Shown: positions 1 to 56,829, numbered from the whole stretch's first letter. The stretch is DNA of 56,829 nt, filler included, from Sphacelaria rigidula (GCA_964200075.2; 7 parts of 7 records of this genome joined end to end with filler, not necessarily neighbours in it), one strand, 5' to 3'. Notes: generated from the letters alone by a model not told the origin. Numbers and translations: made by a program.

Positions 1-60
1 CTCCTTGCCTGTGTTGATTTGTTCAGGCGTTTGTCGGTCGTTGTGGTGGTGTGGGTGGGT

Positions 61-66
61 GGGGGG

Positions 67-108
<42 letters not shown>

Positions 109-225
109 GCTCATCATGATTTGCATGCTATAGTCATTAGACCACTGACCTCGCATCCCTGAAACGTGGGACGGAGCACGCCGGGTTTTCGCCAGACCAG
201 GCGCGCAATTAATCAACAGACGCGA
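61..225 (-). mobile_element. 3' end of a C-tailed LINE-related element (family B-like) with a long poly(C) tail (poly-G on + strand)
   Basis: Reverse complement reads CGTGCTCCGTCCCACGTTTCAGGGATGCGAGGTCAGTGGTCTAATGACTATAGCATGCAAATCATGATGAGCA-C(n). It aligns by eye to 16517-16640 and 32805-32925. Confidence 0.65.
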
Positions 226-392
226 AGAGTTTTCGGGGGAGGGGAAAAAAACTCGTTCATGAAGGCCCTCACGGGCTGCCCATATTCGCGTAGGGTTATA
301 ATTCAGAACATCGGGGAGTCGCAGGGAATGTGATAGCATTCCACTATACATATTCAACTTTCGCAACAAAAACGAAATGAGGAGCAATGCTA

Positions 393-654
393 CGATAGGG
401 GTTGCACTTTTCGTTTCTGGGACTCTCCTTCTTGCAGGAGCACACCTATATGGGGCATATTGTGCACAACTCAAATCCCCGCAGACTGGATTCCCACAAA
501 TATGGCGTTTCGCACGCAAGGGGCCTTTTCGTGAATCAGCATCATTTTCAGGGTTTTTTTCAAGTGAAAATGATGCCGATTGACAAAATGACCCGTCCAA
601 CACCCCGAGCAGCCCCGAGAAAGATTTTCGATAAAAAACGTGCAGCCCCTACCG
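393..654. mobile_element. Tc1/mariner-type MITE (TA TSD)
   Basis: TA|CGATAGGGGTTGCACTTTT ... AAAACGTGCAGCCCCTACCG|TA imperfect TIRs. A related terminus occurs at 16321-16337 and 40501-40510. Confidence 0.7.
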
Positions 655-1111
655 TAGAATCCCTCTGCGATGACGAACAATGATGCATCCAGGATACCAT
701 TAGGGTTCGATTCCAGCCAGTTGCGCGCTCGGGCCAACGTATCTGATTATCGTCGTTGAATGGTTGAATAAGCGTGAGGACGCGAGTAGCGGTGATCGCT
801 TGTGTGGATGAGTTCGTTCTGACGAGAGTTTGATGCGGTGCGCAGGTGCTGGTCATGATCCAACCAACGAGACCAAAATGCTAGGTGGTTCCAATGATTC
901 CTTGAGACTATCAGACGACGGACTCGTCCCGAGAAAATAGAGGGGTTGAAAGCATGATGGAAAACAATATGCATATGTATATATATATATAAATATAAAA
1001 ACATGGGGTGTGCTCTACTGCAACATGTTTATTTTCAATAGGCAGCAGGAGCCTGTCGATGTTGTCGCTGCCGTTGTTGTCGTTGTTGTCGTTGTTGCCG
1101 TTTTCCCCGCG

Positions 1112-1882
1112 TCACCTACATTGCGTGTGCCCTCCTCCGTTATTTTCACATCTTTTTTCTTCTTCTACCATTTCCCTCCATTTTCCCTTGGCGAGTGCTC
1201 CGTTTTTTTTTCCCCTCTGTACCACGGGTAACGTACACACATCTATCTTGTAACCGACTGACTACGACTGGAGGATAATTCATAGCGGATCAGTTACCGT
1301 GCCATAATCAATCCATCAACCAACCATGCAGTTTTTTATCATGTCCAGTCGGACGTTTCAAGGATCACGAGTACGCCCAGACACTCACAAGACCGTCTGA
1401 TGTGTCCTCTTCCGAACTCCCCACGATCCCGGCGTCTGCATTGGCCGTAACGACAGCACCACCATCACCATGTCGTTTTCCAGCCTGTGATGCGGGGATC
1501 GACCTTAGGTAGTGATGCAACGAGAGGGCGAGGTGGGGAGGATGGGGAGGGGGGGGGGTGACTCTTGTGTTGCTTGCCATCTGACCATTCACCACGCATA
1601 CGCTTTGAAACGGAGCAAGGGGAGGGAACAATGAATGGAATACGGTTCGTGTGGTTCGAAGAGGAGCAGATTCCATGCAGCGCAGTGCAGTGCAGTGCAG
1701 TGCAGTGTAGTGGCGAAAAAACGTTTTCCAGTTTACACACAGTTGCCAAGAGATGAGATGATATGATGATGATGATGATGACGATGCAAGGCACACGATG
1801 ACCGTGCACATACTTTGGACTCGTGTTTCATCAGCGTTTTCGCCACAAGGCTTGACAAAGCCACCGGCACGGGCGAGAACGT
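1112..1882 (-). CDS. Possible 3' exons of an unknown low-complexity protein (exons 1882-1814, 1484-1389, 1216-1112)
   Basis: Three segments with AG acceptors and GTATGT/GTGAGT donors splice in phase 0 to TFSPVPVALSSLVAKTLMKHESK|AGKRHGDGGAVVTANADAGIVGSSEEDTSDGL|RGKKNG...CR*. No recognisable homology. Confidence 0.3.
1545..1616 (-). mobile_element. Degenerate mini-copy of the family A LINE 3' end with C tail
   Basis: GGGGGGGGTGACTCTTGTGTTGCTTGCCATCTGACCATTCACCACGCATACGCTTTGAAACGGAGC resembles 15529-15600. Confidence 0.55.
1676..1790. repeat. (TGCAG)n pentamer and (ATG)n microsatellites
   Basis: Directly visible TGCAG tandem run at 1676-1710 and GAT/ATG run at ~1760-1785. Confidence 0.85.
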
Positions 1883-1932
1883 CTACTGTGTTGCACAGAA
1901 ATAGCACCACAAGGCTGTACAACCAACGTTTT

Positions 1933-2056
1933 CAACGGTCGGACAAATAACGATTCGTCCGAAAATAACCTGCTTGCAGTGTGATTGATTCGTTCTACAC
2001 GAATCAATTTTCGGGCGTTGTTTTTCAGCGTTGCACCTCAGGGAAGCACGTGGAAT
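1933..2056. mobile_element. Partial third copy of the hAT-type MITE family at 4187/17511
   Basis: CAACGGTCGGACAAATAACGATTCGTCC...ATTGATTCGTTCTACACGAATCAAT...TTTTCAGCGTTGCA aligns to 17511-17645. Right end not found. Confidence 0.6.
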
Positions 2057-2627
2057 ATAACGAAAAAGTAGCAACTATATGCTTTTGTACATACATCGAT
2101 TCACGTGTAGACTTGTGGAAATCCCGTATTTGGCCTTTTTGGCCTGTTCCAGCCCGCGTACAATGTAACCGATTTTTTTCACTACTATGGTTTACTATTT
2201 CGAGTCGTACGTACATATTTTTGCGTATGTTCTATTTCTCCTTGACGTTTGTGGGAAGAACCCTGCCCTGCCTTGCGCCGTGCTCTTGTCATGTTCATTG
2301 GTGTATTTTCATGATTATTATTATTACCCTACTTATTATTAGCGTTTTGTCTCTCCGCTGTATACTGGAACCAAATCAATCGTGTCCGTTTTTTCCATGC
2401 TTTACCCAAGTCAAAAAATTATCCCTCGGAATAGTATTTTTGAACAGACGCTCTTCTTGTGTCCGACGCCCCCTTCCCGTCCGTACTTTTTCCACAACGC
2501 CACAGCTCATACGCACACATACACAGATGAACCACCGCCAGCGGCAAAAAACAAGATATCATGCAGCGGAAAGACTAAGCCCATCGCTCTTGCTCGACAA
2601 AAGCACACAAGAAAAGTATTGACCCTA

Positions 2628-3171
2628 CAGTAGTGGGCGGGCTGACTAATCATTTTGTGGCATTTTGTTATTTTTTCGTAATTGGCGATAACCTCTTTTC
2701 GCTTGCCACCCCTTATCACATCGGGAATCTCAAGATGTTTGTATCCGCTCCACATTCCAAGAAAAAAAATCGTATCTACTCAATACTGAGTGACTCACGG
2801 GCTGACTGGTCATCGGGGGTCTTGCCACCTTTCAGCCCAGATGTTTACTCTTCTGTATTTACGGTCGATTGAGCCCGTCCCGATCATATTTGCCAAGAAA
2901 TGTACAGTTTTATATTTTTGGAATTCTGCCTACTCAGTGCACCAGGGCCGAAAAACTGTGTTTCACGGTCAACAACACCCTCCTGATGAACGGGGTATTC
3001 ACTCGTTTCGCTCGATAACACCAACTAAGACTGACTTGGACACTGTGTTTCGAAGATGTTCTATTTTTCTGTACCAAAATATATTGACGCTAGCAATTCC
3101 GAGTTCTATCGAAGAGTAGTAAGTGAGGGAAACCCCGAAACACCCCTTAATAGTTAGACCGCCCACTACTG
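2628..3171. mobile_element. Tc1/mariner-type MITE, CAGTAGTGGGCGG family copy 1
   Basis: TA|CAGTAGTGGGCGGGCTGACTA ... TAGTTAGACCGCCCACTACTG|TA. The body is homologous to 47124-47569. Confidence 0.85.
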
Positions 3172-3792
3172 TAATATCTTCCTTGAAGGACAAAAAAAAC
3201 GACTCTTAATATTATTTTCACACCAACTATAATGCCGGAGCGTGCTCGCATTTCATTGCGTTGTGTGCTTCGAGCCCGCATGCACCCACTGGGTTATAAC
3301 CCTTTTCAGGGCACGTCCCGCGCTCAGCGGAAAAAAACGGATGATGGCCTTTTTCTCCTGCAGGTTTTGACGGTCAAGTTGAAAAGCACTTGAAAAAAAC
3401 GATCAACCCCGGAATGTCTCAGTGGTGTGAGAGTGTATGTGGCGTCTGAATAGGAAGAGCTCCACCTTAACGCACGATTTCTCCATGTCAAGGATATAGC
3501 CTTAAACCAAGTGTATTCCAAGAAACGAAGAAAAAGGGGCGATGGTTGGTAAAAAGTCGCTGAATAGCCCGGACACTTTTCGGAGGTTAGCAATCCCCCC
3601 GCGTTTTTTTAGCAACCCTAATGCTCATCATGTTAGCCGTGGGTCTGGAAGCTCTTATTTGCTTATACTTCGTACTTACAAAATATGGTTAACGTCGTTC
3701 TCGCTTTTCGCAATTCTGCTCAAAATCACCACGCGTGCGAGAACCGTGGCGTTGGTACCTGCAGCGGTGCTGCCACGTGCGTCAACCGTGGC

Positions 3793-4005
3793 TAATATCA
3801 TTAATATCAATATTAATATTAATATTAATATTATCATTATCATTATCATGATCATGATCATGGTCATGATCATTATCATGATCATGATCATTATCATGAT
3901 CGTGATCATTATCATTATCATTATCATTATCATTATCATTATCATTATCACTATCATTATCATTATCGTTATCATTATTATGATTATTATGATTATTATT
4001 ATTAT
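3793..4005. repeat. Compound ATT/ATC/ATG trinucleotide microsatellite
   Basis: About 210 nt of AAT/ATT/ATC/ATG triplets; produces spurious poly-Ile/Met ORFs. Confidence 0.9.
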
Positions 4006-4186
4006 AGATTGCCCTGCGTCCAGGGTGCTTCCAGTTTCCAATTTCAATTTATTTCGGTGTTCGTGACGTTGCCGTCTCGGATTTCGGTGGTGAAACCGGA
4101 GTGGTCTCGACTGGGCCCCTCTACTCTTAAGTGAAAAGGTCTGCCCGTAACACAAATTTTGTAATTTACACGTGGTATCTATCTTC

Positions 4187-4445
4187 CACGGTTCGGACGA
4201 ATCATCGCCTATTTGAATCACCAAATCCACGATTTCTTAGACCTGATTGCTCATAAGAGAGAAAAAAGTCGATCGCTGGTCAAACAGGTCTCCACGCAAC
4301 GTTTGCGCCATTCCACGTGCCTGGGCTACGCGTACCTGGGTTGCAACGCTGAAAACAAAGCCTAGGGATCGATTCGTACGGTACGAATCAATTACGCTAC
4401 AAATCGAATGCTTTCCAGACGAATCATTGATTCGTCCAACCCTTG
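4187..4445. mobile_element. hAT-type MITE copy 1 (8-bp TSD CTATCTTC)
   Basis: TIRs CACGGTTCGGACGAATCA / TGATTCGTCCAACCCTTG. Perfect CTATCTTC at 4179-4186 and 4446-4453. Reverse-complement homologue at 17511-17768. Confidence 0.85.
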
Positions 4446-5584
4446 CTATCTTCATACGGTAGGCAGTGGAGGGACTGGTGGACTCGTTTTAGTACCAAAA
4501 CGCCCAGGTATTCATCATAATGTAAGTGCCTCGTTTTGTGCCTCGTTCGAACCACGTGTTTCATACTGCCTGTACTGCAGTATAGTTGCGTCCTAACTTT
4601 TCCTAACAAAAGCTACGCTTCCCGCGCGTCGTACACACTTCATGATAACCAGAGCATGAAGGTGGTGTACATATACTGCATATCAGCTTTTGAACTGGTA
4701 CGGTATTTACTATTTGGTACAACACGCAGCATGCGGGGGGTTTTATCGAAAAAGAACTGGTACACCACAATCCAAGTGCAACAAAGATGGACTCGCTGTC
4801 ATCTCTTCTGCGTGTTTTCGAATAAAGCGTGATGAAACATGAGCACTACCGTGACGGGCTGCAACAGGGGAGTACAGCGTTTTACGCACAACGCGCTGGC
4901 ACGATGTCGACAACACGGAAAACGTTAGCGCGCGTGCTGCTCGAAAATAACGCTCTCCGCATGTATTTTAAGCCAATGGCTTTTATTGAATTCAATGCAG
5001 AGGTCATCCTAGGGGTGTGGAGCTGACACTACTGTGTATCAATCGCATCGTGAGGCATTCGGCGGTACTACCTGCTCACTGCATAGCGGTAGGGTGCAGG
5101 GTGACAAAGCACACCGCAGGACGTGACATGCTTAGCCTATTCCTGTCCTGCATTGATTTCGCGTTGTCCTATGCAGCTCGCAACATCATGAACGCAGCCG
5201 CTTGTATCTGCGGCAAACGTGTAGGCGGGGTATCACGCCACACGCTACAGTATATTACTACGTAACATTTCTAAAGCTATCCGTGTTGCAGCTGCAGTGT
5301 GCGTTTCCCCCAGGTGGCGCACGAAGGAGTCAAAGGCCACCTCCGCCGCGGTCATGGCTGCCTGCATCTTGGGCGAAGCTGAACGGTAACACAGCCGTGG
5401 CTGGTGCGCCCACATGTACCGAAAGGTGGAGACAGGCGTCCAGAATAGATGGGACGACAGCACACACAACACACTGTACGCACTACACTTCCAATATCGT
5501 ATTCGTACTGACTGTAGAAATCATTTGTCCACGGTTGGGTACATTTCCATATATAATGCAGGATCCGGTATGTTTCCACCTGTA

Positions 5585-6557
5585 CACGCTGGGCCGCCCA
5601 AGAAGCTCACTTTCCTTCAGCCCGCCGTTCTAACTCACGATGTATCACGAGTTGTGCCCACTATGACACATCGTGGTGATCGGAAAATCAGCGTGCGTCT
5701 TCAAATCCATGTCGCACTGCGATCCGACAAGGTCTCGTCAAACAAAATGCCAAACTGTGATCAAATGCGAAAGTGTGGGGAGTTGAGGGTACCACACGTG
5801 CTGCGGAATTAGCCAAACGAAAACGGCTGAGATTGGATCTTCGGGTACAGTCAGTTTTGTGCCGCGTGGTACCGCACAAGCTGTGGCACAATTCCCGAGC
5901 TCAATACTCAGTCGTTTTCGATGAAAAATCGACATGATGTACAGGAAGTATGTGCAAACACCTCTCCGTTCCTCCCATGTGTTATTTTTCTTTTCATCGT
6001 GAGTTATTGGCGACGGAACATTTCGGAACAGTTTTTCGGAACAAAATTGCTAATAGCTCACGCAGAAAAACAAAAAGAAACATAGGAGAAAAGGTTCGGT
6101 ATTTGCACATATGTCCTGTGCATCGTGTCAAAATTTCATCGAAAACAGCTTGAAATTGAACAGCATAAATGCGTTCGAATTCTTAGTAACCGGTCAACCT
6201 CCATATACTATAGTGACCGCTTGTCGACGGAATGACACATTTCCCGCGCTCAATTTCGATCGTTTTCGATGAAATTTTGACACGATGTACAGGACGTATG
6301 TGCGAACGCACCCCACCTTCCATCTCCTGTTTTGTTTTTTCTCCGTGAGTTATTGACGAAGGAACATTTCAGAACAGTTTTTCCCGGAACAAAATTGCCA
6401 ATAACTCACGAACAAACAAAAAAAACAGGGGATGGAAGGTGAGGTGTTCGCACATACGTCCTGTACATCGTGTCAAAATTTCATCGAAAACGATCCAAAA
6501 TTTAGCGAAGAAAATGCGTTCCAACATTCCTGGTGGCTTCTTGGGCGGCCCAGCCTG
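5585..6557. mobile_element. Tc1/mariner-type non-autonomous element containing two tandem foldback units
   Basis: TA|CACGCTGGGCCGCCCAAGAAGC ... GCTTCTTGGGCGGCCCAGCCTG|TA (21/22 TIR match). Internal palindromic units at ~5900-6160 and ~6250-6505. Confidence 0.8.
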
Positions 6558-6780
6558 TATCACGCAACGACACGAGACGTTCCCGGCACTCAATGTAGTA
6601 CAATAACATCATCGCTAAAACTTCGCCAGTCGACCAGCGGCGGTGCCGTGCATCACCAGGTCGGTCTGCAGTTCACAGCGATATGCTCAAGTCGAGCTGA
6701 TTTGGTAAACTTGGCGAGTTATGGTAGAACATGCAGATGCGGGATGTACTGTTGGCCCAGCTCTGTACACTACTGTACAA

Positions 6781-7076
6781 CAAGGCTTGTTAGTTAACCG
6801 GCGTTGGGCTACAATTGTCCGGTTGACAAATTTTACAAGTATCGCGGCCCCTAATCCTAACCCCAACCCAGCGCATACCGAGAACCCTCGAGCAAGGGGG
6901 GTACATAGCATTCCCAAGGCAAAGTGCGGCCTTGGTAGACCCCAAATCAACGACAACCCGTTTTGCGCACGACAGGAGCAACCTACTGAAGATCCTATTC
7001 TGATTCTGTAGACTCAAATCAAGTAATGTGTCGACCATGAACATTTGTAGCCCTACGCCGGTTAACTAAACACCTG
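6781..7076. mobile_element. TIR element/MITE with internal telomere-like motif
   Basis: Inverted repeats 6790-6818 and 7041-7069 (27/29). CCCTAATCCTAACCCCAACCC at 6849-6869. TSD not resolved. Confidence 0.65.
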
Positions 7077-7342
7077 TTACATAAAAACACAAATAATATC
7101 GACTGTCAGCAGTAGACCGAAGGGTAAAAACCGGTCAGGGGTTCTTCGGCACTTTTTACTACATAGGAGGGCGTCAAAATATCCGGAGGCTCGGTCTACG
7201 CGTGCGTAGACCAGAGCCGAAGGCGATATGCGACCCTTCCGCCCGCGTAGGGCCCTTCCCGCAGTGGCAAAATTCGGCCTATACTTTCGAAATACTCTCC
7301 AAAATCAGTCAAAACATGGTTTTAGCACGTGGTAAAACCTGT

Positions 7343-7812
7343 CTACTTCGTATGTATCGAAAAGTAAAAGTTGTTGAAAAGTGCTTTTTTGGCCCTTCTC
7401 CGTCGTTTTTTTCCCCACAAGAGGGCTAGGCGGATGTGGACACCACGGAATGGCTTGCTTTACTTGCTGAGACCGTTCAGGGCACCTCTGCGTTTTTTGT
7501 AGGTCACAGTTTCGTTCTTGGCCAAAAAATCATTTTCAACAACAAACGGTCAAGTCAAGCTATCGAAAAACAGGGGGAAAACTGCCATTTTTTTAATAGC
7601 TCGACCGTTTAGTATTGAAAATGCACTTTTTGCCAGGGACGAAACTGTGACCTGCAGAAAACGCAAGGGTGCTGTGAAATGATCTCAGCGAGTAGAGCAA
7701 GTTATTTCAAGGTGCACACATCCGCCAAGCCATCTTTTGGGGACAAAAACTGCGGAGAAGGGTCAAAAAAGCACTTTTCAACAACTTTTACTGTTCGATA
7801 CATAAGAAGTAG
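7343..7812. repeat. ~470-bp imperfect palindrome (foldback element)
   Basis: CTACTTCGTATGTATCGAAAAGTAAAAGTTGTTGAAAAGTGCTTTTTTG pairs with CAAAAAAGCACTTTTCAACAACTTTTACTGTTCGATACATAAGAAGTAG, and pairing continues to a centre near 7575. Confidence 0.8.
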
Positions 7813-8034
7813 CCTAAGTGGTTTGACGTTGTTTGACGCACAAAATTAGTACATATAGAAGAGAGCAATATGAACAAGGCACGGGATGTTGTGCGTAAAT
7901 GGACGAAAATTGTCCGGATGCTGCACGTGAAAAGACCCCCCCAATTTTTTTGTCGCCTTCGGCGACAACGAGGCCGCACATAATTCCTATACCTGAGGGA
8001 GATAGCGCCAATACTAAAATCTCTATGAAACTCC

Positions 8035-8134
8035 NNNNNNNNNNNNNNNNNNNNNNNNNNNNNNNNNNNNNNNNNNNNTTAATTAATTAANNNNNNNNNN
8101 NNNNNNNNNNNNNNNNNNNNNNNNNNNNNNNNNN
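8035..8134. other. Artificial contig linker (N44-TTAATTAATTAA-N44); identical linkers at 16168-16267, 24301-24400, 32434-32533, 40566-40665, 48698-48797
   Basis: Exactly 100 nt each, carrying a six-frame stop 12-mer. Intervening segments fall from 8034 to 8032 nt in descending order. Confidence 0.97.
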
Positions 8135-8503
8135 CTCCCTCCCCGCCCCCCCCTCTTCCGCTCTCCATGGCACGCATTAACATGAGTCCCCCCCCCCCCC
8201 CCCGCCCTCAAACCAACCCAAAAGTGTCACGAAGAAAATGGTCATACAACGCCTGATATTTGGTCTCAGGCTGCAGGAAGCGCCTCATATGGGCGACATA
8301 GGCGTGAAGGAACCCAAGCGTTGGAATTCCCAGCTGCTCGTTGAGCCCGGCTTTTTCATTTCGATTCGCGTGTAGATTTTGCCTCCCCAAACAAGCCACT
8401 TCTTGTGAGGGGGCTATCGTAGAAAGTGTCCGAAGAAGTCAACGTATCTCGCCAAAGCTTACACTACACTGTGCGTCGTGCGTGATACTCCGCGGCGCAT
8501 CAG

Positions 8504-11500
8504 GCAGCTAGTGGCAAGATCAAGCTGGAGTGCAATGCGGTCCATTCCAACCATCTGAGGGTCACAAAGAAGGACCAAGCACTTGTGGGCAAGTGCAAAG
8601 CCGCTCTGACATTGTCTGTACAAAAGGCAAGTGAGGTGCTTTTCACGGCTGGGCACGTGGAGCTGTGTATTGGATGACCTTGCGAGTTGTATAGCCCTAG
8701 CTCTATCGCAAGGATCGAAGATAATGGCGGTGTCGTTTCCGTTGCAGCGGCTGAATATGCCAAGAAGTCAGAGAATGATCTGCTTCACAGTGCCGTATCG
8801 GTGACATATCAGCAATTGAATACATTCGAGTAGAAGGGAGCTGTGCCTAGAATATGGTCTACTGTCGTATTCCACTCGACTCATATTATGTGTTGTTTTC
8901 CCACTCTGCTTGCCGGAGAAACAGTTCTCATATGTCCTCGCCATATTTGTGCAAATGTCCCTGCGTGTCCTTCATCAATGCACCTCAGGCAGGTGTCTTG
9001 TTCACCACTGATAAGCTAAGAGCAACCGACGCTCGAGCAACACGGTTAAAGGCACAGTATGAAGACGTCCAAAGGTGGGGGATTTTTACTAGGTAGTGCC
9101 AGTCGTATCTCGTCTGTTCAGATGATTCATGTATGACTACTGTACAGAAGTCGGGCTAGGAAACAGATGCAGAAAATATGCAAGAATCGTATAAAGTACT
9201 GCCTTTGTGTTTCATCTGTAGTACTTATATTATGACAGCCGGACGTGCTTTTGACCAAAGCAATCACCGGTATCGCCCTATTACATTTTTTTTTTCCGTT
9301 TGTGGTTGAACTGTCACATCTTGAACTTGCACTTATCGCCTGACGCATCGCTGTCCGATTGTTTGTGCATCGACAGCAAGATCGTGGAGCAAGCTGTTGT
9401 TGTGGCTGCGACATATGCACCGGTTTTGTCGTCTGTGGCGCAGGTCAGTTCAACCTACTTCGTGCGATCTCTCTCTTCAAACACAACGCCCCCGCGCCTG
9501 GAGGCTTGCGTTGAACGCGGGCAAGCAGATTATCAAATCGTTCATCAATCATCGTGATCTTTTCGTCTGGCAAAATATGACTGTCATCTGTCTCCTTGCC
9601 GTGTTTGGTGAAGGTGCTTTCCGAGCTCGACGTGCTTTTAGCATTCGCCACGTGCGTCCATGTATGGGACTGGTGCCGACCTCGACTTCTTCCCGTGGGA
9701 AGCCAAGTCGTCGACATAAAAGTGAGAGCCGCGATTTTGGATGTATTACTTACTGTTGCCCGGATTATTGCGTAATCGGAGCGATATGAGCTAAGAACGG
9801 TATGCGTTTCCAGCATACTGCTGTGCCTTGACGTTTTTTTCTTGAGAGCTGAATTCCTCTGTGCTGCGACGTTGTACTGGGCCGAGTAAGCCCCCTCCAC
9901 TTCACGCTAGTCTGACTGGTGAAGTTCCTTGTTTGACCCCGCTGCTTCAGATACCTGTGGGACTAGTGGTGCTCTCTGTGATCGTTTCTGCTCTCGGTGC
10001 TGTTTTTCCTGACCCTCCACAGGATCTGCGCCATCCGAGCGTGGAGGCATCACGGGGTTCTAGCGTTTTTATCCCCAATGACGTGAACATGGAAAACGAC
10101 AGTCGGCTGGCAATCGTCACAGGTACGATCGCCGCGAGCAATTGGAAACACCTACCTTACTTACATTTCATCGCGATACATCAATCGGTCGAAGTTCTGC
10201 TAGATAATCATACTACTCGCGAATGCCAGATGAACTTGACAGTTACAGCCGCAGCGGCAAGTCAAGTCCTCATGGCATCCAAGGTGCATATAAGGTAACC
10301 ATCTCTACTCGCGGGTTGAATATGCAGGGCCCAACATGGCTGGAAAGTCAACGTTCATCCGATCCGTGGGAATCGCATGCCTTCTGGCGCAAATTGGATG
10401 TTTTGTCCCCGCTGCTGAGGCCACGATAACGGTGGTGGACCGAATCTGCGCAAGGTGGGTAACGTACGAGACATTGCTATTGCCGTTAGAAGTTCCTGAT
10501 GAGATTTTGGAGCATCACTAGTTGCATGGAAAACGTCACATGGTTCGTCAGTAGCTTGTTCACAGGACATGACATGCTGTGTCTGCAAGTGGGGTTCACC
10601 CTCGTTTCCTCGTAGGCCGACTCCGACCACACAAACTCGTTCTGGCTAAGCACCGACTACGTTGCATTTCAAATTGGGATTTCCGAACGCTATCCCGTTC
10701 ACATGGCGCGAACACACGCAATTCGTTGTTCTCTTTACCCAAAAGTATAGTAGTAGCAGGAACAAGTGTGCAAGTCGCACCGTGATGAGTGTTGGGTTGA
10801 TTTAAGGGCATTCCCACCCACCGGCATTTACCCTTCCATCCCAGACACATCATTACCTCAATAGCTGCGATTTGTCTCGCGACGGGGGGGGATGAAAAGA
10901 GTATTCACCTGGTGAAGCATGTGGAACGTTAGTCAAGGATATAGACTACTCAACGAGTGCTTTCCTTTGGGCTTCCAACGCCAATATTCGAGGCTACTAA
11001 TCATCAGAAAGCAACTTTGTTCTGTAGCCGGACACCAAGAATTGAGTGGATGTATGTTTCCAAAAGTTTTGAACTTTAGTACGCTGTACAAGCGCGCAAA
11101 GCCCACGCTTTCCCCTCGTGATCGGGACTTTCATACGTGACTCGATCATTCCATGCACACGGTCCAAGTCCGTGTGCTTCACATGACATTAGCGCGCTCA
11201 TGTCAAAATGTACAAATTCGTTTTCATTTCACGTGACCTGTCCGCACTTTCACGCGTGTCTTTCTCACGTGTCTATGTTCCCGAACTGGTTCTAAGATGG
11301 TTACGCGAGGTCTTCATTTGTGCCGTCCGATCCACAGGTGGCCACCGTAGATTCGGGTCGTTTAGAGATGATCACTCGAGCTTTTCCCTTTTGCAGTCCT
11401 GTTTGAAGATTGTCACGTGAGACTTGTGCCCGGTTTGGATATGGACACGGTTGAGTCTGCCTTTCACAAGAAAGCCTTGCTCTCACTCCCTTTGCTGTGC

Positions 11501-12605
11501 CACCTGCCGGTTTGGTAGGGTTGGGGCGTCGGACAATCAACTTCTTGGGGTATCTACCTTCATGGCGGAGATGTTGGAGACCGTGGCTATTCTTCGCAGA
11601 GCTGGCAGGTGGGCCGTTCGAAATAGACAAAACGACGTCTGGCGTGGACCATTTCTCTCAGTTTCAATGTTCAAAACCATCGGAAGGAGGCAGCAGTATC
11701 GAAATGGGTACATTTACTTTATCGTTGTCGCCGTGCGTTGAAATTAGGGGCTCCCTGGTGATCGTGGACGAGTTGGGCCGGGGAACGTCGACTTGTGATG
11801 GTTTTGGAATCGCGTGGGCAGTTGCGCAACGGCTTGCTTCCTCTGGTGAGTGAAATGCGCCTGACATATCGTTCGCTTTCTGTGTCCATCGACATGAACA
11901 CGTATTTTTCCATGTGTTGACTACATAGTAGCGCCCCTTCTGATAATGATCCCGCATGTGTCACCCCGGTGTTGCGCGATACGCGACAGGTTGCCTTTGC
12001 CTGTTTGCCACCCACTTCCATGAGCTTACCGCGCTAGAGAAGAACGACGACGGCAATGGGGTCCAAAATTTGCACGTCACAGCGGAGGCAGACGTCAAGT
12101 CAAACAAGCTCACCATGCTGTATAAGGTAAGCCTTAATGCCAGTATACTCGGCAGGACGCATGGAATGGTTCGCGGAAGTCGGCCCAATAATTATGTGAT
12201 GTACTCCAGCACTACAGCGGAACTGATGAGCTACCTTGGATGCCCCATAATGTTTAGGTGGCTCCCGGATCGTGCGATCGTAGCTTTGGGATCCACGTCG
12301 CCCGCTTGGCTAACTTTCCAGCCCACGTGGTAGCTGACGCTGAGAGTATCGCTGTCGCCCTTGAGAGTGGGCAGCCCCTACAAGCTCACTTCGCAAAAAG
12401 TGGTGAACGGGATAGTGATGCTGCGCTGGAGCCTTCAGCATCACCACAGTCCTTACAACAAGAGCCTGTTCGCCCGGTAGGAGAGAGCAACGGCAAGCAC
12501 ACGTGCGTATCCACTGGAAGCGACAGGGGCAAGCGCAAAGTTCCGGACGATAGTCGACAAGAAGCGCGTGCATCTAGTAGTCCGCCGGAGAAGAGGTCTC
12601 GCTGA
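8504..12605 (+). CDS. MSH2: DNA mismatch repair protein MSH2 (MutS homologue), 3' part; exons 8504-8626, 8989-9074, 9377-9443, 9614-9721, 10023-10122, 10328-10454, 11519-11608, 11748-11845, 11990-12126, 12258-12605
   Basis: Exons splice in consistent phase to ...[155 protein letters not shown]. This gives Walker A and B plus the MSH2-type [12 protein letters not shown]. The 5' exons are absent (contig edge). Confidence 0.93.
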
Positions 12606-12871
12606 AAGGGCAACTGGAGCTGTAACTAATTTGTGTTCCGCTGTAGAGGACATGTGTGGAGGCCAGTTCTGGTATGATTACTTTTGCACTTGAATATCGC
12701 TCCTATGCATTGTTTTCAAATGCCCCACAGAGCTGCTGTGTTCGCGACTATCTATTGTAAATATAAATCGAATGAGACACATCGTGCCGGATGATGTGAA
12801 GTCCGATCGTTTGACAAATATGCTACATGTAGGACCCCAGGAGTTAAACCTAACAACCCCCGAACGACTTC

Positions 12872-13892
12872 TCAGCTTTCCCCACGCCACCGCCGCGTGT
12901 AGTCGGCAATGGCCTCAGCTCCTGCCGCGTGAGAATTCCCCTCAGGAACAGCAGCGGGGTAAGGCTTCTTATGACACCATAGCTGTGCTATGTATTTCTC
13001 TCTGGCTTTCTTCCCCTGCCCCACGGCCTCCCCGGCGTGTAACGTGCGGACATCAAATGGACTGCCCGGCTCTCCGCCGAAGGATGGGAAAAATACTAAA
13101 CATTTCCCCTTCTTTGGACGAACACGGAGAGGTCCCAAGTCACGGAATGCTGTCGCACCTCCAGCTTTTGCTTGCATGTTGGTGAGATAAACCTGTTCAT
13201 CGTCCAGTTTAATACGGATATGCACGTATTTAGTTAGCAACATCAGTGTTGCAACCTGACGCAAAGTCGCAGATATCGAGAAACAATATGTTCAGCACGC
13301 GCAACCCCACTTCTTTCAACACTACTCTAAAATGCAATGAGAGGTCACACACTAGTCGGTCAAGAGCAGGGGGTGCTCATCGATGACCATCCCCTGTTGT
13401 GAAGGCGCGCGGCCACGACACGCTCGAGCTTCTCACCAGAACAGTAGCAGTGCGCTGCCCGCCCTTGGATGCTCCAGTTTCGGACGGAGGAAGCGCATCC
13501 AAATGCCAGCTAAACTTCTCTCCCGGGCGGTACCGAACAGTTTGTGGTTCCTCCCAGAGCGATATGTCTTCAACACCTAAAAGCGCCGAGGCCTTCGCCA
13601 CTAATGCCGGTGCGCAAACGTAGTGATGAAACCACGTTGTTGATGTCCGCTGCTGTTGGAATTGCGACGCGGAGCTAGTGGTGGCGCTCCGAAGTTCCAA
13701 TGACCTCAGCGCAGCTTTTCGGCCTTTCGGTAGTTTCTCTGTGCTCATAGCGATATAGGCATCACACTCTTCCGGCGTGAAAAAGTTTTCCACCTCGAAA
13801 ACGACGGGGTCCGCGTGGAGGAGTCGTATGCCAGGAAACAGCTTTTCGTCGAACTGTGTAAAGCCGTGCTTTTCTTTTATTCGATTCACCGC
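12872..13892 (-). CDS. Prolyl 4-hydroxylase-like 2OG-Fe(II) oxygenase, last two exons (13892-13437, 13192-12872)
   Basis: LLHADPVVFEVENFFTPEECD..RTSTTWF..EEPQTVRYRPGEKFSWHLD..GGQRTATVL|VYL..GGATAF..VRPKKGKCLVFFP..TLHAG..KYIAQLW. Shows the HxD...H iron ligands and the 2OG-binding Lys. Intron is GTGAGA...CAG, phase 0. Upstream exon(s) not identified. Confidence 0.88.
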
Positions 13893-14800
13893 CTGGAAGG
13901 ATGAGAATTACAAGTACGACACAAGTTATCGGAGCAATTGCGGCGGCGCTGTACCACTGGCACAATTCAAAGCATGGCACAAATACTTTACAGAATTGAA
14001 GAGCTTGAAAGTCGCTTAAGAGGCTGGAACACCGCGCATGAACATAGAAGCACAACTCCAGCAAGACATGGCAAACTGCCTGAACTTTTTCTGGGTTTCA
14101 CCAATCTTCAAGAAATATGAGCGGTCTCCGAGAAAAATTCAAGTTTGGCCGAGAAAAAAAGTGCGGCCTGCGGAAAAACGCGCAGGTTTGCTGAAACCGT
14201 CTCGACGAGTACAACAAGATATTCCAAGGTGTCAAAGTTCTCCTCGCTTTCTGATATGGCGTGAAACGACGCAGAAACTTCACAAAGGCAATATTGCAGA
14301 TTTCAACTTTTGTTCACCATAAAAAGCGGCCTAAGGACCAATTTTTCACGAGGATGTATTTGACTCACGAAAAAAAATCAAGGCCTACTTTTTTTGTTTT
14401 CAGTATGCCCTCGCGGTTCTCCATGCAAAATAAAGCACAGCTGAAAAAACTGAGCTGGGAAACTTAGTCATGGCCCAAAAACAATGTCCGTTTTCCCTTA
14501 AATCGCCACGAAGAAATAAAAAAAACAATTTCAAGGAGCTAAAGATTTTTTTTCTGCTCTAGCGATTCTCCATACCAAATTCCAAAGCAAAACTCTCAAA
14601 AGCGAGACAGGGAATACGGATTTAGTGCATTCAGTGCCTCTGCTCGTAATACACTGAGTTTAGTATGGAATATCAAAATATTGCAGTATGTGGGCCATAT
14701 CTCTAGATACATGACGGATGAGGTGAAGGTGAGGCCATCAATCGTTTGCCCGTGCTCCAGAGAATGTTCAGATCACTTCTACTAGTCAGCAAACGGACTC

Positions 14801-15083
14801 TCTGAGAGCTGCCCTTTTCGAGCCGTTCATCGCGGACTTTTGGCGGAACACGGTCCTTGGCGGATTGGGCCCCTACTTCTTTCCGACAACTCGAAGACTT
14901 TTGGGGCGACCGAAAAAATCGGGAAATTCCGCCAAAAGGAGAACTGGGCGTATGAAAAATCGGAAACATGCGCTCGGATTCTCTTTGAAAGCATGGCAAA
15001 TATTTCAAATAAGATCCAATCCGCCAAGGACCGTATTCCGCCAAAAATCCGCTATGAAAGGCTAGAAAAGGGCAGTTCTCAGA
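14801..15083. repeat. Long inverted repeat (68-bp arms), probable MITE/foldback
   Basis: 14801-14868 versus 15016-15083 match at 62/68 as inverted repeats. Confidence 0.75.
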
Positions 15084-15535
15084 TAGGCTTTAGCTCCCTA
15101 GGCGCTCTCAAGGTTTAGCTTAATTTGTTATTTGGGTTTGAATGAGATATATTTTTTAAAAGCTTTCAACGATCTTGAAATTTCTGAGAAGCTTATAATG
15201 TGCTCGAAACGCGCATAAGATTGCGATAATTTTTTATGCGCCTCCTGCAGCCATTGTAGCAGCTGCCTGAAAGTACCCCATATGGGCCATCCTCGTCACC
15301 AGACAGGCTTCACTACTTCGAACTGCCACGGTTGCGGGTATGATGAAAAAACGTTCCGCTATATATTTCATTTATACGTGATACTATGTTGAATTGAAAC
15401 ATGTATCAAGATTTTGTGCGAAAATTGTACAAGGACTTAGGTGACCGGATCGGATACGCGGTTATGATCAAGTAGAATCGGAGCCGAAAGTTTGGAAATA
15501 AATCAAATGTCGACTGATGGTGGATGATGGGGGGG

Positions 15536-15600
15536 CGTACTCATTTGTTGCTTGCCTTAGTCATTTGACCATTGACCACGCATCCCTTTCGAGACGGAGC
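15536..15600 (-). mobile_element. 65-nt mini-retroposon (family A LINE 3' end) with perfect 18-bp TSD
   Basis: TGGTGGATGATGGGGGGG at 15518-15535 and 15601-15618. The body matches the 3' ends of the LINEs at 20585-20655 and 32311-32380. Confidence 0.88.
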
Positions 15601-16516
15601 TGGTGGATGATGGGGGGGGCTGGGGTGGTAGCTTGTAGCTTTCCGGGCGACAAGCTCAAGGCTGCAATATTCTGTGTCCAGAGGCTGCAATGCCCCACTG
15701 CTGTATCATGTATAATGAGTGTATCTGGTGGCATTTGTTGTTTCGATAGAATAGTCCATCAGGTGGTTTGGGGTGGCTTCTAAACTCAACGATCGAAGAA
15801 AAGTTCTATTTTTTCGATAAAAAACATGTTAAAAAACTTCGAATACCCAAATTGTCGTCTTCTCCTCATGCTGGAAGGCTCGCCTCGTGAGGAGATACTG
15901 CCACAACGCCACAAGAAGGACGGGAAGGGGGCGCAGGAAGTACGCATGTTTCGCTGAAAAAAGCTTGGAATGGGGCTTATAACAACAACAAAAACTTGAA
16001 TGTAGAAAGAAAATGGAGATTTTTGGCCCACGGATTGTTCACTTTTGGGACATTTGACCCATCTTTTGACCCACAAACAGGGAAAACCGCCAACACACGT
16101 CTCGGACACTTTGCATCGCCCCACAGAGAGGAGCCTAGTCTGCTATAGATTCGCTTGGCTCCGAGGTNNNNNNNNNNNNNNNNNNNNNNNNNNNNNNNNN
16201 NNNNNNNNNNNTTAATTAATTAANNNNNNNNNNNNNNNNNNNNNNNNNNNNNNNNNNNNNNNNNNNNCTTGTGCGTCTGGAATCGTTGGGAGACCCTGAA
16301 CCAGACAAAATTTCGCGAAAAAAGTGCACCCCTACCGTAGCACTACTCAAAACAAACAAACTATATGTTTGTGGCGGGAATCGAACCGGTATTTTTCGCA
16401 CCCTCATGGGGTGCATTGTGCCTTTGAATCGCCGAGGATATGAACTCACGATGCTTCGACGTAATAAATTTGATGCAATTTGTTTGCACTACTGGGAGAG
16501 CGAGGCGCGCGCGCGC

Positions 16517-16970
16517 GGGGGGGGTGTACTCATGATCTTGCATACCATAGTGATCACCATTAACCTCGCATCCCGACAAAGCCGGGACGGAGCACGCCGT
16601 GTTTTCGCCGAATCGGGCTCGCAACCAATCACCAACACGAAGCGCCATGATGTGTTCGGCGGATCGCATGAAAGGGTGAGCTACATCCTGCTGAGATTGT
16701 TCGGCTCGAAGCGTGCCGATTACCTTGCATATAGATGACAACCTCGAATAAGTTGCTGGGTTCTCTGATATCAACACTTCCAGAGATAGCCGCCGGTCAC
16801 ACTACTCATGTGTGTCTCACCATTCGAACACTACGCAGTACAATCATCTCCTTTGCGCCGAGTGAAGATTCTCCGCCCCGCACAAAATGATCTTACTCAG
16901 CCACCATCACGGTTTCCGCAGAACAACACAAGCGAGAAAAAAGAAAACGGAAACCTGGTTGCTAGCCCAC
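16517..16970 (-). mobile_element. 5'-truncated LINE-related element, family B, C-tailed
   Basis: Ends (sense) ...GCTCCGTCCCGGCTTTGTCGGGATGCGAGGTTAATGGT...CATGAGTACACCCCCCCC. Homologous along its length to 32805-33640. Confidence 0.7.
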
Positions 16971-17510
16971 CCAGAGTGGCGTGTTACACAGCGCCGTTGC
17001 CAACCGACGCCGACCTCTGACGGGAAGAGGGTGGCGCCATAGAAATTCACGAATGTTTGCAAAGGCCATTGATTGACTGGTCGATTGACCGTCTTATATC
17101 AAGCGATCCGTCATAAATCCACTCGTGGTCACACAATACCCGTAACCAAGCAATATACACAGATACGCTCGTTACAGGAAGCCAAGCAGAAGTAAGACAG
17201 AAGAGGAGCCCATGAGAAACAAAACAACGGTAAGAGAACTAACTGCCAACAACGAGGTGAATGACGGGAGACTTCAAACTTGAAACGTCCTTCTCGAAAA
17301 ACGACTACTAGGAGATACAAATCAAATGGTAACACGAACAGTATACGACCAATACCCGTTTTTCCGGTACACCTTCATTTTCGGGGTGGATATGTGGTAG
17401 CGCCATTGCTTGGGAGTAACTCTCATCCCACACGGTGGAAGAAGATAGATGCACAGGCGTATCTGGATTCTGCGCTGGCGATCAACAGCGACCCGACACG
17501 GCTATCCTTC

Positions 17511-17768
17511 CAAGGGCCCGCAGAGTTAACGATTCGTCTTGAAATTAGTTGGCTTTAGTCTAATTGATTCGTACCGTACGAATCAATCCTTGGGCTTTGT
17601 TTTCAGCGTTGCAACCCAGGTACGCGCAGCCCAGGCGCGTGGAATGATGCGAAAATAGCGTGGAGACCTTTTCGACCAGCGGTCAACTTTTCCCTCTCTT
17701 TCGAGCAATCGGGCTTGATATATCGTGGATTTGGTGATTCGAACCGGCGATAACTCGTGCGAAACTTG
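17511..17768. mobile_element. hAT-type MITE copy 2
   Basis: Homologous (inverted) to 4187-4445. Flanked by TATCCTTC (17503-17510) and CATCCTTC (17769-17776). Internal palindrome TTGATTCGTACCGTACGAATCAA. Confidence 0.8.
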
Positions 17769-19779
17769 CATCCTTCGAGCTCAACAAGGTTTGAATCAAA
17801 TATCGCGCAGTCTAGTAGAGGCACATGTGCAGCATGACAAGCGCTACGTAACAAGTGATTTGCCTTGGCAATGCAAGCAGGAACAACAACACCCTCCGAC
17901 TCCCTCACTCACCCTCACGAAGGCAGGGAACAGATGCAAGGCCCTGCCCAGCTCCATGATGAGAGACGCTAGGCCGCAATTGGCTATTAAAGTCCCGACG
18001 CACCGATGAGCCACGCCGTAGGCAATAAGCCGCCCGCACAGCGACCCCGTGCTCCCGACCCCAGTCGCGGCTACCTGCTCTCGTGCAGTACGGGTGGCAA
18101 AAACTCATGGGATGAAGAGAAGCAGCGTCGAATTTCATGCGCAACCAACCCTGTGTGCTGTACACATTTTTTTCCCAAGACGAGAGGGGGTGTGGGGGCG
18201 TGCAGACAACAGCTAGGTCATACGTTACTCCAGGGAGCAAGGGTCGTCAGCCCAGGGAGTAGCTACACGTTTGATATGCTTGACAAGGTATTTAATAAGA
18301 GAGGTTCCTCGAAGATGAGATCGAACAATAAAGTAAGGTTCAACCAAGACAATTCTCCCCTTGACCTTAAGTTATTACAATGACTCTCACAGAGACGACC
18401 TCATTACCCCCGACCTCCGTGAATCTGTGTTGGAGGTTGCCGTCTGCCGTTCCCTCAAACGGTGTGTGCGAAAGCACCTTCTTCAATCGATTTCGAGGGG
18501 GAAACATGGACGTTTTTTCACCTTAACAATGGTGATTTCGCACATGCTCTTTGGGGAAGGGGGCGATGGATCACAGGAGCCTCCGAAAAATAGGTTCACG
18601 GAAGTCGGGGGGGGAAAGGTCGTCGATGTCGAAGTCATTTGTCATGACTTTAAGTCAGAGAAAGCACTATTTTGCGGTTGAACTTCATCTTAATGTTCAA
18701 CCTCATTTCCAAGGAGACTGCTTCCACTGTAGGCTCATCACGAGCCCCTTCCGTTATTACCGATTTGCAAAGAAGCGTAAATAGAGGTAAGTCGCGTATG
18801 TGTTTTTTTTTTAACTTTTGTCCAAGGTTCCCGCAGAGGATAGTCTTGGTTGGGGATCGTCTCCAACCGCAACCATCGAATATAGCCAAGCTAACCGTCA
18901 CCAGCATGTAGGTGTTTCCAACGAGTAGGTACGTAGCACGTGTTTGAGGGATAATATGCCTAGTACACACGAATTGATAGAGGGAAGGCGGAAGGAAGAA
19001 AGCGTAAATTGAATGAAAAAAAAACGGCCCTCCGTGAGGGGGGGGGGGGGGGGGGTTGGGGTTGGGGTTTTCTTTGTTTCTGGGCGACCTGGGGTGGAGG
19101 AATGTTTTTTATGNNNNNNNNNNAGAAAAAGAAAAAAAAATAAAATAAAAGAAAGAAAAAAAATCGGGGCGGGGGGGGGGGGGGGGGGGGGGGGGCGTAG
19201 GTTTGCGGGATTCATTGTTTTCGTGCACCCCTGGGTTCACGGAATATTTTACTGAAAAACCACTGTGCAATATACCGGGAAATCTCGAGTTTGAGTTGAT
19301 TTTCTTCATGGGACATTGAGTGTCGTAAAGGATGAAGGCGGTGTTACAAGTAAGCCGGCTTCTCCTTTTGTATTCGTCCCAACTGAGGTGTCTGGGCGTT
19401 GCTGTTTCGCACTCATTCAAGAGTAAGAAACCGGCATCCAGCAAAGTAACAAACCGTACTTACGCTGTTGGTCACAATAACTACGCATCACATTGCCATC
19501 AAATGAGCAAAGTCGAGGAATCTACCCTGATTTCGCCTGAAACCAAAAAGACCGCACCGACGGTAATACAACATCAGTCCAGGGACTAATTCCTGACATA
19601 ACGCAGGTATACCGCACCATGAAAATTGAGGACCAATTACACAATCATGAGAAATATTTCTAGCGTCTCAAAATCCAGACCCGCATGACGGCCGAGGAAA
19701 TAGATAAGATATTGCTGATTGATCCTGATGATTCACTGCAGGTCATGAGGTAAAGACACAAGAAGTAATCTCAACTCAC

Positions 19780-20067
19780 CAGATTCACGTTCTTGGTGAC
19801 GTATGGAGGCCAATCCCGCCGCCATACCAAGTGCACAACAACCGCCAGCATCAACAGGTGGTGAACCGCCGTGAAGGCTAACATCGTGTAGTCTATCGCA
19901 TGTAACGACTCCCAGGGTTTTGGCCAGTAAGCCTGTCCTTCGTCACCCCCCATACCCAATCCTCGACTCAAATCCGTCCACAATGGCGATGGCACCGACT
20001 CAAAATCTCGGTGGTTGCGTTGGTGCAACGTAGAGTTGAGCTCGTTAGTATCTACTCCTCTCAACAT
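19780..20067 (-). CDS. Exon (probably first) of a putative membrane protein
   Basis: MLRGVDTNELNST...IDYTMLAFTAVHHLLMLAVVVHLVWRRDWPPYVTKNVNL followed by a GTGAGT donor. A hydrophobic helix is followed by a basic loop. Downstream exons not found. Confidence 0.55.
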
Positions 20068-20566
20068 GGAAGAAAAAAATCGCCGCTTGCATGGGAAGCA
20101 CCGCCGCCGTGAATCTTTCTAGCAAGGTCCGGATCGCCGTGGGTCTGATCAGAAGCGATCAGATTGAGCCTGATGTTGTGAAGGAAACAATCAACCGTAA
20201 AGACGCACACGATCACATTCAGACCGACCGTGGTCCGAGTAACCACAGAACCACTTGACGTACACACACAAATGACTCCTTGTGTCCACAGCACAGCCGT
20301 TTCTTGTGAAGTGTACCGCAGCCCAGCCCCGAATGCTGAAACACGACCGTTTGCTGCCCAGCATATGTGTCTTACAGATATCTTTGTCGACACCGGAAGA
20401 CCTGTCCTTCCGGTGAAACCTGATACAATATTAGCCGTTGGGAGGGACATGCGCGATAAGAGAAGAAACGACGTAAGCAATAGCACCCAAAATGAAGCCT
20501 AAGCAGGGCAGCGGGCAGAGGCGACGGATGTTTTTTGTGGTTGAGGTTGTATTGTTGGAGCGGGGG

Positions 20567-23500
20567 TGATGGGGGGTAGGAAGGGGGGCGTGCTCATTTG
20601 TTGCTTGCCTTCGTCTTTTGACCATTGGCCATGCGTCCCTTTCGAGACGAAGCGCCGTTCCCACTCCTAGTAGAGACACCTCCAACGTTTCGGTACTCAG
20701 TACGTTTCTTCGACACCTTACACAAAACCTTTTACACATATTTTCCCCGTTCTGTTTCGCCGTCTGTGGCCATTATCTATCTCCTATTATGTTCATCGTT
20801 TTCTCGCTACTGTCTAGATCTTTTGCATCAAACGATTCCATACCACCTCCGTTCACGTCCCGCATTTCCCCCTCTAGTACGTCCCGTTCCTTCTTGTAAA
20901 TATATAGTTCAAAATCTGCAACGTTATAAGTTCTACTCTCTATTGCTTCACCACAGTGGCAATTCTGTGCATCTACTTCCTCTTGCTCTCGACTACTGGT
21001 GTATATCTTTCTTCTTTCTGGCAGGTCAGGCAACCCGGAATCGCAGTTTGAATTTTTCCACACCGTCCATTGGGCCATGCAGATATTTTTCATCCCCATC
21101 CCCTCTCTCAAGTCCTCTTATATCTTCAGGTGCTCTTCGTCGTCTACTTTGCGTCTGGTCGCTTCGTTTACCCTTAATTCTATCATGTCTCTTACTCTTG
21201 TCTTGTACCTCGCGCCTTCACCTATGGACAGTATTTCGTCTTGGTTTCCTCCTATGTCCTCCCACCATAGAGCTACTTTCTCGACTTATCTATCCCACCT
21301 TACTCCAGTCTGCCCTTTCGTTACTTTGTTCCATACAGCTCTATCGACTATGGCTGACAATTCTTTCTCTGCATATTCTTTACGCTATATTTTGATCGTG
21401 TCTCATTATGTTGTAAATGGGTACATTCCCAACTCTGCTCTCAAAGCTGTATAACTCGTCGTTTTTCGAGCGCCCAAGTATTTCTCTGCTAATGCCATCT
21501 GCACTGTTTCCAACTTCTTCACCAACTTCACATTCCCCTCCCATACCTCTTGAGCATATTCCAGCTTTGATACAATCACGTTCAGCAGGATATATCTCTC
21601 AATCCTTGTACATGGATGCGAGTCCCTGAGGATCGCGTCCATCCTGCTCATCTGTGCCTTATCGTATTCTATTGCTTTATTTATGTATGCATCCCAAGAG
21701 CATTGGTTTTACATTCATCTGCGCCAAGGCCTGTATAATGGTCTACGATCGGCAGTTTCTCTTCTCCCCATTTCCATTTGAACTCTACCGGATTTTTCTC
21801 ATCTTCGTTACATACGAGTACCGCGCATTTGTTGACGTTCGCTGTCACTCTCCATCTCCCAGTGTATTCTAGCGCCTCCTCCATTTGTTTCTGCAGCCCC
21901 TCTGCTCTTCCTGAAATCCCCACAAAATCATTCGCGAACATCAATCCTGATACCATATCTTCACCCACCTTGACTCCTTGCTTTGCTGCTTGTATTGCTA
22001 TTATCAGGACATTCACATACCTTGAACAAAGTGGATGATAACGTACATCCTTCCGCGAGTCCTTGTAAGATATCAAAATACTGCGATGTTTCCTCGCCTA
22101 GCATCATAGCACTTTTGGCACATTCTGTCATCTCTTTCACCGTTCTCTACATATTTCCTCTGATCCCAGTTTTCCACAACTTCTTCCACAGGCCATTTCT
22201 CCATACCAAGTCATAGGCCTTTTGCGCGTCGAGTACATTGTCAGTCCGGTGTCTTTCCTGCCCTGAGTGAGCTTACTTAGTGCGTATACATGGTCTACGC
22301 AACTAAGGTTTGGTCCGAAACCTGCTTGCCCCTCGCTGATTCCTCTTCCGTCTCAATGCATCGTTCCTACTCTATCGTTCAGGATCTTACATAATGCCTT
22401 CCGTGCCGTGCTCGGTAGAGTTATTCTTCTATAAATTCCTAGGTTAGCCTTGTCTCCTTTTTTGAAAAGGTTGAATTTTTCTCCTTCTCTCCACCTCTTT
22501 GGTGTGTACTCGTTTTCCCAGATCCAGTTATACAGCATAACCATAATGGTCCTCATTTCCTCTCCCCCGTACTTTGAAAATTATTTCACTACTTCGTCTG
22601 CCCCTGCTGCGTTTCTGTTCTTGGGTTTAGCTACATACTCCTTCACTTCATCTCTAGCTAACTCTCTCTCTCTCTCTGCAGTTCTGCGGAACCACCATCC
22701 TCCCATTTTGACGCCTCTACACTTGCCTCTGCCCATGCGTTGATTTCTTCTTTGAATTACGTGTCGAACTTCGTGTTAGTTTGTTGTTGTTCCTAGTTTA
22801 CGGTAGTACTCTACTAGCACGTCTCTCTTCTCCTTTGAACTACTGACCATTTTGCCGTTCTGTGGGTGATGTGGCTATCCCCTTGTCTCTCTTTCATGCC
22901 TGGTTTCTCAGGATCCATTTATCCCTACCCACATTTGTTTCATTCCCCCAACGAAATCTTCAAATGTTTTATTCACTTTATCTTCCTATACTCCCTTCTT
23001 TTTCTTGTGTACCGTTTTTTTCACTTCCTGTCGAGCTTTAGTATACTCCTCCCATCCTGCCGTAGTTTTACTCGATATGCATCTTGCACGGGCCTCTCCC
23101 CTCACCTTTATAGCCTCTTTCACTTCCTCATACCACCATTTTACTGCTCTATTGCATACGATCAGTTTCTTCCCTATGACTTCACTCGATATGTTCTTGA
23201 TCAAATGCTCCCACACTTCTATAATCTTCGCTCCTGCCCGATTTCTTTCCATTTCGGTATCAACTGTACCTACGCGTTCCAGCAGTTTGGAAAATCTCAC
23301 TGCATCCTTGACCATCTCTTCTTGGAATTCTTGCGTTTTTTTTTCATTTCTAGTATATCCATCTCCATTTGTACAACTTCCCACCCCGCCTATTTCCTTT
23401 GCTCGTAGCTCTCGTCTGTAGGCTTTCTGTCCATATTAGGCAGTGATCTGTGGTTCTCACGTCCTCCGACCATACACGTACTTCCATTTATTTACTATTT

Positions 23501-23676
23501 TCATGCTTCACTATATAGTCGAGAACAGAGCATTTTCTCTCGTCTTTGCATATCCTAGTTCATGTCCAATGCGCCTCTGGCTATTGCGCTCTATCGTCCA
23601 GCGTCTTCATCTCGCTCTTTTCGAGGAACTTCAGCATTGCTACCTCATTCGTGTACGTTTTTTCTTCCCCGTATTG
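20567..23676 (-). mobile_element. Degenerate 5'-truncated LINE (family A: APE end, RT, C-terminal CCHC-type motif)
   Basis: Fragmented ORFs: NRAVKWWYEEVKEAIK, WENEYTPKRWREG..LFKKGDK..YRRITL, GLMFANDFVG (YADD equivalent), KLEYAQEVWEG, CHCGEAIESR. Many stops and frameshifts. C-rich tail. Candidate degenerate TSD 20549-20566 / 23671-23688 (14/18). Confidence 0.92.
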
Positions 23677-24529
23677 GGGGAGGAGGGGCGGGGCGGGGGA
23701 GAGAGATTCACGTTGCCTCTTGCACGAAGGAACCACTCCGAGGTATTACGAGGAGCAGATTTCACAGTATCTGAGGATACTATGATGTCCTTTGAGGTGG
23801 TTAGGGTTAAGTAGGATACAAATTCGGATACTTTGGCGTGCCGATGCGCTGAGTACTTCGGAATATTGCGTATTTTCCAACCGTCCGTGCTCTGTTTTGT
23901 TTGATTGATCGAGAATTGTCGTACATGAAGTTATCCAGAGGTATCTAGCCGTGGTTATCATGTAGGCATACCCAAGGTAAAGTAAACAAAACGGAGACAC
24001 TCGATGTAGGAAGCTCGACAAAAGGAGAAGTTAAAGAGGATGATGATGCTGATGAAAAAAAGCCTAGGGAAGAACAAGAGAGAGGAACCAATACACACGG
24101 AACAAGATGTAGCCAACCCATTCAGCATTTGCTTGACTTCAAGAACCAGACCAGGGGCGAGAAAAAACATACCGAGGAAGATATTTGGGGAACTACTCTG
24201 ATTAGGCACGAACTGTGATTAACGAGCTCAACAGGAGAGAGATACAACTACCGCTACAACATATGGAAACAATGACGACAGAGGGGGGGGGGGGGGGAGA
24301 NNNNNNNNNNNNNNNNNNNNNNNNNNNNNNNNNNNNNNNNNNNNTTAATTAATTAANNNNNNNNNNNNNNNNNNNNNNNNNNNNNNNNNNNNNNNNNNNN
24401 GTTGTCATACTACACATCAGCCCCGCCAACACCGCCTGCTCGGAGACCGTCCACCCTCGCCCCCCCCCCCAACCCCCCCCCCGCCGGGGACCCCAACAAT
24501 CAAGCCTTACCGAGCGTTGGAGCACTCAC

Positions 24530-24657
24530 CCACAACTAGTGGCGCGGATGGACCTGTTCCCGCTTTCCCACCCCCAGCACCCTGTGTCCCTGTCTCCCCG
24601 AAGACACTTGCTGCATACACTTCGTCCGGCGCCGGCAGAGCTTCATTCGTTGAGGCA
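24530..24657 (-). CDS. Possible isolated internal exon of an unknown gene
   Basis: CAG acceptor and GTGAGT donor around ASTNEALPAPDEVYAASVFGETGTQGAGGGKAGTGPSAPLVV. No homology recognised. Confidence 0.3.
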
Positions 24658-26628
24658 CTGCCGCAGTAGCAAGGACAACCGACAAAGCAATCGAGTATCA
24701 ACTGAAGTTGTGACACATGGCAACATCACTCCGGGGGGTGGTTCCATACGTTTTCTCGCACTCCCGGTCCAAGGGATTTTTGCACACTCTGGACAAAAAG
24801 ATTACATTTGTAAAAAAAAGTGTACTACGTACAGTACGGAATATATTGCATAGTGCAGCAGACACAATAGTCGATACCGCACGCAGTACACTTTTTGACC
24901 CTGCAATACATTGTCATTGTCCAGCGTATGGAGTTCTGTCAACATGCCCATAATAACCAACAACGGCCAGACTGCCTGCGCACGGATACAAAACACTCCA
25001 ACACTCTACGGAGAAAGCTGGAGGTAGGCGCGATTTACCTCTTTTCTTCTTGTGCCACCTTTAACCTTAATCCCTTCCCTTTCATCGGAACGGATTCGTG
25101 GTCTCAAACGATTGACATCAACCCATATCTATCCCGTATTCCTGTGCAGCGAAAGCACTTCGGATGGTGGAGCTCTTTCTGTTTTTCATCTTCCGGCACG
25201 CCTGCCCAGCCACCGCGATCATGACAGACTTCCGATCGTGAACGAGTTCTCAACGGGGAGCAGGGTCACGGGGAGCAGGGTCACCATGTACGGTCCCAAG
25301 GGGAAGAGAGAAACAACAAGACGCAGAGCAGTGCCACTCAGTGTTGCACATGATTTAGAGTCACGATCTGCACAACCCTGTACTACCTCCGCGTGAGGAG
25401 ACGGCTGCCACAGAATCACGCTGCTCTATGCCAAACGTGCACGTTCAAGGCGCGCACGCCTGAAGAATGCTACCACAACCAGACGTCGCTCAGCTCCTAC
25501 TGTTGTTCCGATAGGTTCACACTTTCCCTGTCCCACAAGCTAGGATCGACTTGTTTGTACCGGCTCGCAACAACAGTACGACGGTATCAGATTTTTTTTC
25601 TTTTCTCGTATTTTTCATTGCGCATTCTGTGGCGTGTTTTTGCTTGGAGCTGAAACCATCTTCCAGATTTATCTTCACAGCTTCCATTTCCACCATGCGG
25701 TTGAATAGCCAAAATACATCAGTCGGCCCAGTAGTGGTCGTGTTTCGCACCCATTCCGGCGACACAAAACAGAGCAAGAAAAACGGTACAGTAGATGGTC
25801 CGATATAGCGGTGCTCTGAGTAGCGGAACGTCCGGTTTAGCTGCCTCAACATCGCTTGGCACCGCTTCGACCCGATATACCGGCAGAATGCCGCTATTGA
25901 GTATATATCCCTTAATAGCGGCATTTTGGGGTGTTTGGCCCCCGCAAAAGCGACATTCTCCAATCAGCGGGCCCCCCTCCTCGGCTGTGGAGGCCACGCA
26001 TTCCACACACAACCACCATCGTGATGCGCCACAACCACCTGCTCACACGTATCATGCCAGCTTGCGCGGATCTAGAACTGCTGTATATCATTTGGAAATG
26101 CCAAACTACGACGAGGTCACACACCACGTCCGAAGGAGAACACACAACACTATCGAACAGCGCGCAGGGGACTAGATTCCACGAAAAGCTGTCGCTATTA
26201 GACGACACACAGTCATTTCTCCTCTGATTGATTATTTGATTTGATCGTCGCACTTTAACTGATCCCCCAGGGGTCCAGCCGGGGTCTCATGATAGACATA
26301 CCAAAGAAAAACGAAACTGAAACACGCTCGAAGGAAGCGAAACAAAAAGAAAAAAAAAACAGAAAAAAGAGGGGTCGAACAGAAGGACATAGCAGACTAA
26401 GCCGTGACAACAAAAAAGTAACAAAAAGTCAACACAAGCAAAGCACAGAGAGAAATGGCCGACCTAAAACAAGAAAAAGGAAAACAAGAGGAAAGTACGA
26501 AGCAAACAAAATAAAATACAATAAAACGATGGAAAAAAAGAAAAAGAGAAGGCCTAAGGGATTCAGGGCAGCAGAGTAGATACAGACACACACCTGTGGG
26601 TACCGCAGAGCCACCGACTAAGGACATA

Positions 26629-27339
26629 CCACTGTTCCGAAACATTAGCTCCGTTTGGGGATTTTGCGGCATAACTTCGGATGGAAGGCGATTTTTTTTC
26701 ACGATTTTTTGCATCGTATTTGCGCCGCTCCCGCCTAAAAAACCAACCGCTTTAAAAACATAAAAATGACAGTCCTGCCCACACACACACACCCTCAAGA
26801 AGCACTACACAGAGCTCGCTTATTCCAAAGTGGTTCAAAGAGGCCATCCGGCCGTGTAAAGGAGCATGTCTAAGTGATGAAAGTGTTGCCGAGACACTCA
26901 AGAGAAAGAATCTCAACGATGACGAGCGAATCGCTGTGATTGCCGAGCTTCTCAAAGGCAGCAACAACAGCATTCTGCGGAAGGGCGATTACACCACTCT
27001 GAATTGGAAACCCGGGGATGATATTCGCGCATCCCCTGGTCACCCCAGGGAATGCTGTTTTTCACCCCCAAACTGTTCCTACCGCATTCCCATGCAGTTT
27101 CATCGTCCAGGGAAAGGTATTGGAGGTACTACATCACCTGATACAGTGAAAACCCGGGGATGGATTCCTGGTGTCCCCTGGTCACCCTGAACATTTTTTT
27201 TCCTCCCCAATCCTCGCGATAGTGTATGCCAGTATTTTCATGGCTCTAGAAGAGCTGGGGAGTCGTATACACGTCAATGAGTACACGGGGATTATATTTC
27301 GATTTTTCCAAACGGGGCTCATGTTTCGGAACAGAGTGG
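26629..27339 (+). mobile_element. Deletion derivative of a plant-type (DD39D-like) mariner with an N-terminal transposase remnant
   Basis: TA|CCACTGTTCCGAAACATTAGCTCCGTTTGG ... CCAAACGGGGCTCATGTTTCGGAACAGAGTGG|TA. 26900-26992 encodes KRKNLNDDERIAVIAELLKGSNNSILRKGDY, resembling the N-terminus of plant mariner-like transposases. Confidence 0.7.
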
Positions 27340-27393
27340 TAATCAACAACCGATATGAGAGGACAGGATTTTCCGATTGGCAGCCCTCGACGT

Positions 27394-27800
27394 AGCAGCC
27401 TCTCGCTCGTGACGTCGGTCTGATTCTCGCTTGTCCGCGCGTCGCCACGTGTCCCCAAACTCTCCCGCTCTCTTTTCGACTCCAATGTGCCAGTTGCCCA
27501 TGTCCTTCGCCGCAGTGACCCAATCGTATGCATCGTTAACCTCTACACCGTAGACGAACCACCTTTGTCGGCCTCCTTTGTGCGGGACAGCCCCTAGCGC
27601 ACGTAGGTTCTCCTCTAGGGTATCCTCCCATTGCTTGGGGGGGCGGCCGACCTCCTTGAGTTCTCGTGTGGAAAGCCGACCGTTCATGACACGATTGGGA
27701 AGGCGTGTGTCCTTTTGCCGGACAAGGGCTCCCGCGAACCAGAGTTGACGTTTGCGGATAGTCATCTCGACACGTTCGCAGTTGATCATCTCGAGCACCG
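27394..27800 (-). mobile_element. RTE-clade LINE C-terminal ORF fragment
   Basis: TIRKRQLWFAGALVR..RLPNRVMNG..GRPPKQWEDTLEENLRALG matches the typical RTE C-terminal pattern (R-LRW-GH..RLP..GRP..W-D). Confidence 0.8.
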
Positions 27801-28533
27801 TTATAGCAGCAAAATTGCCGCCATTACCGTACCCAATAGCGGCAAAAACACCCCTATTGAGGAACACAGCGGTATTGCCCTGAATAGCGGCATTTTTTCC
27901 TCTTGACACTATATGCCGCTACATCGGGAATCCTACTGTAAAATAAAAGGGTGAAAATAGGTCAAAAACTCGTCGTTTGGCGGACTTTGTGCGGCGGCTA
28001 GCTACGCGTCGCCTGAAACCACTTGGGTAGGTCATCACTTCTGTCCAGTGCGAACATGGCAAAATCGGTCGGACTCGACGAAAACCGAAATCAGAGTGGC
28101 CAAAATCGGCAGAAAGTGGGTCAATCTTAACCCGACATGGCGTGGACCACATGTTCTTGGTTTCTTTCTCAAATTTCTACGAGCATCTCCTCTCTTTCGC
28201 CTTTCGAGTGATCGTAACTATAGTACACAAAGCGTTCGGGAGATATGTTCTGCGCCCCCAATTCAGTCCGAATTTATGGGATAGAAGAAGTCCAACAGTG
28301 AGGCATTTGCTGGCCTAGAGACGTACGTAATGACTTTTGTAAAAATCTACATCTATCGGCCAAGCTGGAACGGAACGTACATGCTGTGTGGTACTCAGGA
28401 TCAGTATGGCACACTCTCGACGACAGATAACATCATTAAAAAGTAAACTGCGTTCAGTGTAGAATATCTTGTCTTTTGTAATAGACGCAAAAGCCGATAC
28501 TGTCCGCGAGTACACTTCTTGACACTGCAATTA

Positions 28534-29311
28534 GGCCTCTTCTCATAGACTGAAAAAAAATCGGGCGGACGACTTTTTCTCAGTGACTTTTTTTCAGAAA
28601 TTTGAACACTGACTTTTCTGAAAAAAAGTCAGAGACAAGTCAGTTTTCAAAGTCCCACCTTACTTCAGCCGACCGCCGCTTGGAGTAGTGTCGCAAGCGG
28701 TGCAGTGTGCAGCAGTACAGTTTGTGCCATGCCGCACACAACAAAGTCAAGTGACATAGCAACAGTCTTGGTACATAAAATACTACAGAATTCGCAATCG
28801 GTGGCGGGCACGACGAGTATGAAACCGTACGAGCAGTCAATACAGTCATTCCGGACGATAACGGTGCTATTCCATAGTAGTAACGCTGCCGGCGAAAAAG
28901 TTGTGTACTGCACTCTCCCTGGTCCTACGGTCATGAAGAGGATGCGCGGAGTGCTGCAGCAGCTATGCTGTTGCCACGGTACTGTACATACACCATGCAT
29001 AGCTACTTTTGTACTGACTGTACTACACTTTTATGCCAGGACTGTGTGCTCCATCATTGACTGTACCATCGCGGGTGCGGTGTGCGAGGAGTGTGTGAGG
29101 GAACGTAACTTTTCAGACAGTTTGATCTCACTGAGAACTGACGGCTTTTCTCAGCGAGATTTTTCCAAATCTCGCTGTCAGGAAACGGCTCGCAGTTGCC
29201 AGAGACTTTTCATGAAAAATGGCCCGAGAAGAGCGCGTTCAGAAAAAAGTCTGTGGAAACTGGCCAAAACGACTGTTTTGAGTTACTTTTTTCAGTCTGT
29301 AAGAACCGCCC
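28534..29311. mobile_element. PIF/Harbinger-type non-autonomous element (TTA TSD)
   Basis: TTA|GGCCTCTTCTCATAGACTGAAAAAA ... TTTTTTCAGTCTGTAAGAACCGCCC|TTA (20/25 TIR match). Subterminal GACTTTT/CTGAAAA repeats. Confidence 0.7.
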
Positions 29312-29439
29312 TTAAAATCTACTATCCAGGGTGTGTGTGCCATATTGACAAGAAGTGAAAAGCTAATCAGGGCGGAACAGAGCACAGCTAACTGGCCAGT
29401 CACATGCGAACAACAAAGCATGGCGCAGCCAACTGACCC

Positions 29440-32390
29440 CGTGTGAATAATAAAAATGATCGAAGACACAACATTCGACGGGAGCATGTGGATAAGGGTG
29501 CCAGGAAAGTGGGGAACGAATATTTTCTTGTAGGGGACATCTACATACCCCCCGAATCGAAGAGTGCGCTAGACGATATATAGAAGAGGTTTGGGGAGAT
29601 AAACAATAGATGGACAGGGGTATAGAAGGCAAGGAAAAGTAATGCTAGTGCGAGATTTTGATGCAGGGGTGGAAAAAACAAGTCAACCGGATGATATCAT
29701 TGGGCAATACGGGGGAACGAAGAATATACAATTGGGTCAGAGAAGCTGAAGTTCCCTGAGAATAACGAGATGAAGACACTGAACCAGACAGCACAAAAGC
29801 CAAGGACGCAACGGACATGGACTAGAAAAATGCCAACAAGATAGAGAAACCTTCGCTCTTGACTAAAGAATGGTGAAGTATGGAAATAGTAGGAAAATCG
29901 GGGTACATGCATGCACAGAGGACATGGAAACTGCAGATCATTGCCTAATATAGACATACAGCCACCAGACTATACGAGATAGGTGGGGTAGGAAGTTATG
30001 CAAATGGAGAATAGATTAACTATAGATAAAAGAAAAACAGCAAGAGTTCCGAGAAGAAATGGCGAAAAATGCAGTGAAATTTTCCGAGCTTTTGGGAAGC
30101 GTAGTCACAGTTAATACCGAAATGGGAAGGAATCGGGCAGGAGCGAGATTATGGAAGAATGTGAGCGAATAGCAACTGGTCGAAATCACAGAAAGCAAAG
30201 TCATCGGGAAAAAACTAATCGTACGCAACAGAGCGATAAAGTGGTGGGATGAGGAAGTCAAAGAGGCTAAAATAGTAAGGAGAATAGCCCACGCAAGATA
30301 CATATCGAGTAAAACTACGGTAGGATGGGAGGAGCGTGCTAAAGCTCGGGAGGAGGTAAAAAATATGGTGGAGAAAAAGAAGAAGAGAATATGGAAATAT
30401 GTGATTCATAAAACAAAAGAAGAAATCGATGAGAGGAGTACGAGCAGAGCACCATAGAAAACTAGGGACAAAAACAACTAACGATAATTTCGACGCGGAA
30501 TTCGAGAAAGAAATTGACGCGTGGGCAGAGGCAAATATGGAGGCCTCAAAACGGGAAGATAGTGGCGCAAAAGAATTGCAGCGAAAGTCACCAGAAAGGC
30601 AGCAGGGGCAGACGAATCGTGAGAAAAATCTCAAAATACGGGGTAGAGGGAATGAAATGATTACCATTATGTCTATGCTATGTGATGGGATCTGGGGAAA
30701 CGAGTACACACCCAAGGGGTGGAGAGAAGAAATGGCAGTGAACCTTTTCAAGAAATGAGACAAGGCTTACCCAGGGAATCAGAAAGGAATTTCGTTACTG
30801 AGCACCGTAGGCAAAACATGCTGAAATTTTCTGAATGATAGAGTGGAAACGATTCTGGAGAAGAAAAAATCAGCGAGGGGCAACCAGCATTCAGATCAAA
30901 CCGTAGCTGCTTAGACCATGTGTACACATTAGGTAAGATTAAAGGTAGGAAAGACGCCGAGCTATCAACGTATTGCTTCTTTTTAGACGTACGGAAGGTC
31001 TTAGGACAGTATGGAGAGATATGTTGTGGAAAAAGATGTGGGGAACTGGGATCAGAGAGAATATGTGGAGGATGATGAAAAGGATGACAGATGTGCTGGG
31101 AGAGTGATGATGCTAGATGGGGAAATATCCAGACTTGTTGATAATCTACGAGGAATTGCACAAGGATGTACGCCATTACCCACTTTCTTCAAAGGTATTA
31201 ATTGATGACATGATCGTCGCAGTAGATGCAGCAAAGCATGGAGTCAAGGTGGGGGGAGATACGGTACCGGGAGTGATGTTCGTGGATGATTTCGTGGGGG
31301 TATCAGAAATACCAAAAGGATTCGATAAATAAATGCGCGGTACTTGAAGGTAACGAAGATCAGGAGAACCCGATATAGGTCGAAGGAAGTGGGGATAGGA
31401 GGAATTACCGATCGTAGACCGGTATACATACCTTAGCGTAGAGGTGTCGAAAAATATTTTAGGATGCACACATGGACAAAGTAATAGGAGAGGGTAAGTC
31501 AAAGACAGGCAAGATGGACGTGATCCTAAGAGACTCGCACCTGGATAATGACATCAGGAGATGTATTCTGATTATTGTGATTGTATATCAAAGTCGGAAT
31601 ATGCAGGAGGAATATGGGAGGGAAACGCGAAGTTGGCGAAGCAGCTTGAAACAGACAGTACAGATGACAGCAGCTGAGGAAATACTTGGATGCTCAAAAG
31701 CGACAAGAAAATACAATATTGAGAAAAGAATCAGGAACGTACCCACTTGAAGCAACTAGAGACATGAGAGGATTGAGATGATACTATAACGGAAGGAACA
31801 TGCGAAGACGGAAAGTGGACGAGGAAGAGCACCTGGAGACGTGGAGGAGGTTGAGAGAAGGGTTAGGGATGAAAATATATCGGCATGGTCCCATGGAGAA
31901 CGCGAAAGAGGAGAGATTGCGATTTCGGGCGGGTAACCTGGACCTGCAAGAAAGAGGAACGAGAAATACCAGCAGTCGAGTGGAGGAGGCAGCAGATGCA
32001 CAGAATTGTTCCTGTGGCACCCCAATGGAGAGGAGAACTCATATAGTGGGAGGATGTGATTTATACAAATAGGGACGGGACGTGTTGGAGGGGGAAATGT
32101 GGATGTGGAACTAATCGAGAGTGGCGCATGATTGTATTATACATCAGACAGTAGCGAGAAAACGATCGCTATACTAGGAGATTTATGGTGGGCACAGACG
32201 GCGAAACAGGAAGGGGATAAGATATGTAAAAGTTTTTGCGTCATGCATAGAAGAAATGTAATGGGTTCCCTAATGGTGGAGTTGTCTCAACCAGGAGTAG
32301 GGACGGTGGGCCGTCTCGGAGCGGATACGAGGTCAATGGTCAACTGACTGATGGAAGCAACAAATGAGTATGCCCCCCCCCTCCCCCAGC
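29440..32390 (+). mobile_element. Degenerate LINE (family A), APE-RT-CCHC, C-tailed
   Basis: APE remnants (SMWIRV..DIYIPP, VMLVRDFDAGV, ADHCLI), WGNEYTPKGWREEMAVNLFKK, GIAQGCTP, GVMFVDDFVG, CSCGTPMERRTHIVGGC. Ends AACAAATGAGTATG-C(n). Homologous to 20567-23676. Confidence 0.92.
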
Positions 32391-32533
32391 CCGCCGGGCC
32401 CCCGCCCCCTCTCCGGGGGGGGCGCGCGTCAGTNNNNNNNNNNNNNNNNNNNNNNNNNNNNNNNNNNNNNNNNNNNNTTAATTAATTAANNNNNNNNNNN
32501 NNNNNNNNNNNNNNNNNNNNNNNNNNNNNNNNN

Positions 32534-35500
32534 ATTGCCGGTGAATGTGGTGGACCCCGTGAGCCTGGTACGATTACGACGACGGCAGCGGCGACGGGAA
32601 CGGGTATCAATGAGTACTGGACAGTCTCGCATATTGCCATTCCAACGGGTGTGGGGTGCCACTTATGAAAATCACGCTGTAGTCATCAGATCGTTGACCT
32701 CGCGTCTCAAACATTACGGGGCTGAGCGGTATACTCTATTTTCGGCGGGCCAGCCTGCATTACAAAATGACCACACACATTCTATGAGAGTGGGCAGGAC
32801 GAGAGTACACTCATGATCTTGCATACCGTACTCGTAGTCGTATTGACCATTGATCTCAAATCCTCACTAAGCCAGGACAGAGCACGCCGGGTTTTCGTCG
32901 GACCAGGCTCACAATCAATCACCCAGCGCCAAGCACCGTGATGCGTCCGGCGCGTCGCAAGGAGGGTAAGCTGCATCCTACTATCAAGATTGTTCGACCC
33001 GAAGCGTACTGATTATCTTGCATTTGGGTGACAGTCTACCATGAGTTGCTTCATCTTCTGGTTTCGCCAATTCCAGAGCAGGGTTAGAAAAACTCCGCGC
33101 GGGCCTGCGCTGGCGCAGATTATTAGGAAAACGTGGGCGATGCGCAGCTGTTGGGAGTTTCTCTCTGCGGCTTACCCGAGGGGGAATAATTGGGCCGCAC
33201 TCTTCTTGCCGGAGTCGATTTTGTTTTCTGCGGCCTTTTTTTTCTCGCTGGAGGCGCAACATGTTTCTGGGGGTGTTTTTTCTCGCCGCGAGGCTTATAC
33301 CGTCGAAATGGCCCCATTTTGACAAAATCTTGGCGTCTTTTTGAAGGGAAAACCCGAAAGGTTTCAGCTGCGCGGGGGGGCGCATGTCGCCTTCGGCTCT
33401 CGCCTGCGCAAGCGCAGGCGAAGCCTACGGAGGTTTTCTAACCCTGTTCCAGAGGCAGTCACGGGCTTCAGACTGCCTCATGGATGTCTCACCATGTGAA
33501 CACTAAGTAGTATGACCATTCCCTTGGCGCGGTATCGAGGTTCTCCTACCCCGCACAATATGATCTAGCGTTACCACCATCATGGTTACTGCAAGAAAAG
33601 CGCAAGCGGAAAAACCGGTAACCTGGTTGCCTAGCTTACGCAGTGAGTGGCTTGGTTCACAGCTTCGTTGGTAACCGACGCCGGCCCTCAAGCGAGGTTG
33701 GGCGGGGATGGGGGGCGTACTCATTTGTTGCCCGCCTTAGTCGTTTCACCATTGACCACGCATCCCCTTCGAGACGGACAACTTAAACGAGGTGGGGGAA
33801 GAAACACAAACTGCACAGTTCGGCAAGCAATGAAAAAAGGTGTAATTTTTATGCCAGGTAGAGTACAGGGAAGTACTGGTACAGTGCTTCGATAGTGCAG
33901 CACATCATAGCTGAAATACACATTTTTCAAAACTTCACAACTTCATCAATTGCCTGCACCTGAGAGGCTTGACCCCAGCTCTGAAAACGTGGAGCATGAC
34001 ACTCGCCTGGAATTACCCAGGCATTCTGAGAAAAGGCGCGGAGGGAAGGGGGGAGAGGGGAGGAATGGTCCGCTGGACAGAGGTATATCACCCCTCGAGA
34101 CACGCACGAGTGCCTTAGGTAGTAACGTGAGTGAGTGCTTCAACGCGGATGAGAAGACCAAAAGCAATGAAGCTTGAACCCTTGCACGAGCAGGAGGCGC
34201 AAAACATGCTTAAGTTGCAAGCATATCACAGGAATAATAGTCTTGTTCTCTTGGATGTCGGTAGTTCAATGTTAGAACGAACGAAAAAGACGCAAAACCG
34301 AATCATACAGGATCGAAATGCGACGGCATCCCACACGCCCCCAGAATATGTGTCTACGTATGTGCTCAGAAAGAAGGAGTGTCAGGTTGAGCAACAAGAG
34401 AACTAGGTGTCTGATTTAGAATGGTGCCCCATGAAACGGGTCATGTTGTACCCCCAGGAACGGGTCATGTTGAATCCCGCGCGGACACTTGTTCAAGTGC
34501 CCCGTATTGAACGACAGTGCTGTGCAATTGATCAATCCTATATCCGAGCAGTCTACACTCAGCCCGACGTTCACCCCGTTAATATCCTACCCTGGACGCA
34601 CGGATATAAAATCTGTCTCACCCAGATGTTTGAGTCTTAGACATGTGGCGAAAAAAAAAAAAATGGATTCCTTCGTTTCGACCCGACGTTTGGAGGTCGA
34701 ACCTCACCCATTGAAAGCTCTATCGTGGGCGCTTGCGGCGGACGTTGGAATCAGGGACCAGAAAAATCATTGCTCCAAGATTCAACACTTGGCCTTAAAG
34801 TCTCTTTCTGTGCGGTCGACATGTTACGTGCATTACCGGTCATACCGCATTGAGACATCTGTACACGATGCAGGATACGAACAGTATGCTGACGAGATGG
34901 GCAATCGCCTTGCGATCGTTCGACGTCGTCGTATCGCACAACACAAGCTGAGAAGACTGCGAATACACGTCATCCCAAACACACCATCACGACAATTGAA
35001 AGTTCGAGCAACAACACGGAACCCTTGCCCGCCCCCGACTTGTCAAGGTTGCAGAAGACCCCACTTCGCGACATCAGAAGAACGAAGGCGAGCCACTGCT
35101 CGCCCCAATTTGCCGTAGCGTGCCAGAGGATGGCCCTTCGCACACAGCAAAATCGCAATAGCCGTTCCAAATTTCGGCGGATAAAGTCAATGTCTCGCAA
35201 ATAAGTACAGATTGACGCAGAGCTGTCTACCGCCGAATCAGCTTACGCGAGCGCGAAAAACATATTCGCGTCTGCCGGCAGAAATCAAGTGAAACAGAGC
35301 AGGCAAGAAGATGGTGGGTCACATCAAGCACTTCGAGCGTGAAAATGCACCAACAGCTGAAAGCGGAGACGTTGACATCTATGTCATGCTATCCAGCCCC
35401 AGATTGTATTTTATTCAAGACATACAAGTCGGAACACCCTCAGAAAAGAAGCACATTTCGTGATCAATTAGTGGTACCAGTAGGGTTTGTACCGCACTCA

Positions 35501-38500
35501 CACCACGGCCGTGCGTTATCCTGAGGTTGACTCGCACTTTAACCGACATACGGCAAAAAAGGCCAACATACGGGTGGCTAAACATCAGTCGATATGGCCA
35601 AGGTTGCAATGAATACCAAGCACGCCGACCCCGCAAAACGGTTCATAATCGTTCATAGCTGCTCACAGGCCACACAACTTCGCAATTACCTTTCCAACGA
35701 CCATCGAAATATTTGCGGCAAAAAACAATTTCAAAGTCATCAGCTTACGCGTCGTACAAGTATGTCATGTCCGTCATGGATTATCCACCGACCTCCGCAC
35801 GTTTCCGAATAAGTCACCCATTCCGGGAGAGCAAATGCTGGTTGACCGAGTTTGTACTACATACGGTATACAATAAAAGTTGTACTCAGATCAAGCGAAA
35901 GCCTTTGAAACTCGAGAGGGCAACCAGTTGCAGACGCTGCTCCCTCTTTGAGGAAACGCGAACGACTCCGTTTCGCCCTCAAGTCAACTCAATCTCAGAG
36001 CGGGTACATTCAAATGTAAACGTCACGTTAGCTATTCACACGCCAGTCCCCAAGACTAGGCGAATGGCGTATAACACACTCCGTTCCACACGCCGTGCCA
36101 GAGACGGTGCTTCCCAGTGTTTAGATGTCAGCCAAAAGTACTGGTTGATGGTATGATCCTGACGCATTCTCAACGAAAACACGCAGCAGATGCCGAATGG
36201 TATTCTAGCGACAGCTCCTGATAAGTTCTTGTGCTCGCAAGACGCAACTTGAAAGGACGTGCGACCAAGCAGAAAGCGAGTAATGACGTAACTGAAATAT
36301 TGATCCCTCGTTTTACACCCGGCCTGAAAGCACTACTCAACGGGCCATATCAGGATTCCAACCGACCTAATCACAAATTGTCGTTGCCGTAGCCAGGGCC
36401 ATACATAAGTCAACATTAGCCATTACTCGTGATATACCGAGTTAAGCTGGGCACCGACGCCATCAAAACGTCGGTGCGCCTCGCTCGCTTGAAACGGTAC
36501 TTTCCGCGAGATGAACAACCGGAATCGGATTCCGGTATACTTAATTGTCATTTTCATATTCGGGCAAAGCCTCAACAAAACCGGGGATAACCCTCTAATG
36601 CAGCGCAACCCAAATTCGAACGCTACACCGTTGACAAAGGAGTTGGCAGTCCGTCTGGTCGACGCAGAGAGAAACAACCGCAGCTACAACACCGTCGAGG
36701 GACACAGAGGCTCCCGTTCCTCCACCGGCCTCGTGTATATAGAACGGGAGAGGTGCCTCAGTGTCACCACCTCACAGACGGGTAACCAAAGTCAAACACA
36801 ACGTGAACAACTCACCCCTCACCTGAACCGCCATCTCAGTACATAAGACAAAGGAAGGAGGGAACGAACTGGTGTATTAGCTGTACTCACACCTCTTCAG
36901 GATGTGTCCCACCACGAGGACGAGAACCGTCCATGTGAAAAATGCGAGGAAATCATCTACGAATTGAAATCACTTGAACACGTATCAGAAGAAGAAAAAG
37001 GACGTCATACTACTGTGGCTACAGCCACCCGTGCGTCAGTGGTCAAGGAAGACCCGATTCAAAGCAAGGATTGGGCTCTCATCAGCAAAAGGGGTAGTTC
37101 CTCATGAAGGATGGCCGTGAAAGGGTTTCGACTCAGAGTAAATACTGCACTCACGTGATTTGCCCGCCCCTCTCGTTGTAGATCGCGCCGCCTGCGGCAC
37201 CCTCGCAGTTGCAGTCGACCCCGTTGTCAGCGAAGAGGCTACCATCGTTGAAATACATCACGCCCCGATTTTCCACAGCGCCACCGGAGAACTGCCGGAA
37301 AGGAGCAGTCAAACCGAGAACCAAGCTTGATTCGATGCGTTATGCCTTTTGGTTTGGTTTAATTACGCTTCGCTTTCCGACTTGGTTTGGTCGTGGGTTC
37401 GATTGGTTTTGTTGACTTTCGGGTTTTGCTTGTTCATTTGCTTCGTTTTTTGTTTCATCTAATTCAATTTTCATTTCAATTTTGTCCGATTCAACACATG
37501 CAAAACGTTCAGCCGCAGCAATCCTGTCGGCAGTAGACGAAGCCCACAAAACAAACGCCGCCCGCAGGTGGCCAGATATCACGAAAGCCAGAAGGGAAGC
37601 CAACGGGAAACTGATCACTCCTGGAATACCGAACGAAATCAAGACACACCCATGTCCACCACCCCTGTCACAGAATGCATCCTCGAGGTGGATGGATGGT
37701 CTCTGCCGTCATTTACGGTTTAATTCACGAGCCGAGGAAATAGCGTCCACGTAAGGCCGGCCCGTGTATGTTGTCCTTCAGGCAGTTTACTTTGTTTCAG
37801 AACCCTTCCGCACATGTGGGTGTCGTCAGAACTGCCCGTACGTGTATTTGAATGATAAAAACGAGTGTGCCCCCCTGACACGCACTCTAAAACGAAGAGC
37901 TGAAAGGCTAATCGTCACAGCCCCAAGACAAATCGAATGCGGTTCGTTGTCCAGTGTACATAGACACCTGCCTGAATTAGGTGTTGACACGTCAACGTTC
38001 TTGTAACATCTCAAAATTGTACCGTTGATGGAAGTGATCCGTCCAATACTGGTGCCTATTTTCGTGTCGGGGTATCTTGATGTTTTTGATGCCTTGCATA
38101 GTCGGGAACAACCTGAATCAACCCTCCGACTCTCGGAGAGCCCGCAAACATATGGTAGGGGAGGTGCTTATAGGTTGACCGTGACGCAGTTTACTCCCGA
38201 CATTTCAAGAGACCAAAACTAAAAGGTGTTCGCCGGTGAAAGCACACGATTCGATATTTCTAGCATTGCCAACATCTAACAACAGGGTACAGTGTTTGGG
38301 TTTTCGGCTTCGAATTTGTTCACATTGGGACCGTAATGGGGGGTCGAGAAGAAGGCCATCGAGCACCTCACACAGTGTCGTCGGCATCGGGACAATCAAC
38401 CCACAGCCACTGGACAATCGACCCTCGCCCTCGACCCGCGGGGATTTCAGCGCTCGCGCAAACAAACAAGGCATCACCAATGGACTCACACCGTATCCAA

Positions 38501-40158
38501 AATTGCTCGTGAAGTTGACCATGCTGTTGAACGTGCACGTCGCCGGCCTGCTTTGGTAGATGCCTCCTCCGAACTGCGGGAATGATCAAGGGACGACAGC
38601 CGAGATCTTCACTGTCAGCATCAAACCGTGACAAGAGTCAGCGTTAGACCCTGAGCAAAATACCCGCACTTTCGTCCGCACGGGTGAGTTGCGCAAGCGA
38701 TACATTCATGCGGCGCCGGCACTGGAAATTCTAGCGTTCGGCGGATGAGGCAGCAAGAGTGCGATGGTATGTGAAGGAAAGCACGCGGAGAGATACCCCC
38801 CGTCCCCCCGCCCCATATTCCGGCATCATTCTTACCCCAGCTTTGTTCTCGTAAAACAGGGCTTCGCCTTCCACGATGATTTCACCGCGATTGAAAATTC
38901 CACCGCCGCTTCCATCCTGCCGAAATACGATTTAGACCGGGGCAGAGGAAAAACGTGTATGTGAACACATCCGGTCGATTAGTTGTTTCACGAAGCGAAT
39001 CAGGGAAAATGTGGGATCGCGACGGAGCTCACATTTGCACAAACAAATCGATACACGGTAAAGAGTTACTCAAGGCTATGATCACCCACAAACCCATCCA
39101 CGAAATGGATCTTCGCATTTTCTTCCTCGCTCATTTGTCCGGTAAACCAAGCGTGTATGTTCCATGGGGGAGAGAATGCACCAGCCGAGTGTACAAGGGT
39201 GCGCCGTCAGCGCCATCTCGGACACAACAACACGGTTGCCCTCCGGCGCTGCGTTCGCTGTCCTGTAGATATTTCTGCAAGTGTATCCAGTTTTGAAACA
39301 CCCTGTGACGAGTTCTACTGAACGACGAGCTTTTACTGTACATCCCCTTTCATGCTTCGAACGTTTCACAGCCTGCATAATACAGCATGTAATATATATT
39401 GCGCGCCCAATATGTCGACGTGTTGCGTATTCAATATATATTACGCCGGAAATATATCGCCATATTCCAATATGATCGACCGATGTATATTGAACACACA
39501 CTGCACTGTTCATGTTCAAAACGGCGGAGTACTCAGTGTATCAGGCTAGACGGAAATACGAAACGTTTAGATCAATCATTGTGCTAGGAACGGATGTATG
39601 CACACACAAAAATTCTCAAAATCTCATCTACAATTCTTCAAGGCGATTTACGCGGTGCGTCCCTTATCCGCAAGAGTTGCCACGACGTTGAGACTCCGCG
39701 AGGTCTCTCGAGCGGGTCGAGCCAAACGTAAACATCATGTTTGGCTGAGCGTCCGCAAAACAATTTTGGAACCGGACGTGATATATTATATTGGCGTCTC
39801 GTGTACGCAACATTGAATTTCACCTTCCAACAATGTGCATGACCCAACAATATGCATGACCAACCGTAAAGTGGCTTGCGTTCAGACAACAGCAAACTCT
39901 GACAAGACTGTAAAACAAAGGCATGCACCTCAGTAACTTCTCCTGATGACCTGAAGTGAAAAAACGATAACAAAGAAAGCGCTATTTTACATCCGCCACT
40001 ACCTCCACTTCGTTATCCAGCATCGTCAGTTCTCCGTTGAACATGATTTTTCCGGTTTCGGTGTTCGATATGGCGCCCGCCCTCGGAAATTGGTCGGAGT
40101 CGAATGTGCGAACCCAGTTCCTCACGAAGGTGGCGTCTTTCTCGAACGTCAATTCCCC
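32534..40158 (-). CDS. Polymorphic-outer-membrane-protein (POMP)/adhesin-like GGA(I/V)..FxxN repeat protein, internal exons 40158-40003, 38916-38836, 38573-38490, 37291-37155, 32564-32534 (cut by contig end)
   Basis: All have CAG acceptors and GT donors in matching phase: GELTFEKDATFVRN..AGAISNTETGKIMFNGELTMLDNEVE|DGSGGGIFNRGEIIVEGEALFYENKAG|FGGGIYQSRPATCTFNSMVNFTSNFGYG|FSGGAVENRGVMYFNDGSLFADN..AGGAIYNERGGQIT|LTGSTTFTGN. Confidence 0.82.
32805..33640 (-). mobile_element. Family B LINE-related fragment, interrupted by a hAT MITE, in an intron of the repeat-protein gene
   Basis: 32805-33078 and 33447-33640 are colinear with 16520-16965. Confidence 0.7.
33079..33446. mobile_element. hAT-type MITE (8-bp TSD TTCCAGAG)
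   Basis: CAGGGTTAGAAAAACTCCG ... CGGAGGTTTTCTAACCCTG TIRs. TTCCAGAG at 33071-33078 and 33447-33454. Confidence 0.9.
33703..33781 (-). mobile_element. Mini-retroposon (family A 3' end) with C-rich tail
   Basis: Matches 15536-15600. Degenerate TSD CTCAAGCGAGGTTGGG (33687-33702) / CTTAAACGAGGTGGGG (33782-33797), 13/16. Confidence 0.8.
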
Positions 40159-43100
40159 CTGGAAACACAACAACAGTGTGGTGTGACGGGAACATGGTGC
40201 GGACACGTTGGTCCTCTGACGGCGGAGGTGTGGATGTGTGTCCATGTGTGCCCTGTGCGGACGTGCTGTACTTGGGTTTCATGTGCAAACTGTACCAACG
40301 CCCTTGCAGTTGAGGTTATCCCGACATACCTCGCCATCACAAGGGTGAAAAAACCACGTGTGCACATACGTCCACGATCCTTTCTGTGGACTCCGCATGC
40401 GGCAGTAGTCATCTATCACCTCCATCAAACCAGGAGAGACACAAAGCAGAAAGAAGAAACGTTTTCACCCCGCAGCTGCGAACGCATTCTAGTGATGCTA
40501 CGGTAGGGGTACAGAAATAATTTCTGAGGTTAGAATTGTTAGGAGCCCCTCATCTCATCCAAAACNNNNNNNNNNNNNNNNNNNNNNNNNNNNNNNNNNN
40601 NNNNNNNNNTTAATTAATTAANNNNNNNNNNNNNNNNNNNNNNNNNNNNNNNNNNNNNNNNNNNNCCCTTGTCCCCTAGTCATCATCCAGGATCCACTAT
40701 ATACTCAACCGTGACGGCGTGATTTCGCCACAGGTACTACAACGCGGTTTCTTGCGTGCAATGAGGAGTGAGGAGGTTGTAACACTGCAGTGGTCTGCAT
40801 ATGACATAAATTATAGTTTCCTTCATGGTCGAATCCGCGCGTCTACCTTCGACGATGGGCACAGTTCTCGTGTAGACCTCAGCATCCGCACACGAACTGT
40901 CGCAAGAACCACCTGGGGCCAATCGCATACACTGAATTCATGGAGTCATGGACTCATATGAGCATTGCAAACATCCGATCCTCAGTTTCGGTCGAAACTA
41001 ATATTACACAATCATACGACTGGAATATCAGAGACACCCATATCCTGAACAAGGGTTCGGTTTCGCGAACCGACGTTTGACCTCCGGAACAAGTGAAATA
41101 TCGAATATGTCAATACGTTGTACCGCGGGAGCCACAACTTGAACCATATCTTCATACAACAACTGATCATACCCTGCACAAACGGGTACACTTCGTGAAA
41201 ACATCGTAGGAGACATGGCGATTTTGTCATCCAGAATGACTTAGGATGGCCGATTTTTGGAACCGACGACACACGATAGAAACAATTCTGCCGCATGATT
41301 GATTCCGCACTCACGTCAAGGGCCCTCCAACATATCATCTCGATGCAGCTTCTGAGGTAGTACAAACAGCCTGCATCGCCCACAATAGGCACGCCCGATC
41401 GTGTATCAGCGGACCCACTCAGTTCAACGGCCGTCACCCTTTTATTTCGGCGGGTTTTCGGAACCGATCACGATAGGACCATAACAAGGTAAGGGAATAT
41501 ATAGATAGGAGGACGAGGTAGAGAGGGAGTAGTAGTACGGCCATCACTTTGGCATTTCCATTTTCCGTTCCAAATATGTCGAATCAACCACAGGAGAGAG
41601 CATGTAACATGACACTAACATCAGCCTCACCACTGGACTAATCCTATTAACGTATATTCACATCCAGTGACTGAGAACAAGACGGACATAAAGACTGTTT
41701 CGAATTCACATTCAACAATCGCATATCATTTGAATGGTGTGGTCATTGACGAATCTACTCCACATATGCTGATTCGCGAAACCAACCGCGAGACGAACAT
41801 AAGTACTAAAGAACCGATGTGACAAATACTTAGAAAGATTATCTCGGAGTGAAAACTCTGCAGCCCTGCACCATCATGGCCTTGTCCTAACCGTGGAAGC
41901 GTCAGGAGGTCAACTTCGAAGAGGACCTTGCAGCGGAGAAGAGCAGACCCGGCGGCTAATTTCGTTTAGGGCGAAATATGGTTTTTCTGTTGAGTTTTTG
42001 ATCGTTGTTTGTTGTGGATACTACATTCAGATGGTTTCTCGTGTATTCAACCATGAATACAGGACACTCTGAACAGGTTCTGTTTTTTGCTGATAGCGCT
42101 ATGCCGTATATAGGCTAGACACGTCGTTAAGACATTTTGTTTCTTGACTTCCTCTGCGAGGTGATTGATTTACTGGTATGGGTGGTATGTGGCATGCTCC
42201 TTGCACTCTGTGACCACGGGTTTGAAAGATCGAGCTGATGTGACGAACATAATAACAATCATGTGTGGGCCTCACCACCGCAGGTATGAAGCACACCCCC
42301 CCAGCCCCTTGGAGACCGAGATACTATTCTTACAATCACAGACACCGACAGCAAGGGAGATGCACGGAAGAAGGCTTCAAAATACGAAGGAAGCCAAGAC
42401 GGACAAAACCAATGGGTCCGCCGAACACCGCGCATCGGAGGGTAACTGAACCACGCAATACGAGGCGCGTCGTACCCAGAACCCGCGGCCCAAGTCCGCG
42501 ACTCAGTGGGCCAGATAAGGATACCTATTGCGCGATGTGCGCCGAATTTATCACACGAATCCATACTCCGGCACGGAGTGCAACACATTCTCGAACCCCG
42601 ATAGCCGTCCTCACGGTACGCTGCTGCCTCCAACACCACAACGCGTCGGCGTCGACTTGTGGAGACAACTAATTTACCACGACCACAGAGGGATACATAA
42701 TTCGTCGTGACAGACGGGTAGGAACCGTCACCCCAACTCCCGGCGGGGCAGACTATCGTGGATACAAAGTGATGTTTTACTTCCCGCCCCCCTCCGTCCA
42801 TTCATGACGGAGTCGTTACACCAACAGCGCGGAGGCATTCTGTAGACGCTGGGCCAATCCTCACGACCCCCCATCCCACGGCCAGGCGAAAACCTCGCGT
42901 ACCGGCGACGGAATGTTTCCATCCCCGACCCACACGGTGGAGCATGCCTCTGTGAAACAGTCCCGCCGAGGTATCTGCACCTTCCGTCTACGTGCTCCGA
43001 GCGATTTCGTTGCCCCGAAGCGAAGGCCGCCTGCACATGGCGTCAAGGATTTGAGGTCATGGACGCGGCATGGATACACTGGGCGTAACCAAGTGTTGAA

Positions 43101-44479
43101 GAGAGAAAGAAACGAGATTTTTGAAGACGGGGGCGGCCGTGAACAGCGTGAGTATCGTGCGCATCGCCAAAGGGGTGGCGCGGATGCAATGCTCATGACA
43201 GCGGCGCCCGCACAACTTGCGCCGGCCACGACATTCTGTCGCCGAAATGGCAGGCATGGACAGCATTCGATGTGGGAGATGGGCGCTGAAGTGCAGAGGC
43301 AAGATGTAGGGTTAACATCATACCACAAAACGGCGAAGACAAGAAACTGTGTGAATGCAAACTGCGTTTCGACAGAACTACTCGCATTGTGAGTCCATAC
43401 TGCCGCGCCGCGGTGGTGTCATGGGACGTTTGGCACCAGTGAGATGGACGAAATGTGGATTCCATCCCCCAAGGTTTGTCTTGTTTACTTTGTGCATGTG
43501 ATCTCCCACCTTCATTCGAATATCAGTTGTTTCGACAATTACATACAGTAGGGGTCTCGGTTCAGCGGTCCCTACTGTCAAAACGGAAAATAACCGCGAA
43601 ACCGATTCAGCGGTTCTTAACCGCTACTCCGGGTCCTGGTTTAGCGGAAAACCCCGTCAACTCCGCATAAGAGCAGAGTGCGTTTGATAACATTTAATTT
43701 CGGTAGTGTCATGTGTGGCTGCTGCATACGGACCAAAACGTATGTAGACCAACACGTACATTGTACTTCGTAGTAAAACAAATCATGAGAACTGCAGCCC
43801 CTGCGCCTTGCTCACACCATTTCACCATCCTGATACGTGTTCACCACAACTGCCGGAGACCCCTTCCTACAGTACGCTACGTCATGTCTTCTTGCCAACA
43901 CATGTATAGTACAGAGTGTGTACTGCTGCACACGGGGCACACAAGAGCGCAGCGTGCGAGTTGAAGCATGAAGTTACTCTGAGGCAAAACGAAACAAAAC
44001 AAGCTCAAACATCCTCAACAACTGAACCCTTCAAAATCTTGACTCTTTGACCGCCAGGGTAGATCATTTGTGTCACGTATGAAATTGTTGAGTGAAAATG
44101 AGGCCGACGGCACAAACGGCCAAAAAGCTCACTCTCCATCAGAAGCTAGACGCCCAATCTCGCGGAAACCTTGTTAGGCGTAGGAAAGAGAACCCCCAAA
44201 CGTGAATCATTCCTTGAGCCGATTTCCCTCCTCTTCGATATAGGATCACGTCACTTTATGCACCCCATTGGAGTTTGTTGGTGAGATGCACCCTCGACAA
44301 CCAACGAGCCCCAAGTCTACGCACAGGCTTGCAGCACGGAGCACGTTCCGGCGGCAATGATCCACAGTTTCGATTGACTTTTCTATTTTGTACAAGCAAC
44401 GCAGCAGGCTAGTCCAGCAATTCAGTACATTTTCACGACAAACAGCGGACTGTGCAGGTAGTAGCCTCCTTTACAAGTA

Positions 44480-44696
44480 CAGTAGGGGTCCCGGTGCTGC
44501 TGCACGGCCGCTGTACTGTGGAGCACACAACCGCTATTCTGGCTGAAGCCGCCCCAAATAACCGTTAAACCGGCAACTGTCCGGTTTAGCGGCCATACAA
44601 CCGCTAAACCGGGGTTAAACGGTGCCAGCCGAACCTTGAACCGCTAAACCGGGACCAAACCCTAAACCGGTAACCGCTAAACCGGGACCCCTACTG
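44480..44696. mobile_element. Tc1/mariner-type MITE, CAGTAGGGGTCC family
   Basis: TA|CAGTAGGGGTCCCGGT ... ACCGGGACCCCTACTG|TA, perfect 16-bp TIR. Internal AACCGCTAAACCGG repeats. Degenerate relative at 43546-43650. Confidence 0.85.
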
Positions 44697-46509
44697 TAGC
44701 CCGACCGCGCGGCTCTACCAAAAGATACGAGTATTTTCGCATGCGAGGTCAGCACTGTAAGCGGATATAAGGAGCTTTCACTAGGGTTTTGGAAGAAAAT
44801 ACATGTAGGAAACGCCGCAACCACCAAGCCGTTGAAATCATTATATATCGTAAGCCCCGCACAGTGTTCGAGTATAGGGTCGCAGCACTTGGTGGTCGTC
44901 TCGACATCGAGGACACGCTGCGGCGGAGGCGTTGTATGACAGTTCGCGCGGGAATGGCATAACGTGCTGGGTGTGTCTTTCCCCATTTTTCTTCGGTCGA
45001 AGAGAACGGGCGATGAAATCAATTTAAGCGAAATTCTCTCATTTCTCTCGAGTTGTGTCAAAGCGAATTTTCAGGCTTTTTTATCGAAAAAAGACAGTGA
45101 AATTCATGAAGCGGTACATGGTCGCTTGCGAACAATACAGTCCTTACGGTCTGCACCCTCTGCATGCCGTGTGTGTTGAGTTGTTGGGTTCGTGTCTGCG
45201 TGTTTTGTGCAGCAGTAAGTGAAACAGGAGCGGACAACATGCAAAAGTGTTACCGCAACACCATCTGTTCTCTCTGTTCGTAATGCGAAGTGAAAAGGAC
45301 TCGGACAACGCGAAGCTGTATACATGCATTGTGTCCATGACCGCGTCCGCGAGGGGGTTGGCCACCCTACCACGCCGTCTTAACCCTGGTCCCTACTATG
45401 AAAGTGATGACCAGGTTCTTCGCCAACATGATATATGCACAGCATACCCAAGTACTGCAGTGCATCTATCCATGTGCCCAACTCCTGCTCTATGCTGCAG
45501 GGTTGCGTACGTAGCTAAGGACTGGTGGTGTGTAGTCTGCATGATTATGTGATGGTATCTGGTGTGGCGGTCTGCAGGGTAGAGGTCAAGCGCCTCTTTG
45601 TTCCCTTCGCCCGCATGTATTTGCTTCAAAAAAGGTTGGCTTTGTCGTTTATTACTTATTCTCCACTAGCTACTCGGGCAGTGTCTTACAAGCTGGTTCA
45701 GATTGAAAACCCAAAATTCTGTCATCAGCAGGAGCCTTCCGTAATAAGCACCCAATAGTCATGTACATGGTATCATACTGACCGCAATGAACAGACGACA
45801 AGGGTGACATAGCTGGAATTTTGTTCAAGGCTATAGCGGTGCCACTGTGGACAAAAATATGTCTCGACCAACCAACGCCCTTCAAGTTGTCCCGAAATTG
45901 AAAACACGAATTCCAAGCCCAATTTCTACCGAATCTTCACATGCCTCAAATCGTAGTAACCGTCATCAGCTTGGGAATCTAACGGGAGAAGCAGATTTGA
46001 AAACGGTTCCAACAGGGTCGAATTTTTCCCGAAACCGTACTGTTTCGGTAATGTGGAGCTTTGACGTCGTCTGATTTCCACTCATGATACGTATGAAAGA
46101 CCCACGAAGCCTAGTTAGATTCCCCTTTCATCTGTCGAAGAAAAGCCGATTGATTTGTTTTCGGCCGTTCGGCCGCATGGTTCAAGCACCAGCTGGAAAA
46201 TATATAAATATGTACTCCGAAAACAGTCAAGAATTCAACAGAAAAAAACACAACCAAACCGGACACGGTTAAGGGGTCGCGCATACACAAATTCCCCGAC
46301 TTATTGGACAGAGGAAGTACGATAGTTGAAATCACGACCTTTTCAATCGGAGTCTTCATTTTCCACCGTACATTTTCCAAAGAGGAATGACAATCCGAGG
46401 CACGCCTTAACGATATAAAACTTGTTGATGTCAACTAGGAAAGAAATCCGGTGAACATATCCGATGACATTTTTTTTATCTACCGCACTTTCTCAAGCGA
46501 CGAAGACAG

Positions 46510-46900
46510 CACACGCGGCCATCCGGCTACCCCCCAAAATACGCTATTCCGGTCAACTTTTCGAGCCTCCGGAGGAATTACACGCCTCTAGAGGTTGCGC
46601 GACTCTTCAGAGGGGTGGGATCGAACACCTCCACAGGCTTGTTTTGCCTCTGATGGGCCGCGCACCCTCTGGAGGAACTTGGAGGATGCGCAGCCCTCCA
46701 GAGCACCATCGTTTCTGTTACTCTCGAGGGATTCAGACCTCAAGCATCAGATTCCCTCCAGAGGATTCGTTTTATGACCGGAACTGAGTATGAAATACCC
46801 TCGGGAAGATATTTTTATCCTCCGGAGGTTCACTTTACCCTCGAGAGGATGAAAATCGCGATAGAGAATGTTTATGGGGGTAGCCGAATGGCCACGTGTG
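46510..46900. mobile_element. CACTA/CMC-like MITE copy 1 (2-bp TSD AG)
   Basis: AG|CACACGCGGCCATCCGGCTACCCCC ... GGGGGTAGCCGAATGGCCACGTGTG|AG. Internal CCTCYRGAGG palindromes. Confidence 0.8.
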
Positions 46901-47123
46901 AGATACGAAGGCGCGCACTGACCGCGACAGGAACACCGCTAAGTGAACGGTGTCCAGCGAATTAAGTAATTTGCGCGTAGCGCGAGTATGCCCGAGCGTC
47001 CAAGATCGGCACCTGACAAACACCAAGTACCCGTCCAAAGTCAGGCAAAAACTGGCGATGGAGTATGTCCTGTTTCACTGTACTGCAGCACCAACACACT
47101 CATGTCCGCTCTCATGTGCTGTA

Positions 47124-47569
47124 CAGTAGTGGGCGGTCCCCAATTTTCGTAAATATTTGTATGCGCTCCACATTCCAAGAGAAAGCAAATCATCTGTACT
47201 CAAGTTTGAGTGACTTTCGGGCTGAATGGTCATCGGGGATCCTGCCACGTTTTAGCCCAGATACTTACTCTTCAGCATTATCGGTCGATCGAGCCAGCCC
47301 CGGTCGATTTCTTTTTTGAAATTCCAACCTGCTCATTGCACTAGAGCCGAAATCTGTGTTTCACGGTCAAAACCACCCTCCTGATACACGGGGTATTTAC
47401 TCGTACCGCCCGATGCCACCAACTAACACTGACTTGGGCACTTTGTTTCGAGGATGATCTGTTTATTGTACCAAAATCTACCGACGCTAGCAACTGCGAG
47501 TGTCTTCGAAGACTAGTACGCGAGGAAAAACACCAAACCTCCCCTGAATAGTTAGACCGCCCACTACTG
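47124..47569. mobile_element. Tc1/mariner-type MITE, CAGTAGTGGGCGG family copy 2
   Basis: TA|CAGTAGTGGGCGGTC ... GACCGCCCACTACTG|TA. Homologous to 2628-3171 but with a left internal deletion. Confidence 0.85.
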
Positions 47570-48106
47570 TAGCTATCACTGTCCTGTGGTGTATTTACAC
47601 CTTGCGAACACAATTTGGTCTCCGCTGAGAATACCTGAGTTGCTGTATTGTTGTGCTTGTCTCTCTGCAAAATATAGTTTCATTTGGGACACGGTGTTGT
47701 TTACGCACTTATCTTTCGAAAAGTTCATGTGACTCAGACCCATTGTTTGCGCGATATCGAACATGGCTGGGTAAAGACACACGACCAGCGCCCGTATACA
47801 CCGTTCGACTGGCTGGGCCAGACCCCGTGCTCCAATAAGAGGAGCACCCCGCGGAGCAGTGCAGATATACTGCACCGCCAGGGTACTGCTTGCACCCGTC
47901 AGCATGGTGATCGCTGCCGCTGCCACTGGCATCGGCGCCAGCGCTCGCGGACACGGGAGACCACGACGAGCCATACTAAGATGGGGGTATACTGATTCAC
48001 GAGCATCGCAATGACGCCCTGCGGCGGCAATGTACCACTCGCTGTCTGCTCGTCTGCTTGCAGCTTGATTCTCTGCTGCTGTTCCATCCGTCCCGCCGCT
48101 ACTGGT

Positions 48107-48172
48107 CCGTCTCGAAAGGGATGCGTGGTCAATGATCAAATGGCTAAGGCAAGCAACAAATGAGTATGAGTA
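48107..48172 (+). mobile_element. Mini-retroposon (family A 3' end) without C tail
   Basis: CCGTCTCGAAAGGGATGCGTGGTCAATGATCAAATGGCTAAGGCAAGCAACAAATGAGTATGAGTA. TSD CGCTACTGGT (48097-48106) / CGCTACTGTT (48173-48182). Confidence 0.82.
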
Positions 48173-49862
48173 CGCTACTGTTCACTCCTGTACCGTAGTG
48201 CGTACACTACAGGTGTGACTAGAGTGTGCGCGCCGATCACACGCATTTTTCACCACATAATTCACTACAAAGGTCGGATTTCATTGGCGCTAGATTCCGC
48301 CGATTCCTCACTGAAGGGCATCTGATTGGTTGAAATGATCTTCTCGCTGCTAAAATTTTCCCCCATGTATGTGCGTTGTTCAAGACACCGTCCGGACCAA
48401 TCCCAAATAGCACCTGTCACGTAAGAATGTCCTTATCAACAGTACTCATATCAAACTATTTTTGAGACGACCTGATTATGTTCCTATCGTGTCGACTCGC
48501 AGGTAACTAGCTAGAAGTCAATCCACCCTGATCACTTGCACACACGATGTGAACAGTCCCCGTACAACGTGCGGAATGCTTTCTCGGCCTGCAGAGGGGG
48601 CTGTCGAAAAGCAATTTTGGGACACGTGAGCCCAAGATGAAGAAATTCGAATTTTGAAGGGTAGGAGGGGGGGGGGGGGTGTGTACTCATGATCATGNNN
48701 NNNNNNNNNNNNNNNNNNNNNNNNNNNNNNNNNNNNNNNNNTTAATTAATTAANNNNNNNNNNNNNNNNNNNNNNNNNNNNNNNNNNNNNNNNNNNNGTA
48801 CCCCCCCCCCCCGCAACTGGCGTCTCGCACGCTTTTGTCTTTGGGCACTCAGAGGGTCACTCACACCCCCCCCCCCAAGTTTAATTGGATATATCTGTTG
48901 TTTTCGCCGCAGCACCGCCCTTGCTGGCATGTGTGTGACAGAGAACAGTAGTGCGGCGGTGACGGGAACATTGCCCTGTTTTTCAACGACATGTTGTTCA
49001 GCGCACAGAGGCGCGCCTTGCCCAAAAAGAGAGGTAGAGAAATCGATATTCGCATTGGTGAGCTCCACAGGCGAGAAGAGACGAAATCTCTCCGTAGCTG
49101 GATGTTTTTTGGGCGGCTGTCCGCAACAATATAACAACATCCCTACCGGCACACGAGAAATTCGGTACATGCTAGTAACACCCATGATGCCAGTCTCTCG
49201 AGCGATTGGTAATCGCTGAGCGAGGGCACACAAAGGACACGGGCGAGGAGTTTCCTCTCTGTCGTTGCTTCGCTCTCTGGCGATATCGTCATCGACACAT
49301 GTGTACGCCGCATTCGTTCGGTGCACCTAGCTACAACTGATTGACTGCTGCAGAGTTTTGGGGGAGGAGATAATTCGCTTTGTGTAACTGTTTCGCGTCA
49401 TCCCTGCAAAAACGATACGCCACTTGAACCTCATTTTTGAGATGAACCCCATTTTCCAGGATCCACTTATAAGTCGTTCTACGTATGGTATCGTAGTGGT
49501 GCACAAAATGCGCTCGCACTAGCGTGAAGCTAGGACGAAGTTGCGTCTGAACGTGAGGCGATCTTCTCGCAGGCAATCACAAAATGATGTGAGAAATGTC
49601 GTGATTTTGTTTCCAACGTGAAATAACGGTGACGAATTTGTCCAAGAAAGTGAACCCTACTGTAGAACGACGACTCCAAACATGACCATGACAATAACCG
49701 ACCGGACAGAGCACCACAAGAATAACCGCTTCTCTTGAGAACGAAACGCTGATCACCAAAAGTAGCCGTGAAGTCGTGAAATTCGTCAAATGACGAATGA
49801 AAATACCTCTTTCCGTCCGCCAGGGGGGGGTAGTCCGGGATTTTTGTGTCGCATATACCCAA

Positions 49863-50624
49863 CACCGTTTTCGCGAGATTGAGAGTAGAGGATACGATTG
49901 AGAGTGAGAAGCGGTTAGTTATTTAGTGGCTCGTTTCAGTTCCGAAATGCCCCTCCACTAGACCCGACACCCCTTCTCTAATAGCTTGCCAGTGACGCCC
50001 TTGATATCCCTGGGAACAGTATCGACATGTAGCTGTAAGCACACGGCAGTGAACAACATATTCGTCAGATTCAGAGCGAAATATCGGATTCAGAGTGGAT
50101 GCTCTAGCATTCCTAACAGGCAACTTTTTCGTTTTGCTTGAGCACACGTCCTGTGCATGCAGCTACCGTACAGTACCCCATTCAAGGAATTCGGCGGTCT
50201 GGTTGGTGAGATACCGCACAAAGCATTCTTACGCCTGGGGGGGGGGGCACTTCGGCCTGAAACTGTTTCAGGCACTAATCGTTTTTTCCTGAAAAGAGGG
50301 GATCTTTTCTTGCAATGGACTGACCACGTCGTTGCGATCAAGCGATGTATCAAATTGGTCGTGTAGGTGACAGTTTTCATTGAAGCCACCACTTCACCAG
50401 CTGGGCGCATTACTCCTTCAACTGTGGCGATGTCAAAATCGACGGGAAAGTCCATTGTTTCGGGTCTCGCTCTGAATCCGATGTTACACTCTGAATCTCA
50501 CGAATACAGTGCTAGTGATAGAGGCAAAGAAAAGCACACACGGAATAAAAAGTTGGCTAAGTTAAAGAGAATGATCAAAGCCACTCTCAATCCGCACTTT
50601 ACTCTCAATCTCATGAAAGCGTTG
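49863..50624. mobile_element. Probable hAT-derived element with nested inverted repeats
   Basis: TIRs CACCGTTTTCGCGAGATTGAGAGT / ACTCTCAATCTCATGAAAGCGTTG. Inner IR pair ~50061-50098 / 50466-50504 built of the same motif. Flanks ATACCCAA/TTACCCTT match only 5/8. Confidence 0.5.
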
Positions 50625-50949
50625 TTACCCTTCCTTGTTGTAGGGGTGATTGGTTTTGGAAAGCTTCCATCAACTCTTCACACACACACGTACACACCTC
50701 TGCTGCAAATGAAGGGTATTGTGAACAATTGTTTTCCCCCCACAATCTTGACCATTTTTCGGGCAGTTTCTTCTTTCTCCGAAAAGTGTGAGAGCCAAGG
50801 AAAATCTCCCGCTCCCGGGTAGTGTAGACCCTACGGACCACAACCTTGAAATGGTTAGTTTCGAAAGCTGAGTTTTTTTCAGGATGACGTTCTCAATGCG
50901 GACATATATGTATATCTATATATATACATGCAATGAACCACACGTTCCC

Positions 50950-51267
50950 TTCTGCAAGACGATATGTTTTCGTCACACGTAAGAAATCCATGACACCAGA
51001 GAAACAGAAACGGGTTTAAGCTGTCCAATCCACTCCTTGTTTCTGCAAGACGAGAGGGGGTTGGAGAGCTTTGGGAACCCGTTTCCTTTTCTCTGGCGTC
51101 ACGGATTTCTTCAGTGTGACGAGAATATATTTAGAGTTGCAGACGTCTTGCAGAAACAAACGTCTGGTTCATCTTGTGTGGATTGGACAGCTTGGGAAAC
51201 CCGTTTCCGTTTCTGTGGCGTCATGTTTCTTTTTCAGATGTGACGTAAATATATCGTCTTACAGAAA
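50950..51267. repeat. Complex inverted/tandem repeat (foldback-like)
   Basis: TTCTGCAAGACGATATGTTTTCGTCACAC at ~50950 pairs with TGTGACGTAAATATATCGTCTTACAGAA at ~51240, with a duplicated GGGAACCCGTTTCC unit inside. Confidence 0.6.
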
Positions 51268-51326
51268 TAAACGCCCGTGCGTTGCACATATATCCACATC
51301 GAGAACGTCATGCTGAGAAAACCTCA

Positions 51327-51677
51327 CACACGCGGCCATTTGACTACCCCCCAAAATGCCTCCGGAGGGGTGCGCGGCCCTCCAGGGGCAAAACATGCCT
51401 CCGGAGACCTTCAATCCCTCTGCAGGAAACCAAACACTACAGACCTGGAGGGCTGCGCACCCCTCCGGAGGAATTGAGGGTAGCAAAATGCCCTCGGAGA
51501 GATCCGCGGCCCTCCAGAGGCAAAAAGAAGCCTCCGGAGGCGTTTAATCCCTCTGGAGGAAACCAAAAAATCTCTTCTGAAGGGCCACGCACCCCTCCGG
51601 AGGTGTTTGATTCCTCTGAAGGCTGGAAAGTTGGCCGACCTGGAGGAATTCGGGGGGTAGCCAAATGGCCGCGTGTG
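51327..51677. mobile_element. CACTA/CMC-like MITE copy 2 (2-bp TSD CA)
   Basis: CA|CACACGCGGCCATTTGACTACCCCCC ... GGGGGGTAGCCAAATGGCCGCGTGTG|CA (25/26). Array of CCTCCGGAGG-like palindromes. Confidence 0.85.
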
Positions 51678-53799
51678 CAGTTTTTCGAAACTTGTCATTT
51701 CGAGGTTGTGATCCGTAGGCATACCTTAATGTTGGCATCAACGTACCGGAGCCCCGTGTAGATCCGGGATGTGCTTGAGCTAAATGTGAACATAATAATC
51801 ACGTGATACTGCAATACTATTTCTCAATTCTCAACGATTGCGGGTCGAAAATAAACAAGTTGGAAAATTTCCCCCCGAGTTAAGGGGGAAAGGGGTGTAT
51901 CCTAAATTTAAGCCTACGGGTACGGTCGACCCAACAGCTATTTAGGCGGAAGTTGGTGGAAACCTGACTGAAGTATCCATTTTCACTCAACTGAACAGCA
52001 CGGTACTTGGCGCAGGCGCCCGCCGTCACACTTAGAGCAGTCATGGGTTGATCAGCAGTAGGCCATTCTTCGCCGAGATGTGCCTTCCCGTACAACCTTC
52101 TGTCTAGTATGCGGTATTGGTGGATGGTTTTCATAGATGACAGTACTTTGTGCACGACAATGCGCGTGTCTCTGCAACCATTGGTCCGCTGCCGATGAAG
52201 CTACGACCCCCCGAACTGCTGCGGCGGGCACTTGCACCGACCCTCGGGGAAGGTTTCATGATCATACCGCTAATTATGTCAAATTTGCAAGAAAGATTTC
52301 ACGTTTTTGAAAGGCACATCCTTCGCTGACAAGGCCGCAGGTGTTGATATCCCTCAGCGGGACAAGCTGTCTACAGTAAATCTTACGTCAAGATAAGCAA
52401 AGCACACTAGTTGTTTTCGATGAAAATGACAATATCCGTGTATATTAGGCGTCACAACCAGTGTCCGTATGAATCCGGAACGTTCGTGTGCCCAAATGGT
52501 CACCTGTAAGTCAATCGACGTGAGGAAAACTCGAGATAACGGGTGGCAAACTCTATCGGTGTACACTGCCGTGTCAGACATTTGTCGGTACCGTGTACGC
52601 AGATACCAAATGATGCGGACAGCGGAGAGCACGATAGCGGTGACGATGGGGCAATCAAAACAATTTAAGCAGTAGACACCTACGTGCGTAATGGAAGCCG
52701 TAACTCATACACGTTTGCCTTCATCTACACGGTCCCTGCGAATCGATTCACGGCAGCCTAGCGCCGCACTGCGTAAGCATCAGCGACAGTCGCTACAACT
52801 AAGCACAACAGAATAGTCCCCCGCGCCTTCGCCGCCCACAACCCGGCACAATCTAGTACAGAAAATCATGTTGATGCTGTCGCTTTGCTCGAGAATACCG
52901 AGAGACTGTCGACTTGCGTACAAATACAGACTAAAGGCAGTCCGTGGAAAAGCGCCGGTCAAATATACGGGAACAGCCTGATTTGCACGATAATGGCAGG
53001 GTGCTGCCGAAACGAATTGCTTTGAGAGCAACCGGTAGATATGCGGGCATTGCACTTGCTGGAAGCTTCAGTATTCAGTCTGAGGCTGCAACCTCTGCCA
53101 AAGCAACATTATCCAGGGGCATGATTCTCGTCACTTCTTTCATCCCAGGCATTAGTCTCAAAACTGACGACCCGACGTTGCGATGATTGAAAGTGCGAAG
53201 GCTTGGTGCTGCCTTGTGTCAGCACGTCGTGGATAAAACACACTTGCACTCATTCGTCGAAGTCAAAATCGACGGCGAATACTCGTATGATACTCGAGTA
53301 TTTTTCTCCTGATCCGAACGCCAATTAACCATATTTCAACGTTTTTCCGGAGTCCGAAAACAAGAATCGTTGCCAGTCCGAAAAGTGAATCGCAAGAACA
53401 CGTGGGCTTTCAACCCGCCTCACAGAGGACCACCGGACGCATGATCATTTAATATACACTGTGACACTTTCAAAAACATGGGTGTTTCACACACCTTCAA
53501 CAGAAAATTAAGCACCGTACACGTCAACAACCAATATAAAATATTTTGCACCCATGAGCTCGCTCAATTTCATCTTCACATGAGCGAATGCACCCAAATC
53601 GCCTTCACAACCACATCGCAGCAGCTTCCGCACACGCCTCCGCTGGAAACTGTGACATCAAGTACTGGTTAATCCACCCAAAGAGCATTTGGTGCGCATA
53701 AGTCGACACTACTTCAGTACAAACTGGCATATCCATTTTGCAGAGTTACTATACTGTGCTCTGAACGATGAATCCAGGCCGTCCGTCGTTGAAGGCGTG

Positions 53800-54741
53800 T
53801 CAGCTGAAGATGGAGGCAACCGCAACGAAGGCAATCGTCATTCCGAAACCTGGACAGTGGTCGAGCGGAGACGCACCGATAAGGGGTGGACAAATGATGA
53901 CGGTGCCAAAGGCTACAATAGAAGCGCAGAACTATTTTTTCGCCCCACATTAGCCTTTTCATGCAGAAAATATGCATGAAAAAGAGTGGACGCATGAGGC
54001 AGAGGCAAGCAGGATAACGCGTATGCGTGTGAAGACCTACAAATAAGCGCGCATAGACTGCATTGTAGACGAGAAAATACGATGGAAAACATCACACAAG
54101 AAACATGGATTGGACTAAACGGGGTAGCGAGGGGCTGCACCGACGCACGATGGGGGTATGACTCTCTTGTAAGGAGACACTATGTTCGACAGAAGGCTCT
54201 GGATCAGTGCTCGGGCAACAAACACAGCTCGCACGGGTGTGAGGCTCTACTGCAGATTGTTTCGTTCGGTTTTTTCCTCTGAAGAAGGAAGACCGTGAAC
54301 AGTGTCCGGTCGGAACCTGACATGCAAAGACCGTCAGGCTGAAGCTAACATCGGTTCCCCATGATGGGGACAACACTCAACGACGAAAAATATGATACCG
54401 ACGTAGTAAGACAACACAGCCTTAATCCCATCGTATACCACTGAAAATCTTCGAGAAAGGTACGTTGTCCCCGCTTCTGTTGCCTGTTGTTACCCCCGGT
54501 CTCACCACACACGACGTTCGGGTTCGGTTTGCGCGACCTACAGGGTTAGTACCGTCCCTTGTCCGTATCTTGCCTCAGAAAAAAACAAACACTCACCCCA
54601 GGTGAAGGTCTGCGCCATGCTGCTCTTCAAACTCTGTTTGGGTGCCTGGTCGAAGTTGAAGAAGGGCTGGTACTTCGACGGCGGGGCCTCCTGCGGCTGC
54701 GGTATTTCTTCGATTGCACGGTTGACAGGCGCCGGTCGTTT
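53800..54741 (-). CDS. Last two exons (54741-54597, 53849-53800) of an unknown protein with a C-terminal transmembrane anchor
   Basis: KRPAPVNRAIEEIPQPQEAPPSKYQPFFNFDQAPKQSLKSSMAQTFTW-G|FGMTIAFVAVASIFS*. CAG acceptors, GTGAGT donor, and a phase-1 junction that completes a continuous hydrophobic helix. Confidence 0.68.
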
Positions 54742-55249
54742 CTGATTCAAAAGGGAACACGATATCAGAGCCAGACAAGGCACGCAAGACGAGATACAAG
54801 GTGGAGACAAACAGAAAAAGGCAGAGAGTCGGATACAGAGATTGAAGTAGAGATTCAGCAGGCTTTATATGGCATACGGTACTCTCCAAGCTGAACAACT
54901 CGTTTTCACTTTTTCGTAAACTCAAGTACTAGTAACAAGCAGGTGTTGGTATATGCAGTCAGACGGGTGTACGTATTATTTCAGCCGTTCAGAGCTCGCA
55001 ATCGTGTACTGCGAATCCCCCAAGTTCCGGTATTTCAAAACGAGACACCATACATGAATCGACATGAACAGTCGTATGCGCGGCACCCGTAATCATTATG
55101 CAGAAGAGTTTCTTCAAGAGCACAGTTCCTGCAAACGCAGCCTCCGCAGCCTCCGCAGCCCACGAATGCACACATATGTAGTGCGGCTAAATCTAGACAG
55201 GTCGACACACGTGTGCCCGCGCCCCTGCAGCATGGCAGCACTTCGACAG

Positions 55250-56090
55250 TCTTCGGAATGCGTGAAGCCGGGATATCACACACATACAACGGTGTCACGG
55301 GGAGCGGCGCCAGTGACTTCAAACGCATAGACTACATACTCACCCAGGAGCACACCGAGGTAGTGTGCGCAACGTAGTCGTACACCCTCAACCCGCACCT
55401 CCGGCCAAAGCTGACTCGGATCACAACGTGGTGGTGGCCACTGCCAACCTCGGTGGCCGCCTCGCCCACAACCGTACCGTACAAACCAAATCGAAGCAGC
55501 CATCATCGAGGAGGTGAAGCAGCGATCGACAGCATTACCGGCCGGGGAATCGGTACCGCTTGGGTCAGCGCCAACGCTGGAGGACCCCATACGAGCAGTC
55601 CGGGGGATACAAAACTGGAAAGCGCCGGGACACATAAGATCGACGGTCGCGCCGAGCCTATCGTCTTCGAACGCTTCCATGCCATCCTCGTCAAGGTGTG
55701 GAACGGAGGTGAGGTCCTGCAGGAGTGGAAAGACGCTAAGATGAAAGTGCTCTACAAGAAGTCGGACCGCTTTAACTGAAACAAATACCGGGGAATCTCA
55801 CTGGTGTTGCACGCAGGGAAAGCGCTTATGAAGATACTGGCCTACCGCCGCAGCAACTACTGCGAAGCCCACGGGATACTGCCCGAGGAACAGTGCGGTT
55901 TCCGACCTGATCGATTTGACGTCGACATGTTGTTCGTAGTGCGCCGACTCCAGGAGCTGGGACGAGCGCGGAGGATACCACTATACACGTGCTTCGTCGA
56001 CTTCCAGAAGGCCTATAATTCGGTTCACCGAGAGCTTCTATAGCAGATGCTCGCCCGAGCTGGTATTCTGGACGAGATAATAGCAGTTAT
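55250..56090 (+). mobile_element. Degenerate RTE-clade LINE fragment (APE end and RT start, internal deletion)
   Basis: SHTYNG..KRIDYILT..DSDHNVVVA (APE), APTLED..NWKAPG, VPQEWKD-like VLQEWKDA, YRGISL..AGKALMKI, LPEEQCGFRP, FVDFQKAYNSV (RT). Contains in-frame stops. Confidence 0.88.
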
Positions 56091-56631
56091 GTTATGGATC
56101 GCGGCGTAGTGGTGGTAGGGCAGTGCGATGATGGGCCCGTCGATCTGATGGTTGAATGTCCCGAAGGGCTGACTACGGGAGTTGGCAGTATGCCGCAGTC
56201 AGGGGTGAAAATGTTTGGATCCGGTTGTGACGGTTACATAAACATGCCTGTTTATATCCAGCTTGAATGCGATTCTTTGCGAGTCGAATCTCAGTCGGCA
56301 CCCTGACTTTTAGACCTCGCGAAGGAAAAGCCGAAGTGCTTGTGCCCTGAATGAGCAATCAAAATCACCACTACAAAAGATAAATATCATCGCATGAAGC
56401 CGTGATCAAGACACCCTGACGTTCAGCGTACACCGGTCTGCGATGGACTTTTCCCTCGTGTCGTCCGTCTGCTGGTTGGTTATCGAAATAACGGTGGGAC
56501 AGTACGGATCCTGACTAGGAAGAGTACGTGGATGGTGTGAAATATGGTCGACGCAATACGAGCTGGGCCAGCCTAGAGGCGGATTTGAAGTTTGCAGGCC
56601 CATGCTCTTTTATACATCTAGAGTTGGACCC

Positions 56632-56829
56632 TGAAATTTGGTATGGACAGTGCATAGGGCATAAAAAAAAAATACTGAAGTACCGAGAGTGTTTTTTTTT
56701 CTTCATGAGTTAGGGGTATTTTACTGATACCTGAAAACCGATTATTGCCCTTAACTCATGAAGAAAAAAAAACCCTTTTGGTACTTCAGATTTTTTTTAT
56801 GCTCTATGCACTGTCCATACCAAATTTCA
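56632..56829. repeat. Near-perfect palindrome at contig end (foldback/MITE core)
   Basis: TGAAATTTGGTATGGACAGTGCATAGGGCATAAAAAAA ... TTTTTTTATGCTCTATGCACTGTCCATACCAAATTTCA. Confidence 0.8.

What the first reader, a model, noticed from the sequence alone, without database searches (positions are those of the whole stretch)
15518..15619. Poly(C)-tailed retroelements inserting at G-runs: a G/C mirror of L1 target-primed insertion
Seen in sequence: most copies of two LINE-related families end (sense) in ATGAGTAC(G/A) or a close variant, followed by oligo(C) rather than poly(A). Examples are at 61-110, 1545-1560, 8180-8205, 15529, 16517, 20567-20590, 32364-32390, 33703 and 48665-48697. At 15536-15600 a perfect 18-bp TSD (TGGTGGATGATGGGGGGG) itself contains the G-run. 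The degenerate TSDs at 33687/33782 and 20549/23671 also end in G-runs. Established: L1 primes TPRT by pairing its poly(A) tail to a nicked T-run, so its TSDs begin with A-runs. Inference: this APE-RT clade pairs a C-rich RNA 3' end to nicked oligo(dG). That would imply an unusual endonuclease preference and a non-poly(A) 3' end, and could be a source of the poly-G/C tracts seen at several contig ends. I cannot tell whether this is already catalogued.
Basis: partly seen in the sequence, partly recalled or inferred. Interest (0 to 1): 0.78.

Follow-up and report, generated by a model that had tools for sequence, protein, structure and literature searches.

The report
Brown-algal RTE-X LINEs with poly(C) tails
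These are decayed and truncated copies of a brown-alga jumping gene (an RTE-X LINE) that really does end in a run of C and sits at C/G runs, but this habit is already noted in a published Ectocarpus repeat catalogue.

Summary
The window is seven ~8-kb pieces of a eukaryote, brown-alga-like by best protein hits. A profile of the ~65-nt 3' module finds 10 copies, and 7 of 10 are followed at once by C6 to C40 (chance P about 3e-15). The 65-bp copy at 15536-15600 has a perfect 18-bp duplication that contains the run. Three of 3 true copies on marine-metagenome contigs also end ATGAGTACG plus a C run. Contigs of four public runs show hundreds of further copies running into long poly-G at the same junction.

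Family A is a 5'-truncated endonuclease plus reverse-transcriptase LINE, colinear with 1328-1360-aa proteins that have near-identical fragments in Ectocarpus. The ORF's TGA stop lies inside the ATGAGTAC motif, so the 3' UTR is only 5 nt. Family B shares only the 3' module and looks non-autonomous.

The behaviour is already catalogued. The Ectocarpus TE library (PMC12477816, Supplementary Material 3) lists RTEX-1/-2_Ec32 with "(C)n 3'" and "C-rich" TSDs. My searches found no discussion of a mechanism. Priming of an oligo(C) RNA end on a nicked oligo(dG) fits the data but is untested. New here are mini-copies with one shared 5' end and tandem arrays of them.

The parts
15536..15600 (-). 65-bp 5'-truncated family A (RTE-X-like) copy. 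It holds the last 19 codons of the ORF, the TGA stop and GTACG.
   Evidence: It translates to APSRKGCVVNGQMTKASNK*V, which equals the C-terminus of P0004. It is 100% identical to L001 over 65 nt.
15518..15535 (.). Target-site duplication copy on the element's 3' side. In sense orientation it reads C7 ATCATCCACCA.
   Evidence: Identical to 15601-15618.
15601..15618 (.). Target-site duplication copy on the element's 5' side, followed by an eighth G at 15619.
20589..23682 (-). Long decayed family A copy, 5'-truncated. It covers P0004 residues 334-1360 (part of APE, RT and the C-terminal region).
   Evidence: tblastn hits are colinear at 50-67% identity with frameshifts. It is 74-79% identical to L001/L002 over the last 620 nt.
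20549..20588 (-). C-rich tail plus degenerate TSD of the long copy. In sense it reads C6TTCCTAC6ATCAC5GCTCCAACAATAC.
   Evidence: The 5' flank at 23683-23707 is C-rich (0.68 C, longest run C5).
29447..32372 (+). Second long decayed family A copy. It covers P0004 residues 250-1360 and ends ATGAGTATG.
   Evidence: tblastn. RT motifs are visible in the three-frame translation. It is 73-75% identical to the copy at 20572-23635.
32373..32412 (+). C9 followed by a C-rich tract; the tail of the copy above.
33716..33778 (-). 63-bp family A mini-copy.
   Evidence: Profile hit with E = 5e-20. It starts at reference position 559 of 621.
33687..33715 (-). Impure C tail (sense C6ATC4G) plus a degenerate TSD that begins with a C run.
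   Evidence: The 5' flank contains C5ACCTCG.
48103..48174 (+). Family A mini-copy without a C tail. ATGAGT is duplicated at its end and it has a probable 7-bp TSD, GCTACTG.
1559..1617 (-). Decayed family A mini-copy, with the G10 run at 1549-1558 next to it.
68..230 (-). 123-bp family B copy (108-230) with a 40-nt poly(C) tail, seen as G40 at 68-107.
16517..17015 (-). Family B copy of at least 490 bp with a C8 tail. It has no similarity to the LINE protein upstream of the shared 3' module.
32809..33683 (-). Family B copy whose terminus (ATGAGTGTAC) is not followed by a C run.
32674..32728 (-). Decayed copy of the 3' module, followed only by C4ACAC3.
48667..48697 (-). Family B terminus cut by the piece end, followed by C13 in sense.
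8167..8203 (+). About 21 nt of B-like terminus (..ATGGCACGCATTAACATGAGT) followed by C16. It lies just after another C run at the piece start.
   Evidence: The profile does not detect it.
48798..48812 (+). A piece that starts with GTA plus C12; probably a cut terminus with its tail.

Best explanation
These are copies of a brown-algal RTE-X-type non-LTR retrotransposon (family A) and of a probably non-autonomous element that shares its ~65-nt 3' module (family B). Family A encodes a single ORF with an AP-type endonuclease and a reverse transcriptase.

Shown: the ORF's TGA stop lies 5 nt from the element's end, so the conserved ATGAGTAC(G) motif is the stop codon plus a 5-nt 3' UTR. After it comes a (C)n tract of 6 to 40 nt. 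The target-site duplications are C-rich and start with a C run.

Inferred mechanism: the endonuclease nicks the bottom strand within or at the end of an oligo(dG) run. At the flagship site this would be GGGGGGG^G. [quoted passage not shown] The RT, presumably bound to the 65-nt module, then starts cDNA synthesis. Slippage on the homopolymer varies the tail length. A second nick 7-25 nt away makes the duplication. Because every insertion leaves a new C/G run, later copies land in older tails and build tandem arrays. In principle this is the same tail/target complementarity as in L1, with C:G in place of A:T.
For: Identity.
- The best hits of a window RT fragment are 1328-1360-aa proteins with Exo_endo_phos plus RVT_1.
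- Both long window copies are colinear with these proteins up to the last residue.
- P0005 is 101/102 identical to part of an annotated Ectocarpus protein.
- The 65-bp insert translates to the exact C-terminus plus stop.

Catalogue.
- PMC12477816, Suppl. Material 3, lists RTEX-1_Ec32 as 'single EN-RT ORF; (C)n 3''.
- It lists RTEX-2_Ec32 with '(C)n termini/TSD' and gives the TSD as 'C-rich'.
- It lists non-autonomous RTEX-N1/N2 that share the 3' 60-100 bp.
- In that table only the RTE-X families carry (C)n. RTE has (CAA)n, CRE has (CA)n and Chlamys-1 has (A)n.

Tails.
- 7 of 10 profile-defined copies are followed by C>=6.
- 3 of 3 true copies among 6 metagenome pattern hits end in C8, C10 or a C-rich tract.
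- In contigs of 4 runs from 3 studies, 731, 633, 452 and 78 contigs diverge just before 15529 into a poly-G consensus.

Target.
- A perfect 18-bp TSD contains the run.
- 4 of 6 5' flanks hold C>=5, against a 2% background.
- Tandem joints 15600->15529 occur in 71, 57, 39 and 3 contigs.
Against: - Three of 10 copies have no C run, and one of them (48103-48174) has a clean non-C TSD. A run is therefore not obligatory.
- At 15536-15600 the run is no longer on the 3' side (7 C) than on the 5' side (8 C). Tail and target cannot be told apart there.
- No RNA 3' end was seen, and no empty site was recovered.
- The window sample is small. The 5' boundaries were set by alignment, and by tblastn for the long copy.
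- C-rich 5' flanks could partly be older tails rather than native targets.
- Placement in RTE-X rests on the published annotation notes and shared features, not on a phylogeny done here. Pfam hits on the decayed window ORFs themselves are only weak (RVT_1 E = 0.07-0.17).
- The consensus fold of the 3' module shows 0 compensatory changes in 15 pairs.
Confidence: 0.8

Rival explanations
1. Target-only model. The RNA has no C tail, and the endonuclease simply prefers to nick at oligo(dG). All C next to the element then belong to the target or its duplication, and long runs arise later by replication slippage.
For: The flagship copy has 7 C on the 3' side and 8 C on the 5' side, so no net tail. 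5' flanks that cannot contain a tail are C-run rich. A copy without a G-run target also has no tail.
Against: 3' runs reach C40. Loose-end consensuses of hundreds of contigs extend 15-22 G beyond the 7 present here. This is longer than any 5'-flank run seen in the window (maximum 8). At 33716 the 3' side carries about 13 extra C-rich nt that are absent from the 5' TSD copy.
Confidence: 0.2
2. Non-templated addition. The RT, or a host terminal transferase, adds dG to the nicked DNA end before copying the RNA. This would create the sense-strand C run at insertion without any C in the RNA.
For: Tail lengths vary from 0 to 40 among copies with the same terminus. Non-templated addition by retroelement RTs is a known activity (recalled, not from a call).
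Against: It does not explain why the tail-free 5' TSD copies and flanks already contain C runs. It also does not explain the tandem arrays, which fit run-targeted insertion.
Confidence: 0.1
3. Artefact. The poly-G/C tracts would come from two-colour Illumina chemistry or from assembly errors at contig ends, with no biological tail.
For: Several pieces start or end in G/C runs.
Against: Most runs are internal to pieces, and they lie on the strand predicted by the element's orientation in 7 of 10 copies. One run is duplicated inside a perfect TSD. The same junctions occur on unrelated metagenome contigs and in contigs of 4 runs from 3 studies. An independent curated library reports (C)n for the family.
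Confidence: 0.02
4. Another clade. The element would be a LINE of the L1/Tx1 group or a new clade rather than RTE-X, and the match to the Ectocarpus RTEX notes would be coincidental.
For: No phylogeny with reference RTs could be run. The ORF has a C-terminal Cys/His motif (CPCGKAKESRTHIVGEC in P0004). My recollection, from no call, is that classic RTE elements lack such a motif.
Against: In the Ectocarpus catalogue only RTE-X families combine a single EN-RT ORF, (C)n 3' ends, C-rich TSDs and non-autonomous partners that share the 3' 60-100 bp. A P0005-type element is present in Ectocarpus.
Confidence: 0.1

Closest known systems
RTEX-1_Ec32 and RTEX-2_Ec32, with non-autonomous RTEX-N1/N2_Ec32, of Ectocarpus (PMC12477816, Supplementary Material 3)
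   Same: A single EN-RT ORF, a (C)n 3' terminus and C-rich TSDs. Non-autonomous partners share only the last 60-100 bp and can occur in tandem. Near-identical protein fragments are present in an Ectocarpus genome.
   Different: Sequence identity to the published consensus sequences could not be tested, because the FASTA supplements are not readable here. The copies here are truncated or decayed. The 63-66-bp mini-copies and the position of the stop codon are not in the rows I read (part 1 of 3 of the table).
RTEX-clade LINEs of green algae (PMC3747384, Table 3)
   Same: All 6 listed families end in a simple repeat rather than poly(A).
   Different: Their repeats are (CA)n, (CAA)n, (CCAT)n, (ACAATG)n and (CTTGTAA)n. 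Here the repeat is the mononucleotide C.
Mammalian L1 (poly(A) tail, T-rich nick site)
   Same: Target-primed reverse transcription in which the primer's homopolymer can pair with the RNA's homopolymer tail. TSDs start with the tail's base, new copies land in older tails, and 5' truncation is common. The L1 facts are recalled, not from a call.
   Different: C:G replaces A:T. The tail cannot come from ordinary polyadenylation. A conserved 65-nt 3' module shared with a non-autonomous partner suggests stringent recognition of the template, unlike L1. The clade also differs.
UnaL2 and the I factor: LINEs with short-repeat tails and template slippage (as reviewed in PMC3747384)
   Same: A non-poly(A) repeat tail, a 3' end needed for recognition, and tail length varied by slippage (passages).
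   Different: Those repeats are TGTAA or TAA. A preference for targets that match the tail is not stated in the passages I read.

Membership tests
APE-type non-LTR retrotransposon (LINE) | AP-endonuclease domain N-terminal to a reverse-transcriptase domain in one ORF | tested here: met
   P0004 and P0005 carry Exo_endo_phos (E = 3e-12 and 8e-15) and RVT_1 (E = 1e-30 and 2e-32). The window copies are colinear with residues 250-1360 and 334-1360. The window ORF fragments alone give only weak RVT_1 hits (E = 0.07-0.17).
APE-type non-LTR retrotransposon (LINE) | Variable-length target-site duplications and 5' truncation | tested here: met
   There is a perfect 18-bp TSD, a probable 7-bp TSD and degenerate C-rich TSDs. 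All 6 family A copies are 5'-truncated.
RTE-X clade / Ectocarpus RTEX-1 and RTEX-2_Ec32 | RT-domain phylogeny, or best BLAST hit, with RTEX reference elements | not testable with these tools
   No Repbase or Dfam references are held, and the paper's FASTA supplements cannot be read.
RTE-X clade / Ectocarpus RTEX-1 and RTEX-2_Ec32 | (C)n 3' terminus | tested here: met
   7 of 10 window copies, 3 of 3 true metagenome copies, and a poly-G consensus of loose ends in 4 runs.
RTE-X clade / Ectocarpus RTEX-1 and RTEX-2_Ec32 | C-rich target-site duplications | tested here: met
   The 18-bp TSD starts with C7 in sense. 5 of 6 5' flanks hold C>=4 and 4 of 6 hold C>=5.
RTE-X clade / Ectocarpus RTEX-1 and RTEX-2_Ec32 | Single EN-RT ORF with no separate ORF1 | tested here: inconclusive
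   P0004 and P0005 are single proteins of 1360 and 1328 aa from contigs of 4.9 and 5.6 kb. Their upstream DNA could not be fetched, and the window copies lack 5' ends.
RTE-X clade / Ectocarpus RTEX-1 and RTEX-2_Ec32 | Non-autonomous partners that share only the last 60-100 bp | tested here: met
   Family B shares the ~65-70-nt 3' module. It shows no protein similarity upstream (best E = 0.12).
L1-like 'relaxed' LINE | Poly(A) tail and A-start TSDs at T-rich nick sites | tested here: not met
   None of the 10 termini is followed by an A run.
'Stringent' LINE with a conserved 3' stem-loop | A conserved 3' hairpin supported by covariation | tested here: inconclusive
   A two-hairpin consensus of 15 pairs keeps pairing through one-sided changes, but has 0 compensatory double changes. 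The region is also coding.

The most novel reading that the evidence does not exclude
The RTE-X machinery truly uses oligo(C):oligo(dG) pairing for target-primed reverse transcription, as a G/C mirror of L1. By leaving a fresh C/G run at every insertion it feeds on its own tails. That would generate the tandem arrays of 72-bp units and much of the genome's excess of G/C homopolymers: 25 runs of >=7 in the window against about 4 expected. The last ~65 nt are coding sequence plus a 5-nt UTR. They would be a self-sufficient retroposition module, which would explain mini-copies that all begin within 4 nt of each other. The published catalogue rows and the papers I searched discuss none of this.
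Probability: 0.35. Interest if true: 0.5.

Novelty: already known. Interest (0 to 1): 0.3.

Why it matters
This result files the finding correctly. It is a recorded property of brown-algal RTE-X LINEs, not a new class of element. The mechanism is still worth a test. A homopolymer tail that ordinary polyadenylation cannot make, paired with a matching target, would be a natural experiment on how far tail/primer complementarity guides LINE integration. Practically, these elements explain why short-read assemblies of such genomes break at poly-G/C tracts. They also explain why such tracts are several-fold over-represented.

Tried and rejected
- Own genome: none is held, so the proposed genome-wide tabulation could not be run.
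- Pfam on all 134 ORFs of >=100 aa found no RT. The copies are frameshifted, and the long ORFs lie on the pyrimidine-rich antisense strand by composition. RT was recovered only by three-frame reading, homologue search and tblastn.
- Metagenome scan with a 19-mer gave 6 loci, of which 3 were chance matches with no upstream homology.
It was repeated on one piece.
- In one search no joint that skips the 65-bp insert (an empty site) was among the listed joints, and 282 joints were not shown. All runs are contigs, so no RNA 3' ends or copy numbers can be read from them.
- No RNA holder is listed for the stretch. Runs X6-X9 are only guessed to be RNA.
- The joints 8207->15535-15539 rest on ~20-nt low-complexity sides, and I did not interpret them.
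- Earlier findings of this scan returned nothing, by place or by sequence.
- Literature: no paper holds 'non-LTR retrotransposon' together with 'poly C tail'. Five other term sets gave nothing on C-tailed LINEs. The main text of PMC12477816 has no occurrence of 'C-rich', 'G-rich' or 'insertion preference'. I read only part 1 of 3 of its Supplementary Material 3. Its FASTA library and PDF supplement could not be read and may say more.

Full report
**What the window is.** The 56,829 bases are seven pieces of about 8,033 bp joined by [44 N]TTAATTAATTAA[44 N] spacers. "Contig ends" in the finding are therefore piece ends. The DNA is eukaryotic. A MutS domain V gene is split over several frames at 11421-12602. 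The best protein hits of the repeat are Ectocarpus proteins. Public runs that hold piece 2 are labelled with one coded organism and "algae metagenome". No whole genome is held.

**Checking the observation.**
- The 18-mer TGGTGGATGATGGGGGGG is identical at 15518-15535 and 15601-15618 and flanks exactly 65 bp.
- ATGAGTAC occurs 8 times against 1.18 expected; 0 of 100 shuffles reach 8. Five of the 8 lie at element termini.
- For a count that is not biased by the tail, I aligned ten 3' modules without tails, built a profile and searched the window. It finds 10 copies with E <= 7.5e-5.
- Seven of the 10 are followed at once by C>=6: C7, C6, C6, C9, C40, C8 and C10. A random position has a 0.43% chance of this, giving P about 3e-15.
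- Three of the 10 lack a run: 48103-48174, 32809-32934 and the decayed 32674-32728.
- Three further termini cut by piece ends also carry C13, C16 and C12.
- G/C runs of >=7 number 25 in the window against about 4 expected from base composition. About a third of them sit at recognisable termini.

**Evidence from outside the window.**
- A scan of metagenome contigs with a 19-mer from the module, tail not included, gave 6 loci. Three have upstream homology to the element, and all three end ATGAGTACG plus C8, C10 or CCTCCCCCCCTCCTCCC. The other three are chance matches.
- I laid the Logan contigs of four runs from three studies on piece 2. The 268-bp bin holding the module has a summed depth of 4.8 million in X1, against 67 for single-copy sequence. 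The tool warns that this is not a copy number.
- In those runs 731, 633, 452 and 78 contigs (X1, X3, X4, X6) leave the window just before 15529. The consensus of their loose ends is a long poly-G, so other copies carry longer runs than the 7 G here.
- On the other side 674, 600, 480 and 107 contigs continue into the element body.
- Joints "15600->15529, goes back 72" occur in 71, 57, 39 and 3 contigs. They show tandem arrays of [C run + 65-bp unit].

**What the element is.**
- The long copies at 20589-23682 (-) and 29447-32372 (+) are 73-75% identical to each other. They are full of frameshifts and stops, so Pfam sees only weak RVT_1.
- RT motifs are visible in three-frame translation.
- A 138-aa fragment finds 7 proteins with E down to 2e-53. 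Among them are P0004 (1360 aa) and P0005 (1328 aa), which carry Exo_endo_phos and RVT_1.
- tblastn shows the two window copies are colinear with residues 334-1360 and 250-1360 of P0004.
- P0005 is 101/102 identical to part of an annotated Ectocarpus protein.
- The 65-bp insert translates to APSRKGCVVNGQMTKASNK*V, the exact C-terminus of P0004. The ATGAGTAC motif therefore contains the ORF's TGA stop. The 3' UTR is 5 nt (GTACG), and the conserved "tail" region is coding sequence.
- Family B (108-230, 16525-17015, 32809-33683) shares only this ~65-70-nt module. Upstream it has no similarity to the protein (best E = 0.12). It looks like a non-autonomous partner.

**Comparison with what is known.**
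- The curated Ectocarpus TE library is in Genome Biology 2025 (PMC12477816). I read passages of the main text, a term search of four supplements and part 1 of 3 of Supplementary Material 3.
- It lists RTEX-1_Ec32 as "single EN-RT ORF; (C)n 3'", RTEX-2_Ec32 with "(C)n termini/TSD", and the TSD as "C-rich".
- It lists non-autonomous RTEX-N1/N2 that share the 3' 60-100 bp and "can be present in tandem".
- Among the LINE and PLE rows only the RTE-X families have (C)n. RTE has (CAA)n, CRE has (CA)n and Chlamys-1 has (A)n.
- RTE-X is the most abundant LINE group there, with 16,418 copies.
- Every feature I could test matches. The phylogenetic test could not be run.
- A review table shows that all 6 green-algal RTEX families also end in simple repeats rather than poly(A) (PMC3747384, passages).
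- The behaviour is thus catalogued. The main text of the Ectocarpus paper has no occurrence of 'C-rich', 'G-rich' or 'insertion preference'. Seven literature searches found no paper on a C-tailed LINE or its mechanism.

**Mechanism.**
- Shown: the target itself carries the run. The 5' copy of the flagship TSD, which cannot contain a tail, starts with C8 next to unique sequence.
- Shown: of six copies whose 5' ends I could place, 4 have C>=5 and 5 have C>=4 in the 25 nt upstream. Background rates are 2.0% and 6.8%, giving P = 2e-6 and 8e-6.
- I left out the long copy at 29447 and the two long family B copies, because their 5' ends are undetermined. I also left out the decayed module at 32674.
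- Inferred: the bottom strand is nicked in or at the end of the G run (GGGGGGG^G at the flagship site), and the G-run 3'-OH pairs with oligo(C) on the template.
- A real tail, not just target, is suggested by C40 at 68-107, by the long poly-G loose-end consensus, and by about 13 extra C-rich nt on the 3' side at 33716. At the flagship copy the counts are 7 against 8, so tail and target cannot be separated there.
- The copy at 48103-48174 has neither a run nor a C-rich TSD (its TSD is GCTACTG), so a run is not obligatory.
- The tandem arrays are what run-targeted insertion into older tails predicts. Other origins, such as unequal exchange, are not excluded.
- No RNA evidence was obtainable.

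**Extra observation.** Four of six family A copies are 63-66 bp long and begin at reference positions 556-559 of 621. That is where the homology between families A and B starts. One of them has the perfect TSD, so such mini-copies are genuine insertions. A two-hairpin fold of the module is predicted consistently but has no compensatory support: 0 of 15 pairs.

**Verdict.** The novelty is low because the feature is already recorded for brown-algal RTE-X LINEs.

Noticed in passing
8035-8134, 16168-16267, 24301-24400, 32434-32533, 40566-40665, 48698-48797: The window is a concatenation of seven ~8,033-bp pieces joined by [44 N]TTAATTAATTAA[44 N] spacers. Features must not be read across these joins.
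   Followed up: yes
15536-15600, 33716-33778, 48103-48174, 1559-1617: Four of six family A copies are 63-66-bp mini-copies that begin within 4 nt of each other, at the 5' edge of the module shared with family B. Contigs of four runs show tandem arrays of such units with a 72-bp period (71, 57, 39 and 3 contigs).
   Followed up: partly
15536-15545 (-) and the equivalent termini: The ORF's TGA stop lies inside the ATGAGTAC motif, so the 3' UTR is only 5 nt. The putative RT-recognition module is therefore coding sequence.
   Followed up: yes
48160-48174: ATGAGT is duplicated at the terminus (ATGAGTATGAGTACG) of the one clean copy that lacks a C tail. This may be a trace of re-priming or slippage at the RNA end.
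   Followed up: no
19038-19055, 19171-19195, 24283-24297, 24460-24482, 48866-48876, 50237-50247: These long G/C runs (11-25 nt) are not next to a recognisable RTE-X module. They could be tails of other families or of decayed copies.
   Followed up: no
55696-56091 (+): A second, divergent RT fragment, 31-32% identical to P0004/P0005 over 124-132 aa. It is probably another LINE family, and its 3' end lies beyond the piece.
   Followed up: no
11421-12602 (+): MutS domain V matches are spread over four overlapping frames. This is an intron-containing or frameshifted MutS-family gene.
   Followed up: no
8135-8402 and 15907-16167: Both ends of piece 2 have very high summed contig depth in all four runs (for example 389,254 and 363,106 in X1, against 67 for single-copy sequence). 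Other high-copy repeats lie there.
   Followed up: no
2735-3173 / 47153-47571; 4192-4428 / 17528-17763; 3812-4005: Further dispersed repeats at 78-82% identity, plus a short-period tandem array at 3812-4005. None is related to the finding.
   Followed up: no
20001-24000 and 30001-32000: There is strong strand composition skew over the long LINE copies (GC skew down to -0.22 and up to +0.35). The sense strand is purine-rich, which creates long spurious ORFs on the antisense strand.
   Followed up: partly
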